Made by a program: the position numbers and the translations under genes. A stretch of DNA of 64,000 nucleotides from assembly GCA_963422645.2 (NCBI GenBank), contig CAXXVO010000008.1:128001-192000 (forward strand). The letters run 5' to 3'. This stretch comes from Alphaproteobacteria bacterium. Lineage in GTDB: Bacteria; Pseudomonadota; Alphaproteobacteria; UBA828. The notes below the pieces were generated by a model that saw nothing but the letters and a program-made list of their open reading frames with translations, ran no database searches and was not told where the DNA came from. Shown in pieces: positions 1 to 64,000 of this stretch; the stretch's first letter is position 1, and each line of letters starts with the position of its first letter.

Positions 1-381
1 ATCTCGCGAGCCTGGGACCGCATCCTCGAACGTGCCATCGCCTCTCACGAAGAAATGCCACCGCTCCAGACCGGAAAGCGCGGACGACAAAAGCGCCGCA
101 TCGGTCACAACCTCGCCCTCCGACTCCAGAAGTACAAGGAGGGGTGCCTGCGCTTCCTCACCGATCCGCGAACCCCCTTCTCCAACAACGAGGCCGAGCG
201 CGACCTCCGAATGGGCAAGCTGCGCCAGAAAATCTCAGGCGGCTTCCGCTCGATACAAGGCGCCCGCGACTTCGCAAACCTGCGATCCGTCATCGCCACC
301 GCTCGAAAACAGCGCTGGAATGTCCTCGAAACCCTGGCGCACCCCGATCCAATCCAGCTGATCCCCGTATTGCGCTTCTGA
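1..381 (+). CDS. IS66-family transposase TnpC, C-terminal part (runs off window start)
   Basis: Frame open from base 1; contains the IS66 C-terminal motif NNEAERDLRMGKLRQKISGGFRS; paralog of 17867-19372. Confidence 0.9.
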   Translation: MSRAWDRILERAIASHEEMPPLQTGKRGRQKRRIGHNLALRLQKYKEGCLRFLTDPRTPFSNNEAERDLRMGKLRQKISGGFRSIQGARDFANLRSVIATARKQRWNVLETLAHPDPIQLIPVLRF

Positions 382-483
382 AATCCTGCGCTGCTCCGGG
401 AAAGCGCCGCCTGACCCCTGGCTGGTCAGAACCATCAATCCATCACGTCCGAGTGCTCGGCAGAATCAGACCTGGGCAGTTAC
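1..483 (+). mobile_element. IS66-family element, right portion
   Basis: Ends in ACCTGGGCAGTTAC (470-483), identical to the terminal IR of the IS66 at 17599-19486. Confidence 0.8.
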
Positions 484-586
484 AATATGTATGCGTTGGC
501 AGCTAAATGCCTGCCTTGCGCGTGCGCCGGCCGGCTCGGCGCGCGTGCGGTCGGCTGTGCGGCGACGCGATGTGCTATCGTGAGTC

Positions 587-1777
587 ATGACTCGTTCCGG
601 CGCCCGCGACGTGGCGCTCCTCGCCACCTGCCAGGCGCTCTTCCTCACCTCGATGTCCGCGGTAATCGCCGCGGCCGCCCTGATCGGGCACGGGCTCGCC
701 GAGACGAAGGTGCTGGCGACGCTCCCCATCGGCATCCAATTCGTGATGACGATGGTGACGACCGTGCCGGCGTCGCTCCTCATGAAGCGCATCGGGCGGC
801 GCGACGGCTTTACCGTGGGCTCCACCATCGGGCTTGCCGGCGCGCTCTTCGGCTTCTGGGCGATCATGGATGGCAGCTTCACGCTCTTCTGCGTCTCGCT
901 CGGGCTGATCGGCGGGGCCAACGGCTTCGCCCAGTACTACCGCTTTGCCGCGGCAGACGCGGCGAGCGAAGCCTTCAAGAGCCGGGCGATTTCTCTGGTG
1001 CTGGCAGGCGGCGTGATCGCCTCGGTGGGGCCCCTGCTCGCCGACTGGTCCAAGGACCTCTTCGCGCCGATCGCCTTCGCAGGCGTGTTCGCCGCCGTGG
1101 CCGCGCTCTACGTCGCCACGCTCGTGGTCCTGCGCTTCATCACAATTCCGCCGCCCGACGAAGAGGAGCGCAGCGGCGCGGGCCGCCCCCTGCTCACGAT
1201 CATGCGCCAGCCGACATTCATCATCGCGGTGCTTGGCTCGCTGGTCGGCTACGCAATGATGTCGCTGCTGATGACGGCGACGCCGCTCGCCATGATGTTC
1301 TGCGGCTTCGGATTTTCCGATTCCGCGCAGACGATTCAGTGGCACGTGCTCGGCATGTTCGCGCCCGCCTTCGTCACCGGCTATCTGATCAAGCGCTTCG
1401 GCACGAAGACGATCATGGCTTGCGGTGCACTGCTGATTGGACTCTGCGCCGCCGTCAACATCCACGGCATCGAGCTGCTCAACTTCCAGCTCGCCCTGGT
1501 CCTGCTGGGGGTCGGCTGGAACTTCCTCTTCACCGGCGGCACGACGCTGGTGACCGAGATTCACAGCCCGGCGGAAAAGGCAAAGACCCAGGCCGCCCAC
1601 GACTTCACGGTGTTCACCGGCGTGGCGGCGGCGGCGCTGCTCTCAGGCGCGCTGCACGAGGCCGTGGGCTGGCAGACCATGAACTACGCGGTGCTGCCCT
1701 TCCTCGCCGCAGTGGTGATCGGGCTCGCTTGGCTCGGCCTCAGCGGTCGCGCCGCTGCCGCCACTCCGGCCGAGTAG
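587..1777 (+). CDS. MFS transporter
   Basis: 396 aa, about 12 hydrophobic segments, LMKRIGRRDGF loop motif, QYYRFAAAD motif. Confidence 0.9.
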   Translation: MTRSGARDVALLATCQALFLTSMSAVIAAAALIGHGLAETKVLATLPIGIQFVMTMVTTVPASLLMKRIGRRDGFTVGSTIGLAGALFGFWAIMDGSFTLFCVSLGLIGGANGFAQYYRFAAADAASEAFKSRAISLVLAGGVIASVGPLLADWSKDLFAPIAFAGVFAAVAALYVATLVVLRFITIPPPDEEERSGAGRPLLTIMRQPTFIIAVLGSLVGYAMMSLLMTATPLAMMFCGFGFSDSAQTIQWHVLGMFAPAFVTGYLIKRFGTKTIMACGALLIGLCAAVNIHGIELLNFQLALVLLGVGWNFLFTGGTTLVTEIHSPAEKAKTQAAHDFTVFTGVAAAALLSGALHEAVGWQTMNYAVLPFLAAVVIGLAWLGLSGRAAAATPAE

Positions 1778-1807
1778 GCGCCCCGAACATCGGGCGGCGG
1801 CGAACGC

Positions 1808-2056
1808 CTACCCGCCGCCGCCAATCCGGGGTAGGAAGCAGACCTCGCTCTCGGGCGCGACCGGGGCAAACAGGTCGTCCTGGTGGATATGGCCATCCAG
1901 GGCGACGGCCATGCCCTCCTCCAGCTCGCGTCCGATGCCCGCAAAGCGGGCCTCGAGCGCGCGGATGACGCCGCGAACGTCAGCCGCCTCGACCTCGAGC
2001 TCGGTCACCCCGCCGGTGTAGCGGGCAAGGCTCGTGGGCAGGACAACCCGCGCCAA
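1808..2056 (-). CDS. MoaD/ThiS-family sulfur carrier protein
   Basis: 82 aa, C-terminal FLPRIGGGG di-glycine; follows the Mo-enzyme genes. Confidence 0.85.
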   Translation of the reverse strand: MARVVLPTSLARYTGGVTELEVEAADVRGVIRALEARFAGIGRELEEGMAVALDGHIHQDDLFAPVAPESEVCFLPRIGGGG

Positions 2057-2060
2057 GGGC

Positions 2061-4364
2061 TCAGGCGCCGCCCTTGGCCCCGCCGTTGTCGAGCGCTTCG
2101 AGCAGGCGCGGCGGCGACATCGGCAGATCGGTCATGCGCACACCCGTGGCGTTCTCGATCGCGTTGGCGACCGCCGCCATCGGCGGCACGATCGGGGTCT
2201 CGCCGACGCCGCGCACACCGTAGGGGTGGTTCGGGTTCGGCACCTCGACGATGATCGCGTCGATCATCGGCAGGTCTGAAGCCACCGGCATGCGGTAGTC
2301 GAGAAAGCCCGCATTCTCCAGCCGGCCCTTCTCGTCGTAAATGTACTCCTCGTTGAGCGCCCAGCCGATACCCTGCGCGGCGCCGCCCTGCATCTGCCCC
2401 TCCACGTAGCTCGGATGGACCGCCTTGCCGGCGTCCTGCACCGCGGTGTAGCGCAGGACGGTGACGCGCCCGGTCTCGCGGTCGACCTCGACATCGCACA
2501 CATGGGTGCCGAAGCCGGGGCCGGCGCCTTGCGCGTTGATCGACGCGGTCGCCGCGATCGGACCGCCGGTCTTGCCGGCCTGGGTCGCGATCTCGGCGAG
2601 GCTCAGCGGCTCGAAGTCGCCGGCGTTGCTGCCCGATGGCTTGGCGTAGCCGTCTTCCCATTCCACCGCGTCGACCGGGATGTCCCAGGTCTTGGCGGCG
2701 CGCTCGCGCAGCTGCTGGACAACCTTCCCCGCCGCCTCGATCGCCGCCATGCCGGTGGCGAAGGTGACCCGGCTGCCTCCGGTGAGGAAGGTGTAGCCGA
2801 TGGAGTCGGTGTCGGCGACCAGCGGGCGCACCCTCTCCGGCGGAATGCCGAGGGCTTCCGCCGCCTGGAGCTGGATCGAGGCGCGCGAGCCGCCGATGTC
2901 GGGGTTGCCCTCGATCACGGTCGCCGTGCCGTCCTCGTTGACGTTGATGGTGGCGCAGGACTCGCCGCCGATGTTAAACCAGAAGCCGGTGGCGATTCCG
3001 CGCCCCTGGTTGGGGCCGAGCGGAGTCTTGTAGTGGTCGCTGCTGCGGGCCGCCTCCAGCGTCTCAATGCAACCGACGGGCCCAAACTGGGGTCCGTAGA
3101 GCGCGCGGGTGCCCTCCTTTGCCGCGTTCATCAGGCGAAACTCGGCGGGGTCGATGCCGAGCTTCTTCGCGATCTCGTCGACCACGCCCTCCGACGCGAA
3201 CTCGGAGATCGGCGCCCCCGGCGCGCGGTAGGCGGCCACCTTGGGCCGGTTCACCACCACGTCGTAGCCCTCGACCTCGGCGTTCTCGATGTCGTAGGGA
3301 GCGAAGACGCACATGCAGCCCGGCCCGATCGGCGAGCCGGAGAAGGCGCCGGCCTGATAGGCGATCCACGCCTTGGCCGCAGTAAGCTTGCCGTCCTTGG
3401 TGGCGCCCATCTTGATCGTCATGGCGCCGCCCGAGGTCGGGCCGCTGGCACGGAAGACCTCCTCCCGCGACATCACCATTTTCACCGGCCGGCCGGCGAT
3501 CTGCGAGAGCCTGAGCGCGATCGGCTCCAGATAGACCACGGTCTTGCCGCCGAAGCCGCCGCCGATCTCCGACGGGGTCACGCAGATCTTGCCGATGTCG
3601 ATGCCGAGCAGGTTGGCGCAGTAGGCGCGGACGGTGAACTGCCCCTGGGTGCAGCACCAGACCTCGCACTGCCCGTCCTCGCCGGCGCTGGCGACCACCG
3701 CGTGGGGCTCGATATAGCCCTGATGCACCGCCTTGGTGGTGAAGGTGCGCTCGACAATCACGTCGGCCTCGGCGAATCCCTTGTCGAGATCGCCCATCGA
3801 GAAGGTCACCTTCTTGAAGATGTTGGAAGGCGTCTCCGGCGTGGGCTCCACGCCTTCGGTGAACATGTCGTCGTGCAGCACCGGCGCGTCCGGCTTCATC
3901 GCCTCGCGCACGTCGATCACGTGCGGCAGGACTTCGTAGTCGACCTCGATCAGGTCGAGCGCCTGCTTGGCGATGGCCGCCGTGGTTGCCGCCACTGCAG
4001 CCACGGCGTGGCCGTCATAGAGCGCCTTCTCCCGCGCCATCACGTTCTGCGACATGTCGCGGTAGTTGACCGCCACCTCGCCCGCCGGCACCCACTGGTC
4101 GGGAATGTCCGGCATCTCATCGCGGGTGACGATCGCCTTCACGCCCGGCAGTGCGCGGGCCTTGGAGGTATCGATGGAGAGGATGCGCGCGTGCGCGTGG
4201 GGGCTCCGCAGCACCCGGCCCACGATCATGCCCGGCAACGAGATGTCGGCGCCGAACTTGGCCCGCCCCGTTACCTTGTCGACGCCGTCGGGGCGCCACG
4301 GCCGCGTGCCGACATACTTGAGCGAGCCGTTGCCGTTACCGATTTCCTGCTTGGCGGTTGCCAT
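2061..4364 (-). CDS. Xanthine dehydrogenase-family molybdopterin-binding large subunit
   Basis: RSPHAHARI, IGGGFGGK, AYRAPG, EGQMQGG and GVRGVGE motifs. Confidence 0.92.
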   Translation of the reverse strand: MATAKQEIGNGNGSLKYVGTRPWRPDGVDKVTGRAKFGADISLPGMIVGRVLRSPHAHARILSIDTSKARALPGVKAIVTRDEMPDIPDQWVPAGEVAVNYRDMSQNVMAREKALYDGHAVAAVAATTAAIAKQALDLIEVDYEVLPHVIDVREAMKPDAPVLHDDMFTEGVEPTPETPSNIFKKVTFSMGDLDKGFAEADVIVERTFTTKAVHQGYIEPHAVVASAGEDGQCEVWCCTQGQFTVRAYCANLLGIDIGKICVTPSEIGGGFGGKTVVYLEPIALRLSQIAGRPVKMVMSREEVFRASGPTSGGAMTIKMGATKDGKLTAAKAWIAYQAGAFSGSPIGPGCMCVFAPYDIENAEVEGYDVVVNRPKVAAYRAPGAPISEFASEGVVDEIAKKLGIDPAEFRLMNAAKEGTRALYGPQFGPVGCIETLEAARSSDHYKTPLGPNQGRGIATGFWFNIGGESCATINVNEDGTATVIEGNPDIGGSRASIQLQAAEALGIPPERVRPLVADTDSIGYTFLTGGSRVTFATGMAAIEAAGKVVQQLRERAAKTWDIPVDAVEWEDGYAKPSGSNAGDFEPLSLAEIATQAGKTGGPIAATASINAQGAGPGFGTHVCDVEVDRETGRVTVLRYTAVQDAGKAVHPSYVEGQMQGGAAQGIGWALNEEYIYDEKGRLENAGFLDYRMPVASDLPMIDAIIVEVPNPNHPYGVRGVGETPIVPPMAAVANAIENATGVRMTDLPMSPPRLLEALDNGGAKGGA

Positions 4365-4367
4365 CAG

Positions 4368-4847
4368 TTATTCCCCCCTTAGTTCCGCCGCCGTCGTCAT
4401 CACGGCGCGGATGATCTTGTCGTAGCCGGTGCAGCGGCAGAGATTGCCAGCCAGCCAGTAGCGCGCTTCCGTCTCGGTCGGGTTCGGGTTCTCTTCGAGC
4501 AGCGCCTTGGCGGCGACCAGGAAGCCCGGTGTGCAGATGCCGCATTGCAGCGCCGCATCCTCCAGGAACTGCCGCTGCAATGGGTGCAGCGTGTCGCCCT
4601 CGGCCATGCCTTCGATGGTGCCGATCTCGTGCCCCTCGGCCTCGGTGCCGAGCATCAGGCACGAGCAGACCAGGGTGCCATCCAGGGTCACGCTGCAGGC
4701 GCCGCAGTCGCCGGTGGCGCAGCCTTCCTTGGTGCCGGTGAGCTCCAGCTCGTCGCGGAGCACGTCGAGCAGCGTCTGCTCGCCCGAGCAGAGGAACTCC
4801 GTCGGCTCGCCGTTGATGCTGGTGGTGACATGATACTTGGCCATCAA
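4368..4847 (-). CDS. (2Fe-2S)-binding small subunit (CoxS/CutS-like)
   Basis: GCATGDCGAC and QCGICTPG...NLCRCTGY motifs. Confidence 0.93.
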   Translation of the reverse strand: MMAKYHVTTSINGEPTEFLCSGEQTLLDVLRDELELTGTKEGCATGDCGACSVTLDGTLVCSCLMLGTEAEGHEIGTIEGMAEGDTLHPLQRQFLEDAALQCGICTPGFLVAAKALLEENPNPTETEARYWLAGNLCRCTGYDKIIRAVMTTAAELRGE

Positions 4848-5716
4848 CCGTTGCTCCTCGCTCGCTCGAGTGCGATGAGCGCTGCCCGCCTGGCCAGCAC
4901 CCCCGCCACCTTGACCCGGTATTCAATGGTTCCGCGCTTGTCGTCGATAGGATTGCAGGCGGCGCTTGCGGCCGCTGCAAGCTTCGCCAGCGCGTCGTCG
5001 TCCACTCTTGTGCCGATCAGCGCCTTGGCGCCGTCCTCCACCAAGAGCGGCGTCGGCGCGACCGCGCCCAGGCTCAGCCTCGCGTGGGTGCAGACGCCCG
5101 CCTCGTCGAGCGTGAGCGCGACGCCGGCGCCTACCACGGCGATGTCCATCTCGGTACGCGGAATGAAGCGCAAGTAGGCATCGCCCGAGCGCGGCGGCGG
5201 CTTCGGCATGACCAAGGAGACCACGATCTCGCCGGAGCCGAGGGAGAGCTGGCCGGGCCCCGTTATCACGTCTTCCACCGGGATTGAGCGGGTGCCATCG
5301 GGGCCTGCGATCTCGCACACGGCACCGGCGGCGATCAACGCCGGTACGCTGTCGGCAGCGGGCGAGCCGTTGCAGAGGTTGCCGCCGAGCGAGGCGCGGC
5401 CCTGAATCTGGGTCGAGCCGATCAGCTCCAGCGCCTCGACCACGCCCGGCCAGGCTGCCTTTACGGCTTCGTTCTTGCCGAGGGTCGCGCCGGAAACCGC
5501 CGCGCCGACGCGGATCTCATCGCCGCTCACGCTCACGTCCATGAGCGCCGGAATCCGCTTCAGATCGACAACCAGATCGGGCCGCACGAAGTCCGTGCGC
5601 AACTGAACCAAGAGGTCAGTGCCGCCGGCGAGCGGCATGGCCTCGCCGTCGGCGCTGGCAAGAAGCCGGACGGCGTCCTCCACCGTCTCGGGCGCCTTGA
5701 ATTGTAGATTGGTCAT
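4844..5716 (-). CDS. FAD-binding medium subunit (CoxM/CutM-like)
   Basis: LAGGTDL and [15 protein letters not shown] motifs. Confidence 0.92.
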
Positions 5717-5922
5717 GGGCGAGGGGTTCCTCCTGTTGCCGCGGCACCGGGTTGGCGCCCTCTTTTACCCGAAAAGGCGCTGCGGTTCACAGGGGCAAAA
5801 TGGCGGCAATGGCCGGAGCGCGCCCATGCCTGCGCCTTGCGGCCGGCGGCCCCCGCCGTCTACCCTTGCCCGAACGACGCAAGACCGAGGACGGGCACCT
5901 GGGAGAGTGGGAGCCCAGCCGC

Positions 5923-8067
5923 ATGACTGACTCCACCGAAAAGACCGTCGCCGACTGGGAAGCCTTGGCCGCGCGCGAGCTCAAGGGCAAAGACCCGGCA
6001 GAGCTCGCTTGGGAGACGCCCGAAGGTGTCACGGTCAAGCCGCTTTACACAGCGGCCGATCTGGAAGCGCTGCAGGACCAGCCGGGCCTGCCGGGATTCG
6101 CGCCTTACACGCGGGGCGTACGCGCCACCATGTTCGCCAACCGGCCGTGGACGATCCGCCAATACGCAGGCTTCGCCACCGCCGAGGAGTCCAACGCCTT
6201 CTACAAGCGTAACCTCGCCGGCGGGCAGAAGGGGCTCTCCGTCGCCTTCGATCTCGCGACCCACCGGGGCTACGACAGCGATCACCCGAGGGTTCGGGGC
6301 GACGTCGGCAAGGCAGGCGTCGCCATCGACACGGTCGAGGACATGAAGCGCCTCTTCGACGCTATTCCGCTCGGCGAGGTCAGCGTGTCGATGACCATGA
6401 ACGGTGCGGTGCTGCCGGTGCTGGCGGCCTACATCGTGGCGGCGGAGGAGCAGGGAGTCGGCGCGGAGAGGCTCGCGGGGACCATCCAGAACGACATCCT
6501 CAAGGAGTTCATGGTCCGCAACACCTACATTTACCCGCCCGAGCCCAGCATGCGGATCGTGGCCGACATCATCGCGTACACGGCCGGGCACATGCCGCGC
6601 TTCAACTCGATTTCGATCTCCGGCTACCACATGCAGGAGGCCGGCGCGACGCTGGTGCAGGAATTGGGTTTCACGCTGGCCGACGGCATTGACTACGTGC
6701 GCGCGGCGCTCTCCCGCGGCCTTGCCATCGACGATTTTGCGCCCCGGCTCTCGTTCTTCTTCTGCATCGGCATGAACTTCTTCATGGAGGTGGCGAAGCT
6801 GCGCGCAGCCCGGCTGCTCTGGGCCAGGTTCATGCAAGGCTTCGGAGCGCAGAACCCGCGCTCGCTCATGCTGAGGACCCACTGCCAGACCTCGGGCGTC
6901 TCGCTCGCCGAGCAGGACCCCTACAACAACGTGGTCAGGACCGCCTATGAGGCGCTGGCGGCGGTGCTCGGCGGCACCCAGTCGCTCCACACCAACGCGC
7001 TGGACGAGGCGGTGGCGCTGCCGACCGATTTTTCGGCCCGGATCGCGCGCAACACCCAGCTCATCCTGCAGCACGAGACCGGCGTGCCCCGCGTCGTGGA
7101 CCCGTTGGGAGGCTCCTACTACGTGGAGACGCTCACCGCATCGCTTGCGCGCGAGGCGCAGGCGCTGATCGACGAGGTCGAGGAGCTGGGCGGCATGACC
7201 AAGGCGGTCGCAGCGGGGATGCCCAAGCTCCGAATCGAGGAGGCCGCCGCCCGCCGCCAGGCGCGGCTGGATCGCGGCGAGGACGTGGTCGTCGGCGTCA
7301 ACCGGTACCAGTCGGAGGCTGACGACATGCCCGCCCTGCTCGACGTGGACAACTATGCCGTCCGCGAGGCGCAGATCGCTCACATCGCCGAGGTCCGCGC
7401 CGGGCGGGACGAGGCGGCCTGCCAGGCGGCGCTCGAAGGGCTCACCGAGGGCGCAAGGGGAGACAGCAACCTGCTGGCGCTCTCCATCGACGCCATTCGG
7501 GCGCGCGCCACGGTTGGCGAGATTTCGGACGCGATGGAGGCGGCCTTCACCCGTCATCGGGCGACCGTGCGCACGGTCTCGGGCGTCTACGGCGCGGCCT
7601 ACGCGCAGGACGACGCCTTCCAGACCATCCGGCGGGAGACCGCGCTCTTCGCCGAGGCCGAGGGCCGCCGGCCGCGCATTCTGGTGGTCAAGCTCGGGCA
7701 GGACGGGCACGACCGCGGCGCCAAGGTGATCGCGACCGCCTTCGCCGACATCGGCTTCGACGTCGATATCGGCCCCTTGTTCCAAACGCCCGAGGAGGCC
7801 GCGCAAGATGCGCTGGAGAACGACGTGCACGTAGTCGGCGTTTCCAGCCAGGCCGCAGGCCACAAGACCCTGGTGCCGGAGCTGATCGAGGCGCTGCGCG
7901 CTACCGGCGCAGGCCACGTGGTGGTGGTGTGCGGCGGGGTGATTCCGCCGCAGGACCACGAGTTCCTGCACGAGGCCGGCGTCGCCGCCGTCTACGGCCC
8001 CGGCACCAACATCCCGGCCGCTGCGGCCGACATCATGGCGCTGATCCGCCGGCCCGAGGCGGCCTGA
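5923..8067 (+). CDS. scpA: Methylmalonyl-CoA mutase
   Basis: [25 protein letters not shown]12-binding GQDGHDRG; start placed at ATG 5923. Confidence 0.95.
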
Positions 8068-8174
8068 CCGGCGCCGGCATTTGATCCGCCCCCGCTTCGT
8101 GCTTATGTGAGATGCGCACCTAACGCGCCCTGAGCCCCGCCGGCCGCGGGGCGAGTCATCGGATTCACGGCCCC

Positions 8175-10067
8175 ATGGTTGCTCTCGATCGCGAGGCCCG
8201 CGTGCGAGGCGCGGGAGAACGCTCGCACCTGCACACCATCCGCACGCTGCTGCCCTATCTCTGGCCGCGCGGCTCGCTGGAGATGCGGGGCCGCGTGCTG
8301 CTGGCGATCTTCCTTCTCATCGGCGCCAAGGTAGCGAACGTCTACGTGCCGATCCTCTACAAGGATGCGGTCGATATCCTCACGGACGACACGGCGGCGG
8401 TCATCGTGGTGCCGGTGGCAATTCTGCTCGCCTACGGCGCGCTCCGGGTGCTCACGGTTGCCTTCGGGGAGCTGAGGGATGCGGTCTTCGCCAAGGTGGG
8501 CGAGCGCGCGATCCGCACCGTGGCGCTGCGGGTGTTCAACCATCTGCACGAGCTCTCGCTCCGCTTCCACATCGAGCGGCGCACTGGCGGCTTGAGCCGC
8601 GCCATCGAGCGCGGCATCAAGGGGATCGAGTTCCTGCTCACCTTCATGCTCTTCAACATCCTGCCGACCCTGGTGGAGGTCACCATGGTCTGCGGCATCC
8701 TCTGGTACCTCTACGGCATCATTTATGCGGCGGTGACCTTCGTCACCATCGGCCTCTATATCGCCTTCACCCTCTCGGTCACCGAATGGCGGCTGAAGTA
8801 CCGCCGGCGCATGAACGAGAAGGACAGCGAGGCCAACACCAAGGCGATCGACAGCCTGCTCAACTACGAGACGGTCAAGTATTTCGGCAACGAGATGCAC
8901 GAGGCGCGGCGCTTCGACATCTCCCGCCAGCAGTACGAACGGGCGGCGGTCCAGAGCAAGACCAGCCTTTCGCTGCTCAACATCGGCCAGGGGCTGATCA
9001 TCGCGATCGGGCTCACCGGCATCACGATCATGGCCGGCAACGAGGTCGCCGCCGGCACCATGACCATCGGCGACTTCGTGCTGGTGAACACTTACCTGCT
9101 CCAGCTCTATATCCCGTTGAATTTCCTGGGCTTTGTTTATCGCGAGATCAAGCAGTCGCTCACCGACATGGAGACGATGTTCGGCATCCTCTCGGTGGAA
9201 CGCGAGGTCGAGGACGCGCCGGACGCGCCGCCGCTCCAGGTCAGCGCCGGGGCCATCGAGTTCGAGGGTGTGCGCTTCCGCTACGAGGAGCGGCGCGGCA
9301 TCCTCGACGGCATCTCGTTCAGCGTGCCGCCGGGCACGAACACGGCCATCGTGGGCGCGAGCGGGGCCGGCAAGTCGACCATCTCGCGCATCCTCTTCCG
9401 CTTCTACGATATCGAGGCCGGCAGCGTCCGGATCGACGGCCAGGACGTGCGTGAGGTGAGTCAGGAGAGCCTGCGCGCGGCCATCGGCATCGTGCCGCAG
9501 GACACGGTGCTCTTCAACGACACGATCTACTACAACATCGCCTACGGCCGGCCCGAGGCAAGCCGAGAAGAGGTGGAGGAGGCCGCGCGGCTCGCCCGCA
9601 TCCACGACTTCATCGCGAGCCTCCCCGACGGTTACGAGAGCATGGTCGGCGAGCGCGGCCTCAAGCTCTCGGGGGGTGAGAAGCAGCGGGTGGCGATTGC
9701 GCGCACGATCCTCAAGAATCCCCGTATTCTGCTCTTCGACGAGGCCACCTCGGCCCTCGATTCGCAGACCGAGAAGGAGATTCAGGCGAGTCTGCGGGAG
9801 GTCAGCCGCGACCGCTCGACGCTCATGATCGCGCACCGCCTTTCCACCGTCATCGACGCCGACCAGATTCTGGTGCTGGACGAAGGGCGCATCGTCGAGC
9901 GCGGCCGCCACGCGGAGCTGCTGGTGCGCGATGGCCACTACGCCGAGATGTGGTGGCGCCAGCAGGAAACCGCCGAGCTCAGGGAGGAGCTTGAGCAACG
10001 CCTCGCCCACGAGGAAGCCCGAACCGAGGAGGCGATGGCTCTGCCCGACGAGGAGCCGACAGCTTGA
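8175..10067 (+). CDS. ATM1/HMT1-type ABC exporter (fused permease and ATPase)
   Basis: DSLLNYETVKYF, Walker A GASGAGKST, signature LSGGEKQRVAIAR. Confidence 0.92.
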   Translation: MVALDREARVRGAGERSHLHTIRTLLPYLWPRGSLEMRGRVLLAIFLLIGAKVANVYVPILYKDAVDILTDDTAAVIVVPVAILLAYGALRVLTVAFGELRDAVFAKVGERAIRTVALRVFNHLHELSLRFHIERRTGGLSRAIERGIKGIEFLLTFMLFNILPTLVEVTMVCGILWYLYGIIYAAVTFVTIGLYIAFTLSVTEWRLKYRRRMNEKDSEANTKAIDSLLNYETVKYFGNEMHEARRFDISRQQYERAAVQSKTSLSLLNIGQGLIIAIGLTGITIMAGNEVAAGTMTIGDFVLVNTYLLQLYIPLNFLGFVYREIKQSLTDMETMFGILSVEREVEDAPDAPPLQVSAGAIEFEGVRFRYEERRGILDGISFSVPPGTNTAIVGASGAGKSTISRILFRFYDIEAGSVRIDGQDVREVSQESLRAAIGIVPQDTVLFNDTIYYNIAYGRPEASREEVEEAARLARIHDFIASLPDGYESMVGERGLKLSGGEKQRVAIARTILKNPRILLFDEATSALDSQTEKEIQASLREVSRDRSTLMIAHRLSTVIDADQILVLDEGRIVERGRHAELLVRDGHYAEMWWRQQETAELREELEQRLAHEEARTEEAMALPDEEPTA

Positions 10068-11062
10068 GCGCGCGCCCGCACGGCCCCGGCCGGATACCGC
10101 AGATCGCCGATATCCTTGGTGGGGACCGGCGGGCGCTGGCTGCGGCGATCACCCTCATCGAGTCGACCCGGGAGGAGGACCGCGAAGCGGCCGAGGACCT
10201 GCTTCAAGCGTTGCTGCCGCACGCGGGCAAGGCCGTGCGGCTCGGCATTTCAGGCGCGCCGGGAGTCGGAAAATCGACCTTCATCGAGGCCTTCGGCACG
10301 CGCGCCATCGCGGCCGGCCGCAGGATCGCGGTGCTCGCGATCGACCCCTCCAGCGAGCGCTCCGGCGGCTCGATCCTGGGCGACAAGACGCGGATGCCCG
10401 AGCTCGCGCGGAGCGAGAAGAGCTTCATACGGGCCTCACCGGCGAGCGGCACGCTGGGCGGGGTCGCCCGGCGCACACGCGATGTCATGCTCGCTTGCGA
10501 GGCTGCGGGCTTCGACCTCGTGATGGTCGAGACCGTCGGCGTCGGCCAGTCCGAGGCTGCCGTCGCCGACATGACGGATCTTTACATGCTGCTGGTGCAG
10601 CCCGGCGCCGGCGACGAGCTGCAGGGCATCAAGCGCGGCGTAATGGAGCGCGCCGACATCGTCGTCGTCACCAAGGCCGACGGCGCGCTCGAAGGACCCG
10701 CCACCCACGCCAAGGCGGACTTCGAGGCGGCGCTTTCGCTCCACGCGGGCGAAGGGCCCTGGACGCCCTGCGTCATCGCCTGCTCGTCGGTGGAAGGAAC
10801 CGGCCTCGACGAGATCGCGGACGCGGTGGAGCGACACCGAGTGGCGATGGCGAAAGCCGGCGCGCTTGAGGCCAAGCGGGCCGCCCAGGCCGGGGCATGG
10901 CTCTGGCGCGAGGTCGAGGACTCCCTCGTGGCGGCGCTCCACGCCGACGAGCGGCTGGCGCCCGCGGTCGAGGCGTCGGAGGCCGAAGTGACGGCGCAGA
11001 CGCTCACGCCCGGCGCCGCCGCCCGCCGCATCGTCCGGCGCCTTCTGGAGCGCGACAAATAG
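10064..11062 (+). CDS. meaB: Methylmalonyl-CoA mutase-associated GTPase MeaB
   Basis: GAPGVGKST, DPSS...GGSILGDKTRM, ETVGVGQSE. Confidence 0.93.
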   Translation: MSARPHGPGRIPQIADILGGDRRALAAAITLIESTREEDREAAEDLLQALLPHAGKAVRLGISGAPGVGKSTFIEAFGTRAIAAGRRIAVLAIDPSSERSGGSILGDKTRMPELARSEKSFIRASPASGTLGGVARRTRDVMLACEAAGFDLVMVETVGVGQSEAAVADMTDLYMLLVQPGAGDELQGIKRGVMERADIVVVTKADGALEGPATHAKADFEAALSLHAGEGPWTPCVIACSSVEGTGLDEIADAVERHRVAMAKAGALEAKRAAQAGAWLWREVEDSLVAALHADERLAPAVEASEAEVTAQTLTPGAAARRIVRRLLERDK

Positions 11063-11150
11063 AGCCCGAGAGCATCCCGCCGGGCGCGCCTGTTCGGATG
11101 GGAGAGCCTTAAGGCCCCCTTCTCACCGATGTCTTGGTGGGAGTTTGGGG

Positions 11151-12137
<987 letters not shown>

Positions 12138-12187
12138 CTAGTGTCGTGGCCCGGAACCAAAGACGAGAAGCTCCGGGCTCTCCTTCA

Positions 12188-12277
12188 CGTCATGGCCGGG
12201 CTTGTCCCGGCCATCCACGAGACCACCCCGACCGTGCCCGTCGCGACAAGATGCCCGGATCAAGTCCGGGCATGACG
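12188..12277. repeat. Alphaproteobacterial REP/RIME-like double-palindrome intergenic repeat
   Basis: CGTCATGGCCGGGCTTGTCCCGGCCATCC ... GATGCCCGGATCAAGTCCGGGCATGACG: two inverted hairpin units between mdh and sdhB. Confidence 0.8.
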
Positions 12278-12320
12278 AAGGGAGGCCAATGCTACTCATG
12301 CGTTTTTCCGGGACGCGACA

Positions 12321-13100
12321 CTAGCGGCGGGCGACCATCATCTTCTTGATCTCGGCGATCGCCTTTGCCGGGTTCAGGTGCTTCGGGCAGGTCCGGGTGC
12401 AGTTCATGATGGTGTGGCAGCGGTAGAGCCGGAAGGGGTCCTCCAGCTCGTCGAGCCGCTCGCCCGTTCCCTCGTCGCGGCTGTCGGCGAGCCAGCGGTA
12501 CGCCTGGAGCAGGGTCGCGGGACCCAGGTAGCGATCGCTGTTCCACCAGTAGCTCGGGCAGCTGGTCGAGCAGCAGGCGCAGAGGATGCACTCGTAGAGG
12601 CCGTCGAGCTTCTCGCGGTCCTCCGGCGCCTGCAGCCGCTCGGTCGACGAGGGCGGCGCGGTATCCGTCTTCATCCAGGGCTCGATGGAGGCGTACTGGG
12701 CGTAGAAGTCCGCCATGTCGGGCACCAGGTCCTTGACCACCGGCATGTGCGGCAGCGGGTAGATGCGCACCTCGCCCTTCACCTCGTCGATGGGCTTGAT
12801 GCAGGCCAGCGTGTTGGTGCCGTCGACGTTCATGGCGCAGGAGCCGCAGATCCCCTCGCGGCAGCTGCGGCGGAAGGTGAGCGTCGCGTCCACCTCGTTC
12901 TTGATCTTGATGAGGGCGTCCAGGACCATCGGCCCGCAGCGGTCGAGATCGAGATCGTAGGTGTCCGTGCGCGGGTTCTCGCTGCTGTCGGGATCGTAGC
13001 GGTAGATCTTGAAGCGCCGGGCCTTGCCCGCGCCCGCCTCGGCGGGGAAGTGCTTGCCCTTACCTATCTTGGAGTTCTGCGGGAGCGTGAGTTGCGCCAT
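12321..13100 (-). CDS. sdhB: Succinate dehydrogenase iron-sulfur subunit
   Basis: [38 protein letters not shown]. Confidence 0.96.
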
Positions 13101-13120
13101 CGATCAACCTTGCCGGGGCT

Positions 13121-14914
13121 CTAGTAGACCCGTGCCTTGAGAGGAATGGTCTCGACCTCGTTGCTGAGCGTCTGCATGTGCACCGGCCGGTAGTCGAGCC
13201 TGGTCACGCCGTCGTCGTCGAGCCAGGCGACGGTGTGCTTGAGCCACTTGTCGTCGTCGCGGTCCGGGAAATCCTCGCGGGCATGCGCCCCGCGGCTTTC
13301 CTCGCGCTTGAGCGCCGAGTGGAGGGTGACGCTCGCCTGGCGCATCAGATTGTCGAGCTCGATGGTCTCGGCGAGGTCGGAGTTCCAGATCAGCGAGCGG
13401 TCGGCGACGCCGATGTCGTTGCGGAACCCGTCCCAGACCCCGCCCAGCTTGCGCGCGCCTTCCTCCATGATCTCGCGGGTGCGGAAGACGCCGGCGTGCT
13501 CCTGCATGGTGCGCTGCATGTCGAGCCGGATCGCCGCCGTGGGCGTCTCCCCCTTGGCGTGGCGCAGCCGGTCGAACCAGTCGAGGCTCTTGTCGAGCAC
13601 GCCCTTCTGCATCGGCTTGTGCGGCGCGCCGGCCTCGACGATCTCGGCGCAGCGCTGCGCCGCCGCACGGCCGAAGACCACGAGGTCGAGCAGGGAGTTC
13701 GACCCCAGCCGGTTGGCGCCGTGGACGGAGACGCAAGCGCCTTCCCCCACCGACATCAGGCCGGGGACCACGGAATTGGGGTCACCGTCCCTCACCGTCA
13801 CCGTCTCGCCGGTGTAGATGCAGGGGACGCCGCCCATGTTGTAGTGAACGGTGGGGATTACCGGGACCGGCTCCTCCAAGGGTTCGACGCCGGCGAAGAT
13901 GCGGGCCGTCTCGGTGATGCCGGGGAGGCGCTCGTTCAACACCTCGGCGCCGAGATGGTCCATCTTCAGGTGCATGTGGTCCTTCTCGGGCCCACAGCCG
14001 CGCCCTTCGCGGATCTCCATGGTGATCGCGCGGCTGACCACGTCGCGTGAGGCAAGGTCCTTGGCGTTGGGCGCATAGCGCTCCATGAAGCGCTCGCCTT
14101 CGGAGTTGATCAGGTAGCCGCCTTCGCCCCGCGCGCCCTCGCTCATCAGGCAGCCGGAGCCGTAGATGCCCGTGGGGTGGAACTGCACGAACTCCATGTC
14201 CTGCAGCGGCAGCCCTGCGCGCAGCGCCATGGCGTTGCCGTCGCCCGTGCAGGTGTGGGCCGAGGTCGCGGAGAAGTAGGCGCGGCCGTAGCCGCCGGTC
14301 GCCAGGATCACCATGTGGGCGCGGAAGAGATGGAGCGTGCCGTCGTCCAGGTTCCAGGCGAGTACGCCTTGGCACGCGCCTTCCTCGTCCATCACCAGAT
14401 CGAGGGCGAAATACTCGATGAAGAACGCCGCCTTGTGGCGCAGCGACTGCTGGTAGAGCGTGTGGAGGATGGCATGACCGGTGCGGTCGGCAGCGGCGCA
14501 GGTGCGGTGCGCCTGCTTCTCGCCGTAGTTGAGGGACATGCCGCCGAAGGCGCGCTGGTAGATCTTGCCGTCCGGCGTGCGCGAGAAGGGCACGCCGTAG
14601 TGCTCCAGCTCGATGACCGCGCGCGGGCCCTCCTTGCACAGGTATTCGATCGCGTCCTGGTCGCCCAGCCAGTCCGACCCCTTGACGGTGTCGTACATGT
14701 GCCAGCGCCAGTCGTCCTCCTCCATGTTGCCGAGCGCGGCCGAGATGCCGCCTTGCGCGGCCACCGTGTGGCTGCGGGTGGGGAAGAGCTTGCTGATGCA
14801 GGCAGTTTGCAGGCCGGCTTCGGCGAGACCCAGAGTCGCGCGCAGGCCGGCGCCGCCCGCGCCCACTACCACCACGTCATCATGGTGCTCGGCGATCGGG
14901 TAGGCGGCGGTCAT
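13121..14914 (-). CDS. sdhA: Succinate dehydrogenase flavoprotein subunit
   Basis: [33 protein letters not shown]; start placed at MTAAY. Confidence 0.96.
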
Positions 14915-14918
14915 GCGC

Positions 14919-15302
14919 TTACCCCTGCACCGCAATCAGGATCACGGAGTAGAGCGAGGCGAGGCAGAGCACGAGGCAGAGCAGCGTGTTGAGGATCAGC
15001 AGCACCCACTTGCACTTGCCGTGCACGTAATCCTCGATCACCACCTGGAGGCCGAGCTTCAGGTGATAGAAGGTGGCGCCCAGGAAGAGCAGCATCAGCA
15101 CCGCCGCGACCGGGCCGGAGAGCCAGTCGACGAAGTCGTCGCGGTCCGCACCCGCGGCAACGAGCGACCAGAGCGAGCCCACGAACCAAAGCGAGAGCGG
15201 CACCAGCAGGATCGCGGTGAGCCGTTGCCACCACCAGTGGTTGACTCCTTCCTTGGCGGAGCCCAGATGGCGCACCTTGGCGAGTGGGGTCTGCAGTGCC
15301 AT
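14919..15302 (-). CDS. sdhD: Succinate dehydrogenase membrane anchor
   Basis: [32 protein letters not shown]. Confidence 0.92.
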
Positions 15303-15310
15303 GGCGTGCC

Positions 15311-15727
15311 TCAGCCGGCCAGATTGCAGGCGAGGCCGAGGCCCCATGAGAGCCCGGTCAGCACGAACGAAGCCACCACAACGGCAATGCCCGAGCCGTA
15401 GGTCTCGCGGAGCGAGAGGCACATGCCGGCATCCCAGAACAGGTGCCGGACGCCGTTGCAGAGATGATAGAAGAGGCACCATGACCAGGCCGCCAGCAGC
15501 GCGTAGCCGAGCCACGAGGTCAGAAACCACTCGGTCCAGGCGTAGTAGCGCTCGCCTGCGGCGGCGGTCAGCAGCCAGGCGCAGAGCATCGCAGCACCGG
15601 ACGCCAGGATCACGCCGGTCATCCGGTGCAGGATCGAGAGCACCGAGGTGAGCTGCGGCCGATAGATGGTGAGGTGGGGCGAGATCGGCCGCGCGCGGGT
15701 TCCACTACCGCTTGATTGATCTGCCAC
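15311..15727 (-). CDS. sdhC: Succinate dehydrogenase cytochrome b556 subunit
   Basis: RPISPHLTIYRPQ, SILHRMTG, HLCNGVRHLFWD; GTG start inferred. Confidence 0.92.
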   Translation of the reverse strand: MADQSSGSGTRARPISPHLTIYRPQLTSVLSILHRMTGVILASGAAMLCAWLLTAAAGERYYAWTEWFLTSWLGYALLAAWSWCLFYHLCNGVRHLFWDAGMCLSLRETYGSGIAVVVASFVLTGLSWGLGLACNLAG

Positions 15728-15826
15728 GAATTCGCCCCCGAAATCCGGCCCTGAGGCGGGCTGTACCACTGCGCGATTTAGCCCCGGAGGCGCAACAAAG
15801 TCAACGCGGGCGCAGCCTCGCCCTAA

Positions 15827-16115
15827 CCCGCACTTCTCACCACGGTCATGGTCTGCGCAGCGCTGTCCGGCCGACAGGGTAGGAACGGCGCGCAGCGTGA
15901 TGCGGGGACATCGGGCAAGCGTCGTGACGCACGCTGTCGGCCGGAGAGCGCCGCCCTTCGGGTCGCGCCCAGGCGCCCGCCCGGGTCGCGCGTCCACGCG
16001 CGCGGAGCACACGATGCGGGCCTCAACCGTATTCCCTGATACGCCTTTCGGCCCACTCCTGGCGGATCGAACGCCTGGGTGCGACGCAGGCCGTGACCCT
16101 GGTGGGAAATGCGGG
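15827..16115. mobile_element. MITE-like non-autonomous element (289 bp)
   Basis: 25-bp imperfect terminal IRs (CCCGCACTTCTCACCACGGTCATGG versus reverse complement CCCGCATTTCCCACCAGGGTCACGG); flanked by CTAA and CTAG; no convincing ORF. Confidence 0.7.
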
Positions 16116-16514
16116 CTAGCGATCGAAGTGATAGACGATCTGGTCGAAGCGGTCGCGCGGGAAGGCGAACAAGAAGACCAGCGGGTCCGCGCTCGTGCAG
16201 CGGATGGCGTGCTTGGCGTTCGGCGGGATGTAGACCGCGCAGCCGGGCCCCACGACGTGCGTGCGACCCTCGATCTCCATCTCCCCGCGGCCGCTCATGA
16301 TGTAATAGGTCTCGGCAGGCTCGTGGTGGTGGCGCATGAGCTCGGCGCCGGGCGCTACTTCGGCGATCCCGGTGATGAGGCCGCCGCTTGGCGTGTGCTC
16401 GCCGGCTATCAGCAGCTTCCAGCGGATTCCGGTGCCTGTGGCGAGGTTGGCCTCCTCACCGCCTTCCCATTCGAAATCGGCCTGGTCGACAACTGCGGGT
16501 CTCGGAGCGGTCAT
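16116..16514 (-). CDS. Cupin-domain protein, resembling DddW-type DMSP lyases
   Basis: Cupin motifs HHHEPAETYY and YIPPNAKH; WKLLI N-terminal and F...YHF C-terminal pattern. Confidence 0.75.
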   Translation of the reverse strand: MTAPRPAVVDQADFEWEGGEEANLATGTGIRWKLLIAGEHTPSGGLITGIAEVAPGAELMRHHHEPAETYYIMSGRGEMEIEGRTHVVGPGCAVYIPPNAKHAIRCTSADPLVFLFAFPRDRFDQIVYHFDR

Positions 16515-16557
16515 CGGCCCCTCCCTTGCCGGTGGGCAATACGAGCGCCCTGGCTCG

Positions 16558-17514
16558 TCAATCGATCCGGTTGCACGCGTTCACCGGCGCATCGCCGGCG
16601 AGCACGCGCACCACTTCCTCCGCGCCCCGCTGCCTGAGCTCGGCCAGCGAGGCATCGGAGGAGAAGGCCACGTGCGGCGTCGCGATCACGTCGGCGCGGG
16701 CGACGAGGGCTGCGGGCGGGCTCGGCTCGCCCTCCACCACGTCGAGGCCGGCGCCGGCGAGCCGGCCGGCCTTCAGCGCCTCGATCAGCGCATCGTTGTC
16801 GACCACCGGCCCGCGGCTCACGTTGATGAGGAAGGCGCCCGGCTTGACGCCGGCGAGGAACGCCGCGTCCACCAGGTGGTGCGTCGCGTCGGTGAGCGGC
16901 AGGTGGACGACGATGATGTCGGAGTCCGCGGCGAGGCGGTCGAGCCCGACCATGCGCACCGGCACGGAGTCCGGCGGCGCGGCGATATCGTGGCCCATCA
17001 CGGTCATGCCGAGGGCATCCAGCTTGCGCGCGGTGCAGCGCCCGATCCGCCCCATCCCAAGGATGCCGGCGGTCAGTGTCGCGCCCCGGCGTAGGCGCGC
17101 GCCGGAGGGGTCCCACTGACCCGTCTTCACGGCGCGGTCGAATTGGACGACGCCGCGAAACCAGGCATAGGCCATGGCCACTGCGTGGTCCGAGACCTCT
17201 TCGACGCAATAATCCGGCACGTTGGCGACCCAGGTGCCGCGTGCGGTCGCCGCGTCCATCGCGATGTTGTCGAGCCCGACGCCCAGTCGCTGCACAATCT
17301 TGAGCGCCGAGGGGCCCGCGATCGCGGCGGCGGAAATTTGGGCCCAGCAGGTAAGGATCGCGGCGGGGTCGTGCTCGTCCACCATGGCTTCGACCGCCTC
17401 CGCCGGGCTCGGCTCGGAAGGGCCGGTTACCAGCGTGTGGCCGGCGCCTTCGATCACCGTGCGCTCGATGCTGACATCGGGCCAAGCGAAGTCTGTCTGC
17501 AGTACGGTCGCCAT
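16558..17514 (-). CDS. D-isomer-specific 2-hydroxyacid dehydrogenase (CtBP-like)
   Basis: GVGLDNI, NVPDYCVEEVSDH, GMGRIG, INVSRG, TPHVAF. Confidence 0.9.
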   Translation of the reverse strand: MATVLQTDFAWPDVSIERTVIEGAGHTLVTGPSEPSPAEAVEAMVDEHDPAAILTCWAQISAAAIAGPSALKIVQRLGVGLDNIAMDAATARGTWVANVPDYCVEEVSDHAVAMAYAWFRGVVQFDRAVKTGQWDPSGARLRRGATLTAGILGMGRIGRCTARKLDALGMTVMGHDIAAPPDSVPVRMVGLDRLAADSDIIVVHLPLTDATHHLVDAAFLAGVKPGAFLINVSRGPVVDNDALIEALKAGRLAGAGLDVVEGEPSPPAALVARADVIATPHVAFSSDASLAELRQRGAEEVVRVLAGDAPVNACNRID

Positions 17515-17598
17515 GGATTTCCTCCCTCATGCCGTGGGCGTGCCACCACCGATTCGCCCATCCTAACCCGCAAGTCTCATCTCGGTCGCGGCGGAAAG

Positions 17599-19486
17599 GT
17601 AACTGCCCAGGTTCTTGCTGTGAAAATTCTCTGGGATTCGGCACAACGCTACCCACGCGACGCCCGTGTGCTCCTCTGTGGTCGCCGGGTTTCACAGCTC
17701 ACGATGCCCCTCTTGCGGACTGCGACCGGTAAGCTACCCCGATGTGGCCCGAAGTCCGCCCGCGCGACGGGCACCGATTTTCATTCTATGGGGTGGTCCA
17801 GCACGGCGTCGACCATGATCGTTTATGAGAATGGCTCCGCTGTTGGAGAACCCGTGCCAGGTGAGCTTACGCGCACTTGACGGTGGCGATGAGCCGATCC
17901 GATGGGCTGGTCAGGGCTTCGATGATATTCCAGCCCTGCTTTCTGGCGGTGGTGATGACGCTGCGCAGGATGGCGAAGTTCTCGGCCCCCTGCGCGGACC
18001 GGAAGCCCCCGGAGATCTTCTGGCGCAGCTTCATCATCCGAAGGTCGCGCTCGGCCTCGTTGTTCGTGAACCCGACCTCGAGGTCGATCAGGAACCGGAG
18101 CACCGCGCATTTGTGGTCGCGCAGCCTCAAGGCCAGATTGTGACCGATCCTTCGCTTCCGGCGCTTCTTCCTCTTGCCAGGCGAGAACGGTGGTTGGCTC
18201 TCGTGAAAGGCCAGCGCATCGGCGATGATCTCGTCGTATCGGCGCTCGATCAGCGCCACAAGCCTCGCCGGAACGGCGATATCCTTGTCCAGCGCGATGC
18301 GGGCGGCGCGATTGGCTCGGCGCAGGAGCTGCTGCATCCGCCGGGCCCAAGCCTCCCCTTCGATGTCCACCAGCGCCTGCAACTCCCGCAGGTGATGGGC
18401 GTTGCACAGGCCGTGCTCCACCCCTTCCATCGCGAAGTACGGCTTCCAGTGATCGTGCACGACGATGCCGGAGACACCCGAGAGCAGGGCGCCGCGCTTG
18501 CCGCTGACCCGGTACGCCGCCAGCAGCGGCGTGCAGATCACATGAAGCCACTGCGTCTGACCGCCGATCCGCAAGCCGGTCTCGTCCATGTGTTTCACCC
18601 GCGCCGTGCCCGCCGCCAGGTCCTGTATGTGCAAGGCCGCGTCCCGCAGCCGCTCGGCCGCCCTCTCGCTCATCGTCGCCAACGTCGCAGCCGTCACCGG
18701 CGCGCCGAAGAGCTCGGCCATCACCTGCGACAGCCGATCCTCCGGCAGGAAGTGAGCGTGCTGAAGGTAGACCGCCACCCCGGCAATGCGCGGGCCGTAC
18801 TGCACCGGCGCCGACACCCCGTCGGGGAACGCCGCCCGGGTCACCGTCCCGCAATGCCCGCAGCACTTGGCATGCGCCCGGTGCTCGGTCACCTCCAGGG
18901 GGCTCGGCTCGGGCAGATCGAACACCTGGCGGGCGACGGGCGTTCCCGCCCTGGCCGCGTCCGAAAGCGGCGAACCGCATCCCTTGCAGGAAGCCGGGAC
19001 GTGATCCTTCACCCGATCCGGGTGATCGGCGCGGCGCAGCGTCTTGCCCTTGTGGCCGGGCTGGCCACCGGGCTTGCGGCCCGATTTGCCGCGCAGGCTT
19101 CGGGTTCGCCGCTTCGAATTCGGCTTCCTCAGCCCATCGCTCGAAGGCGGCTTGCCGCTGTTGCCGCTGTTGAGGCCGAGACGGCGCTCCAACTCCTCGA
19201 TGCGCTCGACGAGACGCGCGACTTGCTCTTCCAGCCGCGCGTTCTGCTGCCGAAGCCAGGCATTTTCCTCCCGAAGCCGGGCGTTCTCCTCCTCCAGGCG
19301 GGCGATCTTCTGCGCGGGCGTTTCGGGCGCTGCTCCCGTCGAAGGGCCGCGCGGCGACTCGGGATTGCTCATGTCGTTGTTGAGTCATTTCCCGAAATTC
19401 CCGTCAAGCCCTTTCCACCAACTCCGAACGAGAAACGCCTCAATCCACTGGCCCAAAATGACAAATCAGACGACCTGGGCAGTTAC
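17599..19486 (-). mobile_element. Complete IS66-family element (single-ORF type), 1,888 bp
   Basis: Terminal IRs GTAACTGCCCAGGT / ACCTGGGCAGTTAC; perfect 8-bp target duplication GCGGAAAG at 17591-17598 and 19487-19494. Confidence 0.93.
17867..19372 (-). CDS. IS66-family transposase TnpC
   Basis: Coiled coil plus NSGNSGKPPSSD, GGQPGHKG, zinc finger, DETG, CNAHHLREL, NNEAERDLR. Confidence 0.93.
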   Translation of the reverse strand: MSNPESPRGPSTGAAPETPAQKIARLEEENARLREENAWLRQQNARLEEQVARLVERIEELERRLGLNSGNSGKPPSSDGLRKPNSKRRTRSLRGKSGRKPGGQPGHKGKTLRRADHPDRVKDHVPASCKGCGSPLSDAARAGTPVARQVFDLPEPSPLEVTEHRAHAKCCGHCGTVTRAAFPDGVSAPVQYGPRIAGVAVYLQHAHFLPEDRLSQVMAELFGAPVTAATLATMSERAAERLRDAALHIQDLAAGTARVKHMDETGLRIGGQTQWLHVICTPLLAAYRVSGKRGALLSGVSGIVVHDHWKPYFAMEGVEHGLCNAHHLRELQALVDIEGEAWARRMQQLLRRANRAARIALDKDIAVPARLVALIERRYDEIIADALAFHESQPPFSPGKRKKRRKRRIGHNLALRLRDHKCAVLRFLIDLEVGFTNNEAERDLRMMKLRQKISGGFRSAQGAENFAILRSVITTARKQGWNIIEALTSPSDRLIATVKCA

Positions 19487-19776
19487 GCGGAAAGTACGGG
19501 GGGGGGGAGGCGTTCGAAGCGGAGTGTGGCCACCGCTGGCCGCCGGCGGCAGCATCAGCCGTCGCCGGCGGCCAAGGGGCGGGAACTGCGGGCAGGGAGG
19601 GACCCGGTCCCGCCCCTACCGACCGGGACTTGCCTTGCAATCCGTTCTTGGCGGAGCGGTTGGACGCTCGTTCCGCCAAATCTATGCAAGATCGGCCGGT
19701 GGGCGGCGAGTTTAGAGATGATACCGCCGATAGATAAATGCCAATAGAAATTTTATCGGCAGGCAATGAGAAATGC

Positions 19777-20652
19777 TTATAGCTCACCTGCGGTCCGCGG
19801 CCGGGCGACAGCCAGAAGATCGTAGCCAAGTGTCGTCGGCGCGAACCGACAGGCCAGAGCGTCGAGCCAACCGAGCGGCCGGGAACTGACGACCCTTCTC
19901 TCGGACAGCAGGCTCTCGGCCCCGACGCTCGCGACCCGGAATCCAGCTTCCGAAAGGTCGCGGTGCACCTCTTCGAGCGTGTAGAGGTGGTAGAAGAGGC
20001 GGATCTCCCCGTCGGCTTGGTTGCGCTTGTAGAGGACGTCGCCGGGCTCGAGTTTGCCCTCGCGCACCAGAGGCGCCGCATCGCGCTGTTCCTCCCGGAA
20101 CCGCCGCTTCGCATTCGGCACGCTGAGGATGAGGGTGCCGTCCGTCTTCAACATGGTGCGGATGGCCCGCAGCAGGCGCAGGCGCTCTGCGCGCCTGGCA
20201 ACGTGTGCCAGGACCCCGAAGGCCAGCAGCGCGAGGTCGAAGACCTGCGGCAGCTCGGCAGCCAGGTCGTCGGGGTCGTCTCCTCGAATGACCAGCCGTT
20301 CGTCGCTCACGAAGTTCCGCAGGCGCTGCGCCAGCGTCTCGCGGGCGACCGGGCAGATATCGTGGGCCACGCAGCGCGTCCCGCTCATTTGCAGGAGCGG
20401 CAGGGAGTAGCGCCCGGTACCGGCGCCCACGTCGAGAAAGCGCCCGCCGGCAGGCAGGCTTCGTTTCATCTTCCGCAGCGTGCGCTGGTTCGGGCGCGGG
20501 TAACGCCGGTCGTAGAGGCCCGAGGAGATATAGCGGCCGTAGCTGCCGGACATGTCCGGCAGTTCCGGCCCCTGCGGTTGAGCCGATGGTGTCGCGTCGG
20601 CCGCAGTCTGCACGGCAGCTTTGGTGGCCACCGCATTCCTTCCATCAAACAT
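19777..20652 (-). CDS. Class I SAM-dependent methyltransferase
   Basis: FLDVGAGTGRY motif I, LKTDGTLILS; start uncertain. Confidence 0.8.
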   Translation of the reverse strand: MFDGRNAVATKAAVQTAADATPSAQPQGPELPDMSGSYGRYISSGLYDRRYPRPNQRTLRKMKRSLPAGGRFLDVGAGTGRYSLPLLQMSGTRCVAHDICPVARETLAQRLRNFVSDERLVIRGDDPDDLAAELPQVFDLALLAFGVLAHVARRAERLRLLRAIRTMLKTDGTLILSVPNAKRRFREEQRDAAPLVREGKLEPGDVLYKRNQADGEIRLFYHLYTLEEVHRDLSEAGFRVASVGAESLLSERRVVSSRPLGWLDALACRFAPTTLGYDLLAVARPRTAGEL

Positions 20653-20754
20653 CCTGCGTCCTCGGACAGGATGTACCCAATATCGTGAAACCTATGCTGC
20701 CAGCCTATGGGAGCAGCCGTCAAATTCGCGTGTTAGCGGCGATTCCCGTTCGGG

Positions 20755-21009
20755 TCATGCCAGCCGGTCCTCGGGCTCCGGCGGCTGGCCGCCATGCCGG
20801 CGCAGCAGGCGGCGCGCCGCCTCGATGTCGGCGTCGGCTTTTCGTGCGGCGAAGAACTCGGCGGTCTTCATGGCTGAAACCTTCTCGGCGACAGCGGTCG
20901 CCACGAACTGGTTGAAGCTTGTGCCATCTTCCCTGGCAATGTGCGCGGCAGCCTCCTTTAGGGACTTGGGCAGCCGCAGCGGATAGGTGCTGGTCTCCTT
21001 CTTCACCAT
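20755..21009 (-). CDS. Putative ribbon-helix-helix antitoxin
   Basis: TYPLRLPKSLK...SFNQFVATAVAEK; overlaps the PIN toxin stop. Confidence 0.8.
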   Translation of the reverse strand: MVKKETSTYPLRLPKSLKEAAAHIAREDGTSFNQFVATAVAEKVSAMKTAEFFAARKADADIEAARRLLRRHGGQPPEPEDRLA

Positions 21010-21428
21010 GACAAGCCCCTCAAGGCCTCCCGGGGCGACTGCAGCGCCACCCCGAATTGCACCGGCGCGTTCCCAAAATCCCGCCGGTTGAACGTCACCA
21101 GAGCGTCGGCTCTGCCGTTCACCGCAGTCTCGAACACCATCTCGTCGGCTGCATCGCGAAGCTGGGGGCGCCAGAGATACCGCGCTTCGACCGGCTCGCA
21201 CACAGCACAGAGCGCCGAGACGACGGTCGACACCTCCTCTTCGCTCAATCCCGACACGATCCGCTGCGCAGGTTCGCGGCAGACCGCTTCGTATTCCAAC
21301 GCCAGAGCCACGGACAGCAAGAGCGTGAACCTCTCACTCAAAGCATGGCCGATCAGCGCTGCGGAGGCGCCGCTCGGGCTGCGCAGGCCGGCGACCACGA
21401 CGTTGGTGTCCAACACATATCTCATCAT
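21003..21428 (-). CDS. PIN-domain toxin of a putative TA system
   Basis: VLDTNVVVAG, D..DEMVFETAVNG, LVTFNRRDF. Confidence 0.87.
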   Translation of the reverse strand: MMRYVLDTNVVVAGLRSPSGASAALIGHALSERFTLLLSVALALEYEAVCREPAQRIVSGLSEEEVSTVVSALCAVCEPVEARYLWRPQLRDAADEMVFETAVNGRADALVTFNRRDFGNAPVQFGVALQSPREALRGLSW

Positions 21429-21569
21429 GTATGATATGATACTACATACGATGTCAACTGCGAATCTGGGAGCGCTTCACCCGCTGGTCCTGGCCCGCAG
21501 CGTTCTGCCCGCCCGGACCCGGGTCCAGTACGTCCGCACGCCGGTCTTCATCGCCGCGCCCCGGCGACG

Positions 21570-22229
21570 CTAGCCCGCCTCGGCGCTGCTGCGCAGCATC
21601 GCGAGTGCCATGCCGACCGCGGCCTGCGAGGGATCGATGACGGGGCAGCCGAGGTGCGCTTCCAGTGACGCGCGGTAGCGCGCCATGCCGGCGCAGCCGA
21701 GCACGATCACGTCCGCGCCGTCCTCGTCGCGGAGCCGTTCCGCCGTCTCGGTCATGCGCGAGGCGACGACCTCCTCCTGCGCGAGCGCGGTGACCCCGAG
21801 GCCGATGGCGCGCTCGCCCGCCATGCGCGCACTCAGGCCGAGCGAGGCGACGTAGCACCGATGTCGCGGGATCGAGCCCTCCAGGATCGCGACGATGCCG
21901 AAGCGCTCGCCGCGCGCGAGCGCCGCCAGAATGCCGCATTGCGCGATGCCGAAGACCGGCGTGCGCGTCGCCTCCCGCGCGGCATGGAGGCCTGGGTCGG
22001 AAAAGCAGGCGATGACGAAGGCGTCCGCACTTTCCCGCTCGATGGTGCGGCAGAGCGGCGCCACCACCTCGTCCACATGGCGCTGGGTCTCGATGCCGGG
22101 CGGGCCTTCGGCGAGCGTCATGCAGTCGATGGCGGCGCCGCCCACGCGAAAACCGTCCAGGGCGCGGGCGATGTCGTCCGTCACCGTAGCGCTGCTGTTC
22201 GGGTTGATGACGAGGACGCGGGCGCTCAC
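21570..22229 (-). CDS. Asp/Glu/hydantoin racemase
   Basis: VINPNSS, IACFSDPG and VLGCAGM two-cysteine motifs; GTG start overlapping the upstream stop. Confidence 0.88.
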   Translation of the reverse strand: MSARVLVINPNSSATVTDDIARALDGFRVGGAAIDCMTLAEGPPGIETQRHVDEVVAPLCRTIERESADAFVIACFSDPGLHAAREATRTPVFGIAQCGILAALARGERFGIVAILEGSIPRHRCYVASLGLSARMAGERAIGLGVTALAQEEVVASRMTETAERLRDEDGADVIVLGCAGMARYRASLEAHLGCPVIDPSQAAVGMALAMLRSSAEAG

Positions 22230-23170
22230 GGTGCCTTCCCGCGCGGCGGCACGAGGCCCGTGGTCTCGACGATGAGCCCGTAATGCTCGGTGCGCCTGTG
22301 AGCTGCGAAGTTGAAAGTGCTGGACTTGAGGAAGGCGCCGTCGTCGAGATCGCAGGCGGCGACGATGACCTCGTCGTCGACCGAGCGGGCCTGCGCCACG
22401 ATCTCGCCGTTGGGCGAGACGATGGCGCTGCCGCCCAGCATGTCCACGCCTTCCTCCCGGCCCGCCTTGGCAACGCCCACCACCCAGGCCCCGTTCTGAT
22501 AGGCGCCGGCCTGCATGGTGAGGTGATTGTGAAAGGCGCGCCGGTGCGGCGGCTCGAAGGCGAGGCCGTTGAGCGCCGGCGTGTTGTAGCCGATCAGAAC
22601 CAGCTCGACGCCCTGCAGGCCCAGCACGCGGAAGGCCTCGGGCCAGCGCCGGTCGTTGCAGATCAGCATGCCGATGCGGCCGCCGAGCGCTTCCCACACC
22701 GGGAAGCCGAGATTGCCCACCTCGAAGTAGCGCTTCTCCAGGTGCTGGAATTCGCGCTCGGGCTCGTGCTCGGCGTGGCCCGGCAGGTGAACCTTGCGGT
22801 ACTTGCCGATGATCGCGCCCATCTTGTCCACCAGGATGGCGGTATTGAAGCGGCGGGTCGCCCCGCCCTCCCGCACACGCTCGGCATAGCCGAGGTGGAA
22901 GGCGACGCCGAGGGAAGCGGCCTCCTCGAAGAGCGGCCGGGTCTCGGGGCCCGGCATCTCCGCCTCGAAGAACGCGTCCGCCTCGGTGTCGTCGAGCAGC
23001 CAGCGGGGGAAGAACGTGGTCAGCGCGAGCTCCGGATAGACCACGAGGTTGGCGCCCCGCCCCGCCGCTTCGCGCATCAGACGGGTCATGCGCGCAACCA
23101 CGCTAGCCCGCGGCTCGGCGCGGGCGATGGGCCCGAGCTGGGCGGCCGCGACGGTAACGATCCGGCTCAT
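22226..23170 (-). CDS. N-carbamoyl-D-amino-acid hydrolase (nitrilase family)
   Basis: PELALTTFFPRW, YRKVHLPGH, ICNDRRWPE. Confidence 0.9.
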   Translation of the reverse strand: MSRIVTVAAAQLGPIARAEPRASVVARMTRLMREAAGRGANLVVYPELALTTFFPRWLLDDTEADAFFEAEMPGPETRPLFEEAASLGVAFHLGYAERVREGGATRRFNTAILVDKMGAIIGKYRKVHLPGHAEHEPEREFQHLEKRYFEVGNLGFPVWEALGGRIGMLICNDRRWPEAFRVLGLQGVELVLIGYNTPALNGLAFEPPHRRAFHNHLTMQAGAYQNGAWVVGVAKAGREEGVDMLGGSAIVSPNGEIVAQARSVDDEVIVAACDLDDGAFLKSSTFNFAAHRRTEHYGLIVETTGLVPPRGKAP

Positions 23171-24657
23171 GTCTCTTCCCCCTTCGCCCACGGGGCGTCG
23201 TAGTCGCCGCTCTCGGGCGCAAAGCCGTGGACCCGTCGGCCCAGGGGATGCGCCGCCGCCGGCAGGTCGCAGCGCAGAAACTCGCCCCGGCCCGGCTCGC
23301 CCAGCACCGCGCCATCGTCCCACACAATCGCGCCGCGGGAGAGCGTGGTCACGGGCCAGCCGGTGACGACCCGGCCCTCGTAAGGCGTGTAGTCGAGATT
23401 GTCGTGCAGCATGTCCTTGGAGATTGTCACCCTGCGTTCGGGGTCCCAGATCGCGATGTCGGCGTCCCCGCCCACCGCGATGGAGCCCTTGCGCGGGTAG
23501 AGGCCGTAGAGCTTCGCCGGCCGGGTGCAGCAGAGGTCGACGAAGCGGTTGAGGCCGATGCGCCCGGTGCCGACGCCGGCCGAGAAGAGCATCGGCAGGC
23601 GGATTTCGAGCCCGGGCACGCCGTTCGCGATCCTGTTGAAGGGCGCGCCCTTGCCGTGCATCTGCTTGCCCTCCGGATCGTCGTAGCGATAGGGCGCGTG
23701 GTCGGAGGAGAAGACGTCGAACACACCGCTCTCCAGCCCGCGCCAGACGTACTCCTGGTTCGCCTTGTCGCGCGGCGGCGGGCTGCACACGTACTTGGCG
23801 CCCTCGAAGCCCTCGCGGTCGAGGTCGGCGGCGGTGAGGAAGAGGTATTGCGGGCAGGTCTCGGCGTAGAGCCGGAGCCCCCGAGCCTTGGCGGCGCGGA
23901 TTTCCTCCATCGCCGCGCGCGCCGAGACGTGCACGATCAGGATCGGCAGGTCGACGATCTCGGCGAGGGTGATCGCGCGGTGGGTGGCCTCGCGCTCGGC
24001 CTGCGCGGCATGGGCCACGGCGTGGAATTGCGGGGCCGAGCGGCCGGCACCGATCAGGCGCTCGGTGAGCCAGGCGATGACGTCGTGGTTCTCGGCATGG
24101 ACCATCACCATCGCGCCCTCGCGCCGCGCCGCCGCCAGCACGTCGAGGATCTGGCGGTCGTCGAGCTTGAGCGCGTCGTAGGTCATGTAGATCTTGAACG
24201 AGGTGTAGCCGTCCTTGATCAGCGCCGGCAGCTCCTGCCCCAGCACCTGCTCGGTCGGGTCCGAGACGATCAGGTGGAAGGCGTAGTCGATCACCGCCTT
24301 GCCGCGGGCGCGCGCGTGGTAATCCTCGACCACGGCGCGGAGCGACTGCCCCCGGTGCTGGGCTGCGAAGGGGATGATGCAGGTGGTGCCGCCGCAGGCC
24401 GCCGAGATGGAGCCGGAGCGGAAGTCGTCCGCCGTGGTGGCGCCCATCGAGGACGGCTGGTCGATATGGCAGTGACTGTCGACCCCGCCCGGAAGCACGA
24501 GTTTTCCGCCAGCGTCGATCTCGTCGGCGCCGGCACTCAGGCCCTCCGCCAGCGCGACGATGCGGCCATCGCGGATGCCGACGTCGCAAGCGACCGTGTC
24601 GGCCGCGGTGGCCACGGTGCCGCCCCGAATGACGAGATCGTACTCGGCCTGGGCCAT
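23167..24657 (-). CDS. hydA: Dihydropyrimidinase / D-hydantoinase
   Basis: GGVDSHCH, SFKIYMTY, VHAEN, SSDHAP, DYTPYEG. Confidence 0.92.
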   Translation of the reverse strand: MAQAEYDLVIRGGTVATAADTVACDVGIRDGRIVALAEGLSAGADEIDAGGKLVLPGGVDSHCHIDQPSSMGATTADDFRSGSISAACGGTTCIIPFAAQHRGQSLRAVVEDYHARARGKAVIDYAFHLIVSDPTEQVLGQELPALIKDGYTSFKIYMTYDALKLDDRQILDVLAAARREGAMVMVHAENHDVIAWLTERLIGAGRSAPQFHAVAHAAQAEREATHRAITLAEIVDLPILIVHVSARAAMEEIRAAKARGLRLYAETCPQYLFLTAADLDREGFEGAKYVCSPPPRDKANQEYVWRGLESGVFDVFSSDHAPYRYDDPEGKQMHGKGAPFNRIANGVPGLEIRLPMLFSAGVGTGRIGLNRFVDLCCTRPAKLYGLYPRKGSIAVGGDADIAIWDPERRVTISKDMLHDNLDYTPYEGRVVTGWPVTTLSRGAIVWDDGAVLGEPGRGEFLRCDLPAAAHPLGRRVHGFAPESGDYDAPWAKGEET

Positions 24658-24669
24658 CGCGTTTCCTCG

Positions 24670-25743
24670 CTAAAGGTTCGGCACGACTTCGTCGGCGAGC
24701 AGGCGCATGGAGCGCCGCCAGCGCGCCTCGTCGTCCCAGTCGTGCGCGGTCGCGATCAGGGTGCCGAAGTCGCCGACCTCCTCGCGAAAGGCCACGAGCT
24801 TCCCGGTCACGGTGCTGGGGCTGCCGGCCACCACCATCGAATCCAGCATGTATTCGGTGGTGATCGCCTCGTCCGGCATGGCGGGGTCATCCTTCAGCAG
24901 CGCGCCAAAGTCGGCATCCAGCAGCACCGTCCGCAGATAGTTGAAGTAAAAGGCGAGCGTGTTATCGGGGTCGGCCAGGTAGTCCTCGGCTTCCGTGTCG
25001 CTCTCGGTCACGAGGATGCTGCGGGCCGCGCGCCAGATCGCAGGGTCGGGCTTGCGCCCGGCCGCCGCGCAGCCTTCGGCATAGGCCTCCCAGTGGGTCT
25101 TCACGTGGCAGGCCGGGGTGAAGTTCGCCGAGATCGGGATCCATCCGTGGGCGCCCGCGGTGCGCGCGCTGCCCGAGCGCGGGCTCATGATCGAGACGGC
25201 GATGGGCGGGTGCGGCGTCTGGTAGGGCCGGGCCATGACACCGACGCCGAGATCGCTGCGGTAGGCGTCCTTGATCCGAAAGTCCCAGTAGCCGCCGGGA
25301 AACTCGTAGGGCGGCTCCTGCGACCAGATTTTCAGGATCGTCTCGATCGACTCCTGCATCATCCTGGGCCGGTCGGGCGGGTTGTTCAGCTTGAACATTT
25401 CGAAGTCGCCGGGCGAGCCGCCGGGCCCGATGCCGAAGATGAAGCGGCCTTGCGCGAGCTGATCGAACATCGCGGCATGAGCCGCGACGATCGCCGGATG
25501 CTGTTGCGGCAGGTTGATGACGCCGGTGCCGAACTTGATCTGCTTGGTGCGCTCGATCAGGGTCGCGAGGAAGATGAAGGGCGAGGTGATCTGCTCCGGC
25601 TTGTTGGAGTAGTGCTCACCGACATAGACCTCGCTGAAGCCCAGCTCGTCCGCGAGCACGATCGCCTCCTGGTCCTCGCGCAGCACCGTGAGGAAGGGCC
25701 GCTCGGGCCGGTGCAGCGGCATCATGAGCATGCCGAGTTCCAT
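24670..25743 (-). CDS. LLM-class flavin-dependent monooxygenase
   Basis: MMPLH, VGEHY, GRFIFGIGPG, PYQTPHPPI. Confidence 0.88.
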   Translation of the reverse strand: MELGMLMMPLHRPERPFLTVLREDQEAIVLADELGFSEVYVGEHYSNKPEQITSPFIFLATLIERTKQIKFGTGVINLPQQHPAIVAAHAAMFDQLAQGRFIFGIGPGGSPGDFEMFKLNNPPDRPRMMQESIETILKIWSQEPPYEFPGGYWDFRIKDAYRSDLGVGVMARPYQTPHPPIAVSIMSPRSGSARTAGAHGWIPISANFTPACHVKTHWEAYAEGCAAAGRKPDPAIWRAARSILVTESDTEAEDYLADPDNTLAFYFNYLRTVLLDADFGALLKDDPAMPDEAITTEYMLDSMVVAGSPSTVTGKLVAFREEVGDFGTLIATAHDWDDEARWRRSMRLLADEVVPNL

Positions 25744-25907
25744 GGCTCTGCCTCCGGAGGACGGGCTCCCTGCCCTCACTCCGCCACTCTAGCCCGGAAT
25801 TCTGGCCAGGGTCATGGTCCGCGCGACGGGCCGCCGCGGGCGCTGTGGCGTCCGGCGGCGAGGCGCCATAATGTCGGCACGCATCGGTTGCAGGGGAGGG
25901 AAAGACC

Positions 25908-26999
25908 ATGGCCCAGCGCAAGCCGCTCAAGACGCTCCGCATCGGAATGATCGGCGCGGGCTTCATCGCGCGCTTCCACCTCGAATCCTTCACGGGCGTG
26001 CGCAATTGCGCCATCACCGGGGTCTACAGCCCGACGAAGGAGAGCCGCGCCGCGCTCGCCAAGCGGGCCGACGAGCTCGGCCTCGGCCCCTGCACGGCTC
26101 ATTCGTCGCTCGACAAGCTGATCCGGGCCAAGGACGTGGACGCGCTCTGGATCCTCTCGCCCAACGACACCCGCGTCGCCACCATGCAGGCGATCCACAA
26201 GGCGGTGAAGGGCGGCAAGCGGCTGCGCGGCATCGCCTGCGAGAAGCCGCTCGCGCGCAACCTCGCCGAAGCCCGCGCAATGGTCTCGCTGGCGGAGGAC
26301 GCAAAGCTCGCCACTGGCTATCTGGAGAACCAGGTGTTTTCGACGGCGGTCGAGCGCGGCAAGGAGATCATCTGGCGCCGCGCCGTGCCGCTTACCGGCC
26401 GGCCCTATCTCGCGCGCGCAGCCGAAGAGCATTCCGGCCCGCACATGCCCTGGTTCTGGCAGGGCGAGAAGCAGCGCGGCGGCGTGCTCTCCGACATGAT
26501 GTGCCACTCGGTGGAGGTCGCGCGGCACCTGCTGACCGCGCCGGGCGAGGCCCGGGACACGCTCAAGGTGATCAGTGCGAACGCGACCGTCGCCAACCTC
26601 AAGTGGACCCGGCCCGCATACGTGCGGCGGCTGAAGCGGGAGATGGGGCGTGAGGTCGACTATGGCCGCAGGCCCGCCGAGGACTTCGCGCGCGGCACGC
26701 TGGTGCTGGAGGACCCGGACGGCAACGAGGCGATGATCGAGACTACTACGTCCTGGGCCTACGTCGGCGCGGGTCTCCGTATCCAGCTCGAGCTGCTGGG
26801 GCCCGAATACTCCATGGAGTTCTCCTCCCTCGGCACCGGGCTCAAGGTCTTCATCTCGCGCGCGGTGAAGGGCGCCGCCGGCGAGGATCTGGTCGAGAAG
26901 CAGAACGCCGAGCAGGGCCTGATGCCGGCGCTGGAGGACGAGGCGGGGGTTTACGGCTACACCAGCGAGCGCACCTTCGGTGCTAATGTACTGATATAG
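25908..26999 (+). pseudogene. Gfo/Idh/MocA oxidoreductase, probably 3'-truncated at the island junction (~26970)
   Basis: IGAGFIA, CEKPLA, DMMCHS; composition turns AT-rich right after VYGYTSE and the frame ends in an atypical tail. Confidence 0.65.
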
Positions 27000-27086
27000 G
27001 GTTGTTTTTTTCTCCTGATCTGGCCGGGAAGCACGGAATCAGTCCGTGTTTTTGCCCGGGTTGCAACAGAATGCAGGAGAAAGCCA

Positions 27087-28054
27087 GTGGCAACGCTTCG
27101 CCTCAACGATCGCCGGGTCGGCACACTCAAGCCCCGAAAGTCCGCTTACGACATTCGCGACCGCGAACTCAAGGGCTTCGGTGTCAGGATACTCCCCTCG
27201 GGCGCCAAGCGGTACTTTGTCCATAGTCAGCATCAGGGCCGACGGATCTGGAAGATCGTCGGCCGGGCCGGGTCCATCGGCACCGATGAAGCCCGCACCC
27301 AGGCCAAGACCCTGTTGGCCGCCATCCGCGAAGGAGCCGACGGACCGGTTGCGGCGCCGCCGGACACCGCGTTCGAGACCGTCGGCGGCGAAGTATTCCG
27401 TCGCTACGCCCGACACTGGAAACCGTCCACGCTCAAGGTCAACCTGATTTACTACCGGAACCAGATACTGCCCTGGTTTGAAGGCCGCCCAATTAGCGGC
27501 ATCACCCACCGCGACGTCCAGCGATGGTTTGCGTCCCTCCACGAGACTCCGGTCGCGGCCGACCGCTCGGCTCCTATCCTCTCGGTTATCATGCGCCAGG
27601 CCGAGGTCTACGGATACCGACCGGAAGGGACCAATCCCTGCGCCGGCATCAAACGCTATCGGCGTCAGGGTTGTGAGCGTTTCCTGTCCGAGCCGGAATT
27701 CCGCCGTTTGGGCGACGTGCTGGCGCGCCACGAGGCCAGCCGCCCGTGGGCCGTGGCAGTGATACGGCTGCTGCTGCTCACCGGATGCCGCAAGGGAGAG
27801 GTCGTCTCCCTGAAATGGTCCTACTACCGCGAAGGTAAGCTGTTCCTGCCCGATAGCAAGACCGGGCCGCGTACGGTCTGGCTCTCGTCCGCCGCACGCG
27901 CGATCCTCGACGGCTTGCCCCGCAGGTCGGTCTGGGTCTTCCCCTCGTCGCGGACGGACAGTTTCATGACCGCGGCAGCGGTCGATCCGGTTTGGTGTCG
28001 GCTGCGGGAGGAAGCGGATCTGTGCGATGTCCGCCTTCACGACTTGCGGCATTC
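27087..28054 (+). pseudogene. Tyrosine recombinase/integrase, C-terminally truncated
   Basis: Arm-binding N-terminus, TGCRKGE and DSKTG present, but similarity to the 42161/43384 paralogs stops at HDLRHS; the LGH and catalytic Tyr region is missing. Confidence 0.8.
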
Positions 28055-28329
28055 TTCTGCGGGCTACCAGAAATATCCAGCGCCAATCAGCGTTCCAAAT
28101 GACAATAACCCACTGATAAAACGAAATTTCTTTCATTCAGTGCAGGCTGTCCGAATTCACTCCCAAGATTTGCGGAAGCAATCCGTAACCGGAGTTGGCT
28201 GTCTCGCCGTCACCTCCTGCCAGCCATGCCGGTAAGCGTTCCGGCGTAACCGTTCGGGTTCCGTAATCGTTCGTTCGGGCCGTGGAGACGCTATCTGCTT
28301 GATGCCTAGCTTTGGCGTGCCCTGGACGC

Positions 28330-29715
28330 ATGAGCGGCCCCGGCCGGCGGCCGGCGGCGCCCATGCCGCTCTACCCCTACCAGCACCGCTGGCTCGCCGA
28401 CCGCAGCCGCTTCAAGATCGGCATGTGGTCGCGCCAGATCGGCAAGACCTTCACCGCAACCCTGGAGATCGTCGACAGCGTCATGGAGGCCCGCGCGCGC
28501 GGCCGCGCCTCGCCCTGGCTGATCCTCTCGCGCGGCGACCGCCAGGCGCGAGAGGCCATGCGCGCCGGCATCCATGCCCACGCCCGCGCCTACGGGCTCG
28601 CGCTGGAGGCCCTGGAGTACGACCTGGCGATCGGCGACCAGGTCTTCCGCGCCCACGAATGGGACGCCGGCTCGGGCAACGTCGTCACCGCGCTGCCCGC
28701 CAACCCCGACACCGCCCGCGGCTACTCCCGCAACGTCTATCTCGACGAGTTCGCCCTGCACCGCGACAGCCGCGCGATCTGGGGCGCGCTCTTCCCCTCG
28801 ATCACCCGCGGCTGGAAGATCAGGATCACCTCCACGCCCAGGGGCAAGGCGGGCAAGTTCTACGAACTCATGACAAGCGACGACGGGCGCTGGTCGCGTC
28901 ATGCCGTCGATATCCACCGCGCGGTCGCGGACGGCTACCCCGCCGATATCGACGAGCTGCGCGCGGGCCTCGCCGACGAGGACCTGTGGCGCCAGGAATA
29001 CGAGTGCCAGTGGCTCGACGAGGCCTCGGCCTGGCTCCCCTACGACCTGATCGACGGCGCCGAAGACGAGGCGGCCGGCGAGCCTGCGGGCCACGCCGGC
29101 GGCCCCGTGTTCATCGGCAACGACATCGCGCGGCGCAACGATCTCTGGGTCGCCTGGGTGATCGAGACGGTCGGCGACGTCGCCTGGACCCGCGAGATCA
29201 GAACCCTCAGGGGCAAGACCTTCAGGGAGCAGGACGATACCCTCGATGCCCTGGTGGAGCGCTACAGACCGGTGCGCATCGCCATGGACCAGACCGGCAT
29301 GGGCGAGAAGCCGGTCGAGGACGCCAAACGCCGCTACGGCGCAACCCGTGTCGAGGGGGTGCTGTTCACCGGACCCCGCAAGCTCGACCTCGCCACCGCG
29401 CTGAAGGAGCGCTTCGAAGACCGCACCATCCGCGTGCCCTCCGGCGACCCGGTGCTCCGCGCCGACCTGCACGCCGTGCGCAAGACCGTCGGACCCACCG
29501 GCAGCCCCCGCCTCGCCGCCGACGGCGAGACCGACGGCCATGCCGACCGCTTCTGGGCCGCAGCGCTGGCCTGCGCGGCTGCCGCCGAAAGCCGCCCGCC
29601 CCCGGCCGGCGCCTGGGCGCAGGGCGATCCCCGCGACGCCTTCACACCCTCCCGCCTTGCCGGGCGCCAGCCCCTCACCATGTTCGGGCGGCCCGGGGAG
29701 GGGATGTGGCGGTGA
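28330..29715 (+). CDS. Phage terminase large subunit (Mu gp28-like)
   Basis: LYPYQ..W, SRQIGKT Walker A, YLDEFA Walker B, STPRG, GNDIAR, DQTGMG, HADRFWA. Confidence 0.9.
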   Translation: MSGPGRRPAAPMPLYPYQHRWLADRSRFKIGMWSRQIGKTFTATLEIVDSVMEARARGRASPWLILSRGDRQAREAMRAGIHAHARAYGLALEALEYDLAIGDQVFRAHEWDAGSGNVVTALPANPDTARGYSRNVYLDEFALHRDSRAIWGALFPSITRGWKIRITSTPRGKAGKFYELMTSDDGRWSRHAVDIHRAVADGYPADIDELRAGLADEDLWRQEYECQWLDEASAWLPYDLIDGAEDEAAGEPAGHAGGPVFIGNDIARRNDLWVAWVIETVGDVAWTREIRTLRGKTFREQDDTLDALVERYRPVRIAMDQTGMGEKPVEDAKRRYGATRVEGVLFTGPRKLDLATALKERFEDRTIRVPSGDPVLRADLHAVRKTVGPTGSPRLAADGETDGHADRFWAAALACAAAAESRPPPAGAWAQGDPRDAFTPSRLAGRQPLTMFGRPGEGMWR

Positions 29716-31136
29716 TCCGCTCGGCCCTCATCCGCATGCTCGGCGGCGCCCCGCCGCACGCTACCGCCCTCCGGGAGGCGGCGGGGAAGGGAATCGACAG
29801 GGACGAGGACCAGTGGCGCCCGCTCACCGGAGACGGACGCCGCGACCTCTCGCCGCTGACCCAGAGCAGGATGAGGAAGCTCGCGACGCACCTCTGGGAA
29901 ACCAACCTGCTCGCCCGCCAGCTCGTCGAGCTCCCCGTCGCCTTCCTCCTCGCCGACGGCGTGCGCGTGCGCGTCCCCGACCCGGACGCCCAGAAATGGC
30001 TCGACGCATGGTGGCGCGATCCCGTCACCGACATGCCGCTCCGCCTCCCCGAGCTCATGCGCGACCTCGCGCTCGCCGGCGAGACCGCATGGCCCGTCTT
30101 CGCAGACCCCGCCTCCGGCCACGTCCGCATGGCGTGGCTCGACCCCGACGCCGTCGAGACCGTGGTCATGGACCCCGACAACGCGTCCCGCCCCATCGGC
30201 ATCGTGACGAAGAAGGACCGCAGGGGCGAAGCCCGGCGCTACCGCACCGCCGTCGGCGGACCCGAAACCGTCCTCGCGCCCGCCGCCCGCGCCATCCGCG
30301 AGACCATGACCTCGGGCGACATCCTCTACTTCCGCGCCAACGCCAGGCCCGGCGCATCCCGCGGACGCTCCGACCTGCTCGCCGCCATCGACTGGCTCGA
30401 CGGATACGAGCGACACCTCTTCGGAGAGATCGACCGCGCCCACTTCCTCCGCGCCTTCGTCTGGGACGTCACCATGACCGGCGCCAGTCAGGAAGAGGTC
30501 GAGGAGCGCGCCGCAAGGGCCACGGCGCCCACGCCCGGAACCGTCCGCGTCCACAACGAGAGCGAGACATGGCAGGCGCTCGCCCCGGACCTCGGCGGCC
30601 GCGACCTCGACGCAACATCCCGCCTCTTCCGCAACCACCTGCTCGGCGGCGCCGGCATGCCCGAGCACTGGTTCGGCGGCGGCGGCGACGTCAACCGCGC
30701 AACCGCCGCAGAGATGGGCGATCCCGCCTTCAAGACCCTCAAGATGCGCCAGAGGCTGTGGACCGAGATCCTGCGCCGGGCCGCAGACTACGCCATCGCC
30801 CGCAGGCTCGACCCCTCCGGCGCATCATGGCCCGATCCCGCAGACCCCGCCCTCGCCGTCTCCGTCGAATGGCCCGAGATGGTGGTCGCCGACGCCTCCC
30901 GACACGCCGCCGCGCTCGCCCAGACCGCAGGCGCCGCGGCGCTGGCCATCGAGCGCGGCCTGCTCTCGGACGCCACCGCGCTCCGCGTCATCGCCGCCGT
31001 CGCCGGGCGCCTCGGCGTCGAGATCGACGCCGACGCCGAACTCGAGGCGGCGCGCGAAGACGCCGCCGGACGGGCCGAAGAAGACGCCTTCCGCGAGCCC
31101 CCGCAGGACGAGGACGACGACGACGGCGAGGCGTAG
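29712..31136 (+). CDS. Putative phage portal protein (not obviously DUF935-type)
   Basis: GTG start overlapping the terL stop; 474 aa between terL and MuF; GRSDL and GMPEHWFG...NRATA portal-like motifs. Confidence 0.75.
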   Translation: MIRSALIRMLGGAPPHATALREAAGKGIDRDEDQWRPLTGDGRRDLSPLTQSRMRKLATHLWETNLLARQLVELPVAFLLADGVRVRVPDPDAQKWLDAWWRDPVTDMPLRLPELMRDLALAGETAWPVFADPASGHVRMAWLDPDAVETVVMDPDNASRPIGIVTKKDRRGEARRYRTAVGGPETVLAPAARAIRETMTSGDILYFRANARPGASRGRSDLLAAIDWLDGYERHLFGEIDRAHFLRAFVWDVTMTGASQEEVEERAARATAPTPGTVRVHNESETWQALAPDLGGRDLDATSRLFRNHLLGGAGMPEHWFGGGGDVNRATAAEMGDPAFKTLKMRQRLWTEILRRAADYAIARRLDPSGASWPDPADPALAVSVEWPEMVVADASRHAAALAQTAGAAALAIERGLLSDATALRVIAAVAGRLGVEIDADAELEAAREDAAGRAEEDAFREPPQDEDDDDGEA

Positions 31137-31139
31137 CAC

Positions 31140-32072
31140 GTGGCTACCGACCGTCAGCGCGAGCGCAGGCTCAAGGGCGAGCGATCCCGCCGCGCCCGCG
31201 CCCTGCCCCGCATCCAGAAGGACACCGCCGCCGAGGTCGGCCGCATCCTCGGGCGCGCCGAGCGCGACATCCGGGCCACCCTCGCCGGCGCGCCCTCCGA
31301 TTACCAGGCATGGGCGCTGCCATCCCTCCAGGCCTCCGTCCGGGACGCCCTCGACAGCCTCGGCGCAGACGCCGGGCAGGCCATGGCCGAGGGCGCAACC
31401 CGCGCCTGGGACGCCGGCATCGATACCGTGAACGCCCCCGTCGACGCCGCCATGTGAGCGCGCGCGGTCCGCGTCGCCGCCATCCTGCCGCAGGTCGATA
31501 CCCGCCAGCTCCTCGCCATGCGATCCTTCCTCACCGCCAAAATGAAGGGCGTCTCCACCGCCCTCGCAAACCGCGTCAACACAGAACTCGGCCTGACCAT
31601 GATCGGAACCCGCAGCGTCGGCGAGACCACCGGCCGCGTCGCCGCCATCCTCAAGAGCGGCGGCAGGTCCCGCGCCCTGACAATCGTGCGGACCGAGCTC
31701 GGCCGCGCATACTCCATGGCCGGACAGCAGCGCATGGAGCAGGCCGCCGGGATCCTGCCGGGGCTGAGGAAGCAATGGCGCCGATCCGGCAAGCTCCGCG
31801 CCCGTATCAATCACGACGCCATCGACGGGCAGATCAGGGAGGTGGACAAGCCCTTCGCCGTCGGCGACGCTTCGCTCATGTATCCCCGCGATCCCGCCGG
31901 GCCGGCGAGCGAAACCATCAACTGCGGATGCCAGTCGCTGCCATGGATGGAAAGCTGGGAGGTCGGGAACCCCGGGCGAAAGCCCTTCTCCGACGAGGAG
32001 ATCGCACGCGACCCGCGGCGCGCCGATCTCGAAGGGAAGGAGGCCGGCGCGGGGACAACGCCGGCATCGTAG
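31140..32072 (+). pseudogene. Phage minor head protein (MuF-like) with one in-frame TGA at 31455-31457
   Basis: ORFs 31140-31457 and 31518-32072 share a frame; IVRTELGRA, KQW, HDAIDGQ, YPRDP...INCGC motifs. Confidence 0.8.
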
Positions 32073-32099
32073 ACCGGGCGAGGCGAAGCACCGCGCCGC

Positions 32100-32342
32100 A
32101 CCGGGATTTGCCGGCGAATCCGCACCCCCGGAACCGCGCCGATTTACAGGCCTTTCAGCACCCCTGAAACGCCCCGAAAATCCCCGCTTCCAGCCAATTC
32201 ACGGCCCTTTCCGGGCCGGATTCGCAAAGACTTTCGTCCGGCCCGCCAGCCCCCGGAAACGCCGCCAACCCCTTGACCGTCCGCCTTCTTCCGCCTTCTT
32301 CCCGGCATCTTCCGGATTCGCAATGACTTTCGTCCCCCCACA
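32100..32342. repeat. Right end of element 1 with two GATTCGCAA(A/T)GACTTTCGTCC sites
   Basis: Sites at ~32219 and ~32315; terminal ACA at 32342. Confidence 0.8.
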
Positions 32343-32347
32343 CCCGG

Positions 32348-34831
32348 ATGGCGTCCTGGTTCGCGGCGGCGCCGCCGGTGCCGCACAGCTCGATCCATGC
32401 AGTCGCGGCGAAACTGTCCCGGATCGGCCAGCATGCGCCCGTGCCGCGGCTTCATCGCGTCGAGGAGCGCAGCGGTGCCCGGCCGGTGCCGGTGCTGACG
32501 CTCTACGGCTGCACGTACAGGCTGCCCCGATTTGTCCATGGCGATTGGCGCGGCACGGGCTACTCCGGCTCGGTCGTCTATCCGTTCGCCCGCCTGGAGA
32601 TCGCCTACGAGGGCGCCGTCACCCGGCTCCGTGCCGGGAGGGGAGACGACATTGCGGCGTCGGGCGACAACGGCTTCGCGGTGATACGGCGCGATCGTGC
32701 GCGCGAAGCGGCGTTCGAGGAGGCGTTACGGGAGGCGGCGAAGCGGTACGGCTACGAGGATCACGAATTGCTGCGCTACGATCACGCTCTGCCGCGCGAG
32801 TTGCGCGAAGCGGATATCGTCTTCCCGCCGGTGGGCGACGAAGACGACGCTGCGGGCGGATCCGGCATCGGTTTTGTCTCGCAGGCGGTTCCGCAGCTCC
32901 GCGCCGAGGGCTGGCGTGTCGAGATCGACGGGACGTGGCCGTTCCGCCTGTACGAGGGACCGGTCGCGTACTCGACTTCGCTCGAACCCCGGGGCTCCGA
33001 CTGGTTCTCGCTTCGCCTCTCGCTCGAGGCGAACGGCCGGAAGCTCGACATCGCGCCGATCGTCGTCCAACTCGTCGAGACCCTGCCGGTGGACGAATGG
33101 GGAGCACTGGAGGAAGGCTTCGACGTCGAGAGACATCTGACCGGCAGGGTTTTTCACAGCCGGTTCGAGGACGGAACGTGGCTTGCGATCAACGCGGCGC
33201 GGTTCGCGCGGTTCGCCGAGGCCTTTCTGGAAGCGCAGGGGCTGCTCGGTTTCCACCGGGCCGAGGCGGGCAGGCTGTTCGAGCTCGCCGAGGCGCTGGA
33301 GGGCTGCGGCGCGCCGTGGACCGGGGGACGGGAGATTCTCGATCTCGGCGCCCGTCTCCGGTCTCTCGCCGAGGCCCCGGAAGTGGCGGCTCCCGCCGCG
33401 TTGCGTGGAGAACTGCGCCCCTACCAGCGCGCGGGCTACGGCTGGCTGAGGGCGCTCTCCGAGAGTTGCTTCGGCGGCGTCCTTGCCGACGACATGGGCC
33501 TCGGCAAGACAGTGCAAACGCTCGCCCTGCTGGCGCACCGGCATCTGGAGGAGAAGGTCGCCCTCCCGAGCCTCCTGGTGGTGCCGACGAGCCTGGTTGG
33601 CAACTGGCGGCGCGAGGCCGCGCGCTTCGTGCCGGGCCTGAAGCTCCTGGTGCTTCACGGGCCCGACCGGCGGCATCGCTTTCCGGACATCCCCGACCAC
33701 CACCTCGTCGTCACGACCTATCCGCTGCTGAACCGGGACCATGAAGCGCTGTTCGGGCACGACTACGATACCGCCGTGCTGGACGAGGCGCAGGCGGTGA
33801 AGAACCCGGCGGCGGCCGTCTCGAAACGCATCCGGGAGATTCGCGCCCGCCAGCGTCTGGCGCTGACCGGGACGCCGCTGGAAAACAACCTCCAGGAGCT
33901 GTGGGCGCTTTACGACTGGCTGGTGCCGGGCCTGCTCGGCAATCGCAAGAGGTTTACGGCGGAGTTCCGCACGCCGATCGAGAAGCACGGCGACCGTGCC
34001 AGGCAGCGGCTGCTTGCGGCCCGGATCAAGCCCTTCCTGATGCGGCGCACCAAGGAAGAGGTCGCCCCCGAGCTGCCGGAAAAGACGGTCATCGACGAGC
34101 TGGTCCCGCTCGAAGGCGCCCAGGCCGCGCTCTACGAGAGCATCAGGACGGCGATGGACAAGCGGATCCGCGAGACGATCGCCGCGCAAGGCCTGACGGC
34201 ATCGCAAATGGCGATTTTCGAGGCGCTGCTCAAGCTGCGCCAGGTCTGCTGCGACCCGGGCCTGGTGAAGCTCGACGCCGCCCGCAAGGTCACCGCGAGC
34301 GCCAAGCGGGCGCGGCTTCTCGCGCTGCTCGAGGATCTGGTCGCCGAGGGGCGCAAGGTGCTGGTCTTCTCCCAGTTCGTGGAGATGCTGAAGCTGATCG
34401 AGCGGGACATCGCCGCGCGCGGCTGGGGCTACGCCATGCTGCACGGTTCGACGAAGGACCGGGACGGCCAGATCGCGGCGTTCCAGACCGGGGACCTGCC
34501 GCTCTTCCTGGTGAGCCTGAAGGCCGGCGGTACGGGCCTCAACCTGACCGCGGCCGACACCGTCATTGTCTACGATCCCTGGTGGAACCCGGCGGTGGAG
34601 CGCCAGGCCATGGACCGGGCGCATCGGATCGGCCAGGACAAGCCGGTATTCGTTCATCGGCTGATTGCCGAGAACACCGTCGAGGCCGCCATCCAGCGCA
34701 TGCAGGCGCGCAAGCAGGGCCTGGCCGACGCGCTGTTCGAAGGCACGGGCCGGGGGCCGCTGGGGCTGACGGGTGAGGATATCGACGCGCTGTTCGGGCC
34801 GGCGCAAACGGTTTCCCCCACCGGCCCGTGA
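32348..34831 (+). CDS. SNF2-family helicase/ATPase, probably 5'-truncated by element 1
   Basis: LRPYQ, LADDMGLGKT, LDEAQ, LTGTPLEN, GGTGLNL, QAMDRAHRIGQ; ORF begins 5 bp after the element end. Confidence 0.88.
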   Translation: MASWFAAAPPVPHSSIHAVAAKLSRIGQHAPVPRLHRVEERSGARPVPVLTLYGCTYRLPRFVHGDWRGTGYSGSVVYPFARLEIAYEGAVTRLRAGRGDDIAASGDNGFAVIRRDRAREAAFEEALREAAKRYGYEDHELLRYDHALPRELREADIVFPPVGDEDDAAGGSGIGFVSQAVPQLRAEGWRVEIDGTWPFRLYEGPVAYSTSLEPRGSDWFSLRLSLEANGRKLDIAPIVVQLVETLPVDEWGALEEGFDVERHLTGRVFHSRFEDGTWLAINAARFARFAEAFLEAQGLLGFHRAEAGRLFELAEALEGCGAPWTGGREILDLGARLRSLAEAPEVAAPAALRGELRPYQRAGYGWLRALSESCFGGVLADDMGLGKTVQTLALLAHRHLEEKVALPSLLVVPTSLVGNWRREAARFVPGLKLLVLHGPDRRHRFPDIPDHHLVVTTYPLLNRDHEALFGHDYDTAVLDEAQAVKNPAAAVSKRIREIRARQRLALTGTPLENNLQELWALYDWLVPGLLGNRKRFTAEFRTPIEKHGDRARQRLLAARIKPFLMRRTKEEVAPELPEKTVIDELVPLEGAQAALYESIRTAMDKRIRETIAAQGLTASQMAIFEALLKLRQVCCDPGLVKLDAARKVTASAKRARLLALLEDLVAEGRKVLVFSQFVEMLKLIERDIAARGWGYAMLHGSTKDRDGQIAAFQTGDLPLFLVSLKAGGTGLNLTAADTVIVYDPWWNPAVERQAMDRAHRIGQDKPVFVHRLIAENTVEAAIQRMQARKQGLADALFEGTGRGPLGLTGEDIDALFGPAQTVSPTGP

Positions 34832-34870
34832 ACGCGGTAGAAAAGCGTCGCGGGGATGAGGAGATCGGGC

Positions 34871-35144
34871 ATGGAGCAGACGATGGAGCGCCGCTGGCAC
34901 GAGGTCTGGAGGGAACAGTGCGAGGCGGCCGAAACGATCCGGCTCAGACACGGCGTCGGGTCGGCCTTCGACTATGCGATCGGCGAGAAGCTGCTCAGCT
35001 TCGCGGAGGCGGCGGAGGAACACCCCGAGTTCGCGCGGGCATTGCCGCAGTTCGTCTCGGAGCTCAGACGCATGTTCACCCCCGAGGAAATCGAAGAGCA
35101 CCTGGCGCGGATCGAGAATGAGCGTCTCCAGCGGACTATGGACA
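34871..35144 (+). pseudogene. Small conserved hypothetical protein (paralog of 46859-47236), 3'-truncated
   Basis: RWHEVWREQCEAA...AFDYAIGEKLLSFA matches the paralog; the frame then runs antisense through the antitoxin. Confidence 0.65.
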
Positions 35145-35151
35145 CAGTACC

Positions 35152-35433
35152 TCACAGCCTCTCTTCCCGATCTTCCTTCAGCGCATCCGAAATGCTCCCG
35201 GGCAACTCCAGCGGCGGCTCTTCCAGGATCGCGGTGCTCGCGCCGCTGCCCGGCTTCAACAGTCCGTTCCTCACCAGCCGCTCTCGCATTCGGTCCTCGC
35301 ATTGCGCAGCTGGAGGGACGAGCCGCGCGACCACCGCACCCCGATCCTGAACCTGAACTTCGCCGCCGTGCTGGGCCTCACGCACGTATTGCGTGAGGTT
35401 CGAATGAAATTCTGAAACCGACACCACCCTCAT
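35152..35433 (-). CDS. Phd/YefM-family antitoxin
   Basis: MRVVSVSEFHSNLTQYVREAQHGGEVQVQDRGAVVARLVP. Confidence 0.8.
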   Translation of the reverse strand: MRVVSVSEFHSNLTQYVREAQHGGEVQVQDRGAVVARLVPPAAQCEDRMRERLVRNGLLKPGSGASTAILEEPPLELPGSISDALKEDREERL

Positions 35434-35798
35434 GTGCTGATTCCTCCGTCCATCTTGCCGCAACCCGATGCGCAATGTGGCCGTTGGGGAACCCCGGGAT
35501 CCGTTTCCCGGCCTGCCCGGAATTCCCGCCACAGCCCAAGCGCGAGATCGAACTTGCCATCCGTGAGTGCGACCGTCGCGCGTACGGCGATGGAAGCGGG
35601 TGAGCGGTGCAGTGTGCACGCCCTCTCCGCAAGCGCCCGCGCTTCGTCGCTGCGGCCGCTTCGGATGGCGGCTGACGCCCGCCGCCGGCAACCGGCGGCG
35701 GCCCGCTCGACGGCGAGCACCTGGCGAAGGTCGGTCTGGCAGCGATGGCATGACGGGCCGTCAACCCGCTTCGCGCCGCAAGTCGGGCAGCAGTGCAA
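35430..35798 (-). CDS. Small double zinc-ribbon / TPR-like protein
   Basis: CPTCG...CHRCQTDL followed by Ala-rich helices; last gene of the Hsp70 cassette. Confidence 0.6.
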   Translation of the reverse strand: MHCCPTCGAKRVDGPSCHRCQTDLRQVLAVERAAAGCRRRASAAIRSGRSDEARALAERACTLHRSPASIAVRATVALTDGKFDLALGLWREFRAGRETDPGVPQRPHCASGCGKMDGGIST

Positions 35799-35803
35799 GG
35801 GGC

Positions 35804-37567
35804 CTACTCCAGGTAGAAGAGGATTTCGTCGAGGTTCTGTCTGATCGCGGCGGCGTCCTCGGCCTGGCTCTCTCTATCCGCGGCGCGCAAGCGCTCGATC
35901 AGTACGGCTATCTCCTCGCGGTCCTCCTCCGGGGCGGTGTCGAGCGCCAGTTCGGCCCGCTCCAGGGTATCCTGGACCGTGCCCGAGCCATCCGCCGGCG
36001 CGGCAGGCTCGGCGCCGGCGCTCTCCCCGGCTGCCGCCTGCTCGCCCCAGAGCCCCTCGATCCGCTCCTTCGCGGCGGCCAGGTCCTCACCGCTGGAGCG
36101 GCCCGTCGCGTTCTCTACCACGCCGTGAACCTCGCGCCCCGTGCCCCGCTCCACCGCATGCACATTCAAGAGCCCGTCGAGATCGAGATGGTATGTGAAC
36201 AGAAGTCCCTGATCGTATGCCGAGCGGTGCCGGTTCAGCCCGGCGAAGCGGAACGAACCGATCTCCACGTTCTTCAGCGCGTCCGGGTCCTCCCCCTGGT
36301 AGACCTTGATCTCCACCGCTTCCTGCTCCTCGAATACGGTGAAGAAGGCTTCCGTCCGGGTCGCCGGAAGCTTGGTGTTGCGCCGGATGATGGGAACGAA
36401 CTGGTGCGCATAGGGCAGGCCGTGAAGTTTCCCCAGCGTGCTGGTCCCGAAGGTGTAGGGCGTGATGTCGACCAGCACCGCGTGCATGTCCCGGCCCATC
36501 TCGATCCCGGCCTGCACTGCTGCGCCCAGCGCAACGCACAGGTCGGGATCCACCTCGCCGTGGGGCTCCTGTCCCAGCCTCTCCGCGAGCAGTTGCGCGA
36601 TGCGGGGTATGCGCGTGGACCCGCCCACCATTAGAATGCGGTCGAGCTGGCTCGGGCGCACGTCCGCGTCGTTCAGCGCCGTGGTCACCGACTGCATGGT
36701 CCGGGCGAGCGGCTCTTCGATGTCCTGCTCGAACTCCAGGCGGCTCAACTCGCAGGAAAGATGCCTGGCCTCGCCGCCGGCCGACGCTACGTGGTCCTCC
36801 TCCACGTTCACATAGGGTTGGCTCGAGAGCTCGATCTTGGCCGCCTCGGCCGCCCGCCGCAGCCGCGCCTGCAGAACCCGGTCGCCCTGAGCGCCGTCGA
36901 TGCCGAGTTCGCTCTCGACGCGCTCGTTGAGGCGATCGGCGACGATCCTGTCGAAGTCGTCCCCGCCCAGACGGTTGTCCCCGGTCGACGCCAGCACCTC
37001 GACCACGCCTTCCTCGATCGACACCACCGAGACGTCGAAGGTCCCGCCGCCGAGGTCGTAGACCAGGATCGTGCGGCTGCCCTCGCTGAGGCTCTCGTAG
37101 CTGAGCGCCGCAGCCGTCGGCTCGTTGATGATCCGCACCACCTCCATCCCGGCAATCTCGCCCGCTTCCCGGGTCGCCTGCCGCTGCGCGTCGGTGAAGT
37201 AGGCGGGCACCGTAATCACCGCCTTCTGCACGCCGTGGCCCAGGGCGCGTTCCGCCCGTTCCCTCAGCGCCTTGAGGATGAACGCAGAGATCTCCTGCGG
37301 CGTGTACTCCTCCTCACCCATACTCACCCGCTCGCCGGTGCCCATCAGGCGTTTGACGGAAAGCACCGTCCGCTCGGGCGCGGCGGCCCACTGGTTGCGC
37401 GCCTGGCGCCCGACGATGACGCTGCCCGCCTCGTCAACCCCGACGCACGAAGGCAGAATCGCCTCACCGTCCTCGCGGACGACTTCCGGCCTCCCGTCCG
37501 AGAGAATCGCCACCTCGGAGTTGGTCGTGCCCAGGTCAATGCCGATGATCGTATCGGATCCCATCAA
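35804..37567 (-). CDS. Hsp70-family (DnaK-like) protein, non-housekeeping
   Basis: IGIDLGTTNS, TVPAYF, INEPTAAAL, YDLGGGTFDVS, VGGSTRIP; 587 aa with a short C-terminus. Confidence 0.92.
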   Translation of the reverse strand: MMGSDTIIGIDLGTTNSEVAILSDGRPEVVREDGEAILPSCVGVDEAGSVIVGRQARNQWAAAPERTVLSVKRLMGTGERVSMGEEEYTPQEISAFILKALRERAERALGHGVQKAVITVPAYFTDAQRQATREAGEIAGMEVVRIINEPTAAALSYESLSEGSRTILVYDLGGGTFDVSVVSIEEGVVEVLASTGDNRLGGDDFDRIVADRLNERVESELGIDGAQGDRVLQARLRRAAEAAKIELSSQPYVNVEEDHVASAGGEARHLSCELSRLEFEQDIEEPLARTMQSVTTALNDADVRPSQLDRILMVGGSTRIPRIAQLLAERLGQEPHGEVDPDLCVALGAAVQAGIEMGRDMHAVLVDITPYTFGTSTLGKLHGLPYAHQFVPIIRRNTKLPATRTEAFFTVFEEQEAVEIKVYQGEDPDALKNVEIGSFRFAGLNRHRSAYDQGLLFTYHLDLDGLLNVHAVERGTGREVHGVVENATGRSSGEDLAAAKERIEGLWGEQAAAGESAGAEPAAPADGSGTVQDTLERAELALDTAPEEDREEIAVLIERLRAADRESQAEDAAAIRQNLDEILFYLE

Positions 37568-38238
37568 ATTCGCTCCTGCGTGTCATTGCGGTTCACGGCT
37601 ACATCGGCGAGGCGCAGAACGACCTCATCCCGCGTGTATCCGCCGAGCAGCTCCTCGACCACCATACCGTTCTCGACCCGCTCGACCCGGCGCACTTCCG
37701 CCGCATGCATGGTGCGCGCATCGAAGGGCTCCCCGGCGGTCTGCACGCGCCGCACCCCGAACCCGGACAGTATCCGGTCGAAACGCCTGAGCGCCATCTC
37801 GTAGCCTTCCGCGACACCGCGGATGCCACGAGGCGGGCGCCGGAACAGTCCCGGGCGCTCGCGCAGCTCCGTCGCCGCTTCCAGGCCCCGCGCAAGGGCA
37901 TCGCGCACCTCGAGGACGGAGCGCAGGCAGCGGTTCTCGGCCTCGCGCGAAACCCGCCTCTCCAACGCCGCCAGGTCGTCCTCGCGCCGCTTCATCGACG
38001 CTGCCGCGCCGTCGTAGCGCGCCGCCGCCTGCGCAAGCTCCCGCCCCGCCTTCGACTGCTCGCGGTTCTGAAGCCGGATTTCCTGGCGCAGTGCAGCCAG
38101 TTCGGCAAACAGGTCGTGCAGATCGGGCGCCGGCGGCGCCCCGTTCTCCACGTCCCCGGATTCATCACCCAACTCGTCCAGCCAGCGCCCGAAGTCCTCC
38201 AGGGCCCGGCGTTTCCATCCGTCGCCCGGCTCACTCAT
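37564..38238 (-). CDS. GrpE-like nucleotide exchange factor
   Basis: Coiled coil, GEPFDARTMHA, GY....VLRLADVAV C-terminal pattern. Confidence 0.85.
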   Translation of the reverse strand: MSEPGDGWKRRALEDFGRWLDELGDESGDVENGAPPAPDLHDLFAELAALRQEIRLQNREQSKAGRELAQAAARYDGAAASMKRREDDLAALERRVSREAENRCLRSVLEVRDALARGLEAATELRERPGLFRRPPRGIRGVAEGYEMALRRFDRILSGFGVRRVQTAGEPFDARTMHAAEVRRVERVENGMVVEELLGGYTRDEVVLRLADVAVNRNDTQERI

Positions 38239-38536
38239 CCTGCAGGCCTTCCGCCGCAATCAGCGTCTTCAGGCCGGGTATCGTACGCCGCCGGGGGCGT
38301 GCCTCGACCAGCGCGGCCAGCGCAAGCTCGAAATCGCCGTGCTGCGCCATCCCGAACAGCGCGGTCTCGACACGGGCGCGATCGTCCTTCAGCGCCTCGT
38401 AGGCCGCGACGATCCGTTGGCTGTACTCCGGCTCCCGGCTCGGCGGATGCGCCCGGATCAGCGCCAGATAGCGACGCCGGACATCCTCCCGGGAAGCCGA
38501 GGGGGAGAGCCCAAGAGCAAGATAGTGGGCCAGCAT
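38231..38536 (-). CDS. J-domain-like protein (HPP in place of HPD)
   Basis: HYLALGLSPSASREDVRRRYLALIRAHPP...AAYEAL. Confidence 0.8.
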   Translation of the reverse strand: MLAHYLALGLSPSASREDVRRRYLALIRAHPPSREPEYSQRIVAAYEALKDDRARVETALFGMAQHGDFELALAALVEARPRRRTIPGLKTLIAAEGLQDE

Positions 38537-38539
38537 CGC

Positions 38540-41281
38540 CTATGCGCCCAGACGCCGCCGGCGCCCGTATGCGCGCGGGAAAAGGAAGATGCGCGCCTCC
38601 CGCGTCAGCCCCCCGCGCAGGCCGGCTTCCTCGCACTTGCGCGCGGCCCGGTCCAGATTGTGACGGATCTCCGGCTCGACTCTCGCAAACTCCGCCAACT
38701 CCCTGAGCAGGGGAGAGGGAACGCCCCGAAGCTCGTGCCTGTCGATCAGGCTCTCCAGGGCATCGAGCTCCTCCATCGCCTCGCCGTCGAACAGCATGCC
38801 CTGTCTCGGCTCGTTCGCAGTTCCCTTGCCGAGGCCGGGCCTCAGCGCGTCCATGAATGCTTCGAGCGACGGCCCTTCGTCCTCCAGGTCCTCCTCAGGT
38901 TCCACCAGTGCGTCCAGCAGGCTCGACAACGGCGGGGGAAGGTCATCGCCGAACACAGGCCCGAACGGATCCAGAACCCCGAAGTCCAGGGTCTGCAGGG
39001 CCTCGCGCAGCACGCCGCTCGCGCCGCGCGCAAGCCGCTCTGCCCCCGCCCGCAAGCGTTTGCGGTCGGACGGCGCCGCCGCGTCCAGTGCTTCCTCGAA
39101 ACGCCTGGAATCGTAGTCGTCTCCCTCCTGGTAGCGGATCACCGCGAGGTAAAGGAGAAGCACAGGGTCCCGCCCGGCCTTCTTTTCTCCGGACAGCCGG
39201 CGATTGATCTCCGCGCGCACCGCCTCCCGCCCGCCGCAGCCCATCAAAATGTCGAAGACATCGAGCAGCCCCTCGTCCCTCTGCTTGCGCATGATCGCGC
39301 CCCACCAGTCGAACAGGACCGGCGCGACGTGAAGACGGCCGTAGAGGATACGGAGATCGGCCGGCTGGGGAGCGAGCAGCCCCGCCGCAGCATCCGCATC
39401 GAGCTCGCCGATCAGCGGTGCCTTGAGCGTCAGAAGCCCCCGCACGGCGCTCGCCATGTCCGGCGTCACGTTCTTGATGTTCCTGTTGGCATCCAGCTCG
39501 TGAAGCAGCAGCGCCAGCGTCCTGATCTGGCCGGCAGCGGCAAGGCCCTCCAGATGAGGAGCCACCGTCTCGGCGGCGTCCCGGCCCGACGACACAACCT
39601 CCAGCACAAGGCGCTTCGAGGCCACTATGCCTGTAAGCCCGGCGCGGCCCAGGGCCTCGGCCCGCTCCAGATCCCGCGCCGCCATCTCGAACCGCCCGCT
39701 CTTGCGGCTCTGGTCCGACGACTTGAGAAAGCCCACCGCCTGAAGATCGACGATGCGCTCATCGTGCGGCGCGCAGCGCCGGGCCTCGGCCAGGGCCTGC
39801 TCGGCCTTGCGGTAGGCGTTGCCGGAGTAGTGCAGCGTGGCCAGCTCGAGCCAGGGCTCGGCGTCGTCGGGAAAACGCAACGCCATGTCCTGCAGGACGC
39901 GGCCCTGCCTCGCCTTGTTCTCCCTGCCGCCGCTCAGCAGTTCCACCAGGAAACGGTATCCTTCCCGGTTGTCGGGAGCCGACGCCAGGCTCGCCTCCAT
40001 CAGATCGGCAAACAGCGTCCCGGTCTCGATGCGCGAGACATCCAGAAGCCCGCACAGCGCCCTCTCCATGGGGGGAGGCAGGAACTCGGGCTGGACGGTC
40101 CGATGCCCGGCTCGGGCCAGGGCCTCGAAGACGCGGCCCTTGACCAGCGACCGATCCCCGGCCCGGGGAAACTCTGTCGAAAGACGGCCAAAGAGGGTCA
40201 CCGCCGCCCGGGGATCCCACGAGTCCAGCGACGCCTTCTGGAGAACCAGTCCGATCCTGGCCAGCACCCCCGGAACCCGCCTGCCCGGCAGAAGCTGCTG
40301 CGCAAGCCCCTCGACCGTGCGCAAGGAAAGACGGCTCCGAGCGGTGGCAAGGCCCGCGACCTGCACCAGATCGACCAGTGCCGGCAAGGGATCCTCCGGG
40401 CAGAGAGCGTCGGCCAGGCGGTTCATCAGCCGTTCGATCGCGCGCGGGCGTTCGTTGCTGCGCAGAGCCTGGCGCAACTCGTCCCCCAGCGCGGCCACCG
40501 CCGCGCCGTCCGTCCCCAGCGCCCGTTGCGTCCGCGCCGACCCACCCTTGACACCGGAGCCGCTCACCCCCTTCAACTCGGCAACGGTGTCGGTGAGAAC
40601 GAAGCCGGGAGGCAGCAGCGCAAGTGCCCGGCGCAGCCCTTCGTCGTCGCCCGCCCCGAAACACGCCATGGCCTTGCAGAATATGCGCCAGCCTGCGAAC
40701 GGCGATCGCCGGGGCAGACCGCGCAGCAAGTCGGACGCGCGTGCCCATTCCCCGGCGTCCATCGCCTCCAGGCTGCGCATGACGTGGCCAGCGTCCCGCC
40801 GGAGCGCATGGCCCTCGTCGAGGACCTCCAGCGCCTCCCAGCGTCGCCGGACCACGAGCCGGTCGGCCAGAGACCTCTCGGCCCCGGCGATCGTCGGTCC
40901 CGCTTTCAGGTGCGCCGCATAGGCCGCCACCGCGTCGCCCGCGTCAAGGTGGTCGAAATAACGCAACAGGTCGTCCTCACCGAGCGTCTCCGGGAGTATG
41001 GACGCGCGGTGAGCCGCAGCCCGCGCGCGCATGGAAGCCGCCTCTCTCCGCTGCCCCCTCTCCGCCAGTTCCCGGGAACGCTGGATGAAGGCGCAGAAGT
41101 GTAGGAGCGCCCACTCCTCCAGATCGCCCTCCTTGTCCTGTATCCGCTTTAGCCGTTCGAGGGCACCGCGGGCGTCGCCCTTGGCCAACAGCCGCCGGGC
41201 CTGCTCCAGCAGCTCGCTGGTCGAGACCCTGCCCGACCGTTTCCGCCTGCGCTTCCTTCGGCTGTGCTTCCCCGACGCCAT
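38540..41281 (-). CDS. Large helical/TPR-like hypothetical protein (~913 aa)
   Basis: Long ORF co-oriented and closely spaced with the J-domain gene; TPR-like segment FPDDAEPWLELATLHY...AEQALAEARRCAPHD. Confidence 0.7.
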   Translation of the reverse strand: MASGKHSRRKRRRKRSGRVSTSELLEQARRLLAKGDARGALERLKRIQDKEGDLEEWALLHFCAFIQRSRELAERGQRREAASMRARAAAHRASILPETLGEDDLLRYFDHLDAGDAVAAYAAHLKAGPTIAGAERSLADRLVVRRRWEALEVLDEGHALRRDAGHVMRSLEAMDAGEWARASDLLRGLPRRSPFAGWRIFCKAMACFGAGDDEGLRRALALLPPGFVLTDTVAELKGVSGSGVKGGSARTQRALGTDGAAVAALGDELRQALRSNERPRAIERLMNRLADALCPEDPLPALVDLVQVAGLATARSRLSLRTVEGLAQQLLPGRRVPGVLARIGLVLQKASLDSWDPRAAVTLFGRLSTEFPRAGDRSLVKGRVFEALARAGHRTVQPEFLPPPMERALCGLLDVSRIETGTLFADLMEASLASAPDNREGYRFLVELLSGGRENKARQGRVLQDMALRFPDDAEPWLELATLHYSGNAYRKAEQALAEARRCAPHDERIVDLQAVGFLKSSDQSRKSGRFEMAARDLERAEALGRAGLTGIVASKRLVLEVVSSGRDAAETVAPHLEGLAAAGQIRTLALLLHELDANRNIKNVTPDMASAVRGLLTLKAPLIGELDADAAAGLLAPQPADLRILYGRLHVAPVLFDWWGAIMRKQRDEGLLDVFDILMGCGGREAVRAEINRRLSGEKKAGRDPVLLLYLAVIRYQEGDDYDSRRFEEALDAAAPSDRKRLRAGAERLARGASGVLREALQTLDFGVLDPFGPVFGDDLPPPLSSLLDALVEPEEDLEDEGPSLEAFMDALRPGLGKGTANEPRQGMLFDGEAMEELDALESLIDRHELRGVPSPLLRELAEFARVEPEIRHNLDRAARKCEEAGLRGGLTREARIFLFPRAYGRRRRLGA

Positions 41282-42160
41282 GCCCGCTTTCCCCAACGCG
41301 CCCTCAACGATCCAGGTTGATCAGAGAATATCGGCAAAGCCGCCGGCAGGGACCTCCCCGCGGAAAGCCCGGAGCCGTAGAACCGTCGACGCCCCAGGCA
41401 TCATGCACGTCGTCACGACCCCTCTCCCTCGCCAATCCGCCCGGCAATCATCCCCCGACAATCATCCATCTAACGCGTTGCGTCTCTGCCCGCCTGCGGC
41501 GGTTCCGGCAGGCAGGACATCCGACGACAATATCTGCCACCACGTCGCAACAGTACGCAAGGGTCAAGGCTCACGGCAAATTCGTTCTCGGCGCTGAGAT
41601 CGAAGCCCCATCCGTGTACTGCATTGATCCAACAGCAGCTTTCGGACGAGCGCGTCGGTTTTGAAGAGAAGATGACGTTCACGGTAATCGGTTGATTTTA
41701 TGATGATTTCTCGAATGAATAAATCAGCCCTGGGTCAAGGCTGCAGGCACGCTCTACGGTGAGCGTGCGCAATGCAGAGACCCGGTGCCGCAACGCCCGC
41801 GCCAGGTCCAAGTGTCGATGACTGTCCAAGACGCGCATGTTCTGAGATCCGCACATGAGCTTCTTGACGTTACAGCAGCCGGGAAAGTTCACAGCGCAAC
41901 TGTCGGTTGCGGGTTAGTAAGGTAATCTTCGCATGCCTTTCAGTAAGTACGGGATTCCGCTCTACGTCAGCCGCACGCGTATGTGCGCAGAATCTGTCTA
42001 AGTAGCTTTATGAATACCGCTTTCCCTTGTCCCCACGAGCGCTTTCCGTATTGCATTCCCTACTGCCATGCGCTTCAATACGCACCGGTTCGATGTCAGT
42101 CGCTTGCTTGGTGCTTACGAATGCGGCCCGGCCGACAAGACGTCGAAAATTCGCCACCCC

Positions 42161-43396
42161 ATGCCCAGACGATCCGAACTCAGACTCTCCAAGCGCACAA
42201 TCGACGCCCTCCCCGCCGCGGGCGGAGACGCCGTCTTCTGGGACCGCGACCTGCCGGGCTTCGGCATCCGCGTCCATCCCTCCGGCCGCAAGGTCTATCT
42301 CGTCCAGACCAGAGGGCCGAAGGGCTCGAAGCGTGTCTCCCTCGGCCGTCACGGAGACCTCGCTCCGCAGCAGGCCCGCAAGCAGGCCGCCGAGGTCATC
42401 GACCGCATCAAGCGCGGCGAGGAGCCGCTCCCGGCGCCGCCGAAGGCCGAGCCCACAGTGGCCGACCTGGCCGAGCGCTACCTGAGCGCGCATGTCGCGG
42501 TGAACTGCAAGCCCGCGACAGCCGCCGGCTACCGCCGCACCCTGAGCCTGCACATCCTCCCCGAGCTCGGCGCGATGCCCATCGTCTCGGTGGAGCGCAA
42601 GCATGTCGCCGACCTGCACTACAAGATGCGCGACACCCCCACCGAGGCGAACGCCTCGGCGAAGATCCTGTCCAGGATGTATTCCCTGGCCGCAAGCTGG
42701 GGCTTCGAGACGGGCGGCAGGAACCCCTGCCGTTTCGTGCGCGGCTATCGGGAGCGCAGGCGCGAGCGGTTCCTGACGCGCGACGAGTACCGCCGGCTGG
42801 GCGACGCCCTGGAGGAGGCGGAGGCCAAGGGGAGGATGTCGGTTTACACGGTGGCCGCCTTCCGCGTGCTGATGCTGACGGGCTGCCGGCGCAACGAGGT
42901 TCTCGAGTTGAAGTGGGACGACGTTGGCCGGACCATGGGGGAGTTGCGGCTGCGCGACACCAAGACGGGGCCGCGCTGGGTGCCGCTGACGCCGGAGGTG
43001 ACGGGCATTCTGGATGCGCTTCCGCGGGTTGACGGCAACCCCTGGGTGTTCCCGGGCCGCGGCCGGGACGGCCGTCTGGTCAACATCAACCAGCAGTGGG
43101 GCACCCTGCGTTCGCGCGCGGCTCTCAAGGACGTGCGCATCCACGACCTGCGGCATTCGTTCGCCTCGCGCGCGCTTGCGCTGGGCGAGAGCCTGACCAC
43201 GATTGGCGGCCTGCTGGGTCACACGAAGGTGCAGACCACCGCACGGTATGCGCACCTGGCGCGTGACACCGAGATTGCGTCGACGGCGAGGGTCGGGGCG
43301 AGCATCGGCGCCCACATCATGCCGGATGGGACGGATCCCGAACAAGCGCGGCGACCGGCGGAGATCGGAGAGGAGGGTCGGCGATGGCGAAGCTGA
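42161..43396 (+). CDS. Tyrosine recombinase/integrase with arm-binding domain
   Basis: WDRDLPGFGIRV, TGCRRNE, DTKTG, HDLRH, LGH, TARYAH: full catalytic set. Confidence 0.92.
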   Translation: MPRRSELRLSKRTIDALPAAGGDAVFWDRDLPGFGIRVHPSGRKVYLVQTRGPKGSKRVSLGRHGDLAPQQARKQAAEVIDRIKRGEEPLPAPPKAEPTVADLAERYLSAHVAVNCKPATAAGYRRTLSLHILPELGAMPIVSVERKHVADLHYKMRDTPTEANASAKILSRMYSLAASWGFETGGRNPCRFVRGYRERRRERFLTRDEYRRLGDALEEAEAKGRMSVYTVAAFRVLMLTGCRRNEVLELKWDDVGRTMGELRLRDTKTGPRWVPLTPEVTGILDALPRVDGNPWVFPGRGRDGRLVNINQQWGTLRSRAALKDVRIHDLRHSFASRALALGESLTTIGGLLGHTKVQTTARYAHLARDTEIASTARVGASIGAHIMPDGTDPEQARRPAEIGEEGRRWRS

Positions 43397-44586
43397 AGCG
43401 GCGGTCGATCTCGCGGCGCACGGTGGAGGCGCTGTCGGCAGACAAGGACACGGTGTTCTGGGACCGGGAGCTGACCGGCTTCGGGGTGAGGGTGTATCCG
43501 TCGGGTGCGAAGTACTACATCGTGCAGGTGCGCGGTCCGGCGGGGTCGAAGCGGGTGACGGTGGGCCGCCACGGTGTGCTGACGGCGGACCGGGCGCGCC
43601 GACGGGCGGCGCTGATCATCGCCCGCATCAAGGCGGGCGAGGACCCGATTGCGGCGCCGCTGGCGCCGCCGTCCCCGGAAGGCCCGACGGTAGCCGGGAT
43701 CGCGGCGCGGTACCTGGAGGAGCACGTCGCGGTGCGCTGCAAGCCGAGCACGGCGAGCTACTACCGGCGCAAGATCGAGCGCCACATCCTGCCGGCGTTC
43801 GGCGACCTGCCGCTGTCTGCGGTGGGACGCGAGCAGGTGGCGGAGATTCACTACGGGCTCCGCGACAGGCCGGTGCTGGCGAACCACGTTGTCGAGATCC
43901 TGTCGCGCCTGTTCACGATGGCGGAGTACTGGGGCCTTGCGCCGGAGGGCGGCAACCCTTGCCGCTTCGTGACCCGCTACCGGGTGCGCAGGCGCGAGCG
44001 ATTTCTGACGGAGGAGGAGTTCACGCGGCTGGGCCGGGTTCTCGCCGAGGCGGAGACGGAGGGTCGGGTGATGCCCAGAACGGTGGCCGCCATCCGCCTG
44101 CTGATGCTGACCGGGTGCCGACGCAGCGAGATCCTGGAGCTTCAGTGGGACGACGTCGACCTGGAGCGGCGCCAGTTGAGGCTGCGCGACAGCAAGACGG
44201 GCCCGCCGCGGACGGTGCCGCTGAATCCGGCTGCGGTAGAGGTGCTCTCGGGTCTTCGTCGGGTGCCGGACAATCCCTGGGTGTTGCCCGGCAGGGAGCC
44301 GGGCAGACGCATCGCGAGCCTCAACGCGCCCTGGCTGCGGCTTCGGGCGCGCGCCGGATTGAACGACGTGCGGCTTCATGACTTGCGGCATTCGTTCGCC
44401 TCGCGTGCGTTGGCGCTGGGGGAGAGCCTTCCGATGATCGCGCGGCTATTGGGCCACGCAGAGGTGCAGACGACGGCGCGGTACGCTCACCTGACACGGG
44501 AAGCGATGAACGCGTCGGCAGCGCGGATCGCGGCCAGCATCGGCGAGGACATCCTTCGCGGCAGCGGCAGGCCCTCGTCCCCTTGA
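43384..44586 (+). CDS. Tyrosine recombinase/integrase, tandem paralog
   Basis: WDRELTGFGVRV, TGCRRSE, DSKTG, HDLRH, LGH, TARYAH. Confidence 0.92.
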   Translation: MAKLKRRSISRRTVEALSADKDTVFWDRELTGFGVRVYPSGAKYYIVQVRGPAGSKRVTVGRHGVLTADRARRRAALIIARIKAGEDPIAAPLAPPSPEGPTVAGIAARYLEEHVAVRCKPSTASYYRRKIERHILPAFGDLPLSAVGREQVAEIHYGLRDRPVLANHVVEILSRLFTMAEYWGLAPEGGNPCRFVTRYRVRRRERFLTEEEFTRLGRVLAEAETEGRVMPRTVAAIRLLMLTGCRRSEILELQWDDVDLERRQLRLRDSKTGPPRTVPLNPAAVEVLSGLRRVPDNPWVLPGREPGRRIASLNAPWLRLRARAGLNDVRLHDLRHSFASRALALGESLPMIARLLGHAEVQTTARYAHLTREAMNASAARIAASIGEDILRGSGRPSSP

Positions 44587-44633
44587 GAAACGGTGATCCA
44601 GGGGTCTCGCGCCGCCGCAGTCAGGACCCGCAG

Positions 44634-46862
44634 TCAGGACGCCCGCCGCGCATCGACGGGCTGCAATGGACGGCGATGGCCGAGCCATTCGTCGAGCTTC
44701 GACCAGCGCCGCCGTCCCGAGACGTTGCGCACCGCGATGGCCACCGCCTTCTTCTGGCCCACCAGCACCACCAGCTGCTTGCCCCGCGTGACCCCGGTGT
44801 AGAGCAGGTTGCGCCGCAGCATCGCGTAGTGCTGCGTCAGTACCGGGATCACCACGGCCGGATACTCCGAGCCCTGGCTTTTGTGCACGGTCGCGGCGTA
44901 GGCCGGCACCAGCGTGTCGAGCTCGCCGAAGCCGTAGACGATCTCGCGCCCCTCGAAGCGGGCGGTCAGCTCGCCTTCCTCGGGGTCCACATCGGCGACA
45001 TGGCCGATGTCGCCGTTGTAGACCTCCCTGTCGTAGTCGTTCTCGATCTGCATCACCTTGTCGCCGGGCGCGAAGGTCCAGCCGAAGCGCTCGACCCTGC
45101 GCTCACCGGCCGGGTTGAGCGCGGCTTGAAGCTCGATGTTGAGCGAACGTGCGCCCGCCCCGCCCCGGTTCATCGGACACAGCACCTGGATGTCGCGCAC
45201 GGGGTCGAGACCGAAGCGCTTCGGAATGCGCGCCTTCACCAGCTCCACGATCCTGGCGGCCGCGGTCTTCGGATCGTCGGCCGGCACGAAATAGAAGTCG
45301 CTGTCGCCGGCGGGCCGCGAGAGATCGGGGATGGCGCCCCGGTTGATGCCGTGGGCGCCGGTCACGATCCGGCTGCGTGCCGCCTGGCGGAACACCTCGG
45401 TCAGCCGCACTACCGGGACCGCGCCGGAGGCGATGATGTCGGCCAGCACCTGACCCGGTCCCACAGAGGGCAGCTGGTCCACGTCGCCCACGATCAGCAG
45501 CGCGGCGGTGTCGGGCACCGCCGCCGTCAGCGCCCGCATCAGCATGACGTCCACCATCGAGGTCTCGTCGACCACCAGCAGGCCGCAGTCGAGCGGATTG
45601 TCCGCTTCGCGGCGGAAGCCGCCATGCCTGGGATCGACCTCGAGCAGGCGGTGGATGGTCTTCGCCTCCATCCCGGTGGCCTCGCTCATGCGCTTCGCGG
45701 CGCGCCCGGTCGGCGCGCACAGAAGAAGGTCCACGCCCTTGGCGGAGAGGACCCGCAGGATGGCGTCGACGATCGTCGTCTTGCCCACGCCCGGCCCGCC
45801 GGTGACGACCACGGTCTTGGACGTGAGTGCGAGGCGGACCGCGGCGGCCTGACCCGGCGCCAGTGTCAGCCGCGTCTTTCGCTCGACCCAGGGCAGCGCC
45901 TTCTCCACGTCGATACCGGGCCAGGGCAGCTCGCCCGCCGCGATCGCGAGAAGCCGCTCCGCGATCGCCCGCTCCGCCCGGTACAGGCCGCCGAGGAACA
46001 CGCAGGGCGTGCCTGCCACCGTGTCCGCCACCACGGTGCCTTCGGCGAGTTCCAGATCGAGCGCAGTCCGGATCAGCTCGTCAGTCACCTCCAGGAGGCG
46101 GGACGCAAGCGGCCCCAACTCGTCCGCCGGCAGGCCGCAGTGACCCTCGTCCATCGCCTCGGTGAGCGCGTAGGCGATGCCCGCGCGAACGCGGACCATG
46201 GCCGTCTTCTCGATGCCCAGCTTCATCGCGATCGCATCGGCCGTCCTGAACCCGATGCCGCGGATGTCCCGAGCAAGCCGGTACGGGTTCTCCGTCATGA
46301 CCTCCACGGCATCGGCGCCGTAGGTCTTGAATATCCGCACCGCCCGCGCCGTGCCCACGCCGTGGCTGTGCAGGAAGACCATGATCTCGCGGACGACCTT
46401 CTGCTCCGCCCAGGCGTCGGTGATGCGTTTCGCCCGCACCTTGCCGATCCCGGTCACCTCGCGCAGCCGCTCGGGCTCCGCCTCGATCACGTCGAACACC
46501 TTCTCGCCGAAGGCACGCACCAGCTTGCCGGCATAGACCGGGCCGATACCCCGGATCATGCCCGAGCCCACGTACCTCTCGATGCCCTCGACCGAGGACG
46601 GGGCGGACGTGCGCATGAAGCGCGCCTTGAACTGGTGCCCGTGGGTGCGGTCGTTGATCCACTCGCCGGACGCCGTGATCCATTCCCCGGCCCCGACCAT
46701 GGCGGCGTGGCCCACCACCGTGACCAGGTCGCGATGGCCCCGCGCCTTGGTCCGCAGCACGCAGAAGCCGTTCTCGGGGTTGTGGAAGGTGACGCGCTCG
46801 ACCAGCCCGGCCAGGACCTCGCGATCCGAGGACTGCGCTTGCGGCCGGGCGCCCCGCGTCAC
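44634..46862 (-). CDS. RecD2-like SF1B DNA helicase
   Basis: VERVTFHN, HhH GIGPV, GGPGVGKTT, VDETSM, HKSQGSEY, YTGVTRG; GTG start overlapping the upstream stop. Confidence 0.9.
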   Translation of the reverse strand: MTRGARPQAQSSDREVLAGLVERVTFHNPENGFCVLRTKARGHRDLVTVVGHAAMVGAGEWITASGEWINDRTHGHQFKARFMRTSAPSSVEGIERYVGSGMIRGIGPVYAGKLVRAFGEKVFDVIEAEPERLREVTGIGKVRAKRITDAWAEQKVVREIMVFLHSHGVGTARAVRIFKTYGADAVEVMTENPYRLARDIRGIGFRTADAIAMKLGIEKTAMVRVRAGIAYALTEAMDEGHCGLPADELGPLASRLLEVTDELIRTALDLELAEGTVVADTVAGTPCVFLGGLYRAERAIAERLLAIAAGELPWPGIDVEKALPWVERKTRLTLAPGQAAAVRLALTSKTVVVTGGPGVGKTTIVDAILRVLSAKGVDLLLCAPTGRAAKRMSEATGMEAKTIHRLLEVDPRHGGFRREADNPLDCGLLVVDETSMVDVMLMRALTAAVPDTAALLIVGDVDQLPSVGPGQVLADIIASGAVPVVRLTEVFRQAARSRIVTGAHGINRGAIPDLSRPAGDSDFYFVPADDPKTAAARIVELVKARIPKRFGLDPVRDIQVLCPMNRGGAGARSLNIELQAALNPAGERRVERFGWTFAPGDKVMQIENDYDREVYNGDIGHVADVDPEEGELTARFEGREIVYGFGELDTLVPAYAATVHKSQGSEYPAVVIPVLTQHYAMLRRNLLYTGVTRGKQLVVLVGQKKAVAIAVRNVSGRRRWSKLDEWLGHRRPLQPVDARRAS

Positions 46863-47236
46863 GATGTCCCGAGCGCGGGAGCGAACAGCAGCTCCCTGAG
46901 AAGACCCAGCTGCCGCGCCCGTTCGGCGGGCGCCTTCGGATCCTCGATGCTCAACTCGGGGGCTTCCGACGCAGTCTCTTCCCTGTCCCGCAACAGCCGC
47001 TCGAACCGGGTGAAATTGTCCTGCATCTCCTCCGCCGTGAACATGCGCCTCAGCCGCGACACGAAACCCGGCAAAGCCTGCGCGAACTCCGGGCGCTCCG
47101 CAGTCGCCTGCGCGAAGCTCACCAGCTTCTCGCCGACGATGTAGTCGAAGGCGGGCTCGACGCCGAAGCGGTGCATGATGGCCTCGGCGGCCTCGCACTG
47201 CTCCATCCAGACGTCCTGCCAGCGCCGCTCGGTCAT
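46859..47236 (-). CDS. Small conserved hypothetical protein coupled to RecD2
   Basis: Paralog of 34871; stop overlaps the helicase start. Confidence 0.75.
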   Translation of the reverse strand: MTERRWQDVWMEQCEAAEAIMHRFGVEPAFDYIVGEKLVSFAQATAERPEFAQALPGFVSRLRRMFTAEEMQDNFTRFERLLRDREETASEAPELSIEDPKAPAERARQLGLLRELLFAPALGTS

Positions 47237-47443
47237 GCGCCCGATGCCCTTTCGACGGTGCCGTCCCACGCGGCCCACGGAACGCGGCTTCCGCCTCGAA
47301 AGCCAATCGATTCCCTATTTTGAGGCGTCGCTGCGCTCCCGGCAACGACGTGCCTCGCGCCCTCGCCGCCGGCACGAGAATGACCCTTGTTTCCCATGCC
47401 GCGCATGCCATGATCGACCGGCGGCCCACGGGGGAAACAGCCC

Positions 47444-49033
47444 ATGGCAGGAAGGAGCGCGTTGGTGCTGGAAGACGATCGGCTTCGTTCCCTGCTCAAG
47501 CAACTCGGCAGGGCAGACGGCCCCGACGCCGTGATGCGCCTGGCGCAGGACCGCGGCACTTCGCTCCTGGGGACACCCGGTTCCGCCTCGGCGCTGATTT
47601 CGGGCGGGGAGGCGGACGCAGACGCCCGCCTGACCCTGTTCACGCTGCTGCTCGACCAGGCGCGTATGAACAGGGAGAACCGGGGACGGCTGGGCGCCGG
47701 CTTTCTGTCGGAGGCGGAAGAGGCGATCGCCGCGCTGTGCGGGTCCGGCGGCCTGGATCTTGATACGGGCGTTTCCCTGGCCCGGGCCTACGCCATTGCC
47801 GAGCTGGACGTGCCGCAGGCCCTGGTGTCGGCTCTTATGACGGGCGCGGGGAGCGCAATCGAGGCGGAAGGGCTGCCGGACGACTTCGATGCACGGATCG
47901 ACGATCTCCGCCGCGAGGCGGACGGCGACGACTACATGCTGCACGGCTTTCTGAACGAGCTGCTGAGCGGGATGCCGCCGCCGTTGCGTCCGGTCTTCGT
48001 GCACCAGGTGGCGGGGCGTGACGAGGCGTGGTGCAGCCCCCTTGCGCTCTATTGGCTGCTGGATCCGGCGCCGGAGGTGCGCCGGGCGGCGGCGGAAGGC
48101 CTTGGGGAGCGGGCGGAACGGGGCAGCCTCGATGCTGCGGCCGCCTCGGCTCTGCCGCTGATCCGGACGTGGGTTCCTGCGGACGACGCCCGCGCGGCGT
48201 TGGACGCGGCTCTTCGGGGCGCGCGGCGGCACGAGCTGGCCGGGCCGCTCGAGCGTCCTGCGCTTCGGCCTGTCGGGCTTCTCGGATCGTTGCCGGACGG
48301 CTCGGGCAGCCAGAGCTTCGCGGTCTCGCTCGAGGGCGCGGACGGGCCTGCGGCTGCCCTGGTTCTCCTGAAGATCGGTCATGGGGTGAAGGAGGCCTTC
48401 CTGGTCTGGGGGGAGGAGGCGGGAGCCATGCTGTCGGGCCAGTTGGCTCGGACGTGCAACATGGAGCTGGCTTTGGAGGCGCTGGAGCCTGCGCTTTCGG
48501 CGGCGCTTGCGGAGGGTCTGTCTGCCGGGAAGCCCGGGCCGCCGGGCCTGATCGACGTGGCCCGGGCCTGCGGCCTGGGCACGCTGAAGCCGCAGCCGAT
48601 GACGGCGCAGGACTGGCTCTTGCACGTTGACCCTGCGGGCGAGATCGCGGGCTTGCGGCCTCGCGAGCGTGCGCGGCTGATCGAGCGGAGCGCCGAGTGG
48701 CCCTACGACCACAGTCTGGTGAAGACCTGGTTCGAGGGCACGGCGGTCGTGGACGAGGCAGTGAAGGGGATCGGCGGCCGGCGGCAAGCGAATGCGGCGT
48801 TCCGGGCGGCGCTCGACAAGCGGCGCGGCTACTGGTCGCTTCTCATTGCGCGAGCGGCACACGTGTTGAATGCCGCAACGGGGGAGGGGGACTGGCGGTC
48901 CTTCGCCGCGACGGCGGCATCGTTGATCGACGGCGCGGCACTGCAGACGCTCCCGGTCATGGAGCATGTTCTCGACTCGAGTCTGGCCGCCTGGCGGGCG
49001 GAGGAATACGCTCTGGACGGCAGGGGACGCTGA
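47444..49033 (+). CDS. Hypothetical helical protein (529 aa)
   Basis: Shares ALYWLLD..PEVR.AAA.GL and other blocks with 52167-53381. Confidence 0.75.
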   Translation: MAGRSALVLEDDRLRSLLKQLGRADGPDAVMRLAQDRGTSLLGTPGSASALISGGEADADARLTLFTLLLDQARMNRENRGRLGAGFLSEAEEAIAALCGSGGLDLDTGVSLARAYAIAELDVPQALVSALMTGAGSAIEAEGLPDDFDARIDDLRREADGDDYMLHGFLNELLSGMPPPLRPVFVHQVAGRDEAWCSPLALYWLLDPAPEVRRAAAEGLGERAERGSLDAAAASALPLIRTWVPADDARAALDAALRGARRHELAGPLERPALRPVGLLGSLPDGSGSQSFAVSLEGADGPAAALVLLKIGHGVKEAFLVWGEEAGAMLSGQLARTCNMELALEALEPALSAALAEGLSAGKPGPPGLIDVARACGLGTLKPQPMTAQDWLLHVDPAGEIAGLRPRERARLIERSAEWPYDHSLVKTWFEGTAVVDEAVKGIGGRRQANAAFRAALDKRRGYWSLLIARAAHVLNAATGEGDWRSFAATAASLIDGAALQTLPVMEHVLDSSLAAWRAEEYALDGRGR

Positions 49034-49184
49034 CCGGAGCGGGCGGTCCGTTGGCGCGTGGCGAGGCCTGCCGGTTCCTTTCCCGATGCCGGCCGGGCGC
49101 GCGGGACGATCGCACGCGGCCTTGGCAGCGGCTTGCCGGCGTAGTATCCAGCCGCCCTCAGCCACACCGTCGGAGGCTCAAGAC

Positions 49185-49382
49185 ATGGCGGCATCCCCTC
49201 CCCGCAAGGCCACCGCGCTCAAGAAGGCGATGACCAAGAGCCAGCTGACCGCGTCGCTGTCCGAATCGACGGGGCTTCCGAAGAAGGACGTCTCGGCGGT
49301 GCTCGACGAACTGGGGCTTCTCATCGAGCGCCACATCAAGAAACGCGCCGTCGGCACCTTCACGCTTCCCGGCCTTCCGTAA
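49185..49382 (+). pseudogene. HU-family DNA-binding protein, 3'-truncated
   Basis: MTKSQLTASLSESTGLPKKDV...FTLPGL then stop; the RxGRNPxTG arm is missing. Confidence 0.75.
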
Positions 49383-49817
49383 TGGGGCGGTTGATGTCAA
49401 GCACCGATCTGCACGATCTTCCGGCCGAGCACGGTCATTCGAACATGAGGCGTAACTACCCAGGTACCCCAATCCTGAGTTGAGGACGGTGATTATGGCG
49501 GCGGCCGCGGTCTGGTTCTGCCACCGCGATTGGTTCTTGACCTCATAGAGTTGCGGGACTATGGACTGCTCTCTCGCGTGACGGGAGCGGTCCATGGGGT
49601 ATTTCGGCTCGAAGGTGTCAATCGGCTTTCAATACTGACCCCCGATCGGCGTGCAAAATTGACCCCCCTGAGTGGCACGGCGGAGGTTGTCCCGGTAGCC
49701 AATAGGGGGGACCCGCGCGGCTTCGTGTGGCGCCCTGCGCTACGCGGAGCGAAGCCGCGTGGGGGGTCCCTGTTGGCCCACCGGGGCAACCGGGCCGCAA
49801 GGGAGGCCGGCGGCGGG

Positions 49818-50546
49818 TCAGGAGCGGTTCTTGAAGCGCCAGCTCTCGTTGCCGGTCTCGATGATCTCGCAATGATGGGTGAGGCGATCGAGCAGCGCTG
49901 TGGTCATCTTGGGGTCGCCGAAGACGGATGGCCATTCGCCGAAGGCGAGGTTTGTGGTGATGACGATCGAGGTGCGCTCGTAGAGCCGGCTCATCAGATG
50001 GAAGAGCAGCTGCCCACCGGCCTGGGCGAAGGGCAGGTAGCCGAGCTCGTCGAGGATGACGAAGTCGCGGCGGACGAGCTGGTCTGCAGTGCGGCCCTGG
50101 CGTCCGGCGCGAAGCTCGGCCTCGAGGAGGTTGACCAGGTCGACGACGTTGTAGCACCGGCCGCGCGCGCCCTTGCGGATGCAGGACCGCGCGATGGCGA
50201 CGGCGAGATGGGTCTTGCCGGTACCGGTGCCGCCGACCAGCACGATGTTGCGTTTGCCCTCGAGGAAGCCGCCGCCGGCGAGCTCCTGGATCAGGGGCTC
50301 GTTGACCGGCGAGGCGGCGAAGTCGAAGTCGGCCAGCTCCTTGACCGTCGGCAGCTTGGCGGAGGCCATCTGGTACTTGATCGAGCGGGCCCTCTTGTCG
50401 GCGATCTCGACCTGCAGCAGCGTACCGATGATCTGTTGCACCGGATGGCGGCGCTTGAGCCCGTCGGCAAGGATGTCGTCGTAAGCGGCGCGCATACCTG
50501 CGAGCTTCAGCTGGGTCATCATCTCCAGCACATCATGACGCTCCAT
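49818..50546 (-). CDS. istB: IS21 helper ATPase IstB
   Basis: [31 protein letters not shown]. Confidence 0.95.
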
Positions 50547-52059
50547 GACCGGCCTCCCTCAGGCTGTCGTAGCGCTGACAGTCGGCTACCGGCTTGTGGC
50601 GAAGCTGCAGGCCCTCGGGCGTCGGGATGATTGCCGGCGGTGCCGGCTGGCGCTGCCGGGCGAGGATGTTGAGCACCACGTCGGCGCTGCAGGCACCGCA
50701 GTCGAGCGTCTCGGCACAGGCCGCCTCAACCGCCTCCAGTCCGTCCTCCAGCACCGCCGCGAGCACCTTGACGAACTGCCGGTCGCCGTCGTCGTGGCCC
50801 GCGAGCCGGGTTCGCAGGCGGCCGAGCGCGTTGGGCAACTGCCAGTCCTTGAAGGGCGCGCCATTGCGTAGCGCGCCGGGCTTCCGCGTCAGGATCGGCA
50901 CGTAATGCCACGGATCGTAGACGAACCGGCCGCGCCCGAAGCTGCGGGGGTGCTCGGCAACGGTCTCGCCGTCCTGGCGGATGACGATCCGATCGGCATA
51001 GGCCCGCACGTCCACCGGCCGGCCGACGGCGCGGGCCGCGACGCTGTACTGGTTGTTGTCGAAGCGCACCAGACAGGTCTTCGAGACCGACACCTCGCTG
51101 GCATGGAAGCCGTCGAAGGGGCCGCGATACGCCATCAGGAAGGGCTGCTCCTCCTCGAACACCTGCCACACCGTCTTGCCCGGGATTGTCGGATGCGGAT
51201 GCTTCTTGGCGTCCTCGATGCACCGATCCATCAGCCACTCGTTGATCTCGGCGTAGGAGCGGCCCCGCGGGATGGGCACGAACAGGCGGCCGCGAAGGTC
51301 ACCCACCTGCTTCTCGACCTGCCCCTTCTCCCAGCCAGCCCCTGGCGTGCACGCCACAGGCTCCACCAGATGGTGCGAGCACAGCTCCTGGAAGCGGCGG
51401 TTGTAGTCCCGCTTCTTGCCCACGAAGATCGTGCTCACCGCCGTCTTCATGTTGTCGTAGATGCCCCGCCGGCAGACCCCGCCGAAGAAGCGGAAGGCAC
51501 GCTCGTGCGCCTCGAAGACCATCTCCTGGCTCTCGCGGGGAAAGATCTGGACCAGATACATCCGGCTGTGGCACAGCCGCATGTGCGCCGCCTTCACCCT
51601 GGTCGTCGCGCCCGACAGACGCGCGTACTCGTGGCTCCAGTCGAACTGGTAGGCCTCGCCGGGATCGAAGATCAGCGGCACATAGGCCTGCGCCGGCGAC
51701 AACAGCCGCCACCGGCGCCGCCAGGCCCTGGCATAGCGGCGAACCGCGTCATAGCCGCCCTTGTAGCCCAGCGACACAAGGTCTTCATGAATCCGCAGAA
51801 GAGACAGCCGATCCTTGCGTGCCTTCTTCTCGTTGGCCTTCAGCTGGCGCTCAAGCTCCTCCACCCACAGCCCAAGCTTCGGCATCGGCTGGATCTTGCG
51901 CTCGTAGCTGTGCGAGGTCGCATCGCCCCGCACCACCTTGCGTATCGTGTTCTTGGAAACCCTCAAATCCCGGGCGAGCTTCTTGATCGGAACGCCCTTC
52001 ACCAGATGATCCCGACGGATCTTCGCGATCGTTTCCACAACCAGCATCTCCCCCACCAC
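50533..52059 (-). CDS. istA: IS21 transposase IstA
   Basis: HTH N-terminus, [20 protein letters not shown]. Confidence 0.95.
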
Positions 52060-52166
52060 CCCGTCCGTCCAAACGACGAGGTGTGTTCATGGACACAAAT
52101 CCAAGGGGGTCAATTTTGGACGCCGATCACCCCCAATAGGGGGTCACTTTTCCACGCTTAACAACA

Positions 52167-53381
52167 CTCCGCGTCGGGCAGGCCGGCGATCGCGCCTCCC
52201 GGGTCGAGTTCCGTGAGCCAGTCGGGCGCCGTCATCGCCCGCGGGCGCAGCTCGGAAAGGCCAAAGCCGGCGGCGACGTCGATCAGATAGGCCGGTGGAG
52301 GCCGCCCTTCGGCAAGTCCGTCCGCGAGCGCGGCGGAAAGCGCGGTCTCGAAGGCTTCGAACGGTACGTCGAGCGCCCCCAGCTCGTCCTCCAGGTTGCA
52401 CGCGGCACTCAGGGCTTCGTCGTCCCGGAAGATGCGCGCGATGGTGACGCCGTGGCCGGCCTTGACCACCACCACCGCGCAAGCGGGTCCGTCCGCAGGG
52501 TCGAGCATGGCGGCGAGATGCTGCATGCTCGAGCCGGCCGGCAGGGCGGCGAGGAAACGCGTCGGACGGCCCGCGGGGCGCGCCATCGGGTGGAAGCGGC
52601 CCCGCAGCCGGGTCTCGCGCAGGGCGGTATCCAGCAAGGGACGCGCGGAATCCGCCGGCATCCAGTTCCGGATGAGCGGCACGAGCGCCGGCAGGGCGGG
52701 CTCCATGGCGTCGCCCCGCACCCGGCCGGAGAGGCCGCTGGCGGCCGCCAGGCGAACCTCGGGCGAGCGGTCCAGCAGCCAGTAGAGGGCGGCGCGGCCG
52801 TACCGCTCCTCTTCGCGCCCCGAAACATGGTGGACGAAGGTCGGCCTGAACTCGGACGGAAGGACCGCCATCAGGTTGGCGAGGAGGTCGTGCAGCAGAT
52901 GATCGTCGCCGCCCGCATGGCGCGCGAGACGGTCGATCTCCCCGTCCAGCAGGCCGGGAAACGCGGCAAGCGCCTGGCCGGTGCCGGGTTCGCCGGCGAA
53001 GATCGGGAAGAGGCATTCCGGCGCATCCAGGCCTGCGCGGATGAAGGCGCGTGCCAGACCGAGCGCGGCGTGGTCCGGGAGGTCGCCGCGGGCGGCCAGG
53101 GTATCGATGGCGCCGCGCGCCTCGGCGAGGAAGGGCTCGCCGAAGCGGCGTCGGTTCTCGGCATCGCGTTGCGCCCGTTCGACCAGGACCCCGAACAGGT
53201 CGAGCGGAGCGTTGCGCTCCGAGTCCGCGGTCCGCGCGATGCGGGCGGCGAGCATGGAAGCCATGCCCGTCCTGCCGAGAAGCACCGGCGCGTGCTGCTC
53301 CGCCAGCTCCCTTCGGTCGAGGAAGTCGTCGAAGCCGTCGAGCTCGTCGAGGCAGGCTTGCAGAAGATCGGCTTCGGGCAT
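52167..53381 (-). pseudogene. Paralog of 47444-49033, truncated by IS21
   Basis: Aligns up to MTAPDWL...DPGGAIAGL, then runs into the IS21 end. Confidence 0.75.
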
Positions 53382-54278
53382 GGTCGTGTCCGGGATAGAG
53401 GGCTGATGCCGGGGATCGAGACGCATCGTGCCATGGCGAGCCCGGTCGTTGAAGACGGCAGGGAGAGACGAAGAGGCGGCGGGGCGCCCGCAGCGGACAC
53501 CCCGCCGACGGTGGATCAGCGGCGCCGGGCGTCGACGAAAATGCCCGCCGCGTAGCTCCCCCACATTTGCATGCCCGAGTCCGTCAGGTTGACCCCGGTG
53601 CAGACGATGACCTCGTGGCGCTCGGGCCGCAGCCGCTGAACGGCCCGCAAGCTCATCGCCTTGCGCGCCTGCTTGCGTCCGCCCTTCGATCCCTTGCCGG
53701 GCCGCCAGGGCCGGATCTGGCCCTAGTAGTCGGACAGGTACCGCTCGACCACGTAGCGCTGGTCATCGAGCCCTTGCCCGAACAGGTGGGTGAGGTAGGT
53801 TCGGGCGTTTCCATGGAGTGTGCCGTTGATCTGCATGTGCCGCCTCCCGCTAGCCTGTGAGTGGAAGCGGCGAGGACGCCTCTCGCCGGACGCCGCACGC
53901 CGCGCCCCGCTTCAGGCCGGGCTCTCCCTCCTGCCGGCGTGAGGGCGCCGGCGCGGAGCAAGGATCGTGATGCGGGTTGAAGGCGGGGGGCCGCACGCCG
54001 CCGGGCCGGGCGGCCCTGCGGCGCCGCCGAGGCCCGGATGGGCGACGGCATGGCTGGGCCGTGCGCGGCTGCGGAGGACGGGGCGGCGATCCCGCTGCCG
54101 GGGTTTCCGCGGGCTTTTGAGGTCAGGAGTGGTCTGGAGTTTACTTCGGGGTGGTTACTGGGTGATTATTTTCCTCGTTCCGGCGTCGGGCACACGCTCG
54201 TGTCTTCTCCCAAGCTATTGAAATGAAATGGTTATGCGCGACGGCGCGCCCAACCGTGTTGGTGGTGAGAAATCCGGG

Positions 54279-54887
54279 CTAGCTGCCGCCGCCGTCCAGG
54301 TCTTCGGCGAGGGCGTCGCGGGTTTCTTCCGGCATGACCGCGAGATGGCCGTAGGCCGGGTGCTCGATGCCGAGCAGCACGCGCGTCCCCGGTATGTGGA
54401 ACCGCGCGGCCGAGGCAGGCTGGAAGGGGAAGCGGAGGAAATGGATCGAGGAGGTCTTGCCGTCTTCGGTTGTCCGCGCGACCTCGTCCTCGATCGGCTG
54501 GGCGGCGACGGAGGCCCCGCCGACCTCCAGCTTGATGGTGTCCTCGATCCCGGCCAGGCGGTAGAGCTCGCGCTCCCTGCGCGCCGGATCGTCGATCTCC
54601 AGCATCATCGTCGCGATCAGGGCATCGCCGCGCGGAACCAGAGGATTGTAGGCCTCGAGCTCGCCCGCGATCTGCTCTTCCCCACCGCGCTCGATATAAA
54701 GCATCTCGTGGACCTGCATCCACATGGTCTCGAAGCTCTCGAAATGGAAGGTGGCGAAGGGGCCGACGGCGAGTCGGCGGTTGCGCTTCAGCGCCGCAAT
54801 GGCGACGCGGCGCTCCTTGCGGACCCTGGCGTAGTCCGCCATGTCCATGATGTCGTCGCGGGTGAGCGCGCGGCGCTGCTGGCTCAT
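54279..54887 (-). CDS. DFsB/DUF3501-family protein
   Basis: QVHEMLYIE, ELEAYNPLVP, KTSSIHFLRF, IEHPAY; adjacent to the Fe-S oxidoreductase. Confidence 0.8.
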   Translation of the reverse strand: MSQQRRALTRDDIMDMADYARVRKERRVAIAALKRNRRLAVGPFATFHFESFETMWMQVHEMLYIERGGEEQIAGELEAYNPLVPRGDALIATMMLEIDDPARRERELYRLAGIEDTIKLEVGGASVAAQPIEDEVARTTEDGKTSSIHFLRFPFQPASAARFHIPGTRVLLGIEHPAYGHLAVMPEETRDALAEDLDGGGS

Positions 54888-54891
54888 CGTC

Positions 54892-56250
54892 TCAGGCGAG
54901 GCCGTAGGCGCGGGCCAGCAGCTCGATCGGGTGATGGGCGCGGCCGGCGGTGGGTGCGCCGGCGGCAGGATCGCCGTCCTTGGCCGCCTGTCGGGCCATC
55001 CCGTTCACGATGTGGGCGCCGGCGAGCGGGCATTCCGAGGCAAGATAGGGATTCGCCGCCTCGCGCGCACGGCGCGCGGTGGTCCGGCCGACCTTCAGTG
55101 CGGTCTCGTGGAAGCCCTTGGTGACGCCGATGGAGCCGCCGTGGCCGGAGCAGCGCTCGATGATGGAGACCTCGGTGTCCGGCACCAGCGCCAGCATGTC
55201 CGCCGATTTGCGCCCGACATTCTGAGCCCGCTCGTGGCAGGGCAGGTGCAGCGTGATGCCACCGTCGATGGGGGCAAGGCCCGGCGCCAGCCCCTCCGAC
55301 CGTGAGATGCCGACGACGTATTCACAAATGTCATAGCTGTGCTTGGCGAGTCGCTCGACCGCCGGGTCGTCCGGCAAGATCAGCGGCCATTCGAGCTTGA
55401 GCATGAGCGCGCAGCTCGCGACCAGGGCGATCACGTCGTAGCCCTTGTCGATCCACTCGCCGAGCGCTCCCGCCACATGCCGCGCGTTGTCTGCGACCCG
55501 CTCAATATCGCCTTCTTCCAACTGCGGCATGCCGCAGCAGCGGGGGTAGACGACGGTAGTCTCGACGCCGTTGTGCGCCAGCACCTTGCGGGCCGCCGCG
55601 CCAACCTCCGGCTGGTTGTAGTTGGCGAAGCAGGTCGCGTAGATCACCGCCTTGCGCCCGTTCGCGGGCGCCTGCCGGTTGACCGCCGGCCCTCCCTTGG
55701 CCGCACGGTCGAGCATGGTGCGGCGGTGGTAGCGCGGCAGCGGCGCCTCCTTGTGGACGCCCGCGACGGCCTCCATCAATGGCCGGGTGAGCCGGTTGTC
55801 CTGGGCGGAGCCCCAGTTCAAGACCGGTGCGAAGGTACGGGCCAAGCGGCCGTTTCGGTCGGTCTCCGCAAGCCCTTTGGACGCGGTGGTATGGCGCCGG
55901 CCCGCGCGGCGGTCCGCGGCGCGGTGGCGCAGCATGAGATGGGGAAAATCGACGTCCCACTCATGCGGCGGCGTGTAGGGGCACATGGTCATGAAGCACA
56001 TATCGCAGAGCGTGCAGGCATCCACGACCGACTTGAAACCGGACGAATCAACGGAATCGAGCTCGCCCGTCTCGGACTCGTCGATCAGGTCGAAGAGCCG
56101 CGGGAAGGAATCGCACAGGCTGAAGCAGCGCCGGCAGCCATGGCAGATATCGAAGACCCGGCGGGTCTCCTGCTCCAGCGCCGCGCTGTCGTAGAATTCG
56201 GGGTTTCGCCAGTCTATCGGATGGCGGAAGGGCGCACCCTCGTCGGCCAT
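54892..56250 (-). CDS. Heterodisulfide reductase-related Fe-S oxidoreductase (GlpC-like, CCG domains)
   Basis: CHGCRRCFSLC, CTLCDMC...CPY, CCGMP, CSGHGG, SECP. Confidence 0.85.
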   Translation of the reverse strand: MADEGAPFRHPIDWRNPEFYDSAALEQETRRVFDICHGCRRCFSLCDSFPRLFDLIDESETGELDSVDSSGFKSVVDACTLCDMCFMTMCPYTPPHEWDVDFPHLMLRHRAADRRAGRRHTTASKGLAETDRNGRLARTFAPVLNWGSAQDNRLTRPLMEAVAGVHKEAPLPRYHRRTMLDRAAKGGPAVNRQAPANGRKAVIYATCFANYNQPEVGAAARKVLAHNGVETTVVYPRCCGMPQLEEGDIERVADNARHVAGALGEWIDKGYDVIALVASCALMLKLEWPLILPDDPAVERLAKHSYDICEYVVGISRSEGLAPGLAPIDGGITLHLPCHERAQNVGRKSADMLALVPDTEVSIIERCSGHGGSIGVTKGFHETALKVGRTTARRAREAANPYLASECPLAGAHIVNGMARQAAKDGDPAAGAPTAGRAHHPIELLARAYGLA

Positions 56251-56263
56251 CGCGACGGCAGCG

Positions 56264-56530
56264 TTACCGGCACGAACCGCAGAGACGGTTACCCGGCCCT
56301 GCGCTATCGAAGAGGCGGCTACAGCGCAGGCAGCGGCGCTGGCTCTCTTGTGCCTCCAGGCGATCGAGCTCCGCGAGTTCGTCGGAGAGCGAGATCATCC
56401 CGGGTCCGCGATCTACATTCCTGGCGGCTTCACGCCGCGCATCCCATTTGGTCCGTCGTTGAGGCGCGAGCGACATCATTTGGCGCGAGTTCCCTAGCGA
56501 AGTCGTCTGGTGGGCATCCGGTAGGACCAT
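56264..56530 (-). CDS. Small zinc-ribbon hypothetical protein
   Basis: C-terminal RCLRC..F.S.GPGNRLCGSC; start uncertain. Confidence 0.55.
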   Translation of the reverse strand: MVLPDAHQTTSLGNSRQMMSLAPQRRTKWDARREAARNVDRGPGMISLSDELAELDRLEAQESQRRCLRCSRLFDSAGPGNRLCGSCR

Positions 56531-56610
56531 TGTAGCGGAACACGGCGCCCGATCTAAGCCGAAATTTCATATCGGGTGCCCAAAATAGACACCTAATACC
56601 CTGTGGGGGG

Positions 56611-56748
56611 CTATTCGGCGGCCTCAGTGCTGCCTGCGGGCGTGCGGAAGGCCGGAATCACGGCCTCGGCGAAAAGCCGCAGGCTTTTCAATAGATTATC
56701 CGCGCCGTAATAGGGCGGGTAGTGAAGCAGTAGGGAATCGAGTCCGGT
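56611..56748 (-). pseudogene. 3' fragment of the LLM monooxygenase split by element 2
   Basis: TGLDSLLLHYPPYYG...SLRLFAEAVIPAF; joins 61883-62824 in frame when the element and one GGCGG are removed. Confidence 0.9.
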
Positions 56749-56759
56749 GGCGGTGTAGC

Positions 56760-56803
56760 CGGCCAGAAGTCTTTGCGAATCGCGGCCAGAAGTCTTTGCG
56801 AAT
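56760..56803 (+). repeat. Two tandem 21-bp putative transposase-binding sites
   Basis: CGGCCAGAAGTCTTTGCGAAT at 56760-56780 and 56783-56803. Confidence 0.9.
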
Positions 56804-56860
56804 GGCCTGGAAAACAGGCTGATTTTCGGGGCTGATTCGGGCTGGAAAAACGGCCTCTGC

Positions 56861-57334
56861 ATCGGCAGGACGCAGAAGGAGATCCTCGGCGTTCTGAACG
56901 CCGCCCTCGGGGAGCGCGGCGAGGAACCCATCGGCGCCGCCTCGCTCAACCGCTACGTCAACCGCCCCGCGATCCGGGCGCTCGCCGAGCGCGCCCGGGC
57001 GGCGTGCGAGATGGGCGCCGCGATCGCGCAGTCGGCCGGGGAGGGCGCCGGCGCCGCGCTCGACCGCGGACTGGTCCAGGCGGGCCAGACGCTCGCCATG
57101 GAGGCGCTGCCCGCCATCCCCTGGGACGAGCTCGAGCCCGAGGACAGGGTGAAGCTGATCGCCAATTTCGGGCTCGCCGTGCGCCGCTTCGCATCGTCGG
57201 CCGCCGTGGCCGACGCCCGCGGGCGAGCGATCCGCGCCGATGCCGCCGAAGCCGCCGTGAAGGAAGCGCGCAGACAGGGGCTGTCGGCCGAGGGCGCGGC
57301 GAAGATCCGCGCGCAAATCGAGGGGGCGGCATGA
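56861..57334 (+). pseudogene. Mu gp27/DUF3486-like (putative small terminase), 5'-truncated
   Basis: Frame upstream of ORF 57011 reads GRTQKEILGVLNAAL..GEEPIGAASLNRY; C-terminal GLSAEGAAKIR; ATGA overlap with terL; no canonical start upstream. Confidence 0.7.
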
Positions 57335-58767
57335 GCCGGGCGCTCCTGCCCTACCAGAGCCGCTGGGTTGCAGACAGGGCACAGCTCAAGATCGTCGAGA
57401 AGTCGCGCCGCATCGGCCTGTCCTGGGCCGAGGCCTACGACGCCGTGATGCACGCCGCCGTGGGTGGGGGCAACGTCACCTACCAGTCCTACGACAGGGA
57501 GATGACCAGAGGCTTCGTCGACGACTGCGCGGACTGGGCGGAGCACCTGGACTTCGAGGCCGGCGCCATCGGCGAGAGCGTCATCGATGCCGGCAATGCC
57601 AGGGCCGTGCAGGTGTTCCGCATCCGGCTCGCATCGGGGAAGACCATCACGTCGATGACCAGCGCGCCGCGCGCGCTCAGGTCCAGGGGACGCCCCGGAG
57701 ACCGGGCGATAATCGACGAGGCCGCCTTCGTCGACGACCTGGGCGAGGTGCTCAAGGCCGCGCTCGCCTTCCTCACGTGGGGCGGGCGGGTCCATGTGAT
57801 CTCGACCCACAACGGCGAGGCCAGCCCCTTCAACCTGCTGCTGCGCGACGTGCGCGAGGGCCGCCAGCCGGGGTCGGTCCACAGCATCCCCTTCCGCCGG
57901 GCCGTCGCAGAAGGGCTGGGCCGGCGCATCTTCGAGGTGACGGGCAAGGAGTACTCGCCCGGGGCGGAGGCCGAATGGGAGGCCGGGATCCGGCGCACCT
58001 ACGGCCACCGGGGCGCCGAGGAGCTCGACTGCGTGCCCAGTGCAGGGACCGGCGCCTGGCTCGCATGGGACCTGATCCGCGAGCGCGAGCACCCGGACGC
58101 GGGCGATCCTGTGCGCCACGCCGGCGGGAGCACCTGGATCGGCGTCGACGTGGCGCGGCGCCGCGATCTCTGGGTCGCCGCCGTCATCGAGAAGGCCGCC
58201 GACGCGCTCTGGGTGCGCGAGATCGTCGCCCGCCAGGGCATCCCGTTCAGCGAGCAGCGCAGGATCGTGCGCGGCCTCGCCGAACGCTACCGCCCGCTCC
58301 GCATCGCGGTCGACCAGACCGGCATGGGCGAGGCCGTGGTCGAGCAGTGGCAGGAGGACCACGGCACGCTGCGGGTCGAGGGCGTGCTCATGACCGGCCC
58401 GCGCCGGCTGGATGCCGCCACCGCGCTGCGCGAGGCCATGGAGGACAAGCGCCTGCGCCTCCCCGCAGACGAGGCATTGCGCCGCGACCTCCACGCCGTG
58501 CGCGCCGAGGCCGGACCCACCGGCTCGCCCCGCCTGGTCGCCGAGCGCTCGGGCACCGACGGCCACGCCGACCGCTTCTGGGCGCTCGCGCTCGCCTGCC
58601 TCTCGGCCTCGCAGGCATCCGGCCCCTTCCAGGCCTGGATCGGCGAGGGCCGCCACGCCGTCCATGACATGCCGGGCTCCCCCTTCGACGGCGATACCGG
58701 CTACCGCATCGACACCGAACTCGGCGTCGTCCATTCCCCCCTCTCCGCCCTGAACGGCTGGCGATAG
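57331..58767 (+). CDS. Phage terminase large subunit (Mu gp28-like)
   Basis: LLPYQ..W, EKSRRIGLSW, IIDEAAF, ISTHNG, DQTGMG, HADRFWA. Confidence 0.92.
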   Translation: MSRALLPYQSRWVADRAQLKIVEKSRRIGLSWAEAYDAVMHAAVGGGNVTYQSYDREMTRGFVDDCADWAEHLDFEAGAIGESVIDAGNARAVQVFRIRLASGKTITSMTSAPRALRSRGRPGDRAIIDEAAFVDDLGEVLKAALAFLTWGGRVHVISTHNGEASPFNLLLRDVREGRQPGSVHSIPFRRAVAEGLGRRIFEVTGKEYSPGAEAEWEAGIRRTYGHRGAEELDCVPSAGTGAWLAWDLIREREHPDAGDPVRHAGGSTWIGVDVARRRDLWVAAVIEKAADALWVREIVARQGIPFSEQRRIVRGLAERYRPLRIAVDQTGMGEAVVEQWQEDHGTLRVEGVLMTGPRRLDAATALREAMEDKRLRLPADEALRRDLHAVRAEAGPTGSPRLVAERSGTDGHADRFWALALACLSASQASGPFQAWIGEGRHAVHDMPGSPFDGDTGYRIDTELGVVHSPLSALNGWR

Positions 58768-58770
58768 CCC

Positions 58771-60258
58771 ATGGCCGCGCCCGCCCCCGCACGTCCCGGG
58801 ACCGCCGAGATCGCAGGCCCGCAGGCCGGCATCGGCGGCATCGGCGAGCTCGTCCTCCCCTGGCTCGACAGCGACCCGGCGCTCGGCGCCGACCCCCGCC
58901 AGTGGCAGGCCGATCCCACCGGGATCGCGGCCGCACAGGCCGCGCTCCGCGACCCCCACGCCCGCGCCGTCCTCGACCAGCGCCTCGACGCCGTCACGGC
59001 CGCCCCCCTCGATATCGAACCCGGCGGCCCGATGCGCCGCGACAGACAGGCCGCCGGGGACCTCGCGGACCAGTTCGGCGGGATCGGGATCGACCGCATC
59101 TCCCGCGAACTCCTCCACGCCGCCTGGTACGGATACAGCATCGCCGAGTGCATCTGGGAGATCGACGGCGCCCGCGTCCGCCTCGCCGATCTCAAGGTCC
59201 GCGACCCCGCCCGCTTCCGCTGGCGCAGGGACGGAACCCCGCTGCTCGTTACCCGCGAGAACCCGCGCGGCGCCGAACTCCCGCCCGCCAAGTTCGTCGT
59301 GCTCGCCCAGCCCCGCAGCCACGGCGGCCAGCCCCACGGCCCCGGCGCCGCACAGTGGTGCCTCTGGCCGGTCTGGCTCAAGCGCCAGGCTGTGCGCATG
59401 TGGGCGGTCGCGCTCGAGAAGTTCGGCAGCCCCACCGCCATCGGCACCGTCCGCCGCGACGCGCCGGCGGCCGAGATCGAGACGATGCTCCAGGCCCAGC
59501 GCGCCATGGCCGGAGGCACCGGCCTCGTCATCCCCGAAGGCCAGGAACTCAAGCTGCTCGACTCGGTCCGCCGCGCCGGCGGCGACTACGGCGCCTTCGT
59601 CGCAGCCCTCGACGGCATGATCGCGGACGCCGTCCTCGGCCAGCGCGCAACCTCCGAGATCGGACCCTGGCGCGGCACCGCCGAAGTCCAGGCCAAGGTG
59701 CTGGAGCGCCTCGTCGCCGCCGACGCCCGACGGCTCTCCGCCGCGCTGCGCAACTCCGTCGCCGCCTGGCTCACCCAATGGAACTTCCCCGGCGCAGACG
59801 TGCCCGAACTCGCCCGCAACACCGCGCCCCCCGAGGATCTCGTGGCCCGCGCCAGGCGCGAGGAGACCGTCGCCCGAACCTCGGGCCTCCGCCCCACCCC
59901 CGCCCATGTCGAGCAGGTCTACGGCGGAGAATGGGAGAAAGCCCCCGCCCCACCCCCGACGCCAGGCGGCGATCCCCGCCCCGCGCGCCTCGCCGAGCCG
60001 GCGCAGCAGGACGACGACGCCATCGACGACGCCGTGGACGCGATCGCCGCAGACTGGCAGCCCCTCGTGGAGCCGGTCGTCGCCCCCGTGCTCGGCGCCG
60101 CAGAGAACGCCGACAGCCTCGGCCGCTTCCGTGCCGCGCTCGACGAGCGCCAGCTCTGGGAGGACATGAACGCAGACCGCATCGCCCGCCGCCTCCGCCG
60201 CACCGCATTCTCCGCCCGCCTCTCCGGCGACGCAGGCCTCGACGAGGGCGAGGGCTGA
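58771..60258 (+). CDS. Mu gp29/DUF935-like portal protein
   Basis: DPH....LDQR, A.WYGYSIAECIW, EKFGSP, VLGQ; position after terL. Confidence 0.88.
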   Translation: MAAPAPARPGTAEIAGPQAGIGGIGELVLPWLDSDPALGADPRQWQADPTGIAAAQAALRDPHARAVLDQRLDAVTAAPLDIEPGGPMRRDRQAAGDLADQFGGIGIDRISRELLHAAWYGYSIAECIWEIDGARVRLADLKVRDPARFRWRRDGTPLLVTRENPRGAELPPAKFVVLAQPRSHGGQPHGPGAAQWCLWPVWLKRQAVRMWAVALEKFGSPTAIGTVRRDAPAAEIETMLQAQRAMAGGTGLVIPEGQELKLLDSVRRAGGDYGAFVAALDGMIADAVLGQRATSEIGPWRGTAEVQAKVLERLVAADARRLSAALRNSVAAWLTQWNFPGADVPELARNTAPPEDLVARARREETVARTSGLRPTPAHVEQVYGGEWEKAPAPPPTPGGDPRPARLAEPAQQDDDAIDDAVDAIAADWQPLVEPVVAPVLGAAENADSLGRFRAALDERQLWEDMNADRIARRLRRTAFSARLSGDAGLDEGEG

Positions 60259-61451
60259 TGCCCGCGCCCGAGATCCTGGACGTACCCCCCGCCGAGGCCG
60301 TCGAGCACTTCCGCGCCAGGGGCTTCCACACAGGCTTCGACTGGCGCGACACCGATGCCGAGCAGCACCTGGTCTCCTTCACCGCCGCCAAGGCCGCGAA
60401 GCTCGACATCCTCCAGGACCTGCGCACCGCCGCCGACAAGGCCATCGCGGACGGCACAACCTTCGAGACCTTCGCCAGGGAGCTGCAGCCCACCCTGGTC
60501 CGCAAGGGATGGTGGGGCAGGCAGCCCATGACCGATCCCCTCACCGGCAAGACGCGCATCGTCCAGCTCGGCTCGGCCCACCGCCTGCGCATTATCTTCG
60601 ATACCAACATCCGCATGGCCTACGCCCGCGGCCGATGGGAGCGCATCGAGCGCCTCAGGGAGGCCATGCCCTGGCTCCGCTACGTCGCCGTCCAGGACGC
60701 CCGCACCAGGCCCGACCACCTCGCATGGCACGGCACCATCCTTCCGGTCGATCACCCCTTCTGGCAGACGCACTACCCGCCCAACGGATGGAAGTGCCGC
60801 TGCATCGTCCAGCAGCTCGGAGACGACGACCTGGAGCGCTACGGATACAAGGTGTCCGAGGGTCCGCCGCCCGGCTCCGGGCGCACCAGGCCCTGGAAGA
60901 ACCGCCGCACAGGCCGCATCCACCAGGTCCCCCTCGGCATCGATCCCGGCTTCCAGCACAACGTCGGCCGCGCCCGGCCCGGGCGCGACAGCGCAAACCG
61001 CCTGATCGAGAAGATCGACGACGCGCCCCCCGACCTCGCACGCGCCGCCATAGGCCAACCCTGGCGCGGGCAGCTCTTCCGCCGCCACCTCGAAGGCCGG
61101 TCCGACGCCGACTGGCCCGCGGCCGTGCTCTCCGCCCCGGTGCGCGGCGCCATCGGCGCACGCTCCCGAACCGTCCGCCTCTCCACAGAAACCGCCGCAA
61201 AGCAGGCCAGGCGACACCCCGATCTCGAACCCGCAGACTACGCCCGCGTCCAGCGCATCCTCGATCAAGGGGAGATGTTCGCCGGCTACGAACGTCAGGC
61301 CGTCGGCTTCCTCGAAGAGAACGGCCGCCTGTGGCGCGCCGTCGTCAAGGCCACCGTGGACGGCTCCGAGACTTATCTCGTGACCCTTCACAAGGCGCAG
61401 CCCCGGGACCGCGACGTGGCGCAGCGGCGTTGGGTCAGGATCGAGCTTTGA
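60258..61451 (+). CDS. Mu gp30 (MuF) head morphogenesis protein with a C-terminal nuclease-like (PBECR-type) extension
   Basis: RLRIIFDTN, DARTRPDH, HYPPNGWKCRC, DPGFQHNVG; about 110-aa tail KQARRHPDL...DY...AVVK...YLVTLH. Confidence 0.85.
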   Translation: MPAPEILDVPPAEAVEHFRARGFHTGFDWRDTDAEQHLVSFTAAKAAKLDILQDLRTAADKAIADGTTFETFARELQPTLVRKGWWGRQPMTDPLTGKTRIVQLGSAHRLRIIFDTNIRMAYARGRWERIERLREAMPWLRYVAVQDARTRPDHLAWHGTILPVDHPFWQTHYPPNGWKCRCIVQQLGDDDLERYGYKVSEGPPPGSGRTRPWKNRRTGRIHQVPLGIDPGFQHNVGRARPGRDSANRLIEKIDDAPPDLARAAIGQPWRGQLFRRHLEGRSDADWPAAVLSAPVRGAIGARSRTVRLSTETAAKQARRHPDLEPADYARVQRILDQGEMFAGYERQAVGFLEENGRLWRAVVKATVDGSETYLVTLHKAQPRDRDVAQRRWVRIEL

Positions 61452-61460
61452 AGGGAAAGA

Positions 61461-61529
61461 TGGCGCCGGGCGGGCCGCAACCCCCGCGCTCGCCCGAAGG
61501 CATGAGAGTCATGCGTGCTTCCAGCGCCA
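61461..61529 (+). ncRNA. Candidate structured RNA downstream of MuF
   Basis: Closing stem TGGCGCCGG/CCAGCGCCA enclosing CGGGCGGGC/GCTCGCCCG and GCATGA/TCATGC hairpins; pairing found by eye only. Confidence 0.35.
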
Positions 61530-61619
61530 CGCCGACCCTACGCGCCGCCGCACGCCACCTCAAGCCGATTCAGCGCCCCGGCGCGGGCCGCCGCCAGCCT
61601 CGCGGGACGGGCGCCTCGC

Positions 61620-61882
61620 CCCGGATTTTCCAGCCGAATCCGATACCCCGAAACCGACCCGATTTGCCGCCGTCGCAAGACCCCTGAAACGCCCCGAAAA
61701 TCGCCGTTTCCAGCCAATTCACGGCCTCTGCACGGCCCGATTCGCAAAGACTTCCGTCCGCACGCCAGCCGCCGCACCGCCACCGTGCCGCCGCGCATCC
61801 CCTTGAGATTCCGCCACCTTCCGCCCGATTCCGCCTGATTCCACCCCTTGACCCGATTCACAACGACTTTCGTCCGTCTACA
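61620..61882. repeat. Right end of element 2
   Basis: GATTCGCAAAGACTTCCGTCC (~61739) and GATTCACAACGACTTTCGTCC (~61855); similar to 32100-32342. Confidence 0.85.
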
Positions 61883-62824
61883 GGCGGCGCGCAGCGCCCG
61901 GATGCGGGCGATCACGGTCTCGGGCGAGCCGTGGACCAGGGTGGTCTCCAGCAGCGTGTCGTAGTCGAACGCCCCGGCGCTCTCCTTCTCCGAGACGTTG
62001 CCGAGGTAGCCTGCGGTCTTTTTGCCGAGGAACGCTTCGAGGTGGCGGATGATCCCTGCCTCGCTCTCCTCCCGCGCCTTGGCGTCGGTCTCGGCCACAT
62101 AGATCCAGCGGGCGATATTGATGGAGCCGAAGGCCGGATTGGCGTTCCAGGGTGCCGGGGCGTGGGTCATGGTCTCGCGATAGAGGGCGATCTGCCCAGC
62201 GAGGGTCTCGAACGAAGGCAGGGTGGAGAGCATCAGGCCGAAGCCGTGGCGCGCCGCGATTTCGATTGAACGGTTCGTGCCGGCGGCCATGTAGAATGGC
62301 GGATGCGGCTGCTGCACGCTCACGGGGTAGATCTCGTAGTCGCCCTCGACCCGGTGCTGGAAGTGGGCGCCCTCATGGCTGACCTTCCGCGTATGGAAGG
62401 CGTCGAGAATCAAGGGGATGGCTTCTTCCTGAATGTCGTGGCGTGCGTCGAAGGGGATCCCGAAGCCCTCGTATTCGTAGGGCCGATAACCGGAACCGAG
62501 GCCCAGGCTGAGCCGCCCGTTGCTCAAGATGTCAACGAAGGCCGCGTTCTCGACGATCCGAACCGGGTTGTGGAGCGGGAGCGTCATCACCGCCGTGCCG
62601 AGCCCGATGCGGCTGGTCTTGGGCGCCAGATAGGCCAGATAGACGAAGGGATCCGGCAGCACGCCGTACTGGTTGGAGAAGTGGTGTTCGGCGATCCAGG
62701 CGGTGTCGTAGCCCAGCCGGTCCGCCTCCACGATCTCGCGGGTCACGCGCGCGTGCACGGCGCGGTGCGGATAAGGTTCAACATCGAGATTGGGCTGAGA
62801 GGTAACCAGAACACCGAATTTCAT
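61883..62824 (-). pseudogene. LLM-class flavin-dependent monooxygenase, 5' part (insertionally inactivated)
   Basis: WIAEHH, GRLSLGLGSGY, QQPHPP, HGSPETV; reconstructed length 359 aa. Confidence 0.9.
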
Positions 62825-62882
62825 CGTTCACTCCGCGGGCCGCCCGCTGCGGATGCACGATCGCACGCAGCGGGAGCGGCAC

Positions 62883-63101
62883 CTATTCTCGATAAACTGT
62901 CCACGCGCCGTCCTCGCCAGTCAGCAGACCCTCGCCCGGCGGATTCTCGTCCAGTGCGTCCTTCCAATTGCTGGGATGAAGCGGCTCGCCGCAGGCCGCG
63001 AGCCCGACGACGGCCGCGATGGCCGGGACCGGGACGATGAGTGCTGCAGCGCGGCGCGAGCCTGCTCTCGCCCGGCGCAGGGGGCGCAAACCGGTTTCCA
63101 C
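62883..63101 (-). CDS. Small putative lipoprotein
   Basis: Lipobox GLAAC after a hydrophobic stretch; GEGLLTGEDG. Confidence 0.55.
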   Translation of the reverse strand: METGLRPLRRARAGSRRAAALIVPVPAIAAVVGLAACGEPLHPSNWKDALDENPPGEGLLTGEDGAWTVYRE

Positions 63102-63107
63102 GCCGGG

Positions 63108-63740
63108 CTATTCCCCGACCGGCGCCTCGACCCGCGCCCGCAGGTCGCCCAACAGGCCGTCGATCCCCTTGCGATTGACGACCGAGGCGAACTCGACCCG
63201 ATGGGTGTGCAGCATGCTGATGCCTTCGACGTTCACGTCGATGACCTTGTAGCCTTCGTCCCGCTTCCGCACGCGAAAATCGACGTCGATCGGATTACCG
63301 CCGGAGGGCCGCACGATCTGCGCCCGCACGATCTTGTCGCCGCTCTCGTCATTGATCACCAAGCGCGCAGTGAACAGCTCGCCGCCATAGGAATCGAAGC
63401 GGCTGGCGTACACGCGTACGATAAATTCGACGAAGATCGCCCGGTATTCCTTGCGCTGTTCCTTGGTTGCCGTTTTCCAGTGCCGCCCGAGCACGAAACG
63501 GCTGACAATCGGAATGTCGAAACCCTCCACCATGACCTCGCGGAACGCCGCCTCCCGCTCTTTGAATGTCGAGTTGGCCTTGTCCTTGAGGACCGCGATG
63601 GCCTGGTCGCCGAGCCCCTGAATGAACGCCAGCGCCGGGTCGTCGGAGGCGGAGGCCCGCTCTGCGCCGATCGCGGATACCAATACGGCCGCAGCGAGAG
63701 CAGCGGCCGCAAAGAAGCGTCGAGAGATGAAGATGCTCAT
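63108..63740 (-). CDS. mlaC: Phospholipid-binding protein MlaC/Ttg2D
   Basis: Signal peptide, RFVLGRHW, KVIDVNVEGISML; next to mlaA. Confidence 0.85.
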   Translation of the reverse strand: MSIFISRRFFAAAALAAAVLVSAIGAERASASDDPALAFIQGLGDQAIAVLKDKANSTFKEREAAFREVMVEGFDIPIVSRFVLGRHWKTATKEQRKEYRAIFVEFIVRVYASRFDSYGGELFTARLVINDESGDKIVRAQIVRPSGGNPIDVDFRVRKRDEGYKVIDVNVEGISMLHTHRVEFASVVNRKGIDGLLGDLRARVEAPVGE

Positions 63741-63794
63741 GGCTATTCGTCTCTGCTTTAGCCGGGTGCGCCGCGCGCGAAGCTCTTCCCCGGA

Positions 63795-64000
63795 TCACTC
63801 CTCATCGAATTTCTCGTCGAAATCTTCATCGAAGTCGAAGTCGGGGATCTCCATCGCGGGTGGCGGCGCACCGTCCCTGATCTCCGTCGCACGATACTGC
63901 CGGTATAGCTCACGCAATGCAGCATAAAAATCGATCGAAGTGGCTTCCAGCGTTTCCAGCTCTTCGAGGTACTGGGCACGCTGGGAGACGCCGCTCGTCA
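63795..64000 (-). CDS. mlaA: VacJ/MlaA lipoprotein, C-terminal part (runs off window end)
   Basis: TSIDFYAALRELYRQYR...IRDG followed by an acidic tail. Confidence 0.75.
   Translation of the reverse strand, partial: TSGVSQRAQYLEELETLEATSIDFYAALRELYRQYRATEIRDGAPPPAMEIPDFDFDEDFDEKFDEE

Follow-up and report, generated by a model that had tools for sequence, protein, structure and literature searches.

Two blocks of phage packaging genes (terL, portal, MuF) in the window analysed here, the whole stretch of 64,000 nucleotides, stop at what looks like the same transposon end, and the question is why two unlike modules should share a boundary. A preliminary description read the boundary as a recurring element architecture rather than random decay. 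We find the solution to be an ordinary one: both blocks are, very probably, MuF-side arms left by Mu-like transposable prophages that have decayed, and in such phages no gene natively separates MuF from the end.

Shared ends and divergent packaging modules

The proposed homology between window positions 32100-32342 and 61620-61882 is real, with a mean column identity of 79% across the whole 447-column alignment. BLAST aligns window 61620-61825 to C9:160101-160295 (window 32101-32295) at 76.3% over 207 bp (E 6e-33), and the similarity is far beyond chance. The motifs and terminal ACA quoted in the preliminary description are present at both ends, which terminate as ...YACA at 32342 and 61882. 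Each end contains a pair of GATTCGCAAAGACTTTCGTCC-type 21-bp repeats, 96 bp apart in the family-1 end of element 1 and 116 bp apart in the family-2 end of element 2 (Table 1); the family-1 end also has a conserved block with GCCCCGAAAATC. In both elements the end does begin soon after the MuF stop, the homology starting about 25 bp downstream of 32072 in family 1 and about 160 bp downstream of 61451 in family 2. A 266-bp end used as query finds 41 matches in the genome (23 at 96-100% identity), and 23 family-1 copies stop at the same base as window 32342 with unrelated flanks. For the stretch conserved 3' of the family-2 MuF stop, neither an Rfam search nor a fold yielded anything.

The packaging modules themselves are as divergent as was supposed. 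Their terL proteins are 41% identical, their MuF proteins 29% identical over 98 aligned amino acids, and their portals (without BLASTP similarity, E 1.2) are of different types, Portal_Mu (Pfam) in family 2 and the non-Mu portal phrog_10963 in family 1. The two families thus have ends in common and differ in portal and MuF type, and both presumably answer to related transposases.

Table 1. Features of the two elements and their surroundings (window coordinates)
Feature	Position	Strand	Basis
Tyrosine integrase, outside element 1	27087..28235	+	Phage_integrase + Arm-DNA-bind_3
Element 1, MuF-side arm of family-1 defective Mu-like prophage	28325..32342	+	BLAST limits vs C13 and C6 copies, 97.9%
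terL (family 1), intact	28330..29715	+	Terminase_6N + Terminase_6C; 99.35% identical to C6 terL, dN/dS 0.12
Portal (family 1, non-Mu, phrog_10963), open frame of 476 aa	29706..31136	+	
MuF (family 1) pseudogene	31140..32072	+	Translation; Phage_Mu_F match in C-terminal piece
MuF-side end, family 1	32073..32342	+	21-bp repeats 32219-32239 and 32315-32335; terminus ...CCCCACA at 32342
Target duplication GGCGG, left copy	56749..56753	.	
Tail-side end (variant B)	56754..56866	+	Terminus TGTAGCC...; repeats 56761 and 56784, 23 bp apart
Putative truncated terS remnant, then terL (family 2)	56867..58767	+	Terminase_6C; listed ORF 57004-58767
Portal (family 2, Portal_Mu/DUF935)	58771..60258	+	PF06074, E 6.6e-78
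MuF (family 2), open frame	60255..61451	+	PF04233, 83 bits; 61% identical to G002 MuF
MuF-side end, family 2	61452..61882	+	Repeats 61739 and 61855; terminus ...GTCTACA at 61882
Target duplication GGCGG, right copy	61883..61887	.	
Host luciferase-like monooxygenase gene, cut by element 2	61883..62824	-	Remainder left of 56753

Both window elements are internally deleted, partly pseudogenised remnants. Element 2 (56754-61882) keeps both ends between copies of the target duplication GGCGG, unlike element 1, which is one arm only, its tail-side arm and end missing (a search for a tail-side end with a matching 5-bp flank found none). The right end of element 1 lies where it was first placed, and its left limit moves from 28330 to 28325; the C6 and C13 copies extend further left and include terS, which the window copy does not. 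The integrase just upstream belongs to a neighbouring repeat, window 28038-28326 being 98% identical to C5:428281-428569, beside an integrase paralog. Compared with the intact 312-aa family-1 MuF at C6:362541-363479, the element 1 gene has a premature in-frame stop (31455-31457) and a 6-bp deletion. Element 2 retains 113 bp of its tail-side arm and no more, up to a junction read from the sequence at 56866/56867, after which the translation of 56870-57000 suggests a remnant of terS. The Pfam Bac_luciferase match of the host gene stops precisely at the element 2 junction, and excision in silico restores a host ORF of 359 aa that aligns with a paralog up to its C-terminus.

Termini and target duplications across the genome

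That the repeat is a transposon end, as was first thought, is supported by its termini, its paired inverted ends and its 5-bp duplications. The genome has 85 such termini, all ending YACA or starting TGTR: 44 are MuF-side, with 21-bp repeats 96 or 116 bp apart, and 41 are tail-side, with two or three repeats at 23-bp spacing. These repeats are putative transposase-binding sites, their pattern being that of Mu-like ends. Of 33 outward-facing pairs on the same contig, 20 are flanked by a perfect 5-bp target duplication, whereas 2000 shuffles of the flanks produced 0.41 on average and never more than 4; every one of the 20 couples a MuF-side end with a tail-side end. Such pairs span 0.9-22.7 kb in this genome, below the approximately 37-39 kb of a Mu-like phage. 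A same-contig partner sharing a target duplication is lacking for 45 of the 85 termini; matches across contigs among these lone ends (6 of 504 pairs vs 0.93 expected, shuffle maximum 7) are suggestive of rearrangements.

The fixed right end with variable left limits, the pattern behind an initial truncation reading, does not reflect 5'-truncation through reverse transcription or rolling-circle one-ended transposition, both excluded by the inverted partner ends and the 5-bp duplications. A multi-copy rve protein of 520-535 aa was rejected as the transposase, being part of a self-contained 2.83-kb IS, some copies of which have no Mu-type end nearby. IS21 IstA/IstB is an unlikely mobiliser, IS21 termini, as read from the sequence, being unlike the 21-bp repeats. 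Identical IS21 copies number about 90 in the genome.

What is left of a Mu-type transposase, as detected by tblastn, is one 93-aa fragment of MuA (C10:193948-194226) and one 63-aa fragment of MuB (C8:90646-90834). The MuA and MuB proteins of G042 (below) or Microcystis phage Mae-JY22 used as queries have no matches in the genome, a MuA profile search returns nothing beyond weak IS matches, and Pfam PF10124 has no match. PF09299 and PF02914 likewise have none, with controls equally silent, although PF09299 does match the transposase of relative G002. With no intact MuA or MuB left in the genome, the copies have no transposase of their own, and would now be immobile unless a related phage supplies one.

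Complete relatives and the native position of MuF

The comparison took in nine loci among 80 relatives, plus ten from public collections. Two prophages appear complete, judged by size, target duplication and gene content, and their termini start with TG and end with CA. The first, in G002 of the same genus (C1:174072-213279, 39,208 bp, target duplication GCGAC), has MuA (rve + Mu-transpos_C), a MuB-like AAA protein, Gam, GemA, gp27, terL, portal and MuF on the (+) strand, running to the terminus, and protease, capsid, sheath and baseplate on the (-) strand. The second, the IMG/VR provirus G042 (38,485 bp, with MuA and MuB), is flanked by GGGGTC (a 5-6 bp duplication) and has MuF as the last gene before host DNA, with the protease-capsid block on the opposite strand. 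Mor and full virion gene sets are also found in complete relatives. The succession of MuF, spaced-site end and host DNA recurs in G006 and G012 (same genus) and in G041. G011 has a single-end match with no nearby phage gene matching the query set. An IMG/VR search with an exact 15-mer of the repeat gave 74 single matches, which we judged to be chance, none having the 21-bp motif (at most 2 mismatches) together with a second site; two of the 74 have the motif at 2 mismatches and no second site.

Because the complete relatives G002 and G042 end with terL-portal-MuF, the boundary shared by the window elements is the native layout, and neither convergent decay nor a packaging-module transposon. 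The preliminary description had allowed that full-length phages of this family might natively have MuF as the terminal gene, and these do. Its idea of a recurring architecture survives insofar as the boundary recurs in G002, G006, G012, G041 and G042, but not as a special packaging-module element. Its premise that further head and tail genes follow gp30 in Mu holds for Mu, and 7 of 10 more distant MuF relatives follow the canonical order, in which protease and capsid come after portal and MuF without a change of strand, but the premise does not extend to this lineage.

The genome's own copies fit this picture. In a 22.7-kb copy (C8:85071-107742), MuF, portal and terL lie on the (-) strand, and protease, scaffold, major capsid, gp36 and Phage_tail_S on the (+) strand, so that canonical Mu order is absent there as in G002 and G042, each having its protease-capsid block on the opposite strand. 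The C6 copy has GemA, HNH, SLT, gp27, terL, portal and MuF, all oriented towards the end. Just inside the tail-side end lie a J-like tail gene pointing outward, a 2OG oxygenase gene and orf146. GemA, Gp27 terS, Portal_Mu, MuF, Gp36 and virion morphogenesis S are the Mu-type families present in the genome. The full layout of its own progenitors, with no complete copy here, is pieced together from the one rearranged 22.7-kb copy and the relatives. Early genes, lysis genes and terS-terL-portal-MuF would run on one strand to one genome end, and protease, capsid and tail genes on the opposite strand to the other. It is this placement of protease, capsid and tail genes on the other arm that would leave MuF natively abutting a Mu-type end, marked by TG...CA termini and by two repeats, putatively bound by transposase, at a distance of about 100 bp. 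Copies inserted at no fewer than 45 sites through MuA-type transposition, which duplicated 5 bp of target, and in most of them the middle, with its transposase, capsid and tail genes, was later deleted.

The native layout does not take one single form, since G042 departs from G002 in that its tail arm also carries GemA, MuA and MuB. Tails differ too, a J-like siphovirus arm in the family-1 type and a contractile tail in G002; the match to G002 (which includes a family-2 terL 73% identical to its own) is thus limited to family 2 and the ends and does not extend to every module.

Known systems and rival explanations

Mu and Mu-like transposable phages (the "Saltoviridae" proposal) share with these elements the TG...CA termini, the 5-bp duplication and subterminal repeats set far apart at one end and in tandem at the other, along with the families GemA, Gp27, Portal_Mu, MuF, Gp36 and Phage_tail_S, and, in the 38-39 kb relatives, MuA, MuB and Gam. 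Here, however, the block of protease, capsid and tail genes occupies the other arm in the opposite orientation, and this genome's copies lack a transposase. In Mu itself gp30 is followed by further head and tail genes. B3/D3112-like Pseudomonas phages, Stenotrophomonas phiSHP3 and Chromohalobacter YPCBV-1, all of standard gene order, have the Mu-type head module in common at low identity; the phage records closest to the family-2 portal are those of YPCBV-1, phiSHP3 and B3-like phages (34-38%). For family 1 the nearest phage record is Mae-JY22 (PP438414.1), for both MuF (43%) and portal (52%; the G042 portal is 51% identical). Mae-JY22 carries terS (DUF3486), Gam and transposase-sized genes, but its capsid and tail genes follow MuF on the same strand, and its transposase, capsid and tail proteins have no match in this genome.

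The roughly 45 loci can also be viewed as a bacterial counterpart of Ac/Ds: mini-Mu elements without transposase, copied in trans by a helper phage since lost, their deletions arising during replicative transposition. Like laboratory mini-Mu, Ac/Ds and P-element derivatives, these elements have shed their interior while retaining the two ends, and in the MuF-side and tail-side arms alike they show nested breakpoints, few of which are shared between copies; if they relied on transposase provided in trans, that would be a further likeness. As a separate possibility, the MuF/protease boundary may be a recurrent breakpoint that gives viable Mu-like phages with split late genes, a layout that accompanies a contractile tail in G002 and G006 and J-type siphovirus tails in this genome and G042. 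Some deletion junctions are plain, but many have IS21 or another IS, which differs from the mini-Mu and Ac/Ds systems and points to deletion in place. We regard the Ac/Ds view and the recurrent breakpoint as possible but rather unlikely. A literature search found no internally deleted, non-autonomous Mu-like prophages among the matches listed.

A dedicated mobile packaging element, a satellite or transposon selected to carry terL-portal-MuF between Mu-type ends and, for example, to hijack helper capsids, would suit element 2, which is precisely ends plus these genes in open frames, and the repetition of the architecture with two unrelated portal types. It would also suit the dN/dS between copies (0.12-0.6), which is below 1 and shows that much of the divergence arose under selection. 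We attribute that signature to divergence in live phages before insertion, although some copies could have been kept functional. Against such an element, the nested, nearly always unique breakpoints cut anywhere in the three genes, down to copies keeping only 168-220 bp of end; all three genes are retained in 3 of 23 family-1 copies; the window MuF has a stop; the element 2 left junction apparently cuts terS; and complete prophages explain the gene order, by which the idea is already largely refuted. Phage satellites (PICI, cf-PICI, P4-like) have their own integrase and replication module in a conserved compact unit. The duplication-delimited elements vary in size and breakpoints and contain no replication gene, primase or integrase, the integrase at 27087-28235 lying beyond the repeat boundary at 28325. 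A packaging element is therefore very improbable.

Phage genes carried as cargo between Tn7-like or Tn552-like ends are more doubtful still. Such transposons do end in TGT...ACA, duplicate 5 bp of target and bear site arrays that differ between their two ends, and the same termini, duplications and unequal site spacing are seen here; however, phage late genes adjoin both ends (MuF on one side, J/2OG/orf146 on the other, not a tnsA/B/C operon), and the complete relatives carry MuA (rve + Mu-transpos_C), MuB-like ATPase, Gam, GemA, Mor and virion sets. That two independent deletions in prophages of ordinary Mu order each fused MuF to an end is scarcely credible even in a genome full of IS-mediated deletions, given the same junction at 44 ends here and in G002, G006, G012, G041 and G042, including complete 38-39 kb prophages, and capsid genes on the opposite strand, beyond reach of a simple deletion.

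Two unlike packaging modules at one transposon end thus have their ordinary solution in the native end of a Mu-like phage lineage, one in which the Mu gene order, well conserved elsewhere, is interrupted between MuF and protease. The placement of packaging genes directly beside the genome end bears on the location of pac and the start of headful packaging. With 85 Mu-type termini spread over some 45 loci and a working transposase at none of them, this genome contains an unusually large graveyard, or swarm, of what transposable prophages leave behind. These remnants and the IS21 copies have between them remodelled the chromosome, interrupting one host gene or more.

Unlike packaging modules before homologous ends

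A MuF gene precedes each of two ends in the window, a 64-kb piece spanning 128001-192000 of contig C9 in the 5.9 Mb genome G000 (68.5% G+C). The preliminary description held that two divergent terL-portal-MuF modules stop at a common transposon end, and both parts of this stand. Window 32000-32400 aligns with 61520-61950, with the motifs first noticed there in register; the BLAST match covers 207 bp at 76.3% identity (E 6e-33). Within each end, a 21-bp repeat of the form GATTCGCAAAGACTTTCGTCC occurs twice, and the terminal sequence at both 32342 and 61882 is ...YACA. The modules themselves are truly divergent. Family 1 (element 1) and family 2 (element 2) share 41% identity in terL and 29% over 98 aa in MuF, and their portals, of the phrog_10963 type in family 1 and Portal_Mu in family 2, show no similarity by BLASTP.

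Features of the window and of related loci in G000 (C-numbers are contigs; other positions are window positions)
Feature	Position	Content or state
Element 1	28325-32342	terL intact, portal frame open, MuF interrupted
21-bp repeats, element 1 end	32219 and 32315	
Element 2	56754-61882	target duplication GGCGG; one of the 20 duplicated pairs
21-bp repeats, element 2 end	61739 and 61855	
Tyrosine integrase	27087-28235	beside 289-bp stretch, outside element 1 repeat
IS21-family element	49616-52166	2551 bp; IstA (rve + Mu-transpos_C_2), IstB
Second IS	C13:70743-73568 and at least 20 other places	~2.83 kb; 520-535-aa rve transposase; 99.5-100% identity
Largest pair	C8:85071-107742	22.7 kb
Fullest family-1 arm	C6:351607-363749	GemA, HNH, SLT, Gp27 (terS), terL, portal, MuF, all on the same strand and running to the end

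Element 1 carries a premature stop in MuF at 31455-31457. The 289 bp adjoining its left limit are 98% identical to C5:428281-428569, and the integrase next to them has several paralogs elsewhere (64-80% DNA identity) and a lower third-position G+C; integrase and 289-bp stretch together (27087-28326) probably form the border of a further integrative element. No tRNA gene was found near the left limit, and no tail-side end with a flank compatible with element 1 was found among the termini. An ORF for an SNF2-family helicase (32344-34831) begins right at the element 1 terminus, and its paralogs on C9 and C3 align from exactly this junction, so the insertion may have cut the helicase gene in its 5' part.

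Directly past the family-2 MuF stop, some 70-80 nt (61459-61528) are 85-92% identical in genomes G002 and G016, and ~76-79% in G015, where the stretch is present twice; this is despite the MuF proteins being only ~60% identical. Rfam gives no match to the stretch, and folding reveals nothing unusual.

Termini and decayed copies across the genome

In G000 the 266-bp end is matched 41 times, 23 times at 96-100%. All 23 family-1 copies end at the base equivalent to window 32342, with unrelated DNA beyond, and their inner limits are nested, ranging from 28325 to 32156 in window equivalents; family 2, including the end at 61882, repeats this pattern of fixed terminus and nested inner limits. A motif scan of G000 yields a second kind of end, inverted, with two or three repeats spaced 23 bp and the same terminus, ...GGCTACA. 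The 85 termini comprise 44 MuF-side and 41 tail-side ends. Perfect 5-bp target duplications flank 20 of the 33 outward-facing pairs lying on the same contig within 60 kb (with shuffled flanks the mean is 0.41 pairs and the maximum 4), and all 20 pairs join one MuF-side to one tail-side end. For example, when element 2 and one GGCGG copy are removed in silico, the ORF of a luciferase-like monooxygenase (359 aa) is whole again and aligns with a paralog up to the C-terminus.

Matching 5-bp flanks also occur in six pairs of lone ends lying on different contigs or oddly oriented (C5/C6, C10/C6, C14/C19, C15/C14, C17/C13), with 0.93 expected and a shuffle maximum of 7, a hint that dispersed copies have rearranged with one another. 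A motif GATTTTCGGGGC (read inward) beside GCTGGAA is common to the two kinds of end, ~165 bp from the MuF-side and ~66 bp from the tail-side terminus (32172-32183 and 56819-56830); it may be a further, putative protein-binding site.

The tail-side end is preceded by three outward-pointing genes, encoding a lambda-J-like tail protein (FNIII-A_GpJ, Phage-tail_3), a 2OG-Fe(II) oxygenase and a 146-aa ORF. MuF likewise points outward, toward its own terminus, so the two arms diverge. The largest pair gives a direct view of this, with MuF, portal, terL and Dam on the (-) strand and head protease, scaffold, major capsid, Gp36 and Phage_tail_S on the (+) strand.

The elements in the window are decayed remnants of Mu-like prophages. 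Duplicated pairs span 0.9-22.7 kb, each combining a tail-side piece of 62 bp-5.8 kb with a MuF-side piece of 168 bp-9.5 kb, some joined directly, others with IS21 or the 2.83-kb IS at the junction; the latter is often located at deletion junctions of the remnants. No copy in G000 retains the centre. Same-genus queries for MuA and MuB recover only fragments of 93 and 63 aa from G000, other queries and profiles nothing, and terL, portal and MuF occur together in only three of the 23 family-1 copies. Values of dN/dS between copies (terL 0.12, portal 0.2-0.35, MuF 0.4-0.6) suggest that their divergence arose mostly in live phages before insertion.

IS21, with ~90 copies in G000 at ~100% identity, points to a very recent burst. 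The IS copies are more alike (99.8-100%) than the prophage arms (94-99%), and the burst would thus be the younger. At one identical position of the MuF-side end (equivalent to window 32144/32145) IS21 occurs at C9:570969, C19:136807 and C10:37037, one of the three in opposite orientation, and in two elements it is inserted, once in each orientation, at position 5833 of the tail-side arm. These repeated positions suggest that IS21 either inserts at a hot spot or recombines between its copies.

Gene order in complete relatives

Of 80 other genomes searched, 10 have family-2 MuF homologs, seven of these genomes belonging to the same genus. In one of these, G002, two spaced repeats come after MuF, then a ...CCGACA terminus and a host gene; this terminus and its inverted partner, 39,208 bp apart, are both flanked by GCGAC. 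Its (-) strand encodes baseplate J, tape measure, sheath, S, Gp36, capsid and protease, also an S24 repressor, and its (+) strand Dam, then MuA (rve + Mu-transpos_C), an AAA_22 MuB-like protein, Gam, GemA, HNH, Gp27, terL, portal and MuF. In congeners G006 and G012 MuF is followed by the spaced-site end and then host DNA, and in G006 an identical terminal motif closes the tail-fibre/2OG arm on a separate contig. A Thalassobaculaceae MAG (G041), its element interior holding many IS, has a family-1 MuF 73% identical, with the end motifs directly 3' of it and then host genes. In the IMG/VR provirus G042 (positions 2802-41286, L064-L066), also a family-1 relative, the inverted termini enclose 38,485 bp and have GGGGTC on either side. 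One strand carries J, tail genes, protease/capsid, Mor, GemA, Gam, MuB and MuA; the other carries cI, lysis genes, terS, terL, portal and MuF, MuF being last before host DNA. This 38.5-kb Mu-like siphovirus provirus has yet another order.

From these relatives, MuF as the last gene before the end is the native layout of this lineage. The proposed recurrence of MuF followed by the end is borne out in relatives; its reading as a special architecture falls, the complete prophages of G002 and G042 themselves having MuF last, the very outcome that the preliminary description named as refuting it. Among ten loci of more distant MuF relatives, seven have the Mu order, with portal, MuF and protease/capsid all on one strand; the other three are those of G041 and G042 and one cut at MuF.

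The ends, target duplication and gene families identify the family as Mu-like transposable prophages. In Mu, portal and MuF are followed by protease and capsid on one strand. The gene order of the family differs from this, and the G000 copies have lost the transposase. Phage Mae-JY22 has capsid genes after MuF, unlike the MuF-last layout of this lineage. In a non-exhaustive check of the literature, including PMC5488378, we found neither a layout with MuF as terminal gene nor a swarm of Mu-like elements with internal deletions described. Of moderate note are the rearranged Mu-like layout and the unusually large number of remnants that a single genome carries.

What the first reader, a model, noticed from the sequence alone, without database searches (positions are those of the whole stretch)
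56754..61882. 5.1-kb transposase-less element carrying only a phage DNA-packaging module (candidate transposable-phage satellite or natural mini-Mu)
Seen in sequence: TGTAG...CTACA termini, a perfect 5-bp duplication GGCGG, and insertion inside an LLM gene whose halves rejoin in frame (RIRALRAA|TGLDSLL). The entire cargo is truncated gp27, terL, portal and MuF. There is no transposase, MuB/TnsC ATPase, repressor, capsid, protease or tail gene. Established: TG...CA ends with 5-bp duplications mark the Mu/Tn7/Tn5053 DDE group, and gp27-28-29-30 is the Mu head gene order. Inference: a non-autonomous element moved in trans, whose own terminase and portal could redirect a helper phage's heads or interfere with its packaging, analogous to PICI-type satellites but transposition-based.
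Basis: partly seen in the sequence, partly recalled or inferred. Interest (0 to 1): 0.88.

Follow-up and report, generated by a model that had tools for sequence, protein, structure and literature searches.

The report
Gutted Mu-like prophage copy, not satellite
The 5.1-kb insert is a real transposon-style insertion, but it is one of about forty differently gutted leftovers of a Mu-like phage in a genome full of jumping elements, not a purpose-built phage parasite.

Summary
Window 56754-61882 has TGTAG...CTACA ends and a perfect GGCGG duplication. It splits a luciferase-like monooxygenase (LLM) gene that rejoins in frame. It carries a 5'-truncated gp27 (small terminase), terL, a Mu-type portal and MuF, and no transposase.

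The satellite reading does not hold. The genome has about 41 left and 43 right tips of the same end family. Twenty cis pairs (0.9-22.7 kb) have matching 5-bp duplications. Each copy is a left arm of variable length (tail and fibre genes reading outward) joined to a right arm of variable length (GemA, lysis, gp27, terL, portal, MuF reading outward).

The "packaging-only cargo" is the longest surviving right arm in a nested series of 19 different breakpoints. All 20 of 20 paired copies have junctions found nowhere else in the genome. This copy's junction carries a 4-nt microhomology.

Divergence from the closest copies is neutral (omega about 0.94; 0.1 rejected). gp27 lacks its first ~28 residues and a start codon. 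I found no promoter-like site and no Mu-type transposase in the genome.

Contigs from two other sequencing runs show the empty site, so the insertion is polymorphic. Best reading: a decayed, now immobile copy of a Mu-like prophage. The end-retaining swarm and the inferred phage layout are the moderately interesting parts.

The parts
56749..56753 (.). left copy of the 5-bp target duplication GGCGG
56754..56866 (+). left end (113 bp), starting TGTAG. It has two adjacent 23-bp transposase-site repeats (56760-56782, 56783-56805) followed by a GGCTGGAAAA...GATTTTCGGGGC motif. It is 100% identical to 10 other copies over all 113 bp (an eleventh, C12:45860, matches only the first 62 bp).
56863..56866 (.). 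deletion junction with a 4-nt overlap (CGGC) between the left end and the gp27 coding sequence
   Evidence: Contigs of runs X5 (record 18) and X6 (record 24) match from 56863 and continue upstream with sequence unlike this left end. The canonical left end continues CATGCACGG in 9 of 12 copies.
56867..57334 (+). gp27-like small terminase remnant, about 28 N-terminal residues missing; the first in-frame start codon is at 57011
   Evidence: phrog_426, profile 29-183 of 184; ORF list; translation
57331..58767 (+). terL, large terminase, 478 aa, open; ATGA overlap with the gp27 stop
58771..60258 (+). Mu-type portal, 495 aa, open
   Evidence: Portal_Mu 6.6e-78; phrog_113
60258..61451 (+). MuF-like head morphogenesis protein, 397 aa, open; the start overlaps the portal stop
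   Evidence: Phage_Mu_F 1.3e-22; frame
61452..61882 (+). non-coding right end ending CTACA, with transposase-site repeats at 61736-61760 and 61852-61876 (116 bp start to start). The last ~270 bp are 73-74% identical to the B-type right end.
61883..61887 (.). right copy of the target duplication GGCGG
61888..62824 (-). N-terminal 312 aa of the interrupted luciferase-like monooxygenase gene
   Evidence: Bac_luciferase 6.5e-63
56611..56753 (-). C-terminal tail of the same LLM gene, in frame after excision
   Evidence: empty-site contigs in runs X1 and X5

Best explanation
The element is a defective, internally deleted copy of a Mu-like transposable prophage.

Origin. A phage-encoded DDE transposase inserted a phage copy into the LLM gene and made the 5-bp duplication. 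An illegitimate deletion across a 4-nt microhomology removed everything between base 113 of the left end and about codon 29 of gp27. That stretch held the tail, head and early genes. The deletion most likely happened after insertion, but this is not shown.

What remains. Both transposase-binding ends survive, together with the phage's right arm (gp27', terL, portal, MuF). In this phage lineage the right arm reads outward to the right tip, so its presence says nothing about function.

Current state. The copy now appears inert. Its small terminase is crippled, I found no promoter-like site and no regulator, and no cognate transposase was found in the genome. Its genes drift neutrally.

Context. 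It is one of about forty such shells in a genome also loaded with IS21-, IS66- and IS4-family elements and a 5.2-kb transposon.

Shown: the ends, the duplication, the gene identities, the copy census, the unique junctions, the neutral substitution pattern and the empty site in other runs. Inferred: the order of insertion and deletion, the parental layout, and the present immobility.
For: (1) Copy census. About 41 left and 43 right tips occur in the genome. Twenty cis pairs of 893-22,672 bp have matching 5-bp flanks. Five further left/right tips match in trans, against 0.95 expected (p about 0.006).

(2) Two-arm structure in every copy. Left arms carry genes reading toward the left tip: a 146-aa protein, a 2OG-Fe oxygenase and a 1412-aa J-like tail-tip protein, or Gly-rich fibre-like proteins. 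Right arms carry GemA, SLT, Gp27, terL, portal and MuF reading toward the right tip.

(3) Head and tail genes travel with the same ends. A protease (phrog_976), cement protein, E-like capsid, Mu gp36 and Phage_tail_S lie inside the 22.7-kb TSD-bounded copy that also holds an A-type terL-portal-MuF arm. A second fragment on C16 adds a major tail protein and a tape-measure start.

(4) Nested breakpoints. The 19 A-type right arms begin at 19 different points, element positions 114 to 5053. This copy is the longest.

(5) Unique junctions. Forty-mers across each arm junction occur once in the genome in 20 of 20 paired copies.

(6) Neutral drift. Pooled omega is 0.94 against C9:16450 (29 substitutions; omega 0.3 rejected at p=0.008, omega 0.1 at p=2e-8). 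It is 0.93 against the C8 copy (11 substitutions; omega 0.1 rejected at p=5e-4).

(7) Crippled packaging set. gp27 lacks about 28 N-terminal residues and has no start before 57011. The scan found 0 sigma-70-like sites in 56500-62100.

(8) No cognate transposase found. There are no Mu-transpos_C or HTH_Tnp_Mu_1 matches. All 114 rve matches fall in IS3-like elements, the IS21-like element, the 5.2-kb transposon or singletons; the two singletons I scanned are IstA-like. The TnpA of phage phiSHP3 finds only weak IS matches.

(9) Microhomology. The junction carries a 4-nt overlap, CGGC.
Against: The three large ORFs (terL, portal, MuF) are all intact.

Both ends are 100% identical to many other copies.

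Contigs of two runs from two studies join 56748 to 61883, which is the empty site. The insertion is therefore young or polymorphic. That leaves little time for a ~30-kb deletion after insertion and keeps open that it arrived already shortened.

If all ~40 copies went in full-length, it is notable that so many kept both tips.

The neutral-drift test rests on only 29 and 11 substitutions, and differences between copies could partly reflect recombination.

The assembly has 23 contigs, so a helper hidden in unassembled repeats cannot be excluded.

The parental layout is reconstructed from fragments. No intact copy was found anywhere.
Confidence: 0.7

Rival explanations
1. Natural mini-Mu. The 5.1-kb form arose at another site and was then moved as a unit into the LLM gene by a helper phage's transposase acting in trans on its intact ends. 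It has no packaging role.
For: Both ends are intact with all four site repeats, and the TSD is perfect. The ends are 100% identical to 10 or more other copies. The empty site in runs X1 and X5 shows a recent or polymorphic insertion. Contigs in X5 and X6 continue upstream of gp27, so fuller A-type copies exist in other strains. The survival of about 40 copies with both tips would follow naturally if end-bearing shells are what gets moved.
Against: No second copy of this junction exists in the genome, and none of the 20 paired copies has a twin. Replicative Mu-type transposition keeps the donor, so twins would be expected. No cognate transposase was found in the genome. The junction has the microhomology of an ordinary spontaneous deletion.
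Confidence: 0.22
2. Transposition-based phage satellite. The element is kept because its own terminase, portal and MuF hijack or block a helper phage's packaging.
For: terL, portal and MuF are open reading frames next to an end that could hold a pac site. No capsid or tail genes lie in the element. No such satellite turned up in the three literature searches.
Against: The cargo is a chance breakpoint in a nested series of 19. Another right arm with terL-portal-MuF lies in the same window with no left end at all. The small terminase is truncated and has no start codon. The recent substitution pattern is neutral. The architecture is not repeated at any other site and the end pattern was not found in three public collections. 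There is no regulator, no replication function and no promoter-like site. No helper was found in the genome.
Confidence: 0.04
3. Member of the Tn7/Tn5053 transposon group that captured phage genes as cargo.
For: TGT...ACA tips, a 5-bp duplication and several subterminal repeats are shared with that group (recalled, not tested). A 5.2-kb transposon with rve, AAA_22 and AAA_25 genes is abundant in the genome.
Against: That transposon has unrelated ends, TGAGCGCGCG...CGCACGCTCA. Everything found between TGTAG ends, apart from nested IS elements, is phage-like where it has a family match: GemA, SLT, Gp27, terL, portal, MuF, protease, capsid, gp36, tail genes. No TnsABC or TniABQ set lies inside any copy as its own module.
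Confidence: 0.03

Closest known systems
Mu-like transposable phages (Mu, B3/D3112-like, BcepMu-like such as Stenotrophomonas phage phiSHP3)
   Same: TG...CA tips, a 5-bp duplication and several transposase sites at each end. One end has two adjacent sites, as in the Mu right end R1-R2 (passage read in PMC5961161). Shared genes are GemA, gp27, terL, Portal_Mu, MuF, gp36 and a gpG-like protein. The portal is 34-38% identical to those of these phages.
   Different: No transposase A/B, repressor, capsid or tail genes in this copy. In the reconstructed parent, the packaging block reads outward to one tip and the head-tail block reads outward to the other. In phiSHP3, gp27 through the tail genes form one rightward block. 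No close relative exists in the phage, plasmid, viral-contig or species-genome collections.
Laboratory mini-Mu / mini-D3112 (ends kept, lethal functions removed)
   Same: Both ends are kept and the early and lethal genes are gone, which is the description of the engineered minis (passage read in PMC8705779).
   Different: This one is natural. No evidence shows that it was ever moved in this form (no twin), and no transposase source was found in the cell.
PICI / cf-PICI / P4-type phage satellites
   Same: A small element with some packaging genes and no full virion gene set.
   Different: It has no integrase, replication or helper-sensing module, no intact small terminase, and no conserved architecture across copies. 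It evolves neutrally. The properties of these satellite families are recalled, not tested here.
Ac/Ds-type families of internally deleted non-autonomous DNA transposons
   Same: Many copies share both ends, and each has its own internal deletion.
   Different: Those are eukaryotic cut-and-paste elements whose deletions come from gap repair (recalled). Here the parent is a phage and mobility of the shells is not shown.

Membership tests
Mu-like transposable prophage (defective copy) | TG...CA termini with a 5-bp target duplication | tested here: met
   TGTAG/CTACA and GGCGG on both sides; 20 cis pairs with matching 5-bp flanks
Mu-like transposable prophage (defective copy) | Several subterminal transposase-binding repeats at both ends | tested here: met
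   Two tandem 23-bp sites on the left and two sites 116 bp apart on the right, with a shared consensus. Binding itself was not tested.
Mu-like transposable prophage (defective copy) | Mu-type late genes (gp27, terL, Portal_Mu, MuF) and, in sister copies, GemA, gp36 and gpG-like | tested here: met
Mu-like transposable prophage (defective copy) | DDE transposase A and ATPase B encoded between the ends | tested here: not met
   Absent from this copy and not found in any copy or elsewhere in the genome. Hence 'defective'.
Mu-like transposable prophage (defective copy) | Insertion at many unrelated sites | tested here: met
   19 different 5-mers among 20 pairs on 9 contigs
Mobile non-autonomous mini-element (mini-Mu or MITE-like) | The same deleted form present at two or more sites with different duplications | tested here: not met
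   Junction 40-mers are unique genome-wide in 20 of 20 paired copies. Positions 114-591 of this element occur once.
Mobile non-autonomous mini-element (mini-Mu or MITE-like) | A source of cognate transposase in the same cell | tested here: not met
   The assembly has 23 contigs and 99.6% completeness, so absence is not proven.
Phage satellite (PICI-like) | Conserved gene set kept by selection | tested here: not met
   omega 0.94 and 0.93 against the nearest copies; 19 different right-arm breakpoints
Phage satellite (PICI-like) | Working packaging-redirection gene (intact small terminase or capsid remodeller) | tested here: not met
   gp27 lacks about 28 N-terminal residues and a start codon
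Phage satellite (PICI-like) | Helper-dependent induction and packaging | not testable with these tools
   Needs induction and virion sequencing. No RNA run was listed.
Tn7 / Tn5053 group | TnsB/TniA transposase with a TnsC/TniB ATPase as the element's own genes | tested here: not met
   The only rve+AAA_22 module is a separate 5.2-kb transposon with different ends

The most novel reading that the evidence does not exclude
The genome records a burst of forty or more insertions of a so far unseen Mu-like phage lineage. In that lineage the packaging genes read out to one tip and the head-tail genes to the other. Its copies survive only as shells that keep both ends. The shells may not be passive wrecks: they could be made and moved in trans by a helper still present in sister strains, a bacterial counterpart of Ac/Ds. 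In that case this polymorphic 5.1-kb copy would be a recently mobilised natural mini-Mu.
Probability: 0.2. Interest if true: 0.65.

Novelty: new member of a known kind. Interest (0 to 1): 0.35.

Why it matters
For the finding as proposed, little. It removes a candidate for a new class of satellite and shows how a "packaging-only" cargo can arise as a by-product of where a deletion happened to stop.

The setting is more useful. A single genome holds about forty end-retaining remnants of one transposable-phage family, with dated-looking layers (ends 100% identical against about 90%), nested IS insertions and at least one polymorphic site. That is a natural series for three questions: how transposable prophages decay, why the early (lethal) region is always the part lost, and whether the shells can still be moved.

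Two side observations could be followed up cheaply. An IS21-family element sits just inside these ends far more often than chance predicts. And the inferred divergent layout of the parent phage differs from known Mu-like phages.

Tried and rejected
- The 60509-61687 ORF as MuF: rejected. It has no Pfam or PHROG match and an Arg/Pro-rich translation. The MuF frame is 60258-61451. My tblastn identities labelled A_MuF used the wrong frame and are not quoted.
- The rve/AAA_22 genes inside some copies as the cognate transposase: rejected. They belong to a separate 5.2-kb transposon with its own ends and about 25 copies.
- Two singleton rve matches (C22:64929, C16:190938) as a MuA candidate: both are IstA-like, with Mu-transpos_C_2 and HTH_23.
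- Small contigs C1 and C2 as pieces of a helper: C2 holds only a portal remnant next to a 1150-aa gene, as in genus relatives. C1 holds a diverged MuF piece and end variants.
- Genus relatives as a guide to the native layout: G004, G018 and G011 have only terL and/or the first ~390 residues of a ~52-55%-identical portal. They have no MuF or head genes, and only one loose match (3 mismatches) to the end-site motif, in G018.
- The end motif in other collections: 0 matches in genome contigs, metagenome contigs and viral contigs.
- The 113-bp left end in the genus: 0 of 20 other genomes, apart from one 27-nt match in G011.
- The portal in wider collections: best 54% in viral contigs and 34% in species genomes.
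- The whole element against plasmids: no match. Against phages: only short conserved pieces.
- Mu gpT capsid family: no match in the genome. The capsid of this lineage is E-like.
- Expression: no RNA holder was listed, so nothing can be said about it.
- Literature: three searches gave no report of a transposition-based satellite or of a natural swarm of deleted Mu-like copies. I read only listings plus passages of PMC8705779 and PMC5961161. Supplements were not opened.
- The exact coincidence of this junction with an IS21 insertion at left-end position 113/114 in copy C6:351607 stays unexplained. The 4-nt overlap makes the coincidence less exact.


Full report
**1. What is at the coordinates**

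The element runs from TGTAG at 56754 to CTACA at 61882. It is flanked by GGCGG on both sides. Cutting out the element and one GGCGG in a script restores a single minus-strand frame...RIRALRAA|TGLDSLLLHYPP..., that runs to a stop. The upstream 312 aa match Bac_luciferase over 307 of 314 profile positions.

The termini are long, composite ends. The left end has two adjacent 23-bp repeats (56760-56782 and 56783-56805). The right end has the same repeat twice in inverted orientation, 116 bp apart (61736-61760 and 61852-61876). Both ends also share a GGCTGGAAA...GATTTTCGGGGC motif.

The genes are as follows.
- A gp27-type small terminase, truncated at its 5' end (56867-57334). It matches phrog_426 from profile position 29 of 184. 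Its first in-frame start codon is at 57011.
- terL (57331-58767), with an ATGA overlap onto the gp27 stop.
- A Portal_Mu portal (58771-60258).
- MuF (60258-61451; Phage_Mu_F 1.3e-22).

The longer ORF at 60509-61687 in my ORF list is a wrong frame over the MuF DNA. No transposase, ATPase, repressor, capsid or tail gene lies in the element.

**2. The element is not alone**

BLAST of the element against its own 5.9-Mb, 23-contig genome shows dozens of copies of both ends. I counted about 41 left tips and 43 right tips.
- Left ends come in two versions: 100% identical to this one, and about 90% identical.
- Right ends come in an A version (as here, tip CGTCCGTCTACA) and a B version (tip CGTCCCCCTACA, 73-74% identical over the last ~270 bp).

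Twenty left/right pairs in correct orientation have identical 5-bp flanks. There are 19 different 5-mers among them, and the pairs span 893 to 22,672 bp. Five more left and right tips share a 5-mer across contigs, against 0.95 expected (p about 0.006). These look like single insertions later split by rearrangement. The end family is a real, once very active, Mu-type transposable unit.

**3. Every copy is two arms and a private junction**

All-against-all comparison, Pfam/PHROG scans and tblastn give one consistent picture.

From the left tip inward lie genes that read toward that tip. In the 100%-type left arm these are a 146-aa protein, a 2OG-Fe(II) oxygenase and a 1412-aa J-like tail-tip protein. 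In the 90% type they are 298-, 256- and 262-aa proteins, one with a Gly-rich domain.

From the right tip inward lie genes that read toward that tip: MuF, portal, terL and gp27. In the longest B-type copy (C6:351607, 12.1 kb) the arm continues with an SLT lysozyme and GemA.

The 22.7-kb copy on C8 has matching TGGTC flanks. It holds an A-type terL'-portal-MuF arm and, in the left-arm direction, a head maturation protease (phrog_976), a cement protein, an E-like capsid protein, Mu gp36 and a Phage_tail_S protein. A Dam-like methylase lies divergent from the protease. A second fragment on C16 repeats that block and adds an S24 repressor-like gene, a major tail protein and the start of a tape-measure gene.

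They lie on the other arm.

Both A and B right arms end MuF-then-tip. Yet their terL proteins are only about 41% identical and their portals match different families: Portal_Mu against a weak Phage_portal_2 match. I infer that "packaging block reading out to one tip" is the native layout of this phage lineage and is older than the A/B split. This differs from phiSHP3, a BcepMu-like phage, where gp27 through the tail genes form one block. No intact copy was available to verify the inference.

**4. The cargo is a chance breakpoint**

The 19 A-type right arms begin at 19 different element positions: 114 (this copy), 592, 812, 1780, 2857, 3613, 3808, 3967, 3974, 4303, 4339, 4858, 4878, 4896, 4919, 4941, 4962, 4973 and 5053. 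This copy simply has the longest surviving arm.

The same window holds a B-type right arm with terL, portal and MuF at 28325-32342. It has a mutated tip and no left end.

A 40-mer census shows that the words spanning each arm junction occur once in the whole genome. This holds for 20 of 20 paired copies, including this one, whose positions 75-591 are unique. No deleted form is present twice.

The canonical 100%-type left end continues CATGCACGG after base 113 in 9 of 12 copies. This copy switches to gp27 sequence there. Contigs from two other runs match this copy's gp27 from 56863 and then run on upstream with other sequence. The junction therefore carries a 4-nt overlap (CGGC), the mark of an ordinary illegitimate deletion.

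**5. Selection and function**

Against the colinear copy at C9:16450-19799 I counted 7.7 synonymous and 21.3 non-synonymous changes over 735 and 2172 sites. Omega is 0.94. This is compatible with 1 (p=0.83) and rejects 0.3 (p=0.008) and 0.1 (p=2e-8).

Against the C8 copy the counts are 3 and 8, giving omega 0.93 and rejecting 0.1 (p=5e-4). Deeper MuF comparisons give 0.4-0.6, in several copies with indels whose length is not a multiple of three.

The small terminase is crippled. No sigma-70-like site was found in 56500-62100 (a weak test). The host gene is on the opposite strand, so read-through from it cannot serve these genes.

**6. No helper here**

- Mu-transpos_C and HTH_Tnp_Mu_1 give no match in the genome. 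The control genomes gave none either, so these two blanks are weak.
- The 114 rve matches fall into IS3-like elements, the IS21-like element, a 5.2-kb transposon with different ends, and a few singletons. The two singletons I scanned are IstA-like.
- phiSHP3 TnpA finds only weak IS matches. phiSHP3 TnpB finds only the AAA_22 gene of that 5.2-kb transposon, at 24% identity.
- GemA occurs once in the genome and no Mor was found.

The early region has been purged from every copy. That fits selection against lethal early functions.

**7. Elsewhere**

- The 113-bp left end is absent from the 20 other genomes of the genus, apart from a 27-nt match in G011.
- A degenerate two-site pattern has no match in the species-genome, metagenome or viral collections.
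- The nearest portals are 54% identical in a viral contig, about 52% in genus genomes and 34-38% in isolated Mu-like phages.
- Contigs of four public runs were laid on the locus. In X1 and X5, from two studies, one contig each joins 56748 directly to 61883 with a 5-nt overlap. This is the empty LLM site. In X5 the contig has 249 and 218 matching letters on the two sides.
- A contig of X2 runs from the flank 29 nt into the left end. That is under the 31 letters asked for a bridge, so it is only a hint that X2 is filled.

The insertion is therefore polymorphic in the species. This argues for a fairly recent event and is the main point in favour of the rival "arrived already short".

**8. Verdict**

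The element is a defective copy of a Mu-like transposable prophage that kept both ends and one arm. I give 0.70 to the reading "decay product without function of its own, now immobile". I give 0.22 to "moved in trans in this short form". I give a few per cent each to a true satellite and to a Tn7/Tn5053-type transposon.

The order of insertion and deletion is the main open point. Strain comparison would settle it.

**9. What is of wider interest**

- About forty end-retaining shells of one transposable-phage family lie in one genome. I found no report of this in three full-text searches (listings and a few passages only). [quoted passage not shown]
- The inferred divergent layout of the parent phage.
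- A strong excess of IS21-like insertions just inside the ends. Fourteen of 84 tips have an IS21 end within 400 bp, against 0.0095 expected per tip. Three are at the same position, 198 bp from the right tip, in both orientations.

Noticed in passing
window 28325-32342: A second, B-type right arm of the same phage family (terL 461 aa, portal 476 aa, MuF 312 aa), 97.9% identical to the copies at C6:351607 and C13:170596. Its tip is mutated (...CCCCCCACA) and it has no left end.
   Followed up: partly
window 17593-19496: IS66-family insertion sequence (DDE_Tnp_IS66 3.5e-39, zf-IS66). This stretch has more than 100 megablast matches elsewhere in the genome.
   Followed up: partly
window about 49428-54282 (IS21-like copy at 49614-52167): One of about 58 full-length copies of a 2551-bp IS21-family element (IstA 508 aa, IstB 242 aa). 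Nearly all copies are 100% identical, which points to a very recent burst.
   Followed up: partly
genome-wide, e.g. G000:C6:351607, C10:39703, C9:570772, C19:136610: IS21-like ends lie within 400 bp inside 14 of 84 tips of the Mu-like family (5 of 41 left, 9 of 43 right; chance about 0.0095 per tip). Three lie at the same point 198 bp from the right tip, in both orientations. This could be target preference for Mu-type ends or survivorship.
   Followed up: partly
G000:C8:135589-140777 and about 24 other places (L003:5511-12866): A 5.2-kb transposon with ends TGAGCGCGCG...CGCACGCTCA. It carries HTH_23 + rve, AAA_22, AAA_25 and a 289-aa gene. About 25 copies are more than 99.6% identical. It is often nested in the phage remnants and is unrelated to their ends.
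   Followed up: partly
G000:C16:155000-174000 (L040): A prophage fragment between two IS21 copies: HNH, S24 repressor-like, Dam, head protease, cement, E-like capsid, gp36, Phage_tail_S, major tail protein and a tape-measure start. It is 91-98% identical to the head block of the 22.7-kb copy on C8.
   Followed up: partly
G001-G020 (e.g. L016, L017, L023) and G000:C2:4427-4711: 18 of 20 other genomes of the genus hold a portal match, mostly about 52% identical and covering only the first ~390-400 residues. In the three regions I fetched it comes with or without a 66-69% identical terL, without MuF or head genes, and in G004 and on G000:C2 next to a 1150-aa gene. It looks like an old, vertically kept remnant.
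   Followed up: partly
G000: C14:63015/C19:154904, C15:22446/C14:131213, C15:297860/C14:105180, C17:4848/C13:47701, C10:254647/C6:429104: Five left and right tips on different contigs, or far apart, share the same 5-bp flank (0.95 expected). These are insertions later split by rearrangement, which would help order the contigs or trace inversions.
   Followed up: partly
window 56500-56748 joined to 61883-62100 in runs X1 and X5: Empty-site contigs exist in two runs of the same species label. X1 is also the best holder of the element, so filled and empty forms may coexist in one sample.
   Followed up: no
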